Positions 1-36,180 of a stretch of DNA of 36,180 nt are shown in pieces (within the stretch, counting starts at the first letter, position 1; each line of letters begins with the position of its first letter). This DNA comes from a virus. Both the position numbers and the translations under genes were made by a program. The stretch covers positions 1 through 36,180 of IMG/VR virus record IMGVR_UViG_3300046824_000128. The stretch is one strand, 5' to 3'. Below the pieces are notes generated by a model. It made no database searches and had not been told where the DNA came from. It worked only from the letters and a program-made list of their open reading frames with translations.

Positions 1-127
1 CCGAAGGCGAACGTGCCGCTGGCCGATGCGATGCACGGTTGGTCGAAGGACTACCTGCAGGCGCAGGGCGGCGCGCCCGGCGCGCCGGTCTCGGTCAGCG
101 ACCTGTCGAAGACGATCAGCGCCCTCG
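1..127. repeat. Terminal direct repeat, left copy (identical to 36054..36180); signature of a circular contig
   Basis: Read base by base, 1-127 equals 36054-36180 with no mismatch seen. 127 nt is a common maximal de Bruijn k-mer, so this is most likely the assembly overlap of a circular molecule, not a biological terminal repeat. Confidence 0.9.
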
Positions 128-615
128 AAGAGAAGGGCTACGGCGGCATGGGGGCGAAGCTGCCGCCGGGGGACGCCAAGAAGGCGGCGCGCCTCATCGC
201 GGGCGCGCTCGATGACGTCATGGACGACCACATCGGCACCGTGGCGGCCAAGAACCCCGCCGCCGCGCAGGCGGCGAAGGAGATCGAGCGCAAGACCGCC
301 GAGTTTCGCGTGCTGAAGACGGTGCAGCCGATCGTCGACCAGCGCGCGGTGGCCGAACGGTTCGCGCCGACGGCGGTGCAGCGTTTCGCTGCGGAACCGG
401 GTAAGGCGGTGAAGAACGCCGCGGCGGCCGTCGTAACGGCGCCCGTGCGCGCGGTGGCGGCGGTGCCCGGTGCGGTTGACACGATGATGGCCCGGCTGTT
501 CGCGGCGCGTGCCGCCGGCGGTGTCACGCCTGACCTGCTGCAGGCGGCCGAGAAGGCCGGCGTGGCGGCCCCGGCGCTGCAGTTCTTCGCGCGCCCGGCG
601 GAGCAGCGGCGGTGA
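1..615 (+). CDS. 3' portion (last 204 codons) of the wrap-around gene that starts at 35178; internal virion/ejection-type protein, Ala-rich
   Basis: The frame of 13..615 extends open to base 1 and is continuous with the open frame that leaves the window at 36180. High GC3. Stop TGA at 613-615. Confidence 0.85.
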   Translation, partial: PKANVPLADAMHGWSKDYLQAQGGAPGAPVSVSDLSKTISALEEKGYGGMGAKLPPGDAKKAARLIAGALDDVMDDHIGTVAAKNPAAAQAAKEIERKTAEFRVLKTVQPIVDQRAVAERFAPTAVQRFAAEPGKAVKNAAAAVVTAPVRAVAAVPGAVDTMMARLFAARAAGGVTPDLLQAAEKAGVAAPALQFFARPAEQRR

Positions 616-617
616 GG

Positions 618-839
618 CTACTGCGGCAGCTCGGGCATCGGCTCGCCCTCGAGGTCTTCGGCGTCTTCCATCGCCTCGAGCAGATCGCCCGGCTCGCGCT
701 TGCTGGCGGCGGCGAGCGCCTCGAAGTTCCGCACCGCGAGGACCCGGCAGTATTCGAGCACGCGGCGCTCCGAGCTGCGGACCATCGAGCGCACCACGAG
801 GAGCGCGACCAGGGCGACGACGATCATCTCGACGAGCAT
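618..839 (-). CDS. Small membrane-anchored protein (73 aa): N-terminal TM helix, acidic C-terminus; opposite-strand insert in the late arm
   Basis: ATG at 839 preceded by AGGA. N-terminus MLVEMIVVALVALLVVRSMV is hydrophobic. High GC3. Its stop lies 3 nt from the stop of the convergent plus-strand gene. Confidence 0.7.
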   Translation of the reverse strand: MLVEMIVVALVALLVVRSMVRSSERRVLEYCRVLAVRNFEALAAASKREPGDLLEAMEDAEDLEGEPMPELPQ

Positions 840-931
840 CGTCTGATCCTGTCAGCTTTCGGGTGCGCCCTGCAATCTGGGCGGGCGTTCAGGTGATCGA
901 CTGCGGCGAGGCGCTGGTGGCGGTGGTCGGG

Positions 932-1690
932 ATGCGGCGGGTCATCGACCGGTCGCTCAAGTACATCACGCTCGAGGAGCGTCAGCGCGCGGCCCGGCTG
1001 GAGGCGCGGATCGACCAGCTGGCGGCTCAGCTGGTCAACGGCACGCTGACCGGCGCCGAAGCGCCGTCCCCGGTCGACTACGACGACATGCTGACGCAGC
1101 TGACCGAGCCGCCCACGGTCGAGCAGCTCGAGCTCATGATCCGCAGCCTGCCCGGTGAGGACCACGACGACGCCGCGGCCTTCCTGGCGGTCGCTGGCGG
1201 CTGCTGGAAGTACCTGCAGGCCTCGCTGCCCATCGTGGTCCAGCGGGGCCTCTACGGCGCCGAGAACCTGCCGCCCTCGGGCGTGGCGCTGACCACGTTC
1301 GAGTTCCTGCTCGAGGTGCTCGACGATCCGCTCTGCACCTTCGACCTGATGGCCATCGGCGCGCTGCTGCGCAGCCAGGGCGCGGCGCTGCTGAGCTGCT
1401 TCCCGACGATTCACGCCGCGATCGTCGGGTCCATCACCGAGCGGATGGCCGGGGACCCGACGGGCGGCCAGGTGGCCCTCTCGGTGTCGGCGCTGACCGG
1501 CATGCCCTACCAGGACCCGCGCGTGACGCAGGCGCTGGCGGCGAGCGACCAGGCCCAGGCGATGAAGGACCAGGCCCAGGCGATGAAGGACCAGGCCCAG
1601 GCGGCGAAGGGCCGCCAGCAGCAGCCGCAGGACAGCCGCATGGCGCAGATGACCGCCCCGCCGTCCACGTCGGGCCCCGGTCCGCGGTAG
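932..1690 (+). CDS. Virion-associated or hypothetical protein (252 aa) with a C-terminal DQAQAMK tandem repeat
   Basis: This is the plausibly coding part of track ORF 509..1690; the upstream part is an Arg-rich shadow. ATG at 932 follows GGTGG; an alternative GTG lies at 893. High GC3. Confidence 0.7.
   Translation: MRRVIDRSLKYITLEERQRAARLEARIDQLAAQLVNGTLTGAEAPSPVDYDDMLTQLTEPPTVEQLELMIRSLPGEDHDDAAAFLAVAGGCWKYLQASLPIVVQRGLYGAENLPPSGVALTTFEFLLEVLDDPLCTFDLMAIGALLRSQGAALLSCFPTIHAAIVGSITERMAGDPTGGQVALSVSALTGMPYQDPRVTQALAASDQAQAMKDQAQAMKDQAQAAKGRQQQPQDSRMAQMTAPPSTSGPGPR
1547..1609 (+). repeat. 3 x 21-bp tandem repeat (GACCAGGCCCAGGCGATGAAG x2 plus a variant), encoding DQAQAMK/DQAQAMK/DQAQAAK
   Basis: Direct reading of the sequence. 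Units are 1547-1567, 1568-1588 and 1589-1609. Confidence 0.9.
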
Positions 1691-1700
1691 CGAAATGCCC
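1682..1700 (+). promoter_or_regulatory. Conserved late-arm motif, copy 1 (CCGCGGTAGCGAAATGCCC)
   Basis: Identical to copy 2 and nearly identical to copies 3 and 4. It lies 17 nt upstream of GTG 1718, with cGAGGG at the same offset as in copy 4. The motif's TAG is the stop codon of the upstream gene. Confidence 0.55.
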
Positions 1701-1717
1701 TGGTCGAGGGCAACCCG

Positions 1718-2149
1718 GTGGCGAAATCCAAGATAGGTGCGCTCGGCGGCAACGACGCCGGCCACGCGATCTCCGCGGGCGTGATGACGGGCGTCGCCGT
1801 GCTGCAGTTCGTGCTCGACGTCGACGAGGTGGATTGGCTGACCTTCGACATCGGCTACACCGGGACGCCCACCGGGACGTTCAAGGTCGAGTCGAGCAAC
1901 AGCTACCTGCCGAACAAGCGCGATCTGAGCGGCATCGTGGTGCCGCCGATCCGCGCCGGGTCCTGGACGAACCTCACGACCAGGCTCGCGCCGGCGATCA
2001 CCAACCCGGCCGGCGCCGCGGGCAACCAGTTCGTCGGCTTCCCGATGGGCGACGTCGCCGTCGGCGGCAGCTACGTGCGGTTCACGTACACGAACACGAG
2101 CGGCGCCGGCGTGCTCGACGTGTTCTACAACGGGAAGGCGATCGGCTGA
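1718..2149 (+). CDS. Beta-rich structural protein (143 aa), probably a tail or receptor-binding accessory
   Basis: GTG start with a GAGGG Shine-Dalgarno sequence. Beta-sandwich-like sequence (FKVESSNSY..., VRFTYTNTSG). TGATG overlap with the next gene. Confidence 0.75.
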   Translation: MAKSKIGALGGNDAGHAISAGVMTGVAVLQFVLDVDEVDWLTFDIGYTGTPTGTFKVESSNSYLPNKRDLSGIVVPPIRAGSWTNLTTRLAPAITNPAGAAGNQFVGFPMGDVAVGGSYVRFTYTNTSGAGVLDVFYNGKAIG

Positions 2150-2910
2150 TGGCGAACCCCGCAGGGACTGCGCTCGACGTCTTCGCGGCCCCGGTAGGAC
2201 CATCGGCGCCCAATTCCATGCGCCTGGCGCTGCCGGACGGCGTGACCCCGTCGGTGTCGGTGAACGGTGGCCCGTACCAGGGCCTCGGCGGCGGCAACAG
2301 CAACGACTGGTACGGTCGGATGTCGACGTTCCTGTTCGCCAAGATCCCGCAGCTCAACACTGCGATCCCAGTCAAGATGGGCGCTTCACCCAACAGCGCC
2401 GCCAGCGCCACTTGGGCCGATGGATTCACCGAGGGGGGCAGCATCAACGGCGGCGCTACCGGCTGGGCAAAAGCGTCGGTAGCGACGGTCTACCAGACGC
2501 CCAAGACGGGCAAGGTTGGCGTGGGATTTCGTGCACGAATGGCGGCCACACCGCCATCGGCGCAGGGAGCGCTCGGCATCGTCAACACCGCGAACTCGCA
2601 TCACGTTACGGTGCAGACGATCAACACGGACACGCACTACATTCTGCGGATCACCGGCGGCGCGACAACGCAGTTCATCACAGCCGTATTGGCCGACCAC
2701 CTGTTCCACGACTGGGCGTTCACGCTCGATGGGACGACGTTCTCCGTCTACATGGATTCGATCGCTCTCGGCGCCGCTGCCGTTCCGATCGGTACCCTGA
2801 CGGACTTCACCAACCTCATCGACGAGGGCATGGCGCCGGGATGGCTGGACGCGGGCGGGGCGTCGCATACCGACGTCAGCGACTGCCTCTATGCCTATAT
2901 CGCTCCCTAG
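2149..2910 (+). CDS. Tail fiber/receptor-binding candidate with a ConA/LamG-like lectin-fold signature (253 aa)
   Basis: ATG 2149 overlaps the upstream TGA. The C-terminal half (HHVTVQ..YILRITGG..DWAFTLDGTTFSVYMDS) resembles the LamG/ConA-like pattern. The upstream part of track ORF 1834..2910 is a shadow. Confidence 0.7.
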   Translation: MANPAGTALDVFAAPVGPSAPNSMRLALPDGVTPSVSVNGGPYQGLGGGNSNDWYGRMSTFLFAKIPQLNTAIPVKMGASPNSAASATWADGFTEGGSINGGATGWAKASVATVYQTPKTGKVGVGFRARMAATPPSAQGALGIVNTANSHHVTVQTINTDTHYILRITGGATTQFITAVLADHLFHDWAFTLDGTTFSVYMDSIALGAAAVPIGTLTDFTNLIDEGMAPGWLDAGGASHTDVSDCLYAYIAP

Positions 2911-3979
2911 GCTCATGAGGGGAGGTTTTGCTGCTCCCTGGTGGGCTCCGTCGAGCCCTGCCTACACTACAGCGCTGAACCTCGCCGACAACGTCGAGAG
3001 CAGCGCCGCGACGATCCAGGGCGCTCCTGGTGGAGGATTTCGCACCAACGGAATGGCCGTCGTGCCTCTCTCTGTGCCCGCCGGAACGTATGCGCTAACC
3101 GTCTACTGCGGCAGCGACTTCATTGGCGAGGCCGGCGGCGGCGATCCTGGCGTGGGCGTGTTCATCGACGGCATCTATTTGACCGAGCTAGTCGTCACCG
3201 CGAACGGCGTAACGTGCTTTGTGCTGCCGCTCGATGGGCAGGCGCATTCGGTCGACCTATACAACGGATTCCAACAGAACAATGTCGCGGGCCTCAGGGG
3301 CACGTATGTAACCGCCGTATCGGGCAAGGGCGTCACGTTCCGCGCGGTCGCCACGCCGACGGTTCGGTTGGCCTTTTACGGCGACTCGATCACGTCGGGC
3401 ATGCTCGGAGCGCCGATGCCGCAGCAATCGTTTTTCGGACGCACGCGCAAGGTTCTGTCGGGCCGTTGCTCAATGGAGGCGTGGGGCGGCCGACGCCTCG
3501 GTGACGATTCGGGCGCATCGGGGCGAACGGGCCTCGGATCTATCAACGCGCTGGCTGCCAGAATGGTGGCGCTGGTGGCGGGAGCAACGACTCGGAAGAT
3601 CGTGCTGCTGATCGGCGTGAACGACTGGGGGAATGGTCCGCTCACAGCCGCCACGTTCCAGACCGCATATGCGTCGCTGCTGACGGCGATCAACGCCGCC
3701 GATTCTGGCGCACTGATTTATGCCGTGTCGCTGACCATCTCGAGCAACGAGGCGGCGCTGGGATTCAACGGCGACGCGAAACCCGCATGGCGCACGGCTA
3801 CAAGCAATGCGGCGGCAGGCAAGCCGAACACAACGTTCGTAGACGGTACGACCTTGATGGTAGCCGGCGGGCTCAGCGGTGACGGCCTGCATCCGGCAAC
3901 GCTCGGTCATCAGGCCATCTTCGACGGGACGGGCGGCTTTGGTGGGGCAACCAACCTGCGCGCCGTGCTCAGCATCTAG
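2891..3979 (+). CDS. SGNH/GDSL hydrolase (putative polysaccharide O-acetyl esterase, tailspike-like) with an N-terminal jelly-roll-like domain
   Basis: SGNH blocks visible: FYGDSITSG (block I), GVNDWG (block III), DGLHP (block V). Alternative start ATG 2915. It is the last gene of the plus arm. Confidence 0.8.
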   Translation: MPISLPRLMRGGFAAPWWAPSSPAYTTALNLADNVESSAATIQGAPGGGFRTNGMAVVPLSVPAGTYALTVYCGSDFIGEAGGGDPGVGVFIDGIYLTELVVTANGVTCFVLPLDGQAHSVDLYNGFQQNNVAGLRGTYVTAVSGKGVTFRAVATPTVRLAFYGDSITSGMLGAPMPQQSFFGRTRKVLSGRCSMEAWGGRRLGDDSGASGRTGLGSINALAARMVALVAGATTRKIVLLIGVNDWGNGPLTAATFQTAYASLLTAINAADSGALIYAVSLTISSNEAALGFNGDAKPAWRTATSNAAAGKPNTTFVDGTTLMVAGGLSGDGLHPATLGHQAIFDGTGGFGGATNLRAVLSI

Positions 3980-3982
3980 GAG

Positions 3983-4396
3983 CTACACCATCGGCGTCAC
4001 TTCGAGCTCCACCCGCGGGTTCTCCCGGTCGATGAGCAGCCGCGACCCGTCCCACGATGCGATCTGCCTGTCGTCGGCGAGCACGCACGGAATCTTGCTC
4101 TTGCCGTGGCCGCCCTGGAGCGCGTCGCCGATGGCCTGGATGTAGCCGGCTAGATCGCCGCGGTCGGCGTCGCGAAAGATCCGCGCGCGCACCTCCACTT
4201 GAGTCTCGGCATTTGTCGGCACCACCGGCGGCCGACCTACCCAGTCCCGTCGGTACTGCCGGCACAGCTGCGCGATGGCGCTCGCCTCCCAGGCCACCGC
4301 CGCCTCGCTCGGGACGGTGTAGACCCGCGCGCCCCGCTGGATGCGGCGAAGGGAGTTCTTCTTCGTGCGCGGGGGGCCGATGATGGTGAACGTCAC
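3983..4396 (-). CDS. rusA: RusA-family Holliday junction resolvase (137 aa)
   Basis: GPPRTKKN near the N-terminus and acidic motifs (DADRGDLAGYIQAIGDAL, LADDRQI) typical of RusA. GTG 4396 overlaps the upstream TGA (GTGA). The longer track ORF start is a shadow. Confidence 0.75.
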   Translation of the reverse strand: MTFTIIGPPRTKKNSLRRIQRGARVYTVPSEAAVAWEASAIAQLCRQYRRDWVGRPPVVPTNAETQVEVRARIFRDADRGDLAGYIQAIGDALQGGHGKSKIPCVLADDRQIASWDGSRLLIDRENPRVELEVTPMV

Positions 4397-4680
4397 GGCT
4401 TCCTGAGAGCGCGGATGGCGTGCTCGGCGAGGGACAGACAGAGCGAGACCGTCGCGCCTGTAGATCCGCCGCTGGCACTGTCGGCGCCGACCGCCGCGAC
4501 GTGAACCAGATCGGCCGCCTCCCGCAGCGCTTCGTCCCGCGCCTCCTTGGAGAGACGGCGCTCTGTCACGATGGCTTTGGCGATGTCGTCGACCAGCCCC
4601 TGGCGCGCGGTCATGTGCGCGGGCACCCAGCGCGTTGCGATCGATTCGGCCTCGGCCTTCGCGGCTTCGTCGGCGGTCAC
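4393..4680 (-). CDS. Hypothetical protein (95 aa), Ala-rich helical; shares a module with the two upstream genes
   Basis: GTG 4680 in a GTGA overlap with the upstream stop. High GC3. Confidence 0.65.
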   Translation of the reverse strand: MTADEAAKAEAESIATRWVPAHMTARQGLVDDIAKAIVTERRLSKEARDEALREAADLVHVAAVGADSASGGSTGATVSLCLSLAEHAIRALRKP

Positions 4681-5558
4681 TTGCCGCCTCGTCGGGCGAT
4701 GGCGTCTGCGATCGCAGCGCAGGGAGACGCGCCGTCCAGGCCGTCGCGCGCGATGGCGATGCACGCCTCCCGCTCGGCCGCGGGCACGGCGGCGTAGGCC
4801 TCACGAACGGCGGCTTGCATCGCCTGCCACATCACTGCGAAGCTGCGCGCGCCATCGTAGTGCCTACCGGCAATCTCCCGCACCACCGCCTCATCGTCCG
4901 CGCCCGGCCCGGCGGCCTCGGGCGGGGGCGGTGCAGCTGCGGGATGCTCTAGCGCCGCAAGTCGCGCCTGCCACTTCAGGAACTCGCCGACGATTCGGTA
5001 ACTCCAGTCGTCGAGCTTGGCGAGCTTGTTCTGCGCCTCGGCCATCGCGTTCTGGGTCGCCGAATCCTGCGCCAACCTGCTGAGGTCAACCTCCAGCCCA
5101 TCCAGCCGCTTGGCGAGCGCAGCGACTGCGAGCATCAGCGGCTTATCGTCGTGGACGTGCCACTCGCATCGGCCTTCGCTGTCGAACTGGCAGGGATACT
5201 TCGACTGCGACACCTTCGGCTTCGCCCCCTCCCCCTGCGCCTGCTCGGCTGGCGTCGCTGCGGCACTGGGCCATACCGTGACAAAAGCGCGCAGTTTGGC
5301 CGACAGGCCATCATCGCGCACGTTCGGGAACGCCTCGCTGATCAGCCGCCGCGCCTCGGCCAGCTCGCCCTTGAGCCGGTCACGTTCGTCCTGCACGGTC
5401 TTGAGCACGTCGGCCGCGAAGTCGTGCGCGGCTCGCTCCTTGTCCCGCTCGGCCCGCGCTTCCTCGACGAGACGGCGCCACTCGGCGTCGCGCCTGCTCA
5501 AACATTCCTCCCGGCTCAGCGCCGCCGTATCATCCAAAAACTGCTCCAGCGTCTTCAT
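4677..5558 (-). CDS. Hypothetical coiled-coil protein (293 aa) with a C-terminal AVREAYAA module
   Basis: ATG 5558 in an ATGA overlap. The sequence MKTLEQFLDD... looks plausible, whereas the track N-terminus is Arg-rich shadow. Confidence 0.75.
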   Translation of the reverse strand: MKTLEQFLDDTAALSREECLSRRDAEWRRLVEEARAERDKERAAHDFAADVLKTVQDERDRLKGELAEARRLISEAFPNVRDDGLSAKLRAFVTVWPSAAATPAEQAQGEGAKPKVSQSKYPCQFDSEGRCEWHVHDDKPLMLAVAALAKRLDGLEVDLSRLAQDSATQNAMAEAQNKLAKLDDWSYRIVGEFLKWQARLAALEHPAAAPPPPEAAGPGADDEAVVREIAGRHYDGARSFAVMWQAMQAAVREAYAAVPAAEREACIAIARDGLDGASPCAAIADAIARRGGK

Positions 5559-6301
5559 TTGCCCTGACCTCCAGAGCGGCGAGCTGCCAGCGCGTCTGCA
5601 ATCTCCAACGCCGCTGCGTCGTATCCGCGCCAGAGGTCGGTATCGGCATCCAGCGCCCGATGTGCTCGCGCGCAGGACTCGGCCTCTTGCAACGCCTCCC
5701 TCGCCCCGAGAGCGCGGCCACGTTCGAGGCCGGCGGCGTAGGCTTCGCGGACGGCCTGATACATCGCGGGGCCCATGGCGTTTCGGGCCGTTCCCTTCGT
5801 GTACCATTTGCGGGCGATTTCGGTAATCTCGTCGCCCGGAGGCTGGTCGCAGCAGCATTCCCCTTCGCGCTCTGCGCAGGCCGCGCAAACAGCGCGCCCG
5901 CACAGCGGACAAATGTCTGCGAATCCATTGCCGCACGAATAGCAGACGAGCCCTCCCGCCGCGTCGCCATCGCCCGAGACGGGAGGGGCGGCAGGACTCC
6001 AGTCTGGTCCATGCAGAGATTCCATTTGGGCGAGAGATGGACGCGCGTCGGTCTTGCACTCGTCCATCGAGCATGCGTTGCACAGACCGGTCTCGCTCGG
6101 GTTGGTCCACCGTCCACATTTCAGCCCGCACGGCACGTAACCGATTGGCGCCGCGTCGGCTGGCGGTTGGGGCACGGGCGCCTCGACGAAGGCGTGAGCA
6201 TACCCAGGCGCAAACCGACTGTTGCGATGTGAGTCGCGCCACAGGCCGCACTTGTCGCCGTCGCCCCAAACGTGGGCGCATCGGTCAGCTTCGGTTTTCA
6301 T
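5555..6301 (-). CDS. Cys-rich (multi Zn-ribbon-like) protein (248 aa) with a C-terminal AVREAYAA module
   Basis: ATG 6301 in an ATGA overlap. Many CxxC pairs are present (CYSCGNGFADICPLCGRAVCAAC). Confidence 0.75.
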   Translation of the reverse strand: MKTEADRCAHVWGDGDKCGLWRDSHRNSRFAPGYAHAFVEAPVPQPPADAAPIGYVPCGLKCGRWTNPSETGLCNACSMDECKTDARPSLAQMESLHGPDWSPAAPPVSGDGDAAGGLVCYSCGNGFADICPLCGRAVCAACAEREGECCCDQPPGDEITEIARKWYTKGTARNAMGPAMYQAVREAYAAGLERGRALGAREALQEAESCARAHRALDADTDLWRGYDAAALEIADALAARRSGGQGK

Positions 6302-7089
6302 CGCGCCTCCGGGAGCGTCGGGTCTTCGAGGCCCATTGAGTGCGCCATCGGCGGCTTGACGATGCGCTCGGGGCCTGTGTACGGCTTGCCGTACTGGGCG
6401 GTAGTGACGTGGTGCTGTTCGTACGCAAGCGCACACGGGTCGCACCACTCGACGCGGAGTGGCTTCTTTCTGATGTAGTCCATGATGATGCGCGTCTTCG
6501 GAGCATCTGGACAACGTCCCGTCGCCGCTTGGCACACCGGCCCCTTCGCCGGCTTGGGTTGCTCGGCGGGCCGATGCCGAGCGGGAAGCTTCGCCATGAA
6601 CTTGACCGGCATGTCGTCGGTGAACTTCGAGTCGGATCGCACAGGACCGCCATTCACGTCGCGCGCGGTAAGCTGCTTGGGTTGCTCAGCGGGCTGTGCC
6701 AAGCCGGTGCAGTTGCAATCGCCGCCGCGGTTCACTCGGCACAGCCTAATGTGCCCTTCGGTGCGCTTAATCTCGGCGGGCTGCGCTGCCCTGTCTCGGC
6801 ACTTCATCGAGCACCAGCCCAGCACGTAGCCCTTGCGCCGGCACGTTGCGCCCGAGAGCTTGAAGAACTCGCGCTCATCTTCCGGGCCGTCGATGAAGCC
6901 GTAGACCGCGACGCCATCGTCGGGGAGTGCGCGGCCGCACCAGGGCTGGCAGGCCGCCTTCGCCGCCAGCGGCGGCAGATTGCGCGCGATAGTGCGGTCC
7001 GCGATCCGCCAGCGCGGGTCGGCAATCTTGGCCATGCACTCGTCGATCTGCCGACTCACCTCCGCCAGGAATGCCTCCTCGGGCGTCAT
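6298..7089 (-). CDS. Cys-rich hypothetical protein (263 aa)
   Basis: ATG 7089 shares one nucleotide with the upstream TGA (TGATG). High GC3. Confidence 0.75.
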   Translation of the reverse strand: MTPEEAFLAEVSRQIDECMAKIADPRWRIADRTIARNLPPLAAKAACQPWCGRALPDDGVAVYGFIDGPEDEREFFKLSGATCRRKGYVLGWCSMKCRDRAAQPAEIKRTEGHIRLCRVNRGGDCNCTGLAQPAEQPKQLTARDVNGGPVRSDSKFTDDMPVKFMAKLPARHRPAEQPKPAKGPVCQAATGRCPDAPKTRIIMDYIRKKPLRVEWCDPCALAYEQHHVTTAQYGKPYTGPERIVKPPMAHSMGLEDPTLPEAR

Positions 7090-7853
7090 CAGAACGCCAG
7101 CTCGTCGTCGTCGGCGAAATCGCCGGTGGGCGGCGCCGGCGGCGGCAGCGGGTTGCCGCCCGCGTCCTCGATCTTGAGCTTCTTCGCCTTCGCCCCTTTC
7201 GCCCCCTTGGGCGCCTTGAGCAGCTTCTTCGGCGCCGGCGGCGCCTCGGCGACCTCGGGTAGCTCGTGCGGTGTCGCGTGCCGCTGCCCGTAGTAGCGGC
7301 AGCCCGTCTCGTAGCACCTCACCGGGAGCGGGCGCGACGCCGGCTCGCCGGGGGCGGGCGTAGCAACGAACGGCCTCCCCGCCGAACTAGCATCGCCCGC
7401 CCCCTCGTCGCCTACATCCAGGTCTTCCGCGAGCCGCTCGGCGCGCATCGCCTCGGCCTCCTCGGGCGTCCCCGCCGCGCGCTGCTCCTCGGTCCGCTCG
7501 TCCGGCGCGCCCTTGCGCGCGCCGTCGAGCGAAAGCTGCCGCTCGTCGGGATCCATCTCGCGCTCCTTGACCACCGCCCCCGTGTCGACGCGGTAGGTGC
7601 TCACGCGCCCCGTGAAGGCGTGCGCGACCTCGAAGACCTCGACCTCCCGCTCGATGACCCCCGCGGCCTTGGCGTGGTTCTTCATGTGAATCGAGGCCAG
7701 CAGCGCCTTGATCGCCTCGGGCAGGCGCTTCCGCTCGGCCTCGAGCTTCTCGACCTCGGTCAGCATCAGCGACACCTCGTCGAACAGCGCGAGCTTCTCG
7801 TGCTCGGTGAGGACCACGGGCAGGAGCATCATCTTGGGCGGGTTGGGGTTCAT
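7089..7853 (-). CDS. Protein with an SSB-like acidic C-terminal tip (..PPTGDFADDDELAF); candidate ssDNA-binding or recombination-mediator protein (254 aa)
   Basis: ATG 7853 in an ATGA overlap. The C-terminus resembles the bacterial SSB tail (..DFDDDIPF). It has an N-terminal coiled coil plus a beta-rich region. Confidence 0.75.
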   Translation of the reverse strand: MNPNPPKMMLLPVVLTEHEKLALFDEVSLMLTEVEKLEAERKRLPEAIKALLASIHMKNHAKAAGVIEREVEVFEVAHAFTGRVSTYRVDTGAVVKEREMDPDERQLSLDGARKGAPDERTEEQRAAGTPEEAEAMRAERLAEDLDVGDEGAGDASSAGRPFVATPAPGEPASRPLPVRCYETGCRYYGQRHATPHELPEVAEAPPAPKKLLKAPKGAKGAKAKKLKIEDAGGNPLPPPAPPTGDFADDDELAF

Positions 7854-8467
7854 CGGCGGGCCTCGGTGGGGTTGGGGTTGCTGGTGGACTTCTGCTCGGC
7901 GAGCTCGCGCACGATCGCGGGCAGCTCCGCGCGCGGCGTCTCGGTCCGCAGCGCCGGGAGCCGGCCGTCGATGGCGATGCGGACCGGCCGCGGGAAACAC
8001 GTCCCGGGCAGCGGCTCGCCTCGCAGCGCGTGCGGCGGCGAGACGACGTAGAGCTCGACCAATTCCTCGAACTTCTTGCGGTCCCAGGTGAGCGCGCGCT
8101 CAGATCGCCCGCAGAGCCATTGCCAGCCGCCCATGTTCCGGATGACGGCGTTCACCGTCGGGCCGAAGTCGACGGTCTGCAGGTAGTCGTAGCGGTCCAT
8201 GGCCGCGCGCACCGCCTCCCAGGCGGCGGCGATCGCCGCCTTGCGCGCGCTCGCCCCGGCGCCGCCCAGGTCGAGCAGCTCGGCCGGGCGCGGGAACCAG
8301 CGGAGCGTCCGCCCGGCGGCCTCGATCGCCGTCAGGAACGTCTCGAGCGGCAGCGGGCGCAGGAGCGCCCAGTAGGCCGCGAGCAGCGGCTTCGTGACCA
8401 CCGCGCCCGTCGCGAGCCCCAGCGCCGTCAGCGCATCCGCGAACGCCCTCTTGTCCTGGTCGGTCAT
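7850..8467 (-). CDS. Replication-associated protein; N-terminal pattern resembles G39P-type helicase loaders (205 aa)
   Basis: ATG 8467 in an ATGA overlap. The motif KPLLAAYWALLRPLPLETFLTAIEAAGRTLRWFPRPAEL resembles the loader family pattern (recognised from memory, unverified). It sits directly downstream of the initiator candidate. Confidence 0.7.
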   Translation of the reverse strand: MTDQDKRAFADALTALGLATGAVVTKPLLAAYWALLRPLPLETFLTAIEAAGRTLRWFPRPAELLDLGGAGASARKAAIAAAWEAVRAAMDRYDYLQTVDFGPTVNAVIRNMGGWQWLCGRSERALTWDRKKFEELVELYVVSPPHALRGEPLPGTCFPRPVRIAIDGRLPALRTETPRAELPAIVRELAEQKSTSNPNPTEARR

Positions 8468-9198
8468 GGTCGCCCCTCCTCGGCCCATTCGGCCGCCAGC
8501 GTCTCCTGTTCCGCGTGCCCCGCCGCGAGCGCGGCCGCGCGCGACAGCCGCACCGCCGGCACCGGCGCCGGCTCGTAAACCTCCTCGAAGCCCCTGTACG
8601 CGATCCAGCGGCACACGTCCTTCGGATACGTGTCGCCGAGGCTGGCGAGGTACTCGCCCCACTTGCGCGTCAGCAGCTCGGCGGGCGGGCTGCCGCGCTC
8701 GCGCCAGCGCTTGAGCGCCTCGGACTTGAGGCCCTTCGGCCGCGGGCTGGCGATCGCCTCCCAGAACCGGGAGAACTCCCCAGGGTACTCCGTGCGGGCG
8801 ACTGGCTTGCCCCCGCCCGCGGCGCTGACCTTCACGCGCACGGGATCAACTTCTTGGGATCTCACTCGGAGAGGATCCGGATCTGGATCTGCGAGAGGAT
8901 CGGAAGGGGAGATCGGAGAGGGAGCCGGAGACAGACCCCCCCCAACCCCCCCGCCGCCATTAGCCGCGAGGGGTTGCGATATACCGGGACCGGTTGGAAC
9001 CGGTTGCAACCGGTGGGGACTAATCGCAACCGGTAGGAACTGGTGGGGACCGGTTGCAACCCGCAGGGACGTGGGGTCCACCGTTTCGGTGGTCGACCAG
9101 CGGGCGCCGCAGGGGCACTCGCGCCGGCGCTTGTCCTCGACGCCCTTCCAGGTGTCGACCACGCGGGACGCGGCGGCGCCGCAGGCGGGGCAGTCCAT
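8464..9198 (-). CDS. Replication initiator/organizer candidate (244 aa): N-terminal NrdR-like Zn ribbon, low-complexity linker, C-terminal FW..YP..K..A..W module
   Basis: MDCPACG...RRRECPCGARWSTTE is a zinc ribbon. EFSRFWEAI..PKGLKSEALKRW resembles a module common in prophage replication regions. The linker is encoded by the phased repeat array. ATG 9198 shares one nucleotide with the upstream TGA; an alternative ATG is at 9222. Confidence 0.7.
   Translation of the reverse strand: MDCPACGAAASRVVDTWKGVEDKRRRECPCGARWSTTETVDPTSLRVATGPHQFLPVAISPHRLQPVPTGPGISQPLAANGGGGVGGGLSPAPSPISPSDPLADPDPDPLRVRSQEVDPVRVKVSAAGGGKPVARTEYPGEFSRFWEAIASPRPKGLKSEALKRWRERGSPPAELLTRKWGEYLASLGDTYPKDVCRWIAYRGFEEVYEPAPVPAVRLSRAAALAAGHAEQETLAAEWAEEGRP
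8843..8914. repeat. Cluster of 7 GATC sites (6 as GGATC) within about 70 bp
   Basis: GATC at 8844, 8858, 8874, 8880, 8886, 8898 and 8911. This is far denser than expected for this base composition. It is adjacent to the ACCGGT array. Confidence 0.85.
8989..9064. repeat. Helically phased array of the palindromic hexamer ACCGGT (exact 10-bp register); iteron-like, putative origin of replication
   Basis: ACCGGT at 8989, 8999, 9009, 9029 and 9049; degenerate copies at 9039 (ACTGGT) and 9059 (ACCCGC). The array includes the 16-bp perfect palindrome ACCGGTTGCAACCGGT at 8999-9014. Confidence 0.8.
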
Positions 9199-9518
9199 CA
9201 GGCGGTCTCCGCCGGGCAGCATCCGCAGGGCGGCAGGCTCTCGTACCAGACGGCGTGCGCTGGCGCGGCGGCGTACCGCTTCCTGACCTGGGCAGCGTCG
9301 ATGCGCGCGCCGATCGCGTCGTGGCCTGTCGGCTCGCGGCGGATCCTGGTGGCCTCCGCCTCGAGCCTTGGCTGCGCCGCCGCGTTCTCCGAAGCGTCGG
9401 CAGCGTCCCGAGCGTCGCGCTCGGCGCGGCGGCGACCCATGTGCTCGGCGAAGTGACGCCGGCGAGTCGCTGGGGTCCTGTTGTCGCAGGCGGGTGCGAA
9501 CAAGCTGGTCTGTCTCAT
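9198..9518 (-). CDS. Hypothetical protein (106 aa)
   Basis: ATG 9518 in an ATGA overlap with the upstream stop. Its own stop shares a nucleotide with the next ATG. Moderate to high GC3. Confidence 0.6.
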   Translation of the reverse strand: MRQTSLFAPACDNRTPATRRRHFAEHMGRRRAERDARDAADASENAAAQPRLEAEATRIRREPTGHDAIGARIDAAQVRKRYAAAPAHAVWYESLPPCGCCPAETA

Positions 9519-10012
9519 GAACGGCTCCGGTTTCGCTTGTGGCGCGCCAGCACGCTGGCCCTGTTCGCCTGATACCAGGCTCGCTGATACGCGCGCCTCT
9601 CCTCTCGGTGGGCGTGGTAGTACGCCAGAGCCTCGGCGCGCCGCTTGGCCGCATGACGCTGACGGGACGCGCGTATCAGCTCGAGCTGTCGATCGCGGTT
9701 TGCCCAGTACCGCGCCCTGCGTTGGCGCGCGAGCTTCTCCTTGTTCGCGGCCTCGTACCGGCGGGACTGCGCGCGGTAGACCTCGGGCCGCCGCCGGCGG
9801 GAGCGGAGCTTCTCGAGCCGCTTGATCTCGGTGGCGCGCGCCCTCTCGGCCAGCCGCGTCTCTCGGTCGGGGCGGTCGAAGTCCCGCAGGCGGCCGCGCG
9901 ACATGCCCTGCAGCACCGGGCGCCCGTCCTCGAACCCAACGAACGACGCCTGCGCGTCGACAGGGCGCCCAAGGATCTCGTCGGCCATCAATTCCAGGAC
10001 GTCAGCCCGCAT
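9515..10012 (-). CDS. Arg-rich helical protein (165 aa) with periodic R..Y..N.E....R repeats
   Basis: ATG 10012 lies 5 nt downstream of a strong GGAGG. The track N-terminus (MPSAFGGRGCC...) is rejected. Confidence 0.7.
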   Translation of the reverse strand: MRADVLELMADEILGRPVDAQASFVGFEDGRPVLQGMSRGRLRDFDRPDRETRLAERARATEIKRLEKLRSRRRRPEVYRAQSRRYEAANKEKLARQRRARYWANRDRQLELIRASRQRHAAKRRAEALAYYHAHREERRAYQRAWYQANRASVLARHKRNRSRS

Positions 10013-10106
10013 AGGACCTCCCCAGCACCAGGGCCAAGCGCAGCATCCACGGCCACCGAATGCGCTCGGCAATCCAGAGCGCGAAAGAGAACGCAGCCCA
10101 CCTCAC
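10002..10106 (-). CDS. Possible 34-aa Trp-rich hydrophobic peptide
   Basis: GTG 10106 sits in a GTGA overlap with the upstream stop, the same coupling pattern as its neighbours. Below the track size cutoff and speculative. Confidence 0.3.
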   Translation of the reverse strand: MRWAAFSFALWIAERIRWPWMLRLALVLGRSYAG

Positions 10107-10543
10107 GCCACCGCCCCCCGCCCGGCGCTGAACGCCTCGAACCGCCCGCGATGGATCGCGACCTGCTGCTCGTCCCACTCGCGGCGCCGCGACAGCTTCC
10201 AGCCCTTGAAGTAGCCGGTGAACTGGTCGTGCTCGGCGTGGCAGCCGCGGGCGATGTGACTGTCGGTTACGACATAGACGACGCCCTTGACCTTCTTCTC
10301 CCGCTCGCCATCGAAGACCAGGTGCGGCCCGCAGAGCGGAATCACCTCCGCGTCCGAGCCGTGCTTCATCCCGACGCCGCCCTGGCCGACGTGAGCCGCC
10401 TCGATATTCTGCATCGTCCCGCAGACGCAGCAGGGCTGGTCGTGGATCCAGGCCAGATACTCGGCGTGGTCGACGTTCGCCTCCTGGTGCTTCGTGCGCC
10501 GGCGCCGGGGCATGGGGCCGCGCTTCAGGGGGCTGCGCTTCAA
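10103..10543 (-). CDS. DUF968/NinG-like HNH-family protein (about 146 aa)
   Basis: LKRSPLKRG..., YLAWIHDQPCCVCG...EAAHV...KHGSDAEVIPLCGPH resembles prophage DUF968/HNH-type proteins. The start is uncertain: TTG 10543 (TTGA overlap) or GTG 10579. Confidence 0.65.
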   Translation of the reverse strand: MKRSPLKRGPMPRRRRTKHQEANVDHAEYLAWIHDQPCCVCGTMQNIEAAHVGQGGVGMKHGSDAEVIPLCGPHLVFDGEREKKVKGVVYVVTDSHIARGCHAEHDQFTGYFKGWKLSRRREWDEQQVAIHRGRFEAFSAGRGAVA

Positions 10544-10788
10544 AACGGCGCCTCCGCCCAGGCCCGCGCCCGCTGCCACGCCGCCCGGACATGCACCGCC
10601 GTGCGCGCCTCGAGATCCGCGAGCGCCGCCGCCCGCAGCTCGGGCCGCGCGGCTATCGCCTCGCTCGTCCGGATGGTGTCGATGAGGACCGCCCGCGCCT
10701 CTGTCCTGTCGAGCCCCGCCGCATGGGCGGCGCCGAGCGCCCGCTCGGACGCCGCGACCTCGACGATGGCGAAGCCGATGGCGATCAC
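10540..10788 (-). CDS. Hypothetical Ala-rich helical protein (82 aa)
   Basis: GTG 10788 in a GTGA overlap with the stop of the int ORF. High GC3. Confidence 0.6.
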   Translation of the reverse strand: MIAIGFAIVEVAASERALGAAHAAGLDRTEARAVLIDTIRTSEAIAARPELRAAALADLEARTAVHVRAAWQRARAWAEAPF

Positions 10789-12383
10789 GACGGCCCCTCG
10801 GGATCCTCGTCGAGGATCTGCACGAGCCCGAGCAGCGTCCGCCGGAGCGCGCGCCGGTCGCGATCGTCGACCCACGCCTGCCGCGCCCGGCCGAGAGCGG
10901 TCGATATCGGGTCAGCTACGTCGGTAGTGTCGTCGACGTCGTCGGCGGCGAGGAGGCGGTCAGCGCCGTTCTGCTCCCCGTTCGAGGCTCCCGGCATTGT
11001 GGTCGCCGCGACCAGAATGGGTCGTTTTGACGCGCTTTCTGACGCCCCGGGACGCACCGAAGTGCTTGGAATCCCTATGGTTTGGTCGCGTCCGATGCCT
11101 TGAGGTGCTAGCGGGTGTAAACCCATGGGGGTTCGATTCCCCCTCCTCGCACGGTCTGAATCGTCATTGGAATCAGGTACTTGGCCAGCAGGGCCCGAAG
11201 GGGTCCGCGCCTCCCTGCTCCCCCCCTGACCGGAACGGCGACCACTTTGGCGACCAGAATGGGGCCACAGCTCGTGGTTCGAGGCCTTCGGCTCCGCGGC
11301 AGCCGATGCGGCCAGCACCTCGGAGCCGGCGTTCTTGGCGGGCCGCATGTACCTGGCCGTCGTCGCCGGCTGCCGGTGCCCCGCTAAGTACATCAGCCCG
11401 ACCAGGTTGTCGCTCGACTGCCCCATCTCGGTGAGTCGGCTGTGCCTGAAGTCGTAGTCCGTGATCCGATCGCATCGCGGGGCCTCGATGCCGGCGGCCT
11501 TCGCCGCCTTCCGCAGCGCGATGCGAAAGTCGTGCGCCCCGAAGATGAGCCCGACCTCGGGGCAGATCCGATCGAGCGCCTCCCGCGCCTTCGGGGAGAG
11601 CGGCAGCGTGCGCCCAAACCGGTTCTTGTCCGCCTCATCGCGGATGACCATCTCCTCGGCCCCCCGCCGGTAGTCGTCGGGCGCGCGCAGCTCGGCCAGC
11701 GTCTCGGGCCGCAGGGCGGTCTCCCACGCGACCACGAACCGGTGGCGCACCGAGAACGCCGGCTTGCCCCCGCGCCGCGCCTTGATCCAGTCGGGCAGCT
11801 TCGCGATCACGCGCTGGATCTCGACGCCGGTGAAGATCGTCGAGGCGCGCCGCTTGCCCTCGACGCGCGTGCCGAGCGTCTTCTTCCCGGGCGTCTTGAT
11901 CTCGGGCTGCGCCGCGAGGTGATTGTGCGCCACCGCGTAGGCGGCGATCTGGCGCAGCGCCGACAGCTCCTTCTTGAGCGTCTCTCGCGTTACCTTCTTG
12001 AGCCGAGCCGAGACATACGCGGCGGCCCCGGTCGACGAGAGATCGCCGATGCTCTTGAACGCGCGCATGAAGTGGTTGCCGACGTAGGTCGTCTCGTAGA
12101 GCTTGTACGTCTCGGGGTCGATGCTCGATTCAATCTCGGCGAGCCACTCGGACGCGACGTCGAGGAACGGCGCGCCGCCCGAGCTCGCTACCGCGTGGGC
12201 CTGGTCGTATCGACCGGAAACAACCTCGGCGTAGATGCGAGCTGCCTCGCTTTGAGCCGCGCCGCGATCTCGCGCGCCCGCGAGGAGGAGGTTGCGGCGA
12301 CGGCCGTTGTGCGAGAAGCGCGCGTAGAAGTTCCCCGTGCGCCGATCTTGTCCGAGCTTCCAACCTTTTGGTCGTCCAGCCAT
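10785..12383 (-). CDS. int: Tyrosine recombinase/phage integrase (532-codon ORF; catalytic domain ends near codon 350, and the frame stays open through attP)
   Basis: Catalytic signature: ALRPE (Arg), DFRHSR (His-x-x-Arg), LAGHRQ (His), ARYMRP (Tyr, about residue 345). N-terminal arm-type region GNFYARFSHNGRR. GGAGGA Shine-Dalgarno before ATG 12383. Codons about 372-466 have noncoding-like GC3, and codons 463-532 look coding again. Confidence 0.9.
   Translation of the reverse strand: MAGRPKGWKLGQDRRTGNFYARFSHNGRRRNLLLAGARDRGAAQSEAARIYAEVVSGRYDQAHAVASSGGAPFLDVASEWLAEIESSIDPETYKLYETTYVGNHFMRAFKSIGDLSSTGAAAYVSARLKKVTRETLKKELSALRQIAAYAVAHNHLAAQPEIKTPGKKTLGTRVEGKRRASTIFTGVEIQRVIAKLPDWIKARRGGKPAFSVRHRFVVAWETALRPETLAELRAPDDYRRGAEEMVIRDEADKNRFGRTLPLSPKAREALDRICPEVGLIFGAHDFRIALRKAAKAAGIEAPRCDRITDYDFRHSRLTEMGQSSDNLVGLMYLAGHRQPATTARYMRPAKNAGSEVLAASAAAEPKASNHELWPHSGRQSGRRSGQGGSREARTPSGPAGQVPDSNDDSDRARRGNRTPMGLHPLAPQGIGRDQTIGIPSTSVRPGASESASKRPILVAATTMPGASNGEQNGADRLLAADDVDDTTDVADPISTALGRARQAWVDDRDRRALRRTLLGLVQILDEDPEGPS
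11000..11263. mobile_element. attP region: tRNA-like core flanked by GCGACCA arm-type repeats
   Basis: 14-bp perfect direct repeat GCGACCAGAATGGG at 11008-11021 and 11250-11263. Extra GCGACCA at 11238-11244. Inverted copies TGGTCGC at 11000-11006 and 11083-11089. Locally lower GC. Confidence 0.7.
11100..11151 (+). other. attP core: 3' half of a class II (Leu-like, GAG anticodon-loop-like) tRNA; not a complete tRNA gene
   Basis: Loop-like TTGAGGT, variable-arm hairpin GGGT-GTAA-ACCC, T arm GGGGG-TTCGATT-CCCCC, acceptor 3' strand TCCTCGC, discriminator A. No matching 5' acceptor strand (GCGAGGA) or D arm upstream. Confidence 0.7.
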
Positions 12384-12562
12384 GTTCGCAAATCCTCCTG
12401 TTCGATGAGCACACGAGAGCCGATGACGATGACGGCGAGATGCGGCTGCACCGCGCGCTCGAACGTACGGATCGAGATGTGGCAGATGTCCGCCGCCTCC
12501 TGCCGCGTGAGCAAGGGCGAGCGGCGCGCGGTTGCGACCGGCGGCGCGACGAGCCCGATCAT
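12188..12562 (-). CDS. xis: Excisionase-family (MerR-like winged HTH) DNA-binding protein; the ORF tail overlaps the int start by 196 nt
   Basis: LLTRQEAADICHISIRTFERAV...GSRVLIEQEDLRTWL is the typical excisionase/AlpA-type pattern. ATG 12562 in an ATGA overlap. It lies directly upstream of int. The tail beyond 12383 has low GC3. Confidence 0.75.
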   Translation of the reverse strand: MIGLVAPPVATARRSPLLTRQEAADICHISIRTFERAVQPHLAVIVIGSRVLIEQEDLRTWLDDQKVGSSDKIGARGTSTRASRTTAVAATSSSRAREIAARLKARQLASTPRLFPVDTTRPTR

Positions 12563-12750
12563 GGCTTCTTCCTCGAGCGCCGATAGTCGGCCAGGGCGCG
12601 CCGATAGTCGACCTCGGCGCAGAACCGCCCGAGCTCGCGAATAAACAGGTTCATCACCTCATCAGGTAGCGGATCCAGCAAGACCGTTCCCGGCGGCAGC
12701 TGCGGCTTCTTCCCGGCCGGCTTCGACGGGGGGCGGCGCTTTTTGCTCAC
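12559..12750 (-). CDS. Small basic protein (63 aa), paralog of 13397..13573
   Basis: GTG 12750 in a GTGA overlap. Shares SK..PPSK...IRE...C.EV..RRA with the 58-aa protein. Confidence 0.6.
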   Translation of the reverse strand: MSKKRRPPSKPAGKKPQLPPGTVLLDPLPDEVMNLFIRELGRFCAEVDYRRALADYRRSRKKP

Positions 12751-13400
12751 GTCGCCGCCTTCGGCAGGTAGGCCGCGGCTCGCACTCGCAGCTCGGCGAG
12801 CAGCTTGCGGGAATTCGCGGGATCTTTGTCCCGGTCGCACTCGGCATCGAGGATCGGGAAGCCGCCCGCGATTGACGCCTCGACCTCGGACCGCGTGGCT
12901 TCGCGGCCCTCGGCGAACCAGAGGACCTCATCGGGCTCGCCGACGCTGATGAGGGGATGGCCCTGGTCGTCGGGGAACAGCTCCTGCTCGCGCGTGGTCC
13001 AGACGGCGGCCGCGCCCGGGTTCCGGCTGATGCTGAGCCCGGGCGAGACGAGGTTCACGTCGTCGTAGCCCTTCACCTCGCGGCGGTGCATGTGGGGCTT
13101 GCTGAGGAACGGGCAGGCGGTGGCGCTGTAGATGGCGCACTCGCGATGGCAGGCCGGCTCCGCCGTCGTCCGGGTGATCGTGCACATCGGCCCCAGCACG
13201 AACGAGCCGTGCCGCCCGCGCTCCTGACCGCAGACCCAGCACCGCTTAAAACGGATGGCGTCGGCGAACTTCCCCTCACCGATGATCCGAAACTCCGGCT
13301 TGCCGTCCTGCCAGTGCACGAACCAGGGTACCGGCACCCCGAGCTGCGGGTCGATGGGGAGCGCTGCGACCCGGCTGGGGATGGCGATGTCGGCTTTCAT
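12747..13400 (-). CDS. Conserved-looking Cys/His-rich phage protein (217 aa)
   Basis: Full-length track ORF. The motif CWVCG...GPMC...EPACHRECAIYSATACPFL suggests metal binding. High GC3. Confidence 0.8.
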   Translation of the reverse strand: MKADIAIPSRVAALPIDPQLGVPVPWFVHWQDGKPEFRIIGEGKFADAIRFKRCWVCGQERGRHGSFVLGPMCTITRTTAEPACHRECAIYSATACPFLSKPHMHRREVKGYDDVNLVSPGLSISRNPGAAAVWTTREQELFPDDQGHPLISVGEPDEVLWFAEGREATRSEVEASIAGGFPILDAECDRDKDPANSRKLLAELRVRAAAYLPKAAT

Positions 13401-13573
13401 CGTCCCCCCCGCGCGCGCCGTTGTTCGACCTCAGTACAGAGCAGCGCCACCTCGCGAATGATCCGGTCGGTTGCCTTGTCGAGCAGCGGCCAGGGCGCCG
13501 CGACGAGCCGTGTCTTCAAACGTGGCGTAATAACTGGGCTTTTAGACGGGGGGGGGGGCGTTATTTTGCTCAT
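13397..13573 (-). CDS. Small protein (58 aa) containing a C11 homopolymer (PPPP)
   Basis: ATG 13573 in an ATGA overlap on both sides. Below the track cutoff as a stand-alone ORF. Locally AT-richer codons. Confidence 0.55.
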   Translation of the reverse strand: MSKITPPPPSKSPVITPRLKTRLVAAPWPLLDKATDRIIREVALLCTEVEQRRARGGR

Positions 13574-13833
13574 CGGTTTTGCTCCCCGGCGCGCTCGACA
13601 TCGTTCGCCGACGCTGGCGTCACGCGCGCATTCGCGAGCAGCGCATCGACGCTGGCGCGCGAGATCCGGTAAGTCGGCTTCGCCGCGCCGGCGGGGCGGA
13701 GATCGAAGGCGACCAGCGAGCCGGCGGCGATGTGCCGGTAGATCCGCGCATGGTCGCAGTCGAGGATCCGCGCGACCTCGCTGACCCTGTAGACCACCCG
13801 ATCGTCGTGATACCTCATGCGCGGCTCGCCCAT
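13570..13833 (-). CDS. Second excisionase-family/MerR-like HTH protein (87 aa); first gene of a leftward transcription unit
   Basis: YRVSEVARILDCDHARIYRHIAAGSLVAFDL....YRISRASVDALL. GAGGTGGA Shine-Dalgarno before ATG 13833. Preceded by a 185-nt intergenic region. Confidence 0.8.
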   Translation of the reverse strand: MGEPRMRYHDDRVVYRVSEVARILDCDHARIYRHIAAGSLVAFDLRPAGAAKPTYRISRASVDALLANARVTPASANDVERAGEQNR

Positions 13834-13908
13834 CTATCCACCTCACCCGGGTCGCGCGCCCTCCCCCCAAACAGGCGCGCGATCGCTCGGTAGCGTTAAA
13901 GGACCATC

Positions 13909-13937
13909 ACCGTAGGCTCGTGTTCTTGGGGCGTCAA
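13909..13937 (-). promoter_or_regulatory. Candidate sigma70-type promoter (TTGACG-N17-TACGGT) for the 13833 unit
   Basis: Hexamers read on the minus strand in the AT-richer intergenic region. The weak -10 makes this tentative. A hairpin (13853-13860/13874-13881) lies in the predicted leader. Confidence 0.3.
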
Positions 13938-14018
13938 CCTGAAAAGTAATCTTTTCTTGCCGTCAGGTCGAGTATGTGCGTGGTCGTCCCGGGGAGGTGC
14001 GAGCATCGGCGCGCGGCT

Positions 14019-14450
14019 TCATCGCAGCGTCGCCTCGTAGGCCGCCCACGCCGCCCGCGCCCGCGCAACGTCCGCCTCGCTGCCGACCCAACCCGCGCCG
14101 CACGACGGGCAGAACAGCGTCGAGGACGGCGGCCCCTCGAAGCGCTCGACGCCGGACTCCTTGATCGGCGTGCCCAGCTCCAGCTTGCAGCGCGGGCACG
14201 GCGGACAGTCCCGCTCCGGGTCGGCGATGTCGAGGCGCGCGAGCAGGTCACGGATCGCCGCGCGCCGGTCGGTGCCGTCGGGCAGCTCGCCGCAGTACCA
14301 ATCCGCCGCCCCCCGCAGCAGCGCCAGCATCTCGGGCGCGGCTGCCATCAGCGGGCCGTTCCGCTCGATGTGCCGCGAGACGACGTCGCCGTTGACGTCG
14401 ACGACCCACCCGTCCTCGAATCGCCACGGCCCCGGGCTGGGCTCGCTCAC
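14019..14450 (-). CDS. Phage protein (143 aa) with an AAAPEMLALL-type motif and a C-terminal Zn ribbon
   Basis: GTG 14450 in a GTGA overlap. PGPWRFEDGW...NGPLMAAAPEMLALL resembles a widespread prophage domain. CPPCPRC...CPSCG is a zinc ribbon. Confidence 0.7.
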   Translation of the reverse strand: MSEPSPGPWRFEDGWVVDVNGDVVSRHIERNGPLMAAAPEMLALLRGAADWYCGELPDGTDRRAAIRDLLARLDIADPERDCPPCPRCKLELGTPIKESGVERFEGPPSSTLFCPSCGAGWVGSEADVARARAAWAAYEATLR

Positions 14451-15055
14451 GGTCTCACACCCGCCCCCTCGCGCGCCCCGGCGTACGCCGCCACCACGCC
14501 GGCCAGCTCGCCGGCCGCCCGCTCGACGTCGCGGCGCATGTTCGGATAGGCGTAGAACGTGAGCCGCTGGTAGTCGTAGACCGTCACGCGGTGCCCGTCG
14601 TAGCGCGCCGCGAACAGGTCGTAGCAGAAGCGCTCCGCCCCGAACATGGCGAGGTACGCGCGCCACTGGAGCGAGTCGAGATACTTCTCGGCGTCGATCC
14701 GCTCGGTGAGCTTCTGGTCGTAGACCGCCACGCCGTCGAGCCCATCGACCTGGCCGACGAGCGTGACCGGCCCCGCCGGCGTCGACAGCACCGACTCCGC
14801 CCGAAGCTCGCGGACCGGCGCCAGCTCGATGGCGGCGTCGAGGTCGAAGCTGAATCGCCAGCCATCGCTCTCGACCTCCTCGACCTCGCCGAGGCGGGCG
14901 TGCTCGAACACGCCCGCGAACGCGCGCCCCGCCTCCATCGCCGGCGTCGGCGGCTCGGTGTGGGCGAGCCGCGCGAGCAGCTCGCCCACCGTGCTGTCCT
15001 CGGACGCCCGCCAATAGCGGTACGTCTCGAGGTCGGTCACCCGCAGGCGAATCAC
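14447..15055 (-). CDS. PD-(D/E)XK (Cas4/RecB-like) nuclease (202 aa)
   Basis: GQVDGLDGVAVYDQKLT fits the D...(D/E)xK core. GTG 15055 in a GTGA overlap. It follows the Sak4-like ATPase. Confidence 0.65.
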   Translation of the reverse strand: MIRLRVTDLETYRYWRASEDSTVGELLARLAHTEPPTPAMEAGRAFAGVFEHARLGEVEEVESDGWRFSFDLDAAIELAPVRELRAESVLSTPAGPVTLVGQVDGLDGVAVYDQKLTERIDAEKYLDSLQWRAYLAMFGAERFCYDLFAARYDGHRVTVYDYQRLTFYAYPNMRRDVERAAGELAGVVAAYAGAREGAGVRP

Positions 15056-15999
15056 GCCGCCTTGCTCCCCTTCTCGGAGGCCATGGTCTTCTCGGCCGCC
15101 GCCGGCGCCAGGTCGAAGGCGCCGGTCGCCTTGCTGAACGCGAACCCGCGCGCCTTCGCCGCCTTGACGATCATGCGCTTGACGTTGTCGCGCACCGCCG
15201 GGTCGGCGTCCTTCGCCAGCGGCAGGAGCGCGTCGAAGTCGGTCAGGCTCAGCGCTTTGGCGATCCGCTCCTGCCACTCGGTGAGCGCCGAGGCCGCCTT
15301 CGCCTGCACCGCCGAGAGCCGGTTGAGCGCCGCCTTCGTCTGCGCGATGACGCCCGCCAGGAACGCCGGCTCGGCGGCGTAGTCGGGGATCCCCATCGGC
15401 GCGAGCTGCGCCGGGTTCTTGCCGAAGGCGGTGTCGCTGGGCGACAGGTTGAGCGTTCGCGCGCCCTGGGCGAGGTAGATCCGCCCCATGACATCGGACG
15501 CCTTGTACACCTCGTTTTTGCTGCCGCCCTGCATGTCCAGCCGCTCGATGAGCTCGTCGCCGCTGCGCTGCTCGTCGGAGTGCGCGAGCAGGACCACGTC
15601 GAGGCCGAAGCTGCGGATCAACTTCGCCCAGGAAATAAACCGCGACTTCAGCTCGCCGTAGCCCTGGAGGCTCAGCGATCCGCCGCGCCCCATCTTGGGA
15701 TTGCCGGCGATGATCTCGGCGGTGAGGCAATCGAGCGCCCGCCCGGCGGTGTCGACGACGAGGGTCTTGTAGGCCGCCAGATCGGCGGCGGTGATCGACT
15801 CGACGTCCGACCATCGCTCAATCTGGACGACGTCGCCGCGGTTGCCGGCGCGGTAGCTGCCGCGGTCGAAGTCGAGCAGCAGGGGCTTCTCGGCGGTGAA
15901 CGCGGTGGTGGTCTTGCCGACGCCGGGGACGGCGTAGAGACAGACGGTGATGGTGGTGACTTCGATCGGCTCGCTCGCTCTCGTGATCTTCAGGCTCAT
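15052..15999 (-). CDS. Sak4-like RecA-fold ATPase (AAA_24-type single-strand annealing/recombination protein, 315 aa)
   Basis: Walker A YAVPGVGKTTTA followed by LLLDFDRG, and Walker B-like LVVDTAG. GGAG before ATG 15999. Confidence 0.8.
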   Translation of the reverse strand: MSLKITRASEPIEVTTITVCLYAVPGVGKTTTAFTAEKPLLLDFDRGSYRAGNRGDVVQIERWSDVESITAADLAAYKTLVVDTAGRALDCLTAEIIAGNPKMGRGGSLSLQGYGELKSRFISWAKLIRSFGLDVVLLAHSDEQRSGDELIERLDMQGGSKNEVYKASDVMGRIYLAQGARTLNLSPSDTAFGKNPAQLAPMGIPDYAAEPAFLAGVIAQTKAALNRLSAVQAKAASALTEWQERIAKALSLTDFDALLPLAKDADPAVRDNVKRMIVKAAKARGFAFSKATGAFDLAPAAAEKTMASEKGSKAA

Positions 16000-16069
16000 G
16001 GTGTCGACTCCTTGATGTTGCTGGTGTCGGTGTGGGTGTGAATCTGATCCTCGCCGCCGTTGATCCGGA

Positions 16070-16273
16070 TCACCAGGCCACGTCCTCGCCGCCGTAACAC
16101 AGGCCGCAGGGGCAGTCCCGGCGATGACCCGCGCCCGGCCGGCGCGGGTCCAGCTCGCAGAAGGTGGCGGTGTGCGCGTCGGACCAGCAGAGCGTCGCGA
16201 CGCGCGGGTCGCTCGCGTTCATCTCGCCATCCTCGCTGGTGGCGATGGGCTTGCCGCAGTGCTCGCAGGTCAC
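16070..16273 (-). CDS. Small Cys-rich protein (67 aa)
   Basis: GTG 16273 in a GTGA overlap. CEHCG...CPCGLC. Confidence 0.6.
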   Translation of the reverse strand: MTCEHCGKPIATSEDGEMNASDPRVATLCWSDAHTATFCELDPRRPGAGHRRDCPCGLCYGGEDVAW

Positions 16274-16512
16274 GCTGCGTCCTCCTCGGGCTCGCGGCAC
16301 CCGGCGCAGTAAACGGCGCCGCCGGGAACGTGGCGCTGGCTCTCGACGCACTCGGCCGGTTCCATCGGCGCGTCGCACCCGGCGCAGCTCCCGTGCTCGC
16401 AGTCGCCGCACACGCCGGGCGCGAAGTGGGCGACCTCCAGGCAGGTGCGGTACCCGTCCTCGTCGAGCGGGCAGCGCGGGTCGAGCTCCATCATGGCGAG
16501 CGGGCGGGCCAT
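16270..16512 (-). CDS. Small Cys-rich acidic protein (80 aa)
   Basis: Full track ORF. ATG 16512 shares one nucleotide with the upstream stop. Confidence 0.7.
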   Translation of the reverse strand: MARPLAMMELDPRCPLDEDGYRTCLEVAHFAPGVCGDCEHGSCAGCDAPMEPAECVESQRHVPGGAVYCAGCREPEEDAA

Positions 16513-16682
16513 CAGTGCACAACCTTCGTGTTGGCGGCCAGGAAGAGCTGCGCGCCGGTCTTGACCTCACCGCAACGCACGCAGGCGTAGCGGTGGCTCC
16601 AAAGGGCGCGGTAGCTACCGCCGCAGGGGCAGGTCACGCCCGAAACCAGTCCGGTCCGTCCGTTCACCTTGATGCTTACCAT
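16512..16682 (-). CDS. Small Zn-ribbon protein (56 aa); first gene of the early leftward operon, possibly leaderless
   Basis: ATG 16682 lies 7 nt downstream of a TATGAT -10 hexamer. CPCG...CVRCG. An alternative ATG 16694 would fall inside the promoter. Confidence 0.6.
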   Translation of the reverse strand: MVSIKVNGRTGLVSGVTCPCGGSYRALWSHRYACVRCGEVKTGAQLFLAANTKVVH

Positions 16683-16689
16683 GGATAGA

Positions 16690-16718
16690 ATCATACAAGT
16701 ATAAAACCATGGTGGCAA
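16690..16718 (-). promoter_or_regulatory. Strong sigma70-like promoter TTGCCA-N17-TATGAT (early leftward promoter)
   Basis: Read on the minus strand in the only clearly AT-rich 70-nt gap (16683-16753). There are 7 nt between the -10 and the ATG. Confidence 0.55.
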
Positions 16719-16753
16719 ACGAAATCGGTCGACGGGAAACCCCGGCATGACGC

Positions 16754-17212
16754 CTACCGGCGGAGCCAGGCGATCGAGGGGATCCCGAGCGCCTCGAGCG
16801 CGACCCGGTGGCGCGCGGGGATCCGGAGGGTCCCGCGGTGCCACCGGCTCACCGTGCCCCGCGAGATGCCGCACGTTTTCGCGATGTCGGCGTCTGTGAG
16901 CCCCAGCGCGATCTGAGCCTTGCGGGAGGCGGTCTGGTCCTTCCGCCCGGCCGCGATCCGCACGCCAAGGGGCATATCCTCGAGGTCGTCCGTCCTGTCT
17001 TGCACCTTCGGGAGTATGGGCGTAGTTTCAAACCTGTGCAAGCTGAGCCGTTCGCCCTTCCGCGCCCGCTCGGCGACCACCACGTCGACGAGGGCCGTCT
17101 GCGCCTCGGTGAGGGCGGCGATCGCCGCGTCCAGGCGCTGCGCCTCGACGTCGACCGCGGCGCGCTTACGGCGCAGCCGGGCGATCTGGGCGTCGAGGGG
17201 AGGGCGGGGCAC
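16754..17212 (-). CDS. HTH transcriptional regulator (152 aa; repressor/Cro-like): N-terminal coiled coil, C-terminal HTH
   Basis: C-terminal IALGLTDADIAKTCGISRGTVSRWHRG is an HTH. GTG start at 17212. An internal ATG at 16975 could give a 73-aa HTH-only product. Confidence 0.75.
   Translation of the reverse strand: MPRPPLDAQIARLRRKRAAVDVEAQRLDAAIAALTEAQTALVDVVVAERARKGERLSLHRFETTPILPKVQDRTDDLEDMPLGVRIAAGRKDQTASRKAQIALGLTDADIAKTCGISRGTVSRWHRGTLRIPARHRVALEALGIPSIAWLRR
16999..17042. promoter_or_regulatory. Dyad element CTTGCAC-N30-GTGCAAG inside the regulator gene; each arm is a -35-like TTGCAC with -10-like hexamers inside (face-to-face promoter candidates or an operator)
   Basis: Plus strand: TTGCAC(17000-17005)-N17-TAGTTT. 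Minus strand: TTGCAC(17041-17036)-N17-CATACT. It coincides with the only low-GC3 patch of the ORF. Confidence 0.4.
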
Positions 17213-17249
17213 CGGGGGGGATTGATACCATGAACATGGGAGGCGCTGA

Positions 17250-17606
17250 ATGACCGAGGCGGAGCGGGCACGGCGGCATTACGAGAAGGACCGGCGGGCG
17301 AGCAAGGCCGAGCGCGGAATATGCGCCGCGTGCACGAAGCCAGCGGCGCCCGGCAAGCGCCGGTGCGGGGAGCACCTCGCGATGGCGCGCGATCGCTGGC
17401 ACAACCGGCCCGAGGCGGCGATGGGCGTCGGCCGCGCGCCGACGGGCGCCCTCGACCCGGTAAACGCGCGGCTGGCCGCGCTGGGGCGGTGCGCGCGTTG
17501 CGGCCTGCTGCTGCCCTGTCACGGGTGCATCCCGACGGCGGCGGAGCTGGCGAGCTCGCGGCGCGGCGGCGACGAGGCGCCGGTGTCGCTGGCGAGGATC
17601 CGATAG
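17250..17606 (+). CDS. Cys-rich putative Zn-binding regulator (118 aa); first gene of the rightward arm
   Basis: GGGAGG Shine-Dalgarno 8 nt before ATG 17250. CAAC...CGEH and CARCG...CHGC motifs. Confidence 0.8.
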   Translation: MTEAERARRHYEKDRRASKAERGICAACTKPAAPGKRRCGEHLAMARDRWHNRPEAAMGVGRAPTGALDPVNARLAALGRCARCGLLLPCHGCIPTAAELASSRRGGDEAPVSLARIR

Positions 17607-17608
17607 GT

Positions 17609-17624
17609 GACCGCCCGGGCGGTC
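17609..17624. terminator. Perfect 16-bp palindrome GACCGCCCGGGCGGTC between convergent genes (bidirectional terminator candidate)
   Basis: It lies between stop 17606 (+) and stop 17623 (-). GC-rich stem, no U tract. Confidence 0.4.
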
Positions 17625-17757
17625 AGGCCAGCTGCGCGGCGACGACCGCGACCAGGGCCACGAGCGCGCCGGCGAGGGCCGCGATCGGCGTCCCGGTCAG
17701 CGCATAGCCGAGGCAGGCCCCGCCCGCCGTGGCGGCGAGATACTCCACCAGGTTCAC
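17623..17757 (-). CDS. 44-aa hydrophobic Gly/Ala-rich membrane peptide
   Basis: Hand translation: VNLVEYLAATAGGACLGYALTGTPIAALAGALVALVAVVAAQLA. High GC3. GTG start in a GTGA overlap. Below the track size cutoff. Confidence 0.5.
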   Translation of the reverse strand: MNLVEYLAATAGGACLGYALTGTPIAALAGALVALVAVVAAQLA

Positions 17758-17827
17758 GCCGAGCCCCGGGTGTCGCTGTCCGCCCCCTGCCCGAGCTTGC
17801 GCCAGACGCTGCCGAGCGCGCTCCCGG

Positions 17828-17983
17828 TCACTCGCGCTTCCCGCGCCGGTCCATGATCAGCAGGCTCGAGATGATCCCGAACAGCGAAGCCGGCGCCGCG
17901 AACAGCGCCTCGTGCAGCGCGAGCGCCGTGACGGCGCTGCCGATCGAGAGCACGAAAAACAGGATGTGGGCGGTCCGGTTCAT
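17828..17983 (-). CDS. 51-aa two-TM protein with a charged C-terminus (holin-like topology)
   Basis: Hand translation: MNRTAHILFFVLSIGSAVTALALHEALFAAPASLFGIISSLLIMDRRGKRE. High GC3. Below the track size cutoff. Confidence 0.55.
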   Translation of the reverse strand: MNRTAHILFFVLSIGSAVTALALHEALFAAPASLFGIISSLLIMDRRGKRE

Positions 17984-18114
17984 CGGGGATCACTCGGAAG
18001 CCTGCCACAGAAGAAACGGCCCCACCGGGCAATCTTCACTTCTGATTGAAACTTCTGAACGTTCCGATACAACCGTATTGTGGGTTCCGAATGGTACCTA
18101 TCGGGGCAAGGCTG

Positions 18115-18549
18115 ATGCGCCCCCCGCCGGGCCTCGTCGCCGCGTGGTACGCGCGCCTGCCCAGGGGGAGCAACATCGAAGACGCGAGGGAGCGAATGAA
18201 GCCCGACGTCCTTCCGCAAGGCCACAACGGGGCGCACCGCCGGCTCGTATCGTTCGATGCGCTGGCGCGGGTGTCGTGTTCGGCGGAGAGCGCGAGTTCG
18301 ACGCTGGGCGCGGCGTCGTGGCGCATGCCGCGCGTGCCCGGCGTGCTGGACGTCCGGGGCGCAGGGCCGAGGGCGCGGCGGGGGCAGTTCCTGCGCCGGC
18401 TGACCCTGGGCCGCCAGCGCCGCATCTTGCGCATGCTCGCCGACGGCGCAACGGTGCGGCAGGTGTCGGCGGCGACGCGCTCGAACTTCACCGTCATCGC
18501 GGCTCTGCGCCGGGCCGCGCTCAGGTGGGAGGATCCCGACGATGAGTAA
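18115..18549 (+). CDS. Small LuxR/GerE-type HTH protein (candidate late-gene activator)
   Basis: C-terminal LTLGRQRRILRMLADGATVRQVSAATRSNFTVIAAL resembles a GerE/LuxR HTH. The start is uncertain (ATG 18091, 18115 or 18196). GC3 rises from about 18115, and GGGAG precedes 18196. Confidence 0.7.
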   Translation: MRPPPGLVAAWYARLPRGSNIEDARERMKPDVLPQGHNGAHRRLVSFDALARVSCSAESASSTLGAASWRMPRVPGVLDVRGAGPRARRGQFLRRLTLGRQRRILRMLADGATVRQVSAATRSNFTVIAALRRAALRWEDPDDE

Positions 18550-18772
18550 GAGCTATCGCGTCTACTTCAACCGCTGCGAGGACACGCCGCAGGTGTGGTC
18601 GGTCGACGAGGGCACCACCGCCAGCGAGATCAACGTGCTGGGCGTCGTGGTGAAGGTCGCCGGCGCCATGATCACCCGGCAGAACCTGGAGGCGGTCTAC
18701 CCTGAGCCAAAGGCGTGGTTCGAGGCCGAGGGCCAGCTGGCCATTCAGTATGGCGTGGCGGTGATCGAATGA
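18542..18772 (+). CDS. Hypothetical protein (76 aa)
   Basis: Full track ORF, plausible sequence, overlaps both neighbours. Confidence 0.8.
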   Translation: MSKSYRVYFNRCEDTPQVWSVDEGTTASEINVLGVVVKVAGAMITRQNLEAVYPEPKAWFEAEGQLAIQYGVAVIE

Positions 18773-19155
18773 GCGCCGCCGGTGCTCCTGCCGGCCCGGC
18801 CGCCCCGGCTGCTTTAGCCGTCAAGCAGCCGGGGCACCCGAACCTGTGGCGCGGCGGCTGGAAGAAGGGCCAGAGCGGCAACAAGCGGGGCGTGTCGCGG
18901 TATCAGACCCAGCTCACGCGCGCCATCCAGCGGCAGGAGCGACCGGCGCTGGTCTGCGGGGTCATCGAGGCGATGCGGAAGGCGGCCATGCGCGGCGGGA
19001 AGGTCGCCCCGGCCGCCGCCAAGGTCTATCTCGCCGCCGTGGGCCTCGACATGCGCCCGAAGACCGACCTCGAGGACGTGCTCGAGGCGATGCGGGGGGC
19101 GCCGCAGGAGGCGCTCGAGTGGTTCGTCGCGGTGAAGGGGAGGATGGGCGGATGA
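18769..19155 (+). CDS. terS: DUF5681-like protein, putative small terminase subunit (128 aa)
   Basis: WKKGQSGNKRG matches the F/W-x-KGQSGNP-x-G signature seen in small proteins upstream of terL. ATG 18769 in an ATGA overlap. Confidence 0.6.
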   Translation: MSAAGAPAGPAAPAALAVKQPGHPNLWRGGWKKGQSGNKRGVSRYQTQLTRAIQRQERPALVCGVIEAMRKAAMRGGKVAPAAAKVYLAAVGLDMRPKTDLEDVLEAMRGAPQEALEWFVAVKGRMGG

Positions 19156-19409
19156 GGTGCGAGTCGTGCAGCCCGCAACAGACGCAGTGCCACAAGGACC
19201 GCGGGCACTTCGATGAACATGTCGATTCCCTCGGCGTCGCGTGGCCGAACCCGGCGGACGGGAACATGATGACCAGACTTCTCATCGTCGCCGAGAGGAA
19301 CTGGCAGGTCGCCGAGGACGAAGGCTCCGAGCACCGAGAGGACCTGTTGTTGTTCCGCGATGTCCGCGACCGGCTTGGACTGCCGCGCACCGGGCCGGGG
19401 TTCCGATGA
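19152..19409 (+). CDS. Hypothetical protein (85 aa)
   Basis: ATG 19152 in an ATGA overlap. The upstream part of the track ORF is a shadow. Confidence 0.7.
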   Translation: MRCESCSPQQTQCHKDRGHFDEHVDSLGVAWPNPADGNMMTRLLIVAERNWQVAEDEGSEHREDLLLFRDVRDRLGLPRTGPGFR

Positions 19410-19669
19410 AACCCAGCGAGCAGATGGTGCGCGCCCTTCGACTCGGTGACAGCGGCTGGGCGCTGCTCGGCTGTCAGGTGCAGTTCGTGCCGATGGAGGA
19501 CGGCACCGTCGTCATCGGCGTGGTGGCGATCGGCGCGCGCGACAACACACTGGTCGGCAACGAGCCGCGCGGCGTGATGCTGCTCGAGCTCGGGCGCTTC
19601 AAGGCCGACGACATCGCGGGGGCGCTGGCGCAGGCTGACCAGGCGGCGCGGCCGGCGTTGAATGGGTGA
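19406..19669 (+). CDS. Hypothetical protein (87 aa)
   Basis: ATG 19406 in an ATGA overlap. Beta-rich sequence. Confidence 0.7.
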   Translation: MKPSEQMVRALRLGDSGWALLGCQVQFVPMEDGTVVIGVVAIGARDNTLVGNEPRGVMLLELGRFKADDIAGALAQADQAARPALNG

Positions 19670-19925
19670 GCGAGCCCACCAACCCAAGGTCTTCGGCATG
19701 TCATGCCGGCACTGCTCGAACAGGCTCAACGTGTTCGACGTCGGCGCGGGGGTCTTCTACGAGCTGCCCTGCGCGGTCCCCGGCTGCATGGATTCGCCGC
19801 CGGGCGACGCTTACCGGGTGATCACGCCGACAGGCGCCGAGACCTTCGACCGGGTTAAGAGCGCGCCGAGAGACTGGAGGTGGGAGCGCCGTGAGCGACC
19901 TTTCGGTCTGGCTGCGCGCCGCTGA
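19662..19925 (+). CDS. Small Zn-ribbon-like protein (87 aa; alternative start 19698)
   Basis: CRHCSN...CAVPGC. Overlaps both neighbours. Confidence 0.65.
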   Translation: MGERAHQPKVFGMSCRHCSNRLNVFDVGAGVFYELPCAVPGCMDSPPGDAYRVITPTGAETFDRVKSAPRDWRWERRERPFGLAARR

Positions 19926-21438
19926 GGTCGAGGCGCGCCGGCGCGCAGCGCTCCAGACGGTAGCCGAACGGCCAGCCTGGTCACTGGAGTCCTACGCCGC
20001 CGGGCACGACCACCAGCTCGCGGCGATGCGCGACCGGTCGAACTGGATTCACCTGCTGTGCGACAGACAGAGCGGCAAAACGTGGGCCGACCTGGGCGTC
20101 CTGCTCGACAACGCGCTGGCTCAGCCGAACAGCATCAACGTGTTTCTCGGGCTGGTGAGCACCGGCCTCACGCTTTCGGTCTGGCCGAAGTGGCAGCAGC
20201 TCCTCGACAAGCACGGCATCGACCGGCGTGACCGCGCCGACGAGAAGATGACCACGTTCCCGAACGGCGCGATCGTGGCGTTCGGCGGCACCGACGATCT
20301 CAAGAACGTCCGCAAGTACCTCGGCAACCGCCTGGATAACGCCGTCTTCATCGTCGACGAGTGCCAGGACCAGAGCACGGCGGTGCTCTCGTACATCCTC
20401 GACGTGCTGCTCGACCCCATGTGCACGCTGACGACGAGGGTCATCCTGAGCGGCGTTCTTCCTGACCTGCCGTTCGGGCTATTCCTCGACCTGGCGACGC
20501 TCGATGAGGACTCTCAGACCGGCGGCACCCCGGCATCACGGAAGTGGTCGCACCACAGCTGGGGCCGCCTCGACAATGTGCACACGCCCGAGGCAGCCGC
20601 TCGGCTGGCGCAGCTCGAGGCGGAGAAGGGCGTCAACCATCCGCAGCTGATGCGCGACTGGAAGGGCGTCAAGCGCGTGTGGAGCACGGCGGGCACCGGC
20701 TACCACTACTTGCGCGTCCGCAACGGCTACGTGCCCGAGGTGCCGGCGTGGCTCGAAGCGGAGCGGGTCAAGCTCGAGTCCCTCGGCGTGCCCATCGCGT
20801 CGTTGATGGCCGCCGTCCCGCACGCCGGCATCGCGCACGTGAGCGCCGCCATCGACCCAGGGGGGCGCGACCGAACCTCGCTGGTGGCCAACGGGTGGGG
20901 CACGGCCTCGAGCAAGGTGCAGGAGCTGTTCGAGTGGTCGACGCCGCGCAACTCGATCGCGAAGCTCTCACACATCGGCTACGTCGCGGGAATCGTGCAG
21001 CGCATCTTCGCCCCCGCGTGGTGGTTCTGGGACGGACCGGGCTCGCTGGAGATCGACACGTTCGCGCGCGACTACGGCATCCCCACCATCAAGGCGGCGA
21101 AGAAGGTCGACCGCGACGGGCAGGTCCGCCGCGTGAACGATCTGCTCGAGGATGCCCGGTATGAGGTCATGATCGGCGGCGCCGTCGAGGAGGACATGCT
21201 CAAGGCCGCCTGGGACAAGGACCTGCTCGCGCGCGGCATCCGCGAGTGGTCACGAGCCTGGCACCCGGACCCGGCCGAGTCCGCGCGCTACACGCTCGCC
21301 CCCTACTGGGACAGCTTCGTGCCGACCGACCCGCGCAGCCGAAACGAACGCGAGCGCGCGGCGTTCATGGCCGACGCGCCCGACGACGCCGACCGGCTGC
21401 CGCCCGACCCGCTCGCCGAGGTGCTGGGCTGGCGGTGA
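19891..21438 (+). CDS. terL: Terminase large subunit (515 aa)
   Basis: Walker A CDRQSGKTW, Walker B AVFIVDECQD, and a C-terminal nuclease-type AIDPGGRD. GTG start. Position is upstream of the portal. Confidence 0.9.
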   Translation: MSDLSVWLRAAEVEARRRAALQTVAERPAWSLESYAAGHDHQLAAMRDRSNWIHLLCDRQSGKTWADLGVLLDNALAQPNSINVFLGLVSTGLTLSVWPKWQQLLDKHGIDRRDRADEKMTTFPNGAIVAFGGTDDLKNVRKYLGNRLDNAVFIVDECQDQSTAVLSYILDVLLDPMCTLTTRVILSGVLPDLPFGLFLDLATLDEDSQTGGTPASRKWSHHSWGRLDNVHTPEAAARLAQLEAEKGVNHPQLMRDWKGVKRVWSTAGTGYHYLRVRNGYVPEVPAWLEAERVKLESLGVPIASLMAAVPHAGIAHVSAAIDPGGRDRTSLVANGWGTASSKVQELFEWSTPRNSIAKLSHIGYVAGIVQRIFAPAWWFWDGPGSLEIDTFARDYGIPTIKAAKKVDRDGQVRRVNDLLEDARYEVMIGGAVEEDMLKAAWDKDLLARGIREWSRAWHPDPAESARYTLAPYWDSFVPTDPRSRNERERAAFMADAPDDADRLPPDPLAEVLGWR

Positions 21439-21542
21439 CCGCACACGGTGCACAATCGGCGGTGCATCTCTGCGAGCTCCGCGAGCGTGAGTGGCCGGCC
21501 CTTGGCCGTCACCGCGATGCGGATCGCCGTCTCCAGCGTCAT
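21303..21542 (-). CDS. Possible small HTH-like protein (79 aa) whose 3' part is antisense to the terL 3' end
   Basis: The first ~35 codons fill the otherwise empty 21439-21542 gap with high GC3 (GRPLTLAELAEMHRRL). The remainder may be an antisense-frame artefact. No clear Shine-Dalgarno sequence. Confidence 0.35.
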   Translation of the reverse strand: MTLETAIRIAVTAKGRPLTLAELAEMHRRLCTVCGHRQPSTSASGSGGSRSASSGASAMNAARSRSFRLRGSVGTKLSQ

Positions 21543-21557
21543 GCACCGAGGTTAACA

Positions 21558-21576
21558 CCGCGGTAGCGAAATGCCC
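21558..21576 (+). promoter_or_regulatory. Conserved late-arm motif, copy 2 (CCGCGGTAGCGAAATGCCC)
   Basis: 19/19 identical to copy 1. It lies 8 nt upstream of ATG 21585, and no Shine-Dalgarno sequence is present. Confidence 0.55.
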
Positions 21577-21584
21577 TAGGCGAC

Positions 21585-21839
21585 ATGCCACGGGTGGGCA
21601 CGCAATCGCTCCTAAAGGTTCTGAACGCCGCCGGTGTGCGCCGTTACGTGCGCGAAGGTACCCGTATCGAGGTCGAGTTCTGGGCGCCACCTGGCGTTCA
21701 GGTCGAAACGACGCGCGAGGACCGGCGCGAGAAGTATCTCGAGGAGCGCCAGCGCAAGGACTTCGAGGGCAAGCAGCTGCGCGATCCGCTGGCGGTGGCA
21801 ACCGAGGATCTGACCATCGACGACGAGGGGACGAACTGA
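21585..21839 (+). CDS. Hypothetical protein (84 aa)
   Basis: Full track ORF with plausible charged/beta sequence. Confidence 0.8.
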   Translation: MPRVGTQSLLKVLNAAGVRRYVREGTRIEVEFWAPPGVQVETTREDRREKYLEERQRKDFEGKQLRDPLAVATEDLTIDDEGTN

Positions 21840-21840
21840 C

Positions 21841-22032
21841 ATGGCCAAAGCGAAGCAAGAGGAACACGGAGAGCACGGTCACGAGCACGGGCACGGGCAC
21901 GAACCGCCGGACCCGCCGGACCCCAGCAGGGACACGCTCAGGATCGCGCTGCGGCTGCGCGCCACCGAGCTGCAGTGGGATCCCGATGTGCTGCGGGAGT
22001 TCCTGGCCGACCTGGTCGACTTCATCGTCTGA
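21841..22032 (+). CDS. His-rich small protein (63 aa; EEHGEHGHEHGHGHE)
   Basis: Full track ORF, tightly packed between its neighbours. Confidence 0.75.
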   Translation: MAKAKQEEHGEHGHEHGHGHEPPDPPDPSRDTLRIALRLRATELQWDPDVLREFLADLVDFIV

Positions 22033-22370
22033 TGCCCGGCGCGCTCGCCTTCGCCCGGTCGATGTGGGACGCCCTGTTCGGCGCGCGTGACCGCCGCCGC
22101 CTGGGGAAGTTCCGCCCGCAGCGCATGAACCGCGCGCTGGCCGGATCGGCGAAGGCGGTGAAGGCCGAGCGCAAGCACTGGCACCGCGTCGACAACCGGG
22201 AGATCGTCTCGCTCGCCGACAAGGCGTGCCGCAAGTGCCGCGGCGGCGGGCTGCGGTTCACGCTGATCCGCCGCCGTCCGCGGGTCTGCCGCTGCGCGAT
22301 TCAGAGCTTCCAGCGCACGCACATCGGGCGCATCAAGCACCACGGCGCCAACGTGATGGTGCGATCGTGA
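22032..22370 (+). CDS. Basic Zn-binding-like protein (112 aa)
   Basis: ATG 22032 shares one nucleotide with the upstream TGA. CRKCRGGG...VCRC. Confidence 0.7.
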   Translation: MPGALAFARSMWDALFGARDRRRLGKFRPQRMNRALAGSAKAVKAERKHWHRVDNREIVSLADKACRKCRGGGLRFTLIRRRPRVCRCAIQSFQRTHIGRIKHHGANVMVRS

Positions 22371-22444
22371 TGCAGGTTGGGAAAGCGGCAATCCACTGGG
22401 CTCATAACCCTGGGACGCGGGTTCGATTCCCGCACCTGCTACCA
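22371..22444 (+). tRNA. tRNA-Met (anticodon CAT), 74 nt with encoded CCA; initiator-like features
   Basis: Hand fold. Acceptor TGCAGGT/ACCTGCT (6 bp, with a 1-72 U.U mismatch). D arm GGA..TCC with GG in the loop. Anticodon stem CTGGG/CCCTG with three G-C pairs next to the loop CTCATAA. 4-nt variable loop. T arm GCGGG-TTCGATT-CCCGC. Discriminator A, then CCA. Confidence 0.75.
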
Positions 22445-22458
22445 AACGAGCCGGGGCG

Positions 22459-24375
22459 ATGAGCATCAAGTCGCGCCTCGCGGCCGGCCTCGACGACGGC
22501 CCGCGCATCGGCTGGTGGGACAAGGAGGGCGACGACGCCGCGATGGCGCTCTACTCCCAGGGCACCGCGCTGGAGATCGCCGCCTACGGGCGCCGCTACC
22601 GGCAGGCGCTGCTCTACCGCCTGGTGACCGGCGACGATGCGCCCGAGATCTTCGGCTACTGGCTGTCGTCGCGGGTCGCCCCGTCGCTGGGCGGCCTGTC
22701 GCTGGCGAACTACGTCGAGCCCAGCATCAACGTCGTGGCGGCGGCGCTCGAGGTGTTCGAGAACCGCATCGGCACGCTGCGCCCCTTCGTGCAGGTGATC
22801 CCCAACGGCGGCAGCTTCGAGGTGCGCGACGCCTGCGGCCTCGCCGAGCGCTACGCCGACGCCCTGTTCGACCAGGTGCGCCTCTACGAGAAGACCCGGC
22901 TGTCCTTCCGCGACCGCGGGACCTGGGGCACCAGCTTCATGAAGGTCGTGCCCGACAGCGCGCGCAAGCAGGTCAGCATCGAGCGCGTGCTGATGGACGA
23001 GATCCTCATCGACAGCGCCGCGGCGACCAGGGGCGCGCCGAACAACCTGATCCAGCGCCGCTACATCTCGCGCAGCGAGGCCTTCGCCGACTTCGTCGAC
23101 ACCGCGCCCGCCAAGGAGCGCGACGGGCTGGCCTCGGCGGTGCGCCAGGCGCCGCCGGCGTTCATCGGAACGTTCTGGGCGGGCGCCGACCCCGACCCGA
23201 AGATCGCGCTGCTCGAGGGCTGGAAGCTCCCGCACGCCGACGGCGAGGGCGGGCGGCACATGCTGGCGCTCGCGAACAAGGTGATCTCGCGGCCCGACGA
23301 GCAGAAGTGGGACCGCCACCACTTCCCCTTCGCCGTGGCCCGCTGGCAGCAGCAGTCCCTCGGGTTCTGGGGCGGGTCGATGGCCTACGCGATGCTGCCC
23401 TACCAGCGCACCATCAACAAACACGTCGAGCGGCTCGAGGCGAACCTCGATCACCAGGCGTTCAGTGGCTGGCTCGTCGACCAGGGCGTGCAGATGAAGG
23501 CGGAGGCCTTCGGCGGGCGACCCGGTCGCATCCTTCGCAAGAACGGCGCCGGCAACGTCGTGCCCATCACGCCCGAGTCGAACGCGGGCGACGCCTATCA
23601 GGCGCTCGAGAGCTGGATCCAGCGCGCCTACCTGCGCGTCGGCCTGAACCAGCAGCAGATCGCCGGGCAGAAGCAACCGGGCCTGACCAGCGGTCAGGCG
23701 CTGCGCACGATGGTGCAGATCGAGGACTCCCGGAACAAGGGCCTGCAGATCACCGGCGAGATGGAGGTGCGCGACATCGCGGTGCTGGCGCTCGAGGCGG
23801 CCGAGGACATCAACCTGAAGCTCGAGCTGCCCGGCGTGAACGGGCGCACCGTCGCCTTTGCCGACCTGAAACTGAAGGAGAACGCGCGGAAGATCAGCGT
23901 GTTCCCGATCAACGCGCTGGTGAACGATCCCGAGGGCCGCCAGCAGCAGATCGCCGAGATGTACGCCGACGGCGATATCGACAAGCGCACGAAGATGCGC
24001 CTGCGCGAGATGCCCGACCTGCTGTCGTTCACGCAGCTGGCGACGGCGCCCGAAGATCTGATCGAGTCGCAGCTCGACGAGATCGTGCGCACCGGCAAGT
24101 ACCTCGCGCCCGAGCCGTTCGACGATCTGGCGACCGCGATGAACATGGCGCGCAACCGCTACTGGCTCGAGAAGCGGTTCAAGACGCCGGTGAAGACCCT
24201 GCGCCAGCTGCAGAGCTACATGACCGCGATCGCCGACATGATGACGACCGGCCAGCAGTTCATGCAGCCCCAGGCCGCCGCGCCGCAGGGGATGCAACCG
24301 CCCGCGGGCGCTCCCGCCGCGCCGCCGGTGCAGACGACGCCGAGCGCGGCCGCCCCCGCGCCGATGGCGGCCTGA
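22459..24375 (+). CDS. Portal protein (638 aa)
   Basis: Size, position between terL and scaffold/capsid, an acidic/helical core and a Gln/Pro/Ala-rich C-terminal tail. The overlapping 869-aa and 631-aa track ORFs are shadows. Confidence 0.8.
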   Translation: MSIKSRLAAGLDDGPRIGWWDKEGDDAAMALYSQGTALEIAAYGRRYRQALLYRLVTGDDAPEIFGYWLSSRVAPSLGGLSLANYVEPSINVVAAALEVFENRIGTLRPFVQVIPNGGSFEVRDACGLAERYADALFDQVRLYEKTRLSFRDRGTWGTSFMKVVPDSARKQVSIERVLMDEILIDSAAATRGAPNNLIQRRYISRSEAFADFVDTAPAKERDGLASAVRQAPPAFIGTFWAGADPDPKIALLEGWKLPHADGEGGRHMLALANKVISRPDEQKWDRHHFPFAVARWQQQSLGFWGGSMAYAMLPYQRTINKHVERLEANLDHQAFSGWLVDQGVQMKAEAFGGRPGRILRKNGAGNVVPITPESNAGDAYQALESWIQRAYLRVGLNQQQIAGQKQPGLTSGQALRTMVQIEDSRNKGLQITGEMEVRDIAVLALEAAEDINLKLELPGVNGRTVAFADLKLKENARKISVFPINALVNDPEGRQQQIAEMYADGDIDKRTKMRLREMPDLLSFTQLATAPEDLIESQLDEIVRTGKYLAPEPFDDLATAMNMARNRYWLEKRFKTPVKTLRQLQSYMTAIADMMTTGQQFMQPQAAAPQGMQPPAGAPAAPPVQTTPSAAAPAPMAA

Positions 24376-24378
24376 CGG

Positions 24379-24603
24379 TCAGCACTCGACAAACAGGTCG
24401 ATGGTGTCGTGCTTCTCGAGGGCATTCAGTAGGTCTGCGGCACCGTCCACCTTCGCCGCCCGGAGACCGCGCAGAAACGGCAGAGCCTCGGCGGTCAGCC
24501 TGCAGGGATATTCCCCGTATTCGTCCCTCAGCAGATCGCGAAGTTGGGCGTCGCCGACCGGTCTGCCCCCTCCGACGGGCTTCCAATAGAGCGTGCAGCT
24601 CAC
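24379..24603 (-). CDS. Hypothetical protein (74 aa), third gene of the opposite-strand cassette
   Basis: GTG 24603 in a GTGA overlap. High GC3. Its stop lies 3 nt from the portal stop, within the palindrome CTGACGGTCAG. Confidence 0.65.
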   Translation of the reverse strand: MSCTLYWKPVGGGRPVGDAQLRDLLRDEYGEYPCRLTAEALPFLRGLRAAKVDGAADLLNALEKHDTIDLFVEC

Positions 24604-24947
24604 GAGGGCTTGCTGCCGTCCGGGCGGAAGATCTTCCCCTGGATCCCGAGGTCGGCGAACGGCACGCGCCGCACCGGGATCCGGTGATGCTCGAGCGCCA
24701 TGTCGAGCATCATCACCGTCGGCGGCTCGAGACCGCGTTTTTCCGTCTCGACGATGAGCGCCGCAACCAGCTCCCGCGCCGCCTGGTTCTTCGCGATGTA
24801 CTTGACGACGTGGTCGACGGACGCCGCCAAAATGACCTCGCGTTCGGGCAGCGTGAAATCGGGGCGCAGCGCCTTCAACGCGCCCACGACCTCGCTCGTG
24901 AGCTGGCATCCCTCGATGTAGCTCGCGGGCGGTTTCGGCCCGCTCAC
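24600..24947 (-). CDS. Hypothetical protein (115 aa), second gene of the opposite-strand cassette
   Basis: GTG 24947 in a GTGA overlap. Plausible globular sequence. Confidence 0.7.
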   Translation of the reverse strand: MSGPKPPASYIEGCQLTSEVVGALKALRPDFTLPEREVILAASVDHVVKYIAKNQAARELVAALIVETEKRGLEPPTVMMLDMALEHHRIPVRRVPFADLGIQGKIFRPDGSKPS

Positions 24948-25318
24948 GACTGCGCCGCCTTGCGCGCGGCCACCTGCTCCTCGTAGCCGGCGACCGCGGC
25001 AGCATGGCCTTCGAGCGCTTCGGCGCGCGTCGGGTAGCGCCAGCACTCATCTCCGGTGCCCGGGTCGCCATGGAAGATCATCGTCTCGAACAGGAGCGGT
25101 GGCCCGTCGCCGAACTGGTGGTCGGTTCCGAGGAAGATGGTCGATACCCGCGTACCGTCGGCCAGCACCGTCTTCGCGACCGTGCGGCGGGCGATGTCCC
25201 CGAGAAAGGCCGCCCACTTGAAAAGGTCGGGGCAGGGCACGGGCTCGCCGGTCTCATCGAGGATGTACTGCAGGGTTCTCACTGCGGCCTCGTCCGGTCC
25301 TGCTCCCCGCTCGCCCAT
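24944..25318 (-). CDS. Hypothetical conserved-looking phage protein (124 aa; VSTIFLGTDHQFG..PLLFETMIF motif), first gene of the opposite-strand cassette
   Basis: Full track ORF. A promoter-like TTGAGC-N17-TACAAA ends 6 nt before the ATG. Confidence 0.8.
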   Translation of the reverse strand: MGERGAGPDEAAVRTLQYILDETGEPVPCPDLFKWAAFLGDIARRTVAKTVLADGTRVSTIFLGTDHQFGDGPPLLFETMIFHGDPGTGDECWRYPTRAEALEGHAAAVAGYEEQVAARKAAQS

Positions 25319-25324
25319 GCCGCC

Positions 25325-25353
25325 TTTGTATCATTCTCGCCCGCCGCGCTCAA
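25325..25353 (-). promoter_or_regulatory. Candidate promoter TTGAGC-N17-TACAAA for the cassette (leaderless geometry)
   Basis: Read on the minus strand in the 70-nt divergent gap 25319-25388. There are 6 nt between the -10 and ATG 25318. Confidence 0.4.
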
Positions 25354-25362
25354 TCGGACCGA

Positions 25363-25381
25363 CCGCGGTAGCGAAATGCCG
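25363..25381 (+). promoter_or_regulatory. Conserved late-arm motif, copy 3 (CCGCGGTAGCGAAATGCCG)
   Basis: 18/19 identical to copies 1 and 2. It lies 7 nt upstream of ATG 25389, with no Shine-Dalgarno sequence. Confidence 0.55.
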
Positions 25382-25388
25382 CCAATGA

Positions 25389-26366
25389 ATGGACACGTCC
25401 AGCGAAGGCACCGCACCTGCGACAAGTCCCGCGGCTGCCCCGGCGCCTGCCCCTGAGGCGGCGACCGGCGGCAGCTCGCCCGCGCCCGAAGCGGTCTCAC
25501 CCGACCAGCGCCGCGCCAAGAAGGACGCAATCATCAAGTCGGTGCGCGCCGCGGCGGCCAAGGCCTCGGGCGAGCCGGCGCCTGCCGAGCCCAAGCCCGC
25601 CGAGACGCCCGAGCCGAAGCCGGCGGAGACGCCGAAGCCGGCGGAGCCCGCGCCCGACGCGGCGCTGACCACGCGCTTGGCCGCGCTCGAGGCCGAGCTG
25701 AACGAGACGCGCGGCAAGCTCACCGAGCGAGAGAAGCAGCGCGCGGCCCCGACCGACGTCGAGGGCCTGCTCGATCTCATGGCGGACAACGCCGACCTGT
25801 CCATCGAGAAGCTGTCCGAGCTCTATCTCAAGCGCCAGGACAACCCGGCGCACAAGGAGCTCGGCGCCGCCGAGAAGCGCCTCGCCGCCATCGAAGCGAA
25901 GATCGCCGCCGGCGAGAAGGCCGAGAAAGATCGCGCCGAGAAGACGGCTCAGGAGGCGACGGCCGCCGAGGGCCGGAAGGCCATGCGCGGCATCCTGGAC
26001 GGCGACAAGGCCCGCTGGCCGCGCCTGACCCGCGACGAGCGGAACGCCACCGAGGCGATCCATGAAGCCGAGTCGAAGGCCGGTGACCGCGCGCGCGCGC
26101 TGATCGCCAAGGGCGGCAAGTTCACCGAGGAGCTGGGGCGGCAGATGGTCGCCGAGGCGCTCGACGAGATCGAGAAGGACCGCGCCGACCGCGCGACCCG
26201 TTACGCCATGCCCGACATCCCCGCCCGCCGCACCATCGGCGCCGGGAGCGGCAGCACCGGCACGATTCCGCAGTCCCGCGCCGAGACGGCCGAGCCGCTG
26301 TCTCGGGACCAGCGCAAGCGAGAGATCCTTGCCCGCGTTCGTGCGGGCCAACCCAAGACATCTTGA
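25389..26366 (+). CDS. Scaffolding protein candidate (325 aa)
   Basis: Position directly before the capsid gene. Ala/Glu/Lys-rich coiled-coil composition. N-terminal PAEP/KPAETP repeats. Confidence 0.65.
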   Translation: MDTSSEGTAPATSPAAAPAPAPEAATGGSSPAPEAVSPDQRRAKKDAIIKSVRAAAAKASGEPAPAEPKPAETPEPKPAETPKPAEPAPDAALTTRLAALEAELNETRGKLTEREKQRAAPTDVEGLLDLMADNADLSIEKLSELYLKRQDNPAHKELGAAEKRLAAIEAKIAAGEKAEKDRAEKTAQEATAAEGRKAMRGILDGDKARWPRLTRDERNATEAIHEAESKAGDRARALIAKGGKFTEELGRQMVAEALDEIEKDRADRATRYAMPDIPARRTIGAGSGSTGTIPQSRAETAEPLSRDQRKREILARVRAGQPKTS

Positions 26367-26376
26367 GGACACGACC

Positions 26377-27744
26377 ATGCACGGCCTGATCAACTTCCTT
26401 GGCACCCACTGGGCGGCGCTCGCCGTTCTGAGCTGCGCGCTCTACGCGCTCGTCCGATCGCTGCGGTTCGGCGCCAGCATCGGCGTCGCGCTCGCCTCGA
26501 TTCTGAACATCAGCGACAACAGCGCGGCGGCCCTCAAGGACTGGTACTCGATGGCCTACGAGGACGCGGCCTGGAGGGACAACGTGTTCCTCGGCCTCGT
26601 CGACAAGGAGACCGGCGGCGGTCAGCAGGTGATGCAGTCGATCAAGATCGGCCGCACCGCTGGCCACGGCGCCGACGTAACCCAGGCGATCGCCAACGCT
26701 TCGCCCGAGTCGCGCAGGAAGTTCATCACGCCGTGGGGCAAGTCCTACGCGATCGAGAACGTCGACAACACGGAGATCGACGTCTCGGGCGAGGACGAGG
26801 GCGCCATCGTGGAGCTGCTCGGCGACGCGATGGAAGGCTGCATGCGGAAGGTCTCCGAGGACCTCGAGTTCGATTGCTTCGGCGACGGCTTCGGCACCCG
26901 CGGCGTCATCGCCAGCCACACCGGCGCGGCCTCGCCGTTCACCCTGACGCTCTCCCAGGCCTCCGACACCATCAAGTGGAACGTCGGCGATATCGGCGTC
27001 AGCTCGGTGGCGAACAACAGCGCCGCGCTCGACACCGGCTCGTTCCTGGTCACGGCGATCGACACCGATGCCGGCACGATGACCGTCACCACGGCGAACG
27101 CCTGGGCGGGCGCCGCGAACGACGCGCACTTCATCTTCTTCGCCGCCGACAAGATCGCCGGCTCGTACGCGACGGCGCAGAAGGTCTACGGCCTCAAGCT
27201 GTGGATCCCGGTCACGGCGCCGGCGCCCGGCATCGACTCGACCGGCGTAGATCGCTCGGTCGACCCGAACAAGCTGGCCGGCGTGCGGTTCGACTGCCGC
27301 GGCCTCGACCCCAAGCAGGCGGTCAACGCGCTGGTCACGCAGATCTGCGTGAACCGCAGCGCGCGCCCCGACGCCATCTTTTTCAACCCGGTGAACTACG
27401 CCGCCTACGAGGACTCGCTGCAGAACCAGGCGGTCTATGTCAAGACGCGCGGCACCGGCGAGGCGGCGACGGCCTACTACGAGGGCATCAAGCACATGGG
27501 GCCCAAGGGTCCGGTCACGGTCTACTCGGCGCCCGGCTGCGACACCGATCGCTTCTACGCCTGCACCATGTCGAGCTGGATCCTGCGCGCGCCGCAGAAC
27601 AAGGCGATCCGCATGGCGGGCCGCGCTGGCAAGGACGGCCTCATCGACGGCTACAACGGCGACTACGTCCAGATCCGCATGAAGTACGCCGCGAACCTCT
27701 CGTGCAGCTTCCCCGGCGCGAACGGCGTGGGCCGGCTGGCGTAA
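26377..27744 (+). CDS. Major capsid protein (455 aa; P22-coat-like/HK97-fold by position and C-terminal resemblance)
   Basis: GAGGA Shine-Dalgarno before ATG 26377. Size and position fit. The C-terminus ..FPGANGVGRLA is reminiscent of the P22 coat end. High GC3 from the first codon. Confidence 0.8.
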   Translation: MHGLINFLGTHWAALAVLSCALYALVRSLRFGASIGVALASILNISDNSAAALKDWYSMAYEDAAWRDNVFLGLVDKETGGGQQVMQSIKIGRTAGHGADVTQAIANASPESRRKFITPWGKSYAIENVDNTEIDVSGEDEGAIVELLGDAMEGCMRKVSEDLEFDCFGDGFGTRGVIASHTGAASPFTLTLSQASDTIKWNVGDIGVSSVANNSAALDTGSFLVTAIDTDAGTMTVTTANAWAGAANDAHFIFFAADKIAGSYATAQKVYGLKLWIPVTAPAPGIDSTGVDRSVDPNKLAGVRFDCRGLDPKQAVNALVTQICVNRSARPDAIFFNPVNYAAYEDSLQNQAVYVKTRGTGEAATAYYEGIKHMGPKGPVTVYSAPGCDTDRFYACTMSSWILRAPQNKAIRMAGRAGKDGLIDGYNGDYVQIRMKYAANLSCSFPGANGVGRLA

Positions 27745-27777
27745 TCACCGGGCGCGAGCCCCCAGAAAGGAACCACG

Positions 27778-28209
27778 ATGGCCAGCCCGATGTCCTACCA
27801 GGCCCGCTCTCCCGAGGCGGGCATCCAGATCTTGAGCCTGCAGTTCCTGGTAGGCACAACCGGCGCGGTCGGCGCCATCCAGGGGCCGGGCGGCTCGCGC
27901 ATGAAGGAGTTTCGGCGCATCACGGCGGCGAACCCGTCGCCGGTGGTGCGCACGGGCGCGGGCGTCTACGACGTGTTCCTGCGCGAGACCTGGCTGGCGC
28001 TGATCGCCGGCTTCGGGTCCTGCATCGGCGCGGTCGGGGCGACGGCGGGCGCGGCGGGCAAGATCACCAGCAGCATCACCAGCGTGGCCGTCTCGCCGCC
28101 GAAGGTGACCATGACGTTCATTCGCATCGACACCGGTGTCGCCGCCGATCCGCAGCTCAACGACGTCGCCTGCATCACGCTGATCCTCAAGAACCTGCGA
28201 CCGGTGTAA
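27778..28209 (+). CDS. Small beta-rich virion protein (143 aa), possible decoration or head-proximal protein
   Basis: AAAGGAA Shine-Dalgarno. Full track ORF. Sits in the structural block. Confidence 0.75.
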   Translation: MASPMSYQARSPEAGIQILSLQFLVGTTGAVGAIQGPGGSRMKEFRRITAANPSPVVRTGAGVYDVFLRETWLALIAGFGSCIGAVGATAGAAGKITSSITSVAVSPPKVTMTFIRIDTGVAADPQLNDVACITLILKNLRPV

Positions 28210-28215
28210 CCGCCA

Positions 28216-29304
28216 ATGGGCAAGACGCTGCCCCAGCTGGTCGCGGTGGTTCGGCAGAAGTCGAACACCGACGGCGTGGCTGGCGGCAACCAGGTCGTGA
28301 GCGACGTCGAGCTGGCCGGCTACATCAACGAGTCGGTGAAAGCGCTCTACGACCTGCTGATCGGCGTGGACTCGAGCTACTACGAGTCGCCCTACAGCTT
28401 CACGCTGGCGAGCTCGGCGACCGGCAACGCCGCCCCCCTGCCGCCCGACTTCTACAAGGAGCGCGGCCTGGTGCTGTTCCCCGACACCGAGCGCGAGACG
28501 CCGGTGTTCTTCGTGCCCTTCGCCGAGCGGACGCGGGGCAAGCTCGGCGCCACGCTCGACGGCAACAGCGTGCGGGTCTACCCGTGGCAGCTGGCGGGGC
28601 AGGGTCCCTGGCGGCTCTACTACACGCCGAAGTGCAAGACGTTCGACGGCGACTTCCAGGTGCGACTCGTGTCGGGCATCGGCGGGCCGGGCGACGGGAC
28701 GTCGGGAGACACGCTGCCTCCCGCCCTCAACAGCGGACCACTGTCCGGCGTCGGTTTCACCCTGACAGCCACGGGGAACGGGGCGCTCACGGTCGACAGC
28801 GTGGCGGTGAATGTCGGCGATCGCATCCTGGTCACCAACAGCGACAGCAACAACCAGGACCCGTTCAGCAACGGCATCTATCTGTGCACCAATCCGGGCA
28901 GCACGACCAGCCCGTGGGTCCTGGTCCGCGCGACCGACTACGACACGGTCCAGGAAGTGGTCATCAACAGCACCGTGAGCGCCGCCGCGGGCGCCGTCGG
29001 CGCCGGGTTCCTCTACAAGCTGACGACGTTCACGTTCTTCCCGGCGCCCATCCTGTACACGCTGCAGCCGCAGCCGGCGCTCGACGTGACGCTCGACAAC
29101 TTCGACGAGTACATCACGAACCGCGCGGCGATGATGATCTACTCGAAGCGCCAGATGGACCCCGGCAGCATCGCCGGGCTGTTCCAGATGGCCGAGCAGC
29201 GCGTGAAGTCGATGGCGACGATGCGCATCGCCGAGCCTGAGCAGGCGCCGGTGCTCTGGCGCAGCGGGCGGAGGTACGCGCGCTACCACGACGATCTGGC
29301 GTGA
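28216..29304 (+). CDS. Virion structural protein (362 aa), head-tail adaptor candidate with an inserted beta domain
   Basis: Position after the capsid gene. N- and C-terminal helical parts flank a VGDRILV...NGIYLCT...W.LVRATDYD segment, which resembles a domain seen in phage fiber/tail proteins. Confidence 0.75.
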   Translation: MGKTLPQLVAVVRQKSNTDGVAGGNQVVSDVELAGYINESVKALYDLLIGVDSSYYESPYSFTLASSATGNAAPLPPDFYKERGLVLFPDTERETPVFFVPFAERTRGKLGATLDGNSVRVYPWQLAGQGPWRLYYTPKCKTFDGDFQVRLVSGIGGPGDGTSGDTLPPALNSGPLSGVGFTLTATGNGALTVDSVAVNVGDRILVTNSDSNNQDPFSNGIYLCTNPGSTTSPWVLVRATDYDTVQEVVINSTVSAAAGAVGAGFLYKLTTFTFFPAPILYTLQPQPALDVTLDNFDEYITNRAAMMIYSKRQMDPGSIAGLFQMAEQRVKSMATMRIAEPEQAPVLWRSGRRYARYHDDLA

Positions 29305-29305
29305 C

Positions 29306-29770
29306 ATGCCGGCGCTGCAGCACGGCTTCACCGTCGAGCCCACCGAAGACGTCAACCTGAATCGGCTCCAGCAGCGGGTCAAGCTGGCGCTCGACAAGCT
29401 GGCCGCCCTCGCCACGGTGTCGCAGCTCGCCGACAAGGGGTGTTTCATCCTGGTCGGAGCCCAAAACCTGCAGAACCAGAAACGGGGCGCAGACGTCGTC
29501 GCGGGCAGCGCCATCGCCACCCGGCAGGGCTATCAGCATCTGACCGGCGCGACGGCGGTCAACTACATCAACATCTCCGACTGGTTCGACGGCGCGCGCG
29601 TCGATCTGTTCATCGTCAACGGCCTGACATTCAACCACAACGCGGGCGCGCCGCCGGCGGGGGCGTACGCGCTGCAGATGCTCTCGGGCGCGAACACCGC
29701 GAAGGCCGCCAACTCGGTGATCTCGTTTCGGCGCGACGATGCGTTGAAGAGATGGCTTCAGGTGCAATAG
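29306..29770 (+). CDS. Virion structural protein (154 aa), tail-proximal
   Basis: Full track ORF, 1 nt after the upstream stop. Confidence 0.75.
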   Translation: MPALQHGFTVEPTEDVNLNRLQQRVKLALDKLAALATVSQLADKGCFILVGAQNLQNQKRGADVVAGSAIATRQGYQHLTGATAVNYINISDWFDGARVDLFIVNGLTFNHNAGAPPAGAYALQMLSGANTAKAANSVISFRRDDALKRWLQVQ

Positions 29771-29779
29771 GATCAAATC

Positions 29780-32700
29780 ATGGCGCAGCCTCTACAGTCA
29801 GCGACGCTCGACGTTCCGCTCGCCCCGCTCAACCAGCACGCCACGAAGACCGGCGGGCCGGTGGGGCGCATCAAGAAGATGCTCAACGCGGTGGTCAAGA
29901 AGATCACCAGCACCGCGCCGACCGCGCAGGCCGCGGCAACCGCGGAGTTGCGGGTCGAGAAGCGCGACGGCTTCGCCTCGTTGCCGTCGACTGTACGCGA
30001 TCCGGCGACGGGCGCCATTTCGAGCAAGACGCTGGTGGGCCCGACGCTGTTCGGCACCTATGGCGCGCAGCTGATCGCCATCTTCCTGGCCGCGCCGTTC
30101 GTGCTCAGCGAGGCCGCGGCCTGCTGGGAATCGCCGACCTACAACGCGCCGACGCGGGTGCTGCGAGCCAACGGGATCTACAACGGCTCAACGATATCGG
30201 CCACGCCGGACGAGGCGCGCATCGGAACGCGAACGCTCTACGCCTGGTCAGACCTCGGCGCAGGTGGCCTTTACCTGACGATGGTGATGGTCATTGACGA
30301 CGACGGAACGATCATTCGTCAACCGTTCTCGGTCGATGCCGTTCGGCGCGTGCGCGCGTGCGCAGACGGGACGCAGTTCTGGGTCATCTGGGACACCGGC
30401 GCCGGCGGCATCCAGACGAACGCCTATGACACGAACGGGAACTTTCTGGGCACCGGATCGGTGGCCAGCTCCGGGACAGGCTACTTCGATGTCACCCTGA
30501 ACACGGCTTCAGCCAATTCGATCGTGATGTTGCAAAAAGATCCGGCCTCGGGCGGGGTCAAGTTTGCTCGCTTTACGTGGAACGGGGCCACGGTGACGGT
30601 CTTTCAGCAGGTGCCATTCACGATCAACAACAGCGTAGGTCGTGACGCCTTTCTGACGAACGACCGCGGAGACCATGCGTTTCACATCGTGACCGTCGAT
30701 GGCACCGGTCCGTTTACAACCTACGTGACCGTGATAGCTGACTCCACGCTGACGCTGCTGGCGGGGTCGTTCGTGGTCAAGACGGGCGATGCGGTGGCGC
30801 CGGTCGAGGCGTCTGGATTCGTGGCGCCGACGGGAAACGCCGATTACGTGATTGGGCTTTCGTACCTCAACGCGACCCCGACGCCGCAACTCAACTCCAC
30901 GTTGGTATATGCGGTTACCGCCGCAGGGGTATCGACGCTCAAGCGCACTCAGATCTCCCTCACGCTCGCCTCGCGCGCCTTTCGCATGCAGGTGGGCGGC
31001 GACTACTACGCGGTCGGCTATTACCACAGCAACCCCGCCGGGTTCACGTCGATCTCCCAGTCGACCTACTTCCTGATGGACTTCGGCACCGGCTACCAGG
31101 TCACTGGGCGCTTTGAATTCGGAACCGCTTACCAGGACTGGCTCACGACCGCCGATACGACGCGGTACATGTACGTCTCGACGCCGCAGGTCGACCCAAA
31201 CGGCGGCATTCACATGGCGCTCGCCTACCGCGCCTCCTCGACGATCGCCGTCACGACGACGGGCGACACGTTCACGCCCACCAAGACGCTGGTCGACGTC
31301 GTGGGCATCAAGGACTATTCATTCGGTCCTGACAACGGCCAGTCGGTCGAGCACAGCGCGGCGCTGTTCCTTCCCGGTCCAGAGACGGTCAACTACACCG
31401 GCGCGACGTTCGCCGAGGACGGCATCGGCCTCATCCCCGAGGTGACGGCGATCGCCACCGCGGGCGGCGGATCGCTCGCGGGCACGTACGAATACGTGGT
31501 CTGTGACGAGTGGACCGACAACAACGGCCAGCGCGTTCGCTCGCCGTCGGGCGTGCCGGTTTCGATCACGGTATCGGCGGCGCAGGTACAGTTGACCGGC
31601 CTGCACAACCACGTCACGCGCAAATCGAACATGACGCACGCGATTTACCGCACGGTCATCAAGGGCGGCGTGCAGACCACCGAGCACTACAAGGTCTCAG
31701 GCTCGCTCCAGGGCGGGGCGTTCCTCGGCAGCGTGGTCGTGAACGACGACGCTGCCCAGACCTGGACCTTCGTCGACAACATGATCGACTCGGTGGCCTC
31801 GAACAACGAGGTGCTGTACACCGACAAGGGCCTGCTCGACCACTTCCCCGCGCCGCCGTTCAGCGTGGGCCTGGCGACCTTCGACCGCATCTTCGTCGCG
31901 GGCTACGACGGCGCCATCTGGTTTTCCGGCGCGAAGACCGAGGGCGACGCCTTCTGGTACCACCCTGGGCAGCGCATCCCGCTGCCGACGCAAGAAGAGG
32001 TGCGGTCGATCCGCATGCTCGACGACATGATCGTCGTGCTCTGCTCGGGCGACACCGTCTTCGCCATCCCGAACGGCCCGTGGCCCGATGCGACCGGGCA
32101 AGGCGCCTTCCCCGCGCCGCGCGTGCTGCCCTTTAGCAACGGCTGCACCGGGTTCGCCGAGACCATCAGCGATGGGATCATCTACTCGGCGACCCAGGGC
32201 GGGATCTGGCTCATCACCCGGGACTTCCAGAATCGCTTCATCGGGGCGCCGATAGAGGACGAGAAGGCCAGCTTCGACACCTTCGCCGGCGTGGCAACCG
32301 ACGATCGCCAGCGCACCGTGTTCCTGACCGCCGGCGGCAACATGCTGGTCTACGACCAGGTGACCGGCGTGTGGGGCAACTGGCTGACGTCGCCCTTGCC
32401 GAGGATGCTGACGGTGCACAAGGGTCGGATCGCGTACATCCCCGTCAGCGGCCCCCCCCTGCGGCAGGTGCTGGGGCAATACTTCGACGGGAACGGGAAC
32501 CAGATCATCACGTCTGTGCGGATCCGCGTCGCGCCGGGGGGGATCCGTCGGTACAAACGCCTGTGGCAGGTGCAGATGGTCGGCGAGTGGCTGGGCGACC
32601 ACGACATGACGGTGCTGGTCTACATGGACGATAGCCCAACCTTCACCTTCACCGCCTCGCAGCGCTGGACGCCCGATAGCGCCGTGCCCTACATCTACGA

Positions 32701-32869
32701 GCTGCCGGCGAACGCCCAAACCGAGATGTGTGGGGCCGTCGAATACTCTTTCCATGACGAATTCCCCCGCGGCCCCAGCCAGGGCTTCGCGCTCGAGGCG
32801 CTCTCGCTGCAGATCGGCCTCGGCGATCGCTCGAAGGATCTCCCGGCCTCCCGCCGCATCGGTATCTGA
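29780..32869 (+). CDS. Large tail protein (1029 aa), nozzle/tail-tube-B-like or tail hub
   Basis: Largest ORF. Beta-rich. Its position between adaptor-like and internal virion proteins matches podovirus (T7/P22-like) gene order. Confidence 0.8.
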   Translation: MAQPLQSATLDVPLAPLNQHATKTGGPVGRIKKMLNAVVKKITSTAPTAQAAATAELRVEKRDGFASLPSTVRDPATGAISSKTLVGPTLFGTYGAQLIAIFLAAPFVLSEAAACWESPTYNAPTRVLRANGIYNGSTISATPDEARIGTRTLYAWSDLGAGGLYLTMVMVIDDDGTIIRQPFSVDAVRRVRACADGTQFWVIWDTGAGGIQTNAYDTNGNFLGTGSVASSGTGYFDVTLNTASANSIVMLQKDPASGGVKFARFTWNGATVTVFQQVPFTINNSVGRDAFLTNDRGDHAFHIVTVDGTGPFTTYVTVIADSTLTLLAGSFVVKTGDAVAPVEASGFVAPTGNADYVIGLSYLNATPTPQLNSTLVYAVTAAGVSTLKRTQISLTLASRAFRMQVGGDYYAVGYYHSNPAGFTSISQSTYFLMDFGTGYQVTGRFEFGTAYQDWLTTADTTRYMYVSTPQVDPNGGIHMALAYRASSTIAVTTTGDTFTPTKTLVDVVGIKDYSFGPDNGQSVEHSAALFLPGPETVNYTGATFAEDGIGLIPEVTAIATAGGGSLAGTYEYVVCDEWTDNNGQRVRSPSGVPVSITVSAAQVQLTGLHNHVTRKSNMTHAIYRTVIKGGVQTTEHYKVSGSLQGGAFLGSVVVNDDAAQTWTFVDNMIDSVASNNEVLYTDKGLLDHFPAPPFSVGLATFDRIFVAGYDGAIWFSGAKTEGDAFWYHPGQRIPLPTQEEVRSIRMLDDMIVVLCSGDTVFAIPNGPWPDATGQGAFPAPRVLPFSNGCTGFAETISDGIIYSATQGGIWLITRDFQNRFIGAPIEDEKASFDTFAGVATDDRQRTVFLTAGGNMLVYDQVTGVWGNWLTSPLPRMLTVHKGRIAYIPVSGPPLRQVLGQYFDGNGNQIITSVRIRVAPGGIRRYKRLWQVQMVGEWLGDHDMTVLVYMDDSPTFTFTASQRWTPDSAVPYIYELPANAQTEMCGAVEYSFHDEFPRGPSQGFALEALSLQIGLGDRSKDLPASRRIGI

Positions 32870-32886
32870 GCCGGGCGGGTGAATTA

Positions 32887-32898
32887 GCGGAAAACCGC
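32887..32898 (+). terminator. Small hairpin GCGG-AAAA-CCGC after the 1029-aa gene (weak terminator/processing candidate)
   Basis: Alternative pairing GGGCGG(32873-32878)/CCGCCC(32895-32900). No U tract. Confidence 0.25.
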
Positions 32899-32908
32899 CC
32901 GCCAACTG

Positions 32909-32927
32909 CCGCGGTAACGGAATGCCC
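32909..32927 (+). promoter_or_regulatory. Conserved late-arm motif, copy 4 (CCGCGGTAACGGAATGCCC)
   Basis: 17/19 identical to copy 1. It lies 17 nt upstream of ATG 32945, with cGAGGG at the same offset as in copy 1. Confidence 0.5.
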
Positions 32928-32944
32928 ATGGCGAGGGGACAGCC

Positions 32945-33727
32945 ATGGGCGACTGGAACAGTCTGCGGGACAACCCGATCAGCAACTTCTTCGTGGGCGC
33001 CCCGCCGCCGAAACAGCCGGGCGTCGGCAACACGTCGACGCATAGCCTGCACAAGGATCCGGCGACGGGGATGTACTACGACCCGACGACGGGCACGACC
33101 TTCACCGATCAGTATGGGCAGAACCCGGTCACCGACCCGAACGTCGCCCAGCAGGTGGCGGCGAACTTCTCGGCCAGCCGGCAGTTCCTGACCAACCTGG
33201 CCAACGTCCAGGGGCAGGAGGGCCAGCTCGCCGGGAATCTCCGGTCGCTGATCCAGGGCGGCCAGCCGAGCGCGGCCGAGATGCAGGTCCAGGGCGACAT
33301 GAACAACATCGCCCAGCAGCAAATGTCGAACGCCGCCGGCGTGAGCGGCGCCGGCAGCCCGCTGGCGCAGCTGCTGGCGAACCGGAACACCGCCAACGCC
33401 CAGATCCAGGCGACCAACGCCGGCGGCATCGCGCGCGCGAACGAGCTCACCGGCGCCCGCGGCGCGCTCGCCCAGCTCCTCGGCGGCATGGCGGGCCAGA
33501 ACCTCGGCGGGGCGGGTGAGTTCGCCGGCCTCGCCTCCAGCGGCCAGGCCGGGCAGCAGGGGATGGACGATGCCACGGCGAAAGCTAACCAGGACTTCGC
33601 GCTGAAGCTCGGGACCGCCGTGTTCGGCGGCGGCGCGGGCGCGGGCGGTGCTCCCGCTGCCGGCGGTGCTGGTGGCGGCGGCCGCGGCTACAGCGCTGGC
33701 CTGCCGCTCGGCGCCGGCGGGATCTGA
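32945..33727 (+). CDS. Gly/Ala/Gln-rich internal virion (ejection-type) protein (260 aa)
   Basis: Low-complexity composition and position after the tail hub. GAGGGG Shine-Dalgarno. Confidence 0.75.
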   Translation: MGDWNSLRDNPISNFFVGAPPPKQPGVGNTSTHSLHKDPATGMYYDPTTGTTFTDQYGQNPVTDPNVAQQVAANFSASRQFLTNLANVQGQEGQLAGNLRSLIQGGQPSAAEMQVQGDMNNIAQQQMSNAAGVSGAGSPLAQLLANRNTANAQIQATNAGGIARANELTGARGALAQLLGGMAGQNLGGAGEFAGLASSGQAGQQGMDDATAKANQDFALKLGTAVFGGGAGAGGAPAAGGAGGGGRGYSAGLPLGAGGI

Positions 33728-35178
33728 TGGACACCAACCTCAACATCACGCCGACGGCCGACATGCCGCCGGTCACGACGACCACCAGCGGGTCGACCAC
33801 CGGCACGACCGCCAGCGGAATCACGCCCTCCGACGAGGCGCGCCTCGCGAGCTCGCTCGAGCAGGAGGCGCTCAAGTCGCAGGCCGGGTTCACGGCGGCG
33901 CAGGGCGAGCAGATCCCCATCGTCGAGGAGCAGAAGGCCGCGGGTACCGATGCGCAGGCCACGGCGCTCGAGGCGCAGGCGCTCGAGGCGCAGAGGGTCC
34001 GCGACAACTACCTGCAGCGCATCTCGTACGCACAGACGCAGTCCGACCGCGCCCGCCAGCGCTACGAGTCGTTCCAGTTCCACAACTACTGGGACTCGCT
34101 GACCACGGGCCAGCAGGTCCAGTCGCGGATCGCCGCCTTCATGGGCGGCTTCGTCCAGGGTGTGAACGGCGGCCAGAACGTCGCGCTGCAGTCGCTGATG
34201 TCGGCGGCCGACCGCGACTTCGAGCAGCAAAAGGCGCAGCTCGGGAAAAGCGAGCGCAGCGCCGAGTGGGCGAGCAAGGGCGTGACCGACCTCTACGGCC
34301 AGATGCAGCACGACCTGGCCGCGCTCGAGGTCAAGCACGGCCTGGCGCTCAAGGCCGTCGCCGCCAAGGCGCAGTCCGCGCTCATCCGCGCCGGCATCCC
34401 GGCGGCCGAGGCCGCCAACGACGCCACCGTCCAGGGCCTCATGGCCGGCAGCTATGCCAAGGATCTGGCGGCCAAACAGCGCTACGAGCAGCACTACGAC
34501 CGCCAGCAGACGCAGAAGGCCGAGAGTCAGACCACCGCGGCGAAGGGCGGGAAGCCAGAGCACGGCGACGTCAAGGAGGTCGCCGACGCTGACGATGCTC
34601 TTCGCAACATCGACTCGATGATCGACCAGATCAAGAAGGACCCTGCCGCCTGGAAGGAGTACCGCGACAACAACGAGTCGTGGCAACGCGCCGAGGCCGC
34701 CAAGGGCTCGCACCTCATCAACCCGATCCGGACGATCGGGCAGATCTCTGGATTCGCCAACGTCGCGCCCGAGCAGGGGCTCACGACCGACTCCGCTCGG
34801 ACGCTGCACCAGCGTCAGGAGAAACTCAACACCGGCATCGCCAAGGGCTTCGGCGGCGTCATCACCGAGGGCGACCGCGCCGCGGCCGCGAGCCAGCAGG
34901 GGAATCTCTCGCTCGACCCCGCGCAGAAGATCAAGCAGCTCAAGGAACTGCGCGACAGCGTCGAGGCGAAGCGCAACGAGTACATCTCGAACCGCGGCGT
35001 CAAGCCCGGCTACTCGCCGCCCGGCGCTGGTGCCGCCGTCGCGCCCAAGCTCTCGAAGGATCAGATCAAGGACAAACTCCGCCGGACTAACCAGTACATT
35101 CACGACAACCCGGGCGCTCCCGACGTCGCCGAGGCTCGGCGATCGGTGGCTGACCTGCACGTCCAGCTGGGGCAGTGA
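33727..35178 (+). CDS. Coiled-coil internal virion (ejection-type) protein (483 aa)
   Basis: Full track ORF, Gln/Ala/Lys-rich. TGATG junctions on both sides. Confidence 0.8.
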   Translation: MDTNLNITPTADMPPVTTTTSGSTTGTTASGITPSDEARLASSLEQEALKSQAGFTAAQGEQIPIVEEQKAAGTDAQATALEAQALEAQRVRDNYLQRISYAQTQSDRARQRYESFQFHNYWDSLTTGQQVQSRIAAFMGGFVQGVNGGQNVALQSLMSAADRDFEQQKAQLGKSERSAEWASKGVTDLYGQMQHDLAALEVKHGLALKAVAAKAQSALIRAGIPAAEAANDATVQGLMAGSYAKDLAAKQRYEQHYDRQQTQKAESQTTAAKGGKPEHGDVKEVADADDALRNIDSMIDQIKKDPAAWKEYRDNNESWQRAEAAKGSHLINPIRTIGQISGFANVAPEQGLTTDSARTLHQRQEKLNTGIAKGFGGVITEGDRAAAASQQGNLSLDPAQKIKQLKELRDSVEAKRNEYISNRGVKPGYSPPGAGAAVAPKLSKDQIKDKLRRTNQYIHDNPGAPDVAEARRSVADLHVQLGQ

Positions 35179-36180
35179 TGGCGTTCGACATCGACAGCAA
35201 GCCCGGCTACGCGGTATCGCAGCCTCGAGATGTGTCGGCTGCCGAGCGCGTGAGGGCCGGCAAGGCGCCCGAACCGGCGGCGAAGTCGGACGCCGAGCTC
35301 GGCATCGACGAGGGCGTGCGAGTCGCGCCGAAGCCTGGGATCGTGCAGCGGGCAGCGAACGCCGCGCAACGGGCAGCGGGAGCCGTCGAAAGCATCACGC
35401 CCCCGATCGATACGTCGCTGGCCGACCCGAACAAACCCTACAACCGCAGGGAGGCCGAGAATCCTGTTACGAATGACCCGATCGCGCAGGCGGTCCTGGC
35501 CGCGCCGCTCGCCGCCGGCGGAGCCGCTCTGGTGGGCCCTGCTGCGCTGGAGCTCGGCGCGGCGCCGCTCATCGCGCGCGCCATCGGCGGCGCCGCCGGC
35601 GGGGCGATCGGCTCGGGCGTCACCGGGCAAGATCCGGTCACCGGGGCGGCGATTGGCGCTGGCGTGCCGCTGGCAGGCGCGGGCGTCGCCGCCGTCGGCT
35701 CGGCGATCGGCAAGGCGCTCGCGCCCTGGGGACAGGCCGCGGCCCGGCGGGTATCCGAGCGCGTGGTCACCGAATGGGGGCAGGCCGCCGCCGGAGCCGG
35801 CAAGAGCAAGGTGCAGTCGAGCCTGATGCGGATCGACCCCGAGAAGGCCGCCGCGACCCTGGAGGCCAACGGGATCAGCCTGAGCGGGCAGTCGGCTGCC
35901 GAAGCGCAGGCGGCGCAACGGGCGGCCCTGGCGCGCACGGGTAAGGAGCTCGGCGCGGCCCGCGACGTGGTCGACGCGGCCGATCCAGCGCGCAAGACGG
36001 TCGGCGACGCGATGAAGGCGGTGCAGGAACAGATCGACGCCCTACGCACCGGTCCGAAGGCGAACGTGCCGCTGGCCGATGCGATGCACGGTTGGTCGAA
36101 GGACTACCTGCAGGCGCAGGGCGGCGCGCCCGGCGCGCCGGTCTCGGTCAGCGACCTGTCGAAGACGATCAGCGCCCTCG
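35178..36180 (+). CDS. 5' portion of the wrap-around gene (496 aa in total, ending at 615): internal virion protein with a Gly-zipper membrane segment
   Basis: ATG 35178 overlaps the upstream TGA. The open frame runs to the window end and continues in frame at base 1. AVLAAPLAAGGAALVGP...GGAAGGAIGSGVTG...GAGVAAVGSAIG is hydrophobic and Gly-rich. It is missing from the track because it has no in-window stop. Confidence 0.8.
   Translation, partial: MAFDIDSKPGYAVSQPRDVSAAERVRAGKAPEPAAKSDAELGIDEGVRVAPKPGIVQRAANAAQRAAGAVESITPPIDTSLADPNKPYNRREAENPVTNDPIAQAVLAAPLAAGGAALVGPAALELGAAPLIARAIGGAAGGAIGSGVTGQDPVTGAAIGAGVPLAGAGVAAVGSAIGKALAPWGQAAARRVSERVVTEWGQAAAGAGKSKVQSSLMRIDPEKAAATLEANGISLSGQSAAEAQAAQRAALARTGKELGAARDVVDAADPARKTVGDAMKAVQEQIDALRTGPKANVPLADAMHGWSKDYLQAQGGAPGAPVSVSDLSKTISAL
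36054..36180. repeat. Terminal direct repeat, right copy (identical to 1..127)
   Basis: See the left copy. Confidence 0.9.

Follow-up and report, generated by a model that had tools for sequence, protein, structure and literature searches.

The locus described here raises the question of why the middle of a phage gene should carry short palindromes at an exact 10-bp pitch next to a dense cluster of GATC sites. The original prediction placed a replication origin there, inside the gene of its own initiator. We analyzed the window, i.e., the whole 36,180-nucleotide stretch of viral DNA, and judging from its sequence the region from ~8843 to 9083 is probably the replication origin of a temperate phage of ~36 kb, embedded in the linker region of the initiator gene (Table 1). 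Most likely, it is an iteron-type origin within its own initiator gene, in the style of lambda O or SPP1 gene 38 and assembled from non-homologous parts.

Table 1. Positions of the putative origin, its parts and the adjoining gene in the window
Feature	Position	Strand	Description
DUF6475 / phrog_10105 gene, candidate helicase loader	7850..8470	-	Pfam and PHROG matches; overlaps the initiator stop codon
Putative replication initiator gene	8464..9198	-	244 aa: zinc ribbon, disordered linker, helical C-terminal domain
C-terminal helical domain	8467..8817	-	aa 128-244; presumed loader/helicase-recruiting module
GATC cluster	8843..8925	no strand	candidate unwinding or regulatory element; 7 GATC, + strand purine-rich
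Linker end	8844..8856	-	conserved CAAGAAGTTGATC, peptide QEVD
C8-AA-C7 tract	8936..8952	+ (letters)	coding strand G7-TT-G8; between array and GATC cluster
Iteron-like array	8954..9083	no strand	~13 units x 10 bp; consensus ACCGGTTGCA, hexamer core ACYRRT
NrdR-type zinc ribbon	9085..9198	-	codons 1-38; presumed iteron-binding domain

Repeat searches bore out the predicted anatomy of the array. Five perfect copies of ACCGGT are present at 8989, 8999, 9009, 9029 and 9049, and the two degenerate copies at 9039 and 9059 read ACTGGT (one mismatch) and ACCCGC (two mismatches), respectively. The exact 10-bp register was recovered as eight overlapping copies with a start-to-start distance of 10 bp (8976 to 9080), together with the perfect 16-bp palindrome at 8999 to 9014, and the register can be traced over the ~13 units of the full array, whose unit is self-complementary once rotated. 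TRF reported periods of 10, 20 and 30 bp, and the mean identity at lags of 10, 20, 30 and 40 bp reaches 0.54 in the array, the maximum of the whole window (background mean 0.287, standard deviation 0.032). ACCGGT occurs 15 times in the 36-kb window (~8 expected), with 5 of the 15 copies in the array, and a scan of the entire window found the array motif confined to 8954 to 9083. At least eight in-register copies are thus gathered at one locus, while at least three clustered copies are the mark of an iteron origin. The further claim that all sites face the same side of the helix holds over short distances, or for bound DNA with slight overwinding, and fails as a general statement because the spacing is strictly 10.0 bp against a helical repeat of ~10.5 bp.

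Beside the array, all seven predicted GATC sites were found within 71 bp (8844 to 8914), starting at 8844, 8858, 8874, 8880, 8886, 8898 and 8911; all but one read GGATC. They include three copies of GGATCT at 8873 to 8891 and two 13-mers beginning with GATC (8898 to 8923), which recall the 13-mers of oriC. With seven sites in 80 bp, the cluster is denser than any other stretch of the window (the runner-up has four; Poisson probability of ~3e-6 per position), and these 7 sites in 71 bp compare with a genome-wide density of 7.3 per kb. The cluster has a GC content of 53%, compared to ~72% locally and in the genome, and falls into the lowest ~1% of 60-bp windows. In terms of stability it ranks as the seventh least stable 60-bp window, with six less stable ones elsewhere, and it is AT-rich only in relative terms; in the relatives L005 and L013, the corresponding position is clearly AT-rich.

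Selection on this linker stretch acts on the DNA itself and not on the protein, as had been suggested, and this is supported by the reading frames of the hexamer, by a collapse of GC3 and by flat conservation across codon positions. Across the array, ACCGGT is read in frames 0, 2, 1, 2 and 0. Synonymous re-encoding of the peptide with the codon usage of the phage gives an expectation of 0.12 ACCGGT copies against the five observed (maximum of two in 20,000 re-encodings), and the array uses the rare codons GTT, GCA, GGT, CTA, AGT, TTG, CAA, CCA and ATA. GC3 is 0.61 in the linker and 0.92 elsewhere, the GAT/GAC ratio is 5/1 in the linker and 55/259 elsewhere, and the linker contains 7 GATC sites where 2.25 are expected from the peptide (P = 0.0012). 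The same trends in composition and GATC content were seen in eight loci tested plus L020. Furthermore, conservation at codon positions 1, 2 and 3 is equal in the array (0.75, 0.68 and 0.70), whereas the zinc ribbon varies by position as coding sequence normally does (0.76, 0.84 and 0.55).

These data bear on the idea that the stretch is a functionless, low-complexity spacer, produced by slipped-strand duplication of a 30-bp (10-aa) unit followed by drift, with the GATC sites as a by-product of an Asp/Pro/Ser-rich peptide. TRF indeed favors the 30-bp period (73% matches), a loose 10-aa peptide repeat is visible (LRVATGPHQF, LPVAISPHRL, QPVPTGPGIS), disorder is predicted for the linker, and D-P and G-S dipeptides tend toward GATC. 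However, identity at lags 10 and 20 (0.47 and 0.56) nearly equals that at lag 30 (0.57), and peptide re-encoding never reproduced the palindromic hexamer in three frames (0/20,000). GATC exceeds the peptide prediction in nine loci tested, and the rare codons GAT, GGA and GTT are used consistently despite a GC3 of 0.8 to 0.9. Taken with the recurrence of the three-part layout in lineages with sequence-unrelated repeats (see below), this makes a functionless spacer very improbable.

An element acting in the mRNA, in which ACCGGT-ACCGGT hairpins and G-runs would cause ribosome pausing, frameshifting or slippage and give a zinc-ribbon-only product, is scarcely credible. The single strand does fold better than its shuffles (z = -3.3; 0/200 as stable), and the G7 and G8 homopolymer runs are conserved: the tract is kept as G7-T(T/A)-G7/8 in five loci sharing the zinc-ribbon type, and L020 has a single G8 run. 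Among loci, however, these runs vary by substitution and not by frame-shifting indels, both the excess of GATC and the strict 10-bp phasing are properties of the DNA duplex, and Rfam yielded no credible family match. We rejected the reading on two grounds: the ensemble of folds is poorly defined, with a nearly empty centroid structure and many alternative pairings, and the property is not common to the repeats of other lineages, which are not self-complementary in the same way.

Conservation of the arrays in related phages, on which the original prediction depended, was found at the level of layout, which is kept in nine other loci with lineage-specific repeats. In all ten distinct loci (the window and nine metagenomic ones), an NrdR-type zinc ribbon, the locus's own repeats, a GATC cluster and the C-terminal domain follow in this order. 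The initiator open reading frame (ORF) stays open through the element in each of them, and GATC clusters of 5 to 8 sites per 100 nt occupy the same place in 10/10 loci. The motif at the linker end reads CA(A/G)(G/C/A)A(G/T)GTTGATC in most relatives. As for the repeats, ACYRRT at 10-bp spacing is found in the window, L001 and L006, while L011 carries TCGACAGGG, L005 and L013 carry GGTAATAGCGCC (two copies only in each), L007 carries CAGTGGGT-type repeats, L010 carries GGTAGCACGC/CACCGGCGT, and L020 has six CTACCYGTAG palindromes.

The near-identical phage L014 departs from the window mainly in the recognition residues of the zinc ribbon and in the array. Identity to the window is highest upstream (97%) and in the C-terminal domain (95%), lower in the G-run and GATC cluster (89%) and in the variable part of the zinc ribbon (80%), and lowest in the array (58%), and preservation of the G-run/GATC module at 89% while the array drops to 58% is a further point against a spacer formed by slippage and drift. 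In L014, the residue aligned with the base-contacting D15 of NrdR is altered (SRVVD to SRVTT). At the sequence level, the DNA-binding domain and the array diverge together, as one unit. Domain and repeats do not correspond one to one, since L011 has a similar zinc ribbon and keeps D15, yet its repeats are different. Among GenBank phages, nothing similar to the initiator or the DUF6475 gene was found at the DNA or protein level, the viral contigs yielded one locus (L007, the same as L009), and the genome contigs gave one marginal match, in a Burkholderiales metagenome-assembled genome.

The start of the initiator gene overlaps the stop codon of the upstream ORF (TGATG, 9196 to 9200), and public gene calls shorten the protein to its C-terminal 125 aa (P0025). 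Both arrays lie between the zinc ribbon and the C-terminal domain, as predicted, in a linker (aa 41 to 135) that is disordered in the AF2 model. Searches of Pfam, NCBIfam and PHROGs matched the N terminus to Zn_ribbon_NrdR and phrog_10675 only; the Pfam match (PF22811, aa 1 to 38) has an E value of 2.7e-9 and 37.3 bits against a cut-off of 27.2. The domain has the two CxxC motifs and the basic patch of an NrdR-type N-terminal zinc ribbon. It retains S11-R12-V13-V14-D15, K23-R24-R25-R26 and R33, which in an alignment to 7p37 correspond to the DNA-contact residues R12, D15, R26-29 and R37 of NrdR, whose roles have been described (PMC9110341). No ATP-cone follows: TIGR00244 covers residues 1 to 47 only (19.5 bits against a cut-off of 124.65), and in the AF2 model the disordered linker leads into a helical domain unrelated to the ATP-cone. 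Fold searches with the full-length model did not reach significance, with a Dof zinc finger on palindromic DNA ranking first (E = 1.2).

The C-terminal domain belongs to a rare family, with 62 clusters in 1.84 billion representative proteins; a profile search with this domain returned just 6 proteins. Of 46 proteins sharing it, 26 match phrog_270 "replication initiation protein" (best E = 9e-25), and other members match phrog_9327 "primosomal protein" (15) and phrog_9474 (6), the matches falling on the C-terminal domain and linker. Elsewhere, the domain is fused to winged-helix, HTH_36 and DUF1376 N-terminal domains. The best match of the window protein itself to PHROG replication families is phrog_3729 with an E value of 0.014, which is below significance; its connection to initiators comes from its homologues and from PHROG labels, which are annotations in their own right.

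The gene following the initiator gene encodes a protein with a confident AF2 model (pLDDT 90), for which a sequence search of the PDB gave no match. Its best fold match in the PDB is SPP1 G39P (1no1; probability 0.82, TM score 0.71 over 66 aa), with a weak E value of 2.1. DUF6475-type genes also follow organiser-like genes in other phages. The initiator gene occupies an early operon position between recombination/integrase genes and a RusA-like resolvase, and the ORFs scanned contain no phage helicase, primase or polymerase gene. With C-terminal-domain relatives matching phrog_270, a weakly G39P-like gene next to it and no such replication genes among these ORFs, the gene is plausibly an initiator, as it had been labeled.

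The protein data also admit a different role for the array, as an operator bound by an NrdR-like repressor that autoregulates or blocks early transcription, the GATC sites being an unrelated methylation-sensitive switch. The sole significant Pfam/NCBIfam match indeed concerns the DNA-binding domain of NrdR, a repressor whose pairs bind palindromic boxes in a manner dependent on helical phase, a dependence named in the title of one report (PMC12051234). DNA-level selection and joint divergence of domain and array would fit any self-bound cis site. We nevertheless consider an operator unlikely. The ATP-cone that defines NrdR is missing, whereas the C-terminal family matches replication-initiation and primosomal PHROGs, the domain is fused to N-terminal domains of the replisome-organiser type, and the G39P-like gene comes next. 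Furthermore, the sites lie in mid-gene with no promoter-like site nearby; neither sigma-70-like promoters nor intrinsic terminators were detected in 7800 to 10200. An operator would also leave the phage without an initiator or an origin candidate. The array-motif scan and intergenic checks gave no competing candidate in the window. Finally, autoregulation and origin function can coexist, as at plasmid iterons.

Other cis-acting sites are likewise very improbable, namely a partition centromere (parC-like 11-bp repeats), a pac site or the arm sites of the integrase. Type II centromeres typically have short tandem repeats spaced by about one turn of the helix, pac sites sometimes lie inside the gene of their binding protein, and the integrase gene is 1.6 kb away. 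Gene context led us to reject the readings as attP, pac and centromere: neither a ParA/ParM-type ATPase nor ParB was found in the phage, which does not live as a plasmid since an integrase is present; the distance to the terminase and portal genes exceeds 10 kb; and in relatives the element accompanies the zinc-ribbon gene with or without a nearby integrase. The annotation of C-terminal-domain relatives as replication proteins argues against all three. As to origins at other positions, GC skew was discarded as a marker because it follows the direction of transcription, and the AT-richer intergenic regions (~16666, 18033 and 13896) were discarded as they are without repeats.

For an origin within the initiator gene, the following course of events would be conceivable. 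Pairs of the NrdR-type zinc ribbon would bind the palindromic ACCGGT-like hexamers every 10 bp over ~110 to 130 bp, and a phased nucleoprotein filament could form, which would resemble the lambda O-some. Strain may then be released in the adjoining least-stable stretch, the GATC cluster beyond the G7TTG8 tract, and the C-terminal domain might recruit the G39P-like loader encoded by the next gene together with the host replicative helicase. The GATC cluster would probably make firing sensitive to adenine methylation, or would itself be a bound element. We infer this order of protein binding, DNA unwinding, helicase loading and firing, including a part for methylation, from the arrangement of the locus. 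In this phage, a role of methylation is speculative because there is no recognizable adenine methylase: the motif [DNS]PP[YFWH] is absent from the plausible ORFs of the window. Near the initiator genes of relatives, Dam or D12-class genes (L013, L001 and L017) and N6_N4 methylase genes (L007, L015 and L020) are present.

If the origin reading is true, it would represent a second, non-homologous solution for an origin inside the initiator gene, reached independently in a zinc-ribbon family of uncultivated high-GC phages, and the NrdR-type zinc ribbon, known from a transcriptional repressor, would turn out to recognize origins as well. Origins of metagenomic phages could be located by computation from three signs within an ORF, namely a collapse of GC3, repeats out of step with triplets and an excess of GATC. 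An annotation error would also be explained, as gene callers trim such initiators to the C-terminal domain (P0025, P0005, P0027 and the L014 call). Since the window and L014 differ mainly in recognition residues and array, the pair constitutes a natural experiment on origin specificity.

More tentatively, it is possible that the protein belongs to a previously undescribed class of initiators, in which an NrdR-type zinc ribbon polymerizes on 6-bp palindromes at an exact 10-bp pitch within its own gene. In that case, specificity would be swapped between phages as a compact cassette of recognition residues and array, and the lineage-conserved module of G-tract and GATC sites would serve the lineages in common as an element for melting or licensing, possibly gated by methylation. 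As a pitch of 10 bp is not divisible by three, sites would be gained or lost only in threes, which would tie the evolution of the origin to that of the protein linker.

Among known systems, the methylation-controlled origins (E. coli oriC, Vibrio cholerae oriI and oriII, P1 oriR and ColV-K30) likewise have dense GATC sites adjoining initiator-binding repeats. Dense GATC sites are described for oriC and for oriI and oriII of V. cholerae, and methylation is essential for P1 and ColV-K30 (PMC2865523). The GATC sites of the window differ from those of oriII in lying outside the putative initiator sites, and unlike in this group there is no recognizable methylase in the window and no DnaA box near the element. 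NrdR resembles the putative initiator in that palindromic boxes are recognized via zinc-ribbon pairs and helical phase is important. NrdR, however, targets two 16-bp promoter boxes, whereas the window has many hexamers spaced by 10 bp in the protein's own gene, and the window protein is without the ATP-cone and has a C-terminal domain of the replication-initiator type.

In SPP1, which encodes the organiser G38P, the loader G39P and the helicase G40P, the origin lies in the organiser gene, as proposed here, and the next gene encodes the loader. Its oriL is embedded in gene 38, with AB boxes and an unwinding element inside the organiser gene (PMC5737612). In contrast to SPP1, the N-terminal domain of the window protein is not G38P-like, the phage has no DnaB-type helicase gene among the ORFs scanned, and the downstream protein carries an extra DUF6475 domain in addition to its weak match to G39P (E = 2.1, 66 aa).

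The resemblance to lambda that had been pointed out stands as architecture, since the origin of lambda, like the putative one here, lies within the initiator gene, in the middle of O (PMC7466680), and does not stand as homology: the binding domain is a zinc ribbon in the window protein and a winged helix in lambda O, and searches of Pfam, NCBIfam and PHROGs showed no homology of the N-terminal domain to Phage_rep_O or lambda O. The lambdoid origins (gene O of lambda and Stx phages, gene 18 of P22) have four to six iterons of 18 to 19 bp and an A/T tract as the flank, whereas the window has ~13 units of 6-bp palindromes at a strict 10-bp pitch, a flanking GATC cluster of 53% GC and the G7TTG8 tract between array and flanking element. 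In lambdoid phages, as proposed for the window, the origin is situated in the mid-initiator linker, between a DNA-binding N-terminal part and a loader-recruiting C-terminal part, with repeated initiator-binding sites beside a less stable tract. In the lambdoid initiators, extra iterons add residues to the protein and the loader gene follows immediately (PMC7466680), and lambdoid phages and the phage described here both depend on the host replisome.

The element lies within ORF 8464-9198 (minus strand), whose start overlaps the upstream ORF as TGATG, and comparative sequence evidence suggests that it is probably a replication origin inside an initiator gene, as put forward in the original prediction. 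Its predicted components were all recovered, including perfect ACCGGT copies at 8989, 8999, 9009, 9029 and 9049 (5 of 15 window-wide), degenerate copies at 9039 and 9059, a 16-bp perfect palindrome at 8999-9014, an exact 10-bp register of eight overlapping copies from 8976 to 9080, and a GATC cluster of seven sites, six as GGATC, at 8844-8914. The register is traceable over ~13 units (8954-9083), and its 10-bp periodicity score is the maximum of the window, ~8 standard deviations above the mean. The array unit, ACCGGTTGCA, is self-complementary when rotated, since AACCGGTT and GTTGCAAC are both palindromes, and this also makes the array as a whole a long imperfect palindrome. The GATC cluster is denser than any other in the window; genome-wide, GATC is neither avoided nor enriched (265 observed versus 283 expected). 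The cluster contains two 13-mers beginning with GATC and is the least stable stretch of this genome region, ranking at 53% GC in the lowest ~1% of 60-bp windows. On the coding strand, the C8AAC7 tract between array and cluster reads G7-TT-G8 and codes Gly as GGG, where the genome prefers GGC; a G-quadruplex or a rigid G/C tract could form there.

Re-encoding simulation, codon usage and codon-position conservation agree that the DNA-level periodicity, not the peptide, is selected, as had been proposed. The ACCGGT copies are read in frames 0, 2, 1, 2 and 0, and no peptide repeat can have a 10-bp unit; the weak 10-aa periodicity in the protein sequence arises because ten codons hold three DNA units. 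In 20,000 trials that re-encoded this peptide with phage codon usage, ACCGGT occurred 0.12 times on average and never more than twice, and the observed periodicity value was never reached. Array codons GTT, GCA, GGT, CTA, AGT, TTG, CAA, CCA and ATA each have a usage of 1-9% in the phage, GC3 falls from 0.92 to 0.61 in the linker, and Asp is encoded there by GAT in 5/6 cases, compared with 55 GAT versus 259 GAC elsewhere. The linker also carries 7 GATC sites, where the peptide alone predicts 2.25 (P = 0.0012). Between the window and the related metagenome locus L001, conservation in the zinc ribbon follows the usual coding pattern (0.76/0.84/0.55 at positions 1/2/3), whereas in the array it does not (0.75/0.68/0.70). 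Together with re-encoding, codon usage and GATC excess, this contradicts a neutral low-complexity linker. Action of the element as an RNA structure is an unlikely alternative, with no more than a modest folding z-score of -3.3, an ill-defined fold ensemble and no match in an Rfam search.

Residues 1-38 of the encoded protein form a Pfam Zn_ribbon_NrdR domain (E = 2.7e-9), and in the AF2 model a three-stranded ribbon is followed by disorder over residues 41-135 and by a helical C-terminal domain modelled with confidence (138-205). The element fills exactly the part coding for this disordered linker, which places both arrays between the two domains as predicted. NrdR zinc-ribbon pairs bind palindromic boxes via R12, R26-29 and R37, with bases read by D15 and R17 (PMC9110341), and SRVVD, KRRR and R33 of the window protein align with the DNA-contact residues of NrdR. 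Unlike NrdR, the window protein has no ATP-cone and is therefore not an NrdR.

The family is rare, with 7 matches to the full protein among 5.8 billion clustered proteins and 62 clusters with the C-terminal domain among 1.84 billion representatives. DNA comparison covered the window and nine other distinct loci (L021 and L022 match the window exactly). In all nine the ORF is open through the linker, and all loci keep the order zinc ribbon, repeats, GATC cluster (5-8 per 100 nt, beginning at gene nt 192-331), ...GTTGATC... end and C-terminal domain. Conservation in related phages thus holds for the layout, whereas the repeats differ (table). At L020, CTACCYGTAG is confined to the linker within the 6.8-kb locus (mean 0.003, maximum 1 in 5,000 simulations). 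The G7-T(T/A)-G7/8 tract is conserved in the window, L001, L006, L011 and L014, and all loci sharing this zinc-ribbon type have it between repeats and GATC cluster; L020 has a single G8 run in its place. The GC3 drop, GAT preference and GATC excess all recur in the nine loci tested. Public gene calls for this family (P0025, P0005 and P0027) start at the C-terminal domain, without zinc ribbon and linker, as do those at L014 (578-955), L013 (6001-6417) and L020 (1511-1840). This truncation is consistent with, and apparently caused by, the unusual codons of the embedded element, and across the family it looks like a systematic annotation error.

Coordinates of window features, linker repeats and methylase genes of the compared loci
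Locus	Feature	Coordinates	Remark
Window	RusA-like resolvase	3983-4804	
Window	C8AAC7	8936-8952	between ACCGGT array and GATC cluster
Window	Tyrosine integrase	10785-12383	minus
Window	Excisionase-like HTH	13570-13833	
Window	Sak4-like annealing protein	15052-15999	
Window	Repressor-like HTH	16754-17212	
Window	Large terminase	19891-21438	
Window	tRNA-Met (CAT)	22371-22444	between terminase region and portal gene
Window	Portal	22459-24375	Head-tail_con/SU10 type
Window, L001, L006	Linker repeats		ACYRRT hexamers, 10-bp register (lags 10/20/30/40)
L014	Linker repeats		GCTACCGGTC x2
L011	Linker repeats		TCGACAGGG x3-4
L005, L013	Linker repeats		GGTAATAGCGCC x2, 23 bp apart
L007	Linker repeats		CAGTGGGT-type x4
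L010	Linker repeats		GGTAGCACGC x2 + CACCGGCGT x2
L020	Linker repeats		palindromic core CTACCYGTAG, six copies
L013	Methylase gene	4971-5552	Dam or D12 class
L001	Methylase gene	2629-3648	Dam or D12 class
L017	Methylase gene	1320-2471	Dam or D12 class
L007	Methylase gene	4223-5026	N6_N4
L015	Methylase gene	3664-4548	N6_N4
L020	Methylase gene	4922-5722	N6_N4

Between L014 and the window, identity differs sharply by region: 97% in the upstream gene, 100% in codons 1-7, 80% in the zinc ribbon beyond codon 7, 58% for the array, 89% across G-run and GATC cluster, and 95% for the C-terminal domain. Most of the divergence therefore falls on the DNA-binding domain and the repeats, and SRVVD of the window protein is replaced by SRVTT. 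Such a pattern would be expected if initiator and sites change specificity jointly, a classical finding for lambdoid O/ori pairs. The domain-repeat correspondence is imperfect; L011 keeps D15 yet has different repeats.

The best replication-family match of the window protein, phrog_3729, is not significant (E = 0.014). Among 46 full-length proteins with the same C-terminal domain, 26 match phrog_270 "replication initiation protein" (best E = 9e-25), 15 phrog_9327 "primosomal protein" and 6 phrog_9474, all on the C-terminal domain and linker region. This domain is fused to the zinc ribbon in 17/46 proteins; its other N-terminal partners are winged-helix organiser-like, HTH_36 and DUF1376. An HNH endonuclease domain is inserted between zinc ribbon and linker in 5/46 (P0033, P0051 and P0071 among them), and a separate HNH/DUF968 gene lies just upstream in the same operon of the window (10103-10579) and L005 (193-549). 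The downstream gene (7850-8470) encodes a DUF6475 protein (phrog_10105) with a confident model (pLDDT 90), whose best PDB match, the SPP1 helicase loader G39P, is weak (prob 0.82, TM 0.71/66 residues, E = 2.1). Its homologues come after organiser-like genes in unrelated phages (L015, L017). At L017 this is a different organiser-type gene (4096-5004) with (CAGAC)x5-6 around gene nt 485-520, encoding DQTRPDQTRPE, a 5-bp tandem and another non-triplet DNA repeat within an initiator linker. The window ORFs scanned included no helicase, primase or polymerase gene, and GenBank phages yielded no similar DNA or protein sequence for the initiator or DUF6475 gene. Given the C-terminal PHROG matches and fusions, the DUF6475 data, the early-operon position and the lack of another replication gene, the most economical reading is an initiator-loader pair. 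Were the zinc-ribbon protein instead an autoregulator and the array its operator, DNA-level selection and joint divergence of domain and array would be accounted for, but this would explain only part of the data, leaving aside the replication affinities of the C-terminal domain, the neighbouring DUF6475 gene and the mid-gene position without a promoter.

The window begins and ends with the same 127 bp (1-127 and 36054-36180), and it is thus a circularly assembled, complete phage genome of ~36.05 kb; gene 35175-36180 runs on into 13-615 across the junction. The phage is temperate and podovirus-like, with a GC content of roughly 70%. ORF 2891-3979 (plus strand) encodes a GDSL-type lipase/acylhydrolase (Pfam E = 1.9e-13; phrog_6102 'lipase', moron category) in a lower-GC stretch (2000-4000, ~64% GC) and may be an acquired accessory gene. 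A 21-bp tandem repeat in ORF 509-1690 (1529-1610, 3.9 copies, 86% matches) is in frame as a 7-aa repeat, unlike the 10-bp ACCGGT array. The two most AT-rich spots of the genome (16640-16740 and 18002-18090, 37-49% GC) hold no repeats and are probably promoter/operator regions, because they flank the repressor-like gene and the divergence point of leftward and rightward operons. The window offers no other origin candidate, as the array motif occurs nowhere else in it and AT-richer intergenic regions are without repeats. Centromere, pac and attP readings were rejected in view of gene context.

At the putative origin, zinc-ribbon pairs would bind the phased hexamers, giving a filament ~110-130 bp long. 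A pitch of 10.0 bp, shorter than the roughly 10.5-bp helical repeat, would tend to overwind the bound DNA somewhat; this could be offset by unwinding next door, possibly in the GATC cluster as the adjacent least stable stretch. The C-terminal domain would recruit the G39P-like protein and the host helicase. GATC-dense origins include oriC and V. cholerae origins, and methylation is essential in P1 and ColV-K30 (PMC2865523). Wherever a related locus extends over a few kb, a DNA methyltransferase gene lies within ~3.5 kb of the initiator gene; in the ORFs of the complete window phage, no methylase with a recognisable motif was found.

The predicted likeness to lambda is borne out as one of design. 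N-terminal homology was tested and gave no match, so the window protein belongs to neither the lambda O nor the SPP1 gene 38 family, yet the locus shares its design with both systems, carrying the element inside a putative initiator gene just as lambda ori lies within gene O (PMC7466680) and SPP1 oriL within gene 38 (PMC5737612).

Follow-up and report, generated by a model that had tools for sequence, protein, structure and literature searches.

A conserved strand-specific element at late gene junctions of uncultured high-GC podovirus-like phages, a candidate late promoter

The window analyzed here, the whole 36,180-nt stretch of IMG/VR record IMGVR_UViG_3300046824_000128, comes from an uncultured, divergent, podovirus-like phage of ~70% GC that is temperate and carries an integrase gene at positions 10785-12383. 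An element of ~20 bp stands at four junctions of its late region, always in the sense of the genes that follow, and the element, its strand, its boundaries, and its spacing to a start codon or ribosome-binding site recur among related phages. The original prediction that this motif controls late genes is strongly supported, as all nine relatives examined carry the core at corresponding junctions. We give roughly an even chance to what we see as the most likely reading, in which the element is a phage-specific late promoter from which leaderless or minimal-leader mRNAs would be made. Such a promoter would be of a new type, common to a clade of uncultured high-GC podovirus-like phages.

Copies and conservation of the element

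A mismatch search recovered the four predicted plus-strand copies at 1682-1700, 21558-21576, 25363-25381, and 32909-32927. With up to 3 mismatches, CCGCGGTARCGRAATGCCS has exactly four matches in the whole window, all on the plus strand and none on the minus strand; dinucleotide shuffles give an expected mean of 0.26 matches, and none of 100 shuffles reached four. As described previously, copies 1 and 2 are identical, while one of the 19 positions is changed in copy 3 and two are changed in copy 4. We refer to them below as D (copy 1), A (copy 2), B (copy 3), and C (copy 4).

Copy A (21557-21576, with the GG of the core at 21562) lies 3' of the large terminase gene (19891-21438, PHROGs family match), which has no motif at its own head. 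Eight nucleotides separate the 19-nt motif from the ATG at 21585 of an 84-amino-acid (aa) gene (MPRV...) that lacks a ribosome-binding site and opens a block of small genes, a tRNA-Met (22371-22444), and the portal (22459-24375; Pfam matches to Head-tail_con and SU10_portal). The site is present in nine relatives, with the start codon 20 to 23 nt past the GG and the MPR start of the gene maintained through synonymous codons. Copy B (25362-25381, GG at 25367) follows a pair of inserted minus-strand genes (24600-25318) and sits in the divergent gap of 70 nt beyond them; the ATG at 25389, separated from the motif by 7 nt, likewise has no ribosome-binding site. Its block runs from a gene in the scaffold position through the major head protein (26329-27744, PHROGs family match) to a 1029-aa protein of the structural module, searched against PHROGs alone with no match; a copy precedes the orthologous gene in nine relatives. 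Copy C (32908-32927, GG at 32913) heads the block after the 1029-aa protein, leading into a 260-aa gene at ATG 32945. Six relatives share this site, and the L004/L017 genome has a plain ribosome-binding site there instead of the element. Copy D (1681-1700, GG at 1686) precedes the GTG at 1718 of a 143-aa gene at the head of a tail-fiber/receptor-side block, and four relatives carry the element at this junction before an orthologous gene starting MAKS or MSKS.

In copies C and D, 17 nt separate the end of the motif from the start codon and GAGGG falls at an equal offset, so the two spacing classes originally described hold. Of the block labels proposed at the same time, portal, tRNA, and major head protein are borne out by matches, whereas the scaffold, ejection, and receptor-binding labels follow from gene position only. 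We note that the upstream gene ends at a TAG within the core of copy D (1688-1690) and shares a frame with the 143-aa gene in the window. Read-through of this codon was considered and rejected: the frames differ in L015, and the shared frame is therefore a coincidence.

The comparison set consists of nine related metagenomic phage genomes with portal identities of 59 to 88%; the element was followed down to 59% portal identity, and the deepest relative, known by its portal P0014, stands at 40%. Peat and soil samples, among them JGI 3300032893, 3300035114, and 3300048893-902 and runs SRR29078110 and SRR25158285, yielded these contigs. Nucleotide and protein searches of INPHARED (50,697 phage records) with the terminase, the portal, and a 6-kb late segment gave zero matches, and the phage therefore has no cultured or annotated relative. 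The portal as a single-protein query found nothing in viral and genome collections, while alignment-based searches added five viral loci and one tiny metagenome locus and returned a Dormibacterota-labeled contig. This contig is phage-only, so its label gives no host. A pattern scan of IMG/VR yielded a single match, an exact 19-mer in L001, which has 64% G+C and no protein in common with the window; we treat it as a chance match, since about one such match was estimated to arise by chance.

Across the nine relatives the four junctions carry the core GCGGTA[G/A/T]CG, which reads CGGTGCCG in the most distant of them. There are 3 to 6 copies per genome, some genomes having one or two extra junctions. 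With the GG of the invariant GGTA as reference point, the element extends from -5 to +14 with a sharp 5' edge, and the family-wide core GCGGTA-N-CG occupies -2 to +6. In a genome-weighted profile, core positions are 78 to 100% a single base across genomes, and sequence upstream of -6 is background, with nothing conserved there within or between genomes. The flanks differ by genome (in the window, CC at the 5' side and AAATGCC at the 3' side), and when genome-specific consensus sequences were used in eight genomes, all long matches were in gene sense at the heads of late genes, with zero extras. Copies within a genome resemble one another more than copies at the same junction of different genomes (0.75 versus 0.33 at -6 to -3 and 0.65 versus 0.39 at +7 to +15), and the copies thus evolve in concert inside each genome. 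Such likeness would follow if all 20 bp were read by a factor specific to each phage. Gene conversion is an alternative source of concerted evolution.

Six bases beyond the 3' edge, 26 of the 32 tabulated sites have a pyrimidine-purine step (Y19-R20, counted past the GG), and from R20 onward the sequence is a start codon, GA plus a start codon, or a GAGGGG ribosome-binding site. R20 is itself the first base of the ATG or GTG at the sites g013 A, g004 A, g018 C, and g006 T, and likewise at the terminase-side site of g018, which was left out of the 32-site table. Sites accordingly have either a start codon 20 to 23 nt past the GG and no ribosome-binding site or a ribosome-binding site from +20/21 and a start codon at 29 to 35. 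Three distant genomes have a further copy at the head of the small terminase gene, with a GTG at +20 in two of them and at +22 in L020, where the core is two bases longer.

Inserted minus-strand genes precede copy B in L002 as in the window, and the L006/L016 genome has an extra copy before a 1038-aa gene, immediately after two such genes; L017 and L018 have minus-strand insertions before the ~1030-aa gene, yet no clear copy there. In many relatives no gap separates the element from the stop codon of the gene before it. Stable hairpins are not enriched upstream of the sites, and the 60-nt folding energy is distributed as in the genomic background, so we rejected a terminator-then-promoter layout as a general feature. 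Perfect palindromes occur at a few sites in L002 and L004/L017.

A candidate late promoter and its putative factor

Of the three roles that the original prediction offered for the motif (binding of a late activator, promoter activity of an unusual kind, and RNA processing or translation initiation), the promoter is the best supported, given the strand-specific copies, the sharp edge, the pyrimidine-purine step, and the start codon or ribosome-binding site found there. We hypothesize that the purine at +20 is the transcription start, which would place the element at about -25 to -6, with its 3' part in the place of the -10 hexamer and no -35. Candidate mRNA 5' ends in the window, all on the plus strand, would be G21582 for copy A, G25387 for copy B, G32933 for copy C (the first base of GAGGGG, 32933-32938), and G1706 for copy D (the first base of GAGGG, 1706-1710). 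Messages from copies A and B would begin 0 to 3 nt before the start codon and thus be leaderless, and those from copies C and D would open directly with the ribosome-binding site. The Y19-R20 pattern is closer to what an mRNA 5' end would give than to what a translation signal would, and we infer that control acts on initiation and not on elongation or RNA processing. A phage-specified factor would bring host RNA polymerase to the element, giving four late transcription units in the window phage and 3 to 6 in the relatives, and the copies after inserted minus-strand genes would mark places where transcription has to be restarted. Promoters of phage-encoded sigma factors are typically few and well conserved (PMC4331800).

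The early region offers a point of reference for such messages. A host-type promoter, TTGCCA-17 nt-TATGAT, can be read from the sequence on the minus strand at 16680-16718, and 7 nt past it is the ATG (16682) of a small zinc-ribbon open reading frame (ORF); this gap equals the distance from the 3' edge of the element to the late start codon. With an early promoter only 7 nt from an ATG, the host seems able to translate leaderless mRNA.

Established bacterial promoter classes were tried and rejected. Consistent with the earlier remark that the motif is not sigma-70-like, a consensus scan found no -35/-10 pair at the element; a matching pair (16 to 18 bp, TANNNT) occurs only at 16663-16718, and the position corresponding to -10 in the element is G+C-rich. 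In sigma-54 promoters GG and GC are exactly 10 bases apart and transcription starts ~12 nt past the GC. The window copies read GG-N9-GC (GGTAGCGAAATGC), and a start at about +25 would lie inside coding sequence, because the start codon is 20 to 23 nt past the GG; coding from the element-proximal ATG is backed by synonymous variation in MPR and MD(T/P)S. The element has no match to any known promoter class, and the G+C-rich character of its -10-position part (TGCCC, CGCCA, or GGGGC) is odd where melting is required. Among the ORFs scanned with Pfam, PHROGs, and NCBIfam, none was recognizable as encoding a sigma factor, a gp55-like protein, or a phage RNA polymerase.

The sole conserved candidate for a factor that may read the element is a helix-turn-helix (HTH) protein encoded at 18115-18549 on the plus strand (144 aa, or 117 aa from the ATG at 18196), already named in the original prediction. 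Its gene lies upstream of the terminase genes in a rightward operon, from which it would be made earlier than the late proteins, and it encodes the only nonstructural protein with a homolog in every relative that covers the region. The protein has a C-terminal three-helix HTH followed by a conserved W(K/R)DPDDE tail, and its predicted recognition helix differs between groups with different versions of the element. Pfam gave weak matches only (GerE, HTH_38, and HTH_23), PHROGs no match, and NCBIfam nothing relevant, and the AlphaFold2 model (pLDDT of 66) had a best Foldseek match in the PDB with an E value of 1.8, Mu Mor being among the weak, nonsignificant fold matches. The prediction thus shows a generic three-helix HTH and no more, and neither family nor fold searches gave a significant match. 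The protein is too small for a two-domain sigma factor, and it could serve another role.

If the element is a promoter, sequence alone would suffice to define late transcription units throughout a clade of soil/peat phages, and the core together with a start codon at +20 to +23 would be a marker for late gene starts in the annotation of metagenomic contigs. It would add a G+C-rich type with no -35 and no A+T-rich -10, with a specificity apparently set by a phage whose genome has no recognizable sigma factor or polymerase, and with late structural genes expressed from leaderless messages.

Alternative readings of the element

A resemblance to the E. coli ops element (operon polarity suppressor), onto which the elongation factor RfaH is loaded, raises the main alternative, in which elongation would be the controlled step. 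The family core GCGGTAGCG is identical to positions 2 to 10 of ops, GGCGGTAGCGTG, at 9 of 9 bases (PMC5995543), the L013 version GGCGGTAGCG is identical to positions 1 to 10 at 10 of 10, and the ops bases G4, G5, T6, and A7, central for RfaH recruitment, are the most invariant bases of the element. We consider it unlikely that the element is an ops-like signal in the non-template strand which loads a factor, of the NusG/RfaH type or unrelated and phage encoded, onto transcribing polymerase; such a factor would suppress termination and polarity and, like RfaH, bring the ribosome to the first start codon of a gene lacking a ribosome-binding site. All copies are on the non-template strand, and a search for the ops core GGCGGTAG found GCGGTAG in most copies and GGCGGTAG in L013, always in gene sense. 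The junction position, often at the upstream stop codon and with no terminator hairpins upstream, would fit one long transcript; because the element abuts stop codons and upstream hairpins are not enriched, the late genes could equally form a single read-through transcript. Genes controlled by RfaH lack canonical ribosome-binding sites (PMC5995543), as do those behind copies A and B, and plasmids and prophages carry rfaH-like genes (PMC7593976). The T11-G12 pause dinucleotide common to all validated E. coli targets is nevertheless absent: offsets +7/+8 read AA, GA, CC, CG, GC, AC, AG, TC, GT, or GG and never TG. Recruitment also needs ops G8, which pairs with C3 in the non-template hairpin (PMC5995543) and whose replacement by C abolishes it, and its counterpart at +4 may be any base (G 0.49, T 0.22, A 0.18, and C 0.11 across genomes). 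No NusG/KOW Pfam family was found among the called genes of the relatives or the window ORFs scanned, RfaH is of proteobacterial origin while the leaderless early promoter points to another type of host, and 20 bp of conservation with genome-specific flanks exceeds what ops-type contacts need. Nine identical bases are weak evidence in any case; the core bases CCGCGGTAA also occur in the universal 530-loop region of 16S rRNA. In the literature searched, we found no report of ops in phage late operons. A phage-borne counterpart of ops, repeated at each boundary between late blocks and at a fixed 20 to 23 nt from a start codon that lacks a ribosome-binding site, is in our judgment unlikely; its factor, a NusG paralog of a non-proteobacterial host or the HTH protein in a new role, would both prevent termination and hand the ribosome to the start codon. 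Were this true, it would be the first phage system of the ops type and the first beyond its known taxonomic range, with a set geometry between loading site and start codon. An ops-like reading, if right, would extend a mechanism of enterobacterial surface-polysaccharide, toxin, and conjugation operons to phages of distant hosts.

The same spacing could also reflect events after transcription. The element would then act in a polycistronic late RNA, either as a site for a translation-initiation protein or as an endonuclease site in which GCGGUA-N-CG is recognized and the RNA cut ~14 nt downstream, at Y19/R20, to give leaderless or minimal-leader messages. The constant spacing to a start codon or ribosome-binding site, the position at junctions of apparently cotranscribed genes, and a host seemingly able to translate leaderless mRNA all agree with this, and Y19-R20 is equally a possible cleavage site. 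We nonetheless judge it quite unlikely. No RNA secondary structure is conserved, and the small GGUA-N6-UGCC hairpin originally proposed does not hold up: it is intact in 4 of 10 genomes, keeps three of its four pairs in a fifth, and has disappeared from the remaining five without compensating changes. An Rfam scan returned the tRNA and nothing else, the relatives share no conserved nuclease or RNA-binding protein, and the copies behind minus-strand insertions would require read-through antisense transcription of the inserted genes. We know of no endonuclease that cuts at a measured distance downstream of an unstructured 9-mer. We regard as very improbable a reading in which the copies are asymmetric, stoperator-type sites at which the phage repressor, or the HTH protein, would in a lysogen block stray transcription into late blocks. 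It would suit a temperate phage with an integrase and an HTH repressor-like gene (16754-17212), as well as asymmetric sites that lie in short intergenic gaps in one orientation relative to transcription. The stoperators of Cluster A mycobacteriophages, however, have many asymmetric copies genome-wide, and the same site is the operator at the early lytic promoter. The element has four copies in the window and, with 5 mismatches allowed, none in the switch region (16513-17249), where a repressor's own operator would be expected, or in the early arms. There are just 3 to 6 copies per genome, at the same late junctions each time; a roadblock gives no reason to expect an exact spacing to the start codon or a Y19-R20 step, and the repressor-like gene has no homolog in the element-bearing relatives.

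Comparison with known systems

Read as a phage-specific late promoter, the element shares features with several characterized systems and differs from each. As with ops/RfaH (PMC5995543), it is found ahead of long gene blocks that may open with a gene lacking a ribosome-binding site. Unlike ops, it has several copies per transcription region, each 20 to 23 nt from a start codon and with conserved genome-specific flanks, and an enterobacterial host is unlikely here given ~70% G+C and a leaderless early promoter. The start-associated sequence (SAS) of Cluster K mycobacteriophages (PMC12699233) is likewise a short conserved motif just upstream of start codons; it is almost never intragenic, and its function is not established (PMC12699233). 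SAS numbers ~9 to 20 copies per genome, mostly outside the structural module, whereas the element has 3 to 6, in the late module only. The two are also unrelated in sequence: SAS is a 13-mer, GGGATAGGAGCCC, which, as we read it, contains a ribosome-binding site, and the element usually replaces one.

The layout recalls Mu Mor/C and P2 Ogr in that a small protein with a C-terminal HTH from an earlier operon would serve about four late units with sites. The Mu and P2 proteins bind dyad-symmetric sites upstream of the -35 of otherwise sigma-70-type promoters, and in contrast the element is asymmetric and its 3' end would fall 6 nt before the start. T7-type promoters likewise are ~20 bp in near-identical oriented copies before late blocks, with a G start followed by a purine-rich ribosome-binding site, as the element would have. 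Unlike T7, however, the phage shows no RNA polymerase family in Pfam scans of the window's large ORFs, and none is in the Pfam lists precomputed for the relatives, consistent with the earlier statement that none is encoded.

Phage SU10, to whose portal and adaptor the corresponding proteins here have weak Pfam similarity, belongs to the phiEco32-like morphological group. The late promoters of T4 (gp55/gp33) and the sigma promoters of phiEco32 and 7-11 (TAATGTATA) differ from the element in sequence, which here is G+C-rich and unrelated, and in length, as the element is longer (~20 bp, which would reach to about -25) and its messages would be leaderless. They differ also in that no gene like those for phiEco32 gp36 and T4 gp55 was detected, and the HTH protein, at 117 to 145 aa, has too few residues for sigma regions 2 and 4. 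Like them, the element is short, highly conserved, low in copy number, and placed before structural blocks. Should transcription start at +20, it would resemble promoters of phage sigma factors (PMC4331800) in having a -10 region and no -35, in being strictly oriented with transcription, and in existing as a phage-specific version.

A conserved element at the heads of late gene blocks

The window has a G+C content of ~70% along its entire length and comprises a minus-strand arm (~4000-17200), with a tyrosine integrase, an AAA_24 protein, a zinc-ribbon protein, and an HTH repressor-like gene, and a plus-strand arm from 17250 that encodes a large terminase (PHROGs), tRNA-Met, portal (Pfam matches to Head-tail_con and SU10_portal), and major head protein. 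The late arm extends over both window ends (1-615 and 35175-36180), where the gene after a 483-aa protein is cut, and joining end to start gives no single clean reading frame, indicating a permuted or slightly incomplete assembly and not an exact circle. We found no cultured-phage relatives by megablast and tblastn against 50,697 phage records, and portal homologues in metagenomes (n = 15) share 29 to 99% identity; one contig among them is labelled Candidatus Dormibacterota, with a content of phage sequence only. Our comparison set consists of contigs (L numbers) of nine distinct related genomes (g numbers), and the phage clade carrying the element is previously undescribed.

A pattern scan with CCGCGGTARCGRAATGCCS, allowing up to 3 mismatches, returned four matches in the window, all on the plus strand, while shuffled windows gave a mean of 0.26 and none of 100 shuffles reached four, bearing out the four copies and their identities in the original prediction. 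Copy A (21558) lies downstream of the large terminase gene and upstream of an 84-aa gene starting MPR, and the block it heads contains the tRNA-Met (22371-22444, CAT anticodon), flanked by a small late gene and the portal gene. Copy B (25363) falls between portal and the scaffold-position gene, copy C (32909) follows the gene for a ~1030-aa protein, and copy D (1682) precedes a ~145-aa gene starting MAKS. A motif search in related phages, proposed earlier as a check, found the same core at the equivalent junctions. The window version reads CCGCGGTA[G/A]CG[A/G]AATGCC, and those of the relatives are CGCGGTAGCG..GGGGC (g002; L002/L015), CGCGGTAACGA..TGCCCACCA (g008; L008), CCGCGGTA[G/A]CG (g009; L009), CCGC[G/T]GTAGCG..TTGCCA (g012; L011/L012), GGCGGTAGCG..CGCCA (g013; L013), TGACAGCGGTATCGCG (g006; L006/L016), GAATTTCGGTATCGC..GACAT (g004; L004/L017), GGTTTCGGTGCCGG..GCGCC (g018; L018/L021-L024), and ACAGGTGCATCG (g020; L020). 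Scans with these genome-specific consensus sequences placed all long matches on the gene-sense strand at late-gene heads, with no extras. The two shortest consensus sequences (11 and 14 nt) alone gave exceptions: near-matches lying off gene heads and on the opposite strand, of which L009 has two and L018 one. The element is a real, conserved, and functionally constrained late-gene control element.

Separately, an exact copy of the window 19-mer occurs at 39-57 (minus strand) of IMGVR_UViG_3300048850_000030 (L001), an unrelated viral contig of 64% G+C that shares no protein with the window and whose sample number is near those yielding L021-L023. We estimate that about one such match is expected by chance; a shared host factor is possible.

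Some relatives carry additional copies. A fifth copy in the L006/L016 genome lies 22 nt ahead of the corrected start (MALQ) of a 1038-aa gene, directly after two inserted minus-strand genes, and copy B stands after inserted minus-strand genes in the window and L002; in the window these are two genes in the portal/scaffold-position gap (24600-25353, minus strand), missing from most relatives. No clear copy precedes the ~1030-aa gene in L017 or L018, despite insertions there. In the three most distant genomes, a terminase-side copy heads the small terminase gene (L006 5257-5279, L024 2725-2747, and L020 1388-1412), and the GTG start is at +20 except in L020, where the core has two extra bases and the GTG is at +22; the small terminase N terminus carries a DUF5681-like GRPFxPGQSG motif in L024 and L020. 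No such copy exists in the window clade, where terminase expression thus seems to go together with that of the earlier rightward operon. Perfect palindromes, absent from the window, stand just upstream of some copies in relatives, namely TGTCAACGGTTGACA twice in L002 (~7830-7860 and 18700-18735) and AACTGGCGAAATCGCCAGTT in L004 (~9100-9130), L017 (~13570-13600), and L020 (~5890-5915), and may be terminators or operator sites.

Anatomy and spacing of the element

With offsets counted from the GG of GGTA, three blocks stand out in a genome-weighted profile: a strong core at -2 to +6 (G C G G T A n C G), a weaker one at +11 to +15, and a third at +19 to +21 (C/T, G/A, A). Per-position identity drops abruptly at the 5' edge (-5/-6) and is at background farther upstream, leaving no -35-like partner. 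Identity at -6 to -3 is 0.75 within one genome versus 0.33 at the same junction of other genomes, and at +7 to +15 it is 0.65 versus 0.39. Two causes could account for this concerted evolution: recognition of the full 20 bp by a factor specific to each phage, or homogenisation of the copies through recombination.

The two predicted spacing classes held up: copies C and D lie 17 nt from the start codon and share the position of GAGGG, and copies A and B lie 8 and 7 nt from an ATG without a ribosome-binding site. Across genomes, junctions lacking a ribosome-binding site have the start codon at +20 to +23, where the first codons (MPR; MD(T/P)S) vary synonymously and so show it to be the true start, and the remaining junctions have GAGGG(G) from +20/21 followed by a start codon at +29 to +35. 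A pyrimidine-purine step occupies +19/+20 at 26 of 32 tabulated sites. Its purine is the first base of the ATG or GTG at junction A of g013 and g004, junction C of g018, and the terminase-side site (T) of g006, and likewise at the terminase-side site of g018; elsewhere it is the G of GA+ATG or of the ribosome-binding site. From sequence alone, this fixed point, indifferent to what lies downstream, looks like an RNA 5' end.

The gene upstream of copy D (coding signal ~900-1690) ends at the TAG within that copy (1688-1690), and the gene at GTG 1718 continues in the same frame with no stop between. The motif TAG is again a stop codon in L015, where the two gene frames differ, so a read-through fusion is probably not intended.

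Probable leaderless messages and a candidate factor

Sigma-70-like sites occur only in the switch region. On the minus strand at 16680-16718, TTGCCA-17 nt-TATGAT is followed 7 nt downstream by the ATG (16682) of a ~57-aa zinc ribbon (CPCG...CVRCG), in what looks like a host-type promoter for a leaderless early-left transcript; an overlapping plus-strand match, TTCACC-17-TAGAAT (16663-16691), faces it. Ahead of the inserted minus-strand genes, TTGAGC (25353-25348)-17 nt-TACAAA (25330-25325)-6 nt-ATG (25318) stands back to back with copy B, only 10 nt apart, which suggests that these genes have their own leaderless promoter. With -10 hexamers 7 and 6 nt from the ATG, the host appears to use leaderless messages, and this 6- to 7-nt distance matches that from the element's 3' edge to late starts (5 to 8 nt).

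The product of 18115-18549, encoded a few genes upstream of terminase, is the sole nonstructural window protein with a homologue in every relative covering the region. Its N-terminal segment is conserved, a variable linker leads to a three-helix HTH in the C-terminal part, and the protein ends in a nearly invariant acidic tail (W(K/R)DP(D/E)D(E/A); window protein and homologues P0016-P0022), with an invariant GAASWRMPR segment among closer relatives; tail or segment could be a polymerase-contact surface. Pfam gave only subthreshold GerE, HTH_38, and HTH_23 matches, NCBIfam and PHROGs nothing useful, and an AlphaFold2 model (pLDDT 66) only weak Foldseek matches (best E 1.8) to LuxR-type regulators, sigma region 4, resolvase, and Mu Mor. 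Groups that carry different element versions also differ in the predicted recognition helix, a pattern that shared ancestry alone could explain. The protein is thus a candidate for the factor that reads the element; this factor's identity and the stage at which the element acts are inferred.

Probable late promoter or alternative signal

A phage-specific late promoter is the simplest account of the element. It would span approximately -25 to -6 relative to the transcription start, with initiation at the +20 purine, yielding leaderless messages from A, B, and terminase-side copies and minimal-leader messages from C and D.

The serious rival is a site that loads a NusG-family factor during elongation, as the Escherichia coli ops element loads RfaH, and that would also replace the ribosome-binding site. 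The core equals positions 2-10 of ops, GGCGGTAGCGTG, a sequence read off the base numbering in PMC5995543. However, no copy has the TG pause dinucleotide, the position matching ops G8 is variable, and the conserved region is twice the length of ops; we saw no NGN/KOW protein among the called genes of the relatives or the window ORFs scanned, RfaH is proteobacterial, and a literature search on ops use by phages turned up no report. A 9-base identity is itself weak evidence: CCGCGGTAA (copy C, 32909-32917) also lies in the universal 16S rRNA 530-loop region, at the 515F primer site, probably by coincidence, and this calls for caution on the weight of the ops identity. RNA processing or translational control is possible, as cleavage could take place at the +19/+20 step, but the element has no conserved RNA structure. 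A stoperator-type repressor site is unlikely given that no copy lies in the switch region and that relatives with the element have not kept the repressor-like gene.

The known promoter classes tested all fit poorly: a sigma-70 type fails on the missing -35 and G+C-rich -10 region, and sigma-54 on GG-N9-GC spacing in place of N10 and on a start that would fall within the gene. A T7 type also fails, with no polymerase gene found in Pfam scans of the large window ORFs or of relatives, as does a phage sigma or gp55 type, with no such gene detected. The most probable reading of the element is a phage-specific late promoter of a new variety, with leaderless output.

Follow-up and report, generated by a model that had tools for sequence, protein, structure and literature searches.

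Three small genes, here called A, B and C, lie on the minus strand between the portal gene and a scaffold-like gene of this virus (Table 1). The window, that is, the whole stretch of 36,180 nucleotides that was analysed, represents a phage genome of about 36 kb that was assembled as a circle and has no host flanks. The first-pass annotation had described three minus-strand genes of 124, 115 and 74 aa with GTGA overlaps, and the open reading frames are exactly as it stated; the A-B and B-C junctions both read TCGTGAGC, in which the stop codon of one gene overlaps the start codon of the next. The cassette is the sole minus-strand block within the plus-strand late region (18046-35178). Its interruption of a portal-scaffold-capsid order was confirmed, with the portal and the head protein identified by Pfam/PHROG and the scaffold by position and composition only. 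The portal match to Head-tail_con scored 33 bits, above the cut-off of 27. Pfam and PHROG searches with the scaffold-like gene gave no matches; its open reading frame has a GC3 of 0.90. The view that the cassette is accessory and non-structural and was inserted among the head genes is supported.

Table 1. Features of the portal-scaffold slot and its flanks (window coordinates)
Feature	Position	Strand	Description
Portal gene (left of the slot)	22459-24375	plus	Pfam Head-tail_con 2.9e-8, SU10_portal 8.6e-7; phrog_332
Convergent stops	24372-24382		CTGACGGTCAG; portal TGA 24373-24375, gene C TCA on the plus strand 24379-24381
Gene C	24379-24603	minus	74 aa; GTG start overlapping the stop of B (GTGA)
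Gene B	24600-24947	minus	115 aa; GTG start overlapping the stop of A (GTGA)
Gene A	24944-25318	minus	124 aa; ATG start
Divergent intergenic region, A versus scaffold-like gene	25319-25388		70 bp
Scaffold-like gene (right of the slot)	25389-26366	plus	assigned by position and Ala/Glu/Lys-rich composition only
Major head protein	26377-27744	plus	phrog_9953; directly after the scaffold-like gene

Judged from its gene content, which includes an integrase (PF00589) and an HTH_17 domain found with Pfam, the phage is temperate. A tblastn search of isolated phages with the portal and the terminase retrieved no relatives, nor did a portal scan of genomes, and IMG/VR scans for close relatives of B, C and the portal returned none. 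Att-like or transposon ends were sought as repeats near the cassette, but only chance-level repeats were present.

High-GC DNA is full of long spurious open reading frames, dozens of which appear in the list for this window, and A, B and C might therefore be chance frames antisense to a long portal-scaffold spacer. This reading is refuted by four lines of evidence and retains practically no probability. First, the GC contents at codon positions 1/2/3 (.71/.52/.84 for A,.68/.43/.905 for B and.71/.45/.76 for C) match the pattern of the flanking genes, and the frame-specific GC3 signal changes exactly where the genes begin and end. Second, dN/dS against sibling phages is below 1 for all three genes (A, 0.49; B, 0.35-0.42; C, 0.20-0.27). 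Third, all three have homolog families (154 members for A, 59 for B and 4 for C), and fourth, A and B have confident structure models. On these signatures, A, B and C are real, constrained coding genes. Their dN/dS of 0.2-0.5 is higher than that of the portal, 0.06-0.08 at similar dS. The overall GC of A (0.69) and B (0.67) is phage-typical, whereas C has a GC of 0.64 and a GC3 of 0.76 versus 0.69 and ~0.9 for the genome, which fits the expectation for recent acquisition.

Given its orientation, the cassette needs its own promoter, as had been proposed. A weak sigma-70-like element is present on the minus strand, TTGAGC (25353-25348)-N17-TGaTACAAA (-10 at 25330-25325), ending 6 nt before the ATG at 25318. 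The promoter-like sequence that had been pointed out exists, but it matches the consensus at only 8 of 12 positions, a consensus that may not be that of the host, and a formal scan of 24000-25800 found no promoter, and no terminator on either strand. The leaderless geometry proposed for A is not conserved: a sibling phage, L001, lacks the ATG at 25318, and its A starts at the equivalent of the GTG at 25282 in the window, a start that would give a protein of 112 aa. The 70-bp divergent region is ~98% identical to that of L001/L002 (one mismatch, counted by eye) versus ~87% for the coding DNA of the cassette. At the other end, the stop codons of C and the portal gene do lie 3 nt apart, but the palindrome noted there is simply two convergent stop codons. 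It has the form TGA-NNN-TCA, extends by one more base pair in each direction and has a 1-nt centre; judged from this layout, CTGACGGTCAG cannot form a hairpin. The equivalent junction of L001, GCTGACCGTCAGG, follows gene B.

The content of the slot differs among phages with nearly identical portals. The portal of the window phage shares 98.9% amino acid identity with those of L001 and of a second sibling, L101, and the slot holds A-B-C in the window, A-X-B in L001 and B-C in L101, where the order is B-C-portal. In blastn, gene X (L001 558-794) had no counterpart in the window, and L001 lacked gene C (window 24384-24606), with a gene-sized gap; the breakpoints of both X and C fall at TCRTGAGC junctions. 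Only these slot variants were seen in 13 contigs with an identical upstream 112-aa gene, and the order A-B-C recurs unchanged in many samples. At the level of sequence comparison, these alignments demonstrate that the slot changes by gain and loss of whole genes at stop/start junctions. TCRTGAGC itself is not clearly enriched in the window, where it was found 8 times versus 3.7±2.1 expected and 3 of 100 shuffles reached 8.

Gene A belongs to a large family. The signature VSTIFLGTDHQFG..PLLFETMIF, which the first-pass annotation associated with uncharacterised phage and prophage proteins, is real and forms the core of this family, with the motif VSTVFLGxDHQFGDGPPLLFETMxF. The search returned 154 homologs of A, and the family comprises at least 535 IMG/VR loci (viral contigs), 19 plasmid records and 119 genome loci, the last spanning many phyla, including Nitrospirota to Streptomyces chromosomes. 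Members also occur in isolated phages of 109-209 kb that infect Pseudomonas, Rhizobium, Mesorhizobium and Dolichospermum, where they are embedded in long arrays of small hypothetical genes. In other elements, homologs of A are part of series of small, overlapping hypothetical genes that share one strand, in some cases beside HTH regulators or integrases; in an Aeromonas plasmid, for example, the homolog is downstream of an HTH regulator. No conserved neighbours were found at 19 Nitrospirales loci with an A homolog.

The A protein is acidic (pI 4.7) and soluble, with no membrane segment. Its AF2 model is confident (pLDDT 90.7); a Foldseek search of PDB gave no fold match (best E=1, TM<0.3), and the matches in BFVD were uncharacterised A-family members only. 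Sequence searches of PDB with A, by single sequence and by profile, found nothing; 104 family members gave only scattered chance matches to Pfam and PHROGs, and a literature search with the motif strings returned no papers. No catalytic or DNA-binding motif had been recognised in the cassette, and Pfam, NCBIfam and PADLOC gave no match; A does have invariant polar residues. T60, P74, E78, T79 and H105 are invariant in the family, and S59, D66, H67, D71, R94 and T97 are nearly so. The conservation of the polar residues among them (S59, T60, D66, H67, D71, E78, T79, R94, T97 and H105) suggests a candidate binding site for a ligand, a metal or a target.

The distribution of the A family also bears on a possible role of the three genes in building the virion or packaging its DNA, such as that of head-assembly chaperones or decoration factors encoded antisense. 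The location between portal and scaffold would fit such a role. However, the genes are on the strand opposite to all other late genes, the slot content varies among phages with 98.9%-identical portals, the A family is found on plasmids and in non-structural small-gene arrays, and none of the three genes matches a PHROG head or tail family. A structural role is therefore very improbable.

The B protein is soluble, and its model is mostly helical with two short strands. A word-indexed search gave only 2 matches, and an exhaustive HMMER search identified 59 representatives at E<=1e-3, some of which have an N-terminal CxxC..CxxC zinc-ribbon-like extension. The family alignment is too diverse for a pattern scan. 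The AF2 model of B (pLDDT 94.4) had no fold match in PDB by Foldseek (best E=0.22, TM<0.32), the 59 members had only scattered chance matches to Pfam, and tblastn against isolated phages and plasmids gave no match. In a single-sequence PDB search, residues 74-109 of B weakly matched the tautomerase 6vvm_A (E=0.055), and B is similar in length to the 4-oxalocrotonate tautomerase superfamily. This assignment was rejected: the B-family profile retrieved no tautomerase from PDB, none was among the Foldseek top 50 for the model, and B starts with MSGPKP, without the N-terminal catalytic proline.

C is acidic and soluble and belongs to a rare family with conserved termini, MSCTLYWKPV...EC. Its only homologs are in P0124 (92-93%), P0125 (60%) and L104 (58%), and homologs of C lie in unrelated arrays that contain neither A nor B. 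A tblastn search of isolated phages with C found no match.

The three genes had been proposed to form a single system, a module of cooperating parts that would act in defence, in immunity to superinfection or in anti-defence, or would resemble a toxin-antitoxin pair. The tight GTGA coupling, the single upstream region, the reverse orientation among the late genes of a temperate phage and the recurrence of the same A-B-C order in many samples all speak for it, and small prophage-expressed defence sets provide a precedent, such as genes 30-31 of mycobacteriophage Sbash (PMC6426596). The comparative evidence, however, makes one system distinctly improbable. L001 carries A-X-B without C, and members of the B and C families occur without the other genes; B-family members, in particular, were found without A or C. 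When B and C were searched by tblastn against 85 A-family loci, only noise was obtained and no homolog lay within 4 kb, so that 0 of 85 loci carry B or C. Clustering of the neighbours of these loci revealed no family that recurs in more than 6. The neighbourhood check that had been proposed for the trio was thus run, and homologs essentially never travel together beyond the immediate siblings. Alignments between the A, B and C families by hhalign gave probabilities below 1%. Taken together, these comparisons establish, as far as sequence can, that A, B and C are evolutionarily unrelated and that each family is distributed differently in other genomes.

Specific kinds of system were rejected as well. 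Searches of Pfam, PHROGs, NCBIfam and PADLOC (PADLOC-DB v2) with A, B and C gave no matches at E<=1; a known multi-gene defence system of PADLOC-DB v2 is rejected on this basis. A toxin-antitoxin module is rejected since the genes are not adjacent in unrelated genomes and have no toxin or DNA-binding antitoxin domain. By convention, a Kyte-Doolittle value of ~1.6 marks a membrane-spanning segment. The maximum 19-residue hydropathy of the three proteins is 0.57-0.78, with no membrane segment, and this value argues against a membrane-anchored superinfection-exclusion protein. The models of A and B had no fold match among solved anti-defence structures. By these comparisons, A, B and C do not make up a defence or toxin-antitoxin system of three components. 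Within this phage lineage, A and B are adjacent or nearly so in the two siblings that show both, and B-C occurs in two; a functional link among the genes may exist at this level.

Considering these results, the cassette is best explained as a moron-like array of independent accessory genes in a variable, reverse-oriented portal-scaffold slot of a novel temperate phage, a reading to which we assign a probability of roughly 0.65. Morons are additional genes of temperate phages such as HK97 and HK022 that lie inserted among the conserved late genes, and a review reportedly described them under the phrase "the moron comes of age". The slot resembles them in that C and X each occur in one phage but not between the same flanks of a close relative, in that A, B and C are small, non-structural genes in the head-gene cluster of a temperate phage, and in the atypical base composition of C. 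It differs in having three coupled genes on the opposite strand instead of a single same-strand insertion. Morons also have their own promoter and terminator, whereas here the promoter match is 8/12 and the scan found 0 terminators, and the base composition of A and B is phage-typical, so that two hallmarks of classical morons are weak or lacking.

As a moron-like array, the cassette may be expressed as follows. Transcription of a short operon comprising A, B and C would start in the conserved 70-bp divergent region, and translation would be coupled through the stop/start overlaps. Because no terminator lies between the convergent portal gene and C, transcription of the cassette and of the late operon would be expected to interfere with each other. 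The cassette would then be on mainly when the late genes are off, in lysogeny or early infection, and be silenced late.

Alternatively, A, B and C might be prophage-expressed proteins that individually protect the lysogen, as classical lysogenic-conversion morons do, each excluding or aborting some incoming phage instead of helping the phage in its own infection. The temperate gene content, the conserved upstream region of a cassette that runs antisense to the late operon, the gene-by-gene turnover with raised dN/dS (typical of arms-race genes) and the atypical composition of C are all in keeping with this idea. The proteins, however, lack the membrane segments present in many exclusion proteins and do not match known defence models. 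Moreover, a lysogeny-specific role for A is unlikely, because its family occurs in the isolated phages of 109-209 kb, in small-gene arrays and on plasmids. Lysogen protection by the individual genes is thus an unlikely account overall.

Small accessory-gene arrays in phage early regions and on plasmids are often anti-defence or host-takeover genes. The A homologs of other genomes sit in arrays of this kind, and the proteins are similarly small, acidic, soluble and found on many mobile elements. The genes of the window differ in lying on the opposite strand in a late structural operon, and A and B have no fold match to solved anti-defence proteins. Each protein of the moron-like array might, with low confidence, work alone in the cytoplasm and modulate the host or competing elements, for instance in counter-defence or host takeover. 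A would be the best candidate, again with low confidence, since temperate phages, isolated phages of large size and plasmids all carry it, across many phyla. This functional guess is based on distribution, size, charge and conservation, and not on homology or a fold match.

A bolder version, which we consider speculative and rather doubtful, is that A represents a new-fold family of mobile elements whose Ser/Thr-Asp-His-Asp-Glu-Thr-Arg-His cluster would form a binding or catalytic site that neutralises a broadly conserved host function, with B as a second factor, in a slot for swapping counter-defence genes in and out. If so, A might target a molecule of immune signalling or a protein involved in defence. 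In Sbash, a defence was attributed to genes 30 and 31 (PMC6426596). Prophage-expressed defence sets of this kind in temperate actinophages resemble the present cassette in being small, in varying among related phages and in that expression with the lytic genes off is plausible. They differ from the present case, in which A, B and C do not co-occur beyond siblings, have no similarity to PADLOC models, and, for the A family, extend to large isolated phages and plasmids.

As a system, the locus appears ordinary, a moron-type variable accessory slot without comparative functional linkage among its genes. It nevertheless flags two uncharacterised families, A and B, that combine confident structure models with no match to a solved fold. 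Family A, abundant and with an invariant polar site, is a reasonable target for screens of counter-defence or host takeover. The slot itself illustrates cleanly how cassettes are exchanged one gene at a time, at stop/start junctions of 8 nt, between phages with near-identical structural genes.

The slot between the portal and scaffold-like genes, which here holds genes A, B, and C (the cassette), is a variable site of unrelated small accessory genes that are swapped singly at short conserved stop/start junctions. In the sibling phage L001, whose portal is 98.9% identical to that of the window, the gene order is A'-X-B'-portal: C is missing, and an additional 86-aa gene, X (MSGPKPGFRIKHVWAFIALD...), lies between A and B. 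A blastn comparison revealed that both of these gene-sized differences fall at stop/start junctions, and every junction reads TCRTGAGC. The order in another sibling, L101, is ...B-C-portal, and the 13 contigs encoding an identical upstream 112-aa protein carry the A-B-C and A-X-B forms only. X belongs to another small phage family, found in 3 of 85 A-family loci, and had no match in PHROGs. Gene X (L001 540-800, +) encodes an acidic product, and its first six codons are the same as those of B (MSGPKP).

Features of the phage genome, with the cassette genes first
Feature	Position	Strand	Description
Gene A	24944-25318	-	124 aa, ATG start
Gene B	24600-24947	-	115 aa, GTG start
Gene C	24379-24603	-	74 aa, GTG start
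Promoter-like element	TTGAGC 25353-25348, 17 nt, TGaTACAAA (-10 at 25325-25330)	-	ends 6 nt before ATG 25318
Portal gene	left flank of cassette	+	Pfam Head-tail_con above cut-off, phrog_332
Scaffold-like gene	right flank of cassette	+	assigned from position and composition only
Major head protein	directly after scaffold-like gene	+	phrog_9953
Terminase large subunit	upstream of portal		phrog_2
tRNA-Met (CAT)	22371-22444	+	between 112-aa gene and portal gene
Late genes	18046-35178, wrapping round to window start	+	
Early and lysogeny genes		-	include tyrosine integrase (PF00589), HTH_17 excisionase-like protein, HTH repressor-like protein
GDSL-like protein gene	2891-3979	+	362 aa, GDSL-like lipase/acylhydrolase domain (PF13472, 1.9e-13)
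Cys-rich early protein gene	12747-13400	-	217 aa (..CWVCG..)

The first-pass annotation had proposed that the trio works as one system, possibly in defence, immunity, anti-defence, or as a toxin-antitoxin-like module. However, A, B, and C do not travel together. Besides the gene-by-gene differences among siblings, a tblastn search within 4 kb of 85 A-family loci, taken from viral contigs and metagenomes, detected no homolog of B or C, and when all neighbouring ORFs at these loci were clustered, no resulting family was shared by more than 6 loci. Elsewhere, B-family members occupy arrays of small overlapping genes that lack A and C. The only relatives of C beyond the siblings are 58-60% identical to it and belong to unrelated arrays of small genes that contain neither A nor B. 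Profile-profile comparison showed no relationship of the three families to one another.

Each of the three is a genuine gene, as indicated by codon-position GC, dN/dS, and homologs in other genomes, which exist for each; the annotated positions, lengths, and overlaps were all confirmed. GC at codon positions 1/2/3 is.71/.52/.84 in A,.68/.43/.905 in B, and.71/.45/.76 in C (portal,.67/.46/.97; window, ~69% overall), and the frame signal changes over at the borders of the cassette genes. Relative to the sibling phages, dN/dS is 0.49 for A, 0.35-0.42 for B, and 0.20-0.27 for C, against 0.06-0.08 for the portal at similar dS. Both the A/B and B/C junctions consist of TCGTGAGC, in which the downstream GTG and the upstream TGA share a four-base overlap. 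The products are soluble, without membrane segments, and A and C are acidic; none matched Pfam, PHROGs, NCBIfam, or PADLOC.

The signature of A that the annotation had pointed out (..PLLFETMIF) proved to be the core of a large uncharacterised family, VSTVFLGxDHQFGDGPPLLFETMxF, which is very strongly conserved. T60, P74, E78, T79, and H105 are invariant, and W35, R45, S59, D66, H67, D71, R94, and T97 nearly so. The family comprises 154 clusters in a word-indexed search and at least 535 IMG/VR loci. Genomes from many phyla account for 119 loci, and 19 plasmid records also carry the gene, among them plasmids of Aeromonas caviae and of cyanobacteria as well as Pseudomonas megaplasmids. It is also found in isolated phages of Pseudomonas, Rhizobium, Mesorhizobium, and Dolichospermum; in both phages inspected, the gene lies within long runs of small hypothetical genes. 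The AlphaFold model of A (pLDDT 90.7, pTM 0.80) comprises an antiparallel sheet and a long C-terminal helix. Foldseek found no match for it in the PDB (best E=1, TM<0.3), and in BFVD only uncharacterised family members. At least 19 Nitrospirales genomes and MAGs (L155-L194, match ~3001-3201) carry an A-family gene of ~104 aa that is ~50% identical to A, with no conserved neighbours within 3 kb (at most 4 loci have one in common); a further match lies in one archaeal MAG (Nitrosotalea, L159). A zinc ribbon is found at the C-terminus of one family member, P0044.

B appeared orphan-like in the word-indexed search; an exhaustive HMMER search yielded 59 representative relatives, of which 13 scored E<=1e-10. 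About one-tenth of these representatives (P0130, P0150, P0152, P0160, P0168, and P0182) carry a zinc-ribbon-like N-terminal extension of ~90 aa with two CxxC pairs. The B model (pLDDT 94.4) is mainly helical with two short strands and had no match in the PDB (best E=0.22); a weak lead to 4-oxalocrotonate tautomerase was dropped, as no tautomerase was among the fold-search results. C is rare, with conserved termini and a GC3 below that of its neighbours. In a single example, L104 (1713-2450), a 58%-identical C homolog is divergent from an adjoining ORF with an HTH-like C-terminus, a position typical of the first gene in a regulated operon.

The cassette interrupts the portal-scaffold-capsid order, as had been noted, and is the only minus-strand block in the late region. 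A, B, and C probably form a single short operon, expressed from the conserved divergent region and with coupled translation. The 70-bp intergenic region upstream of A is ~98% identical to those of L001 and L002 (by eye, a single mismatch), whereas the cassette coding DNA is ~87% identical, which favours some function of this region. The promoter-like element reported there is present and matches 8 of 12 consensus positions, although that consensus may not be the host's, but a formal promoter scan (24000-25800) reported no site. Its leaderless geometry is not conserved, since gene A of L001 begins 12 codons later, at the equivalent of GTG 25282 (MRTLQYIL...), and residues 1-12 of A are modelled poorly. 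The start of A is ambiguous (ATG 25318, 124 aa; GTG 25282, 112 aa); the sibling and most family members favour the GTG, which is preceded by GAGG. At the other end, the palindrome CTGACGGTCAG is no more than the convergent portal and C stops 3 nt apart (TGA-CGG-TCA, plus one further complementary base per side); a hairpin is ruled out by its 1-nt centre, and no intrinsic terminator was predicted on either strand (24000-25800). Because no terminator separates these convergent genes, late read-through and cassette transcription should oppose each other, so that cassette activity would be most likely in lysogeny or early infection.

Thus, the block is accessory and probably transcribed independently, but is not a three-part system. 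One-by-one exchange resembles phage morons and accessory-gene arrays, unlike a co-evolving multi-protein system. Prophage-expressed defence gene sets, such as the defence attributed to Sbash genes 30-31 (PMC6426596), offer a fair analogy for the locus overall, but a joint mechanism for A-B-C finds no support in the co-occurrence test. Each protein might, tentatively, act in the cytoplasm to modulate the host or competing elements; A is the strongest candidate, considering its invariant polar site and its spread across plasmids and phages of differing gene content. A lysogeny-specific role for A is unlikely because family members also occur on plasmids and in large isolated phages. What remains of interest is the pair of uncharacterised families A and B, both confidently modelled without a known fold, with A very widespread.

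Positions 1-127 of the window are identical to 36054-36180, indicating that the sequence assembled as a circle of ~36,053 bp; host flanks are absent, and the window probably represents a complete phage genome, captured in free or circular rather than integrated form. The lineage is new: portal and terminase tblastn searches against 50,697 isolated phage records gave no match, and IMG/VR and the genome collection yielded no close relative. The tRNA-Met is missing from L001, where the 112-aa and portal genes overlap by 4 nt, and L001 has an additional 98-aa gene following the terminase gene; several gene-sized indels therefore separate these phages, the cassette not being the sole one. In 5 of 85 viral loci, a homolog of the Cys-rich early protein is encoded ~1.3 kb upstream of the A-family gene, probably reflecting just a common early-region neighbourhood. 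The tail-gene region ends in a stretch of lower GC (63-65%) that encodes the GDSL-like protein, possibly a tail-associated enzyme for modifying surface polysaccharide.
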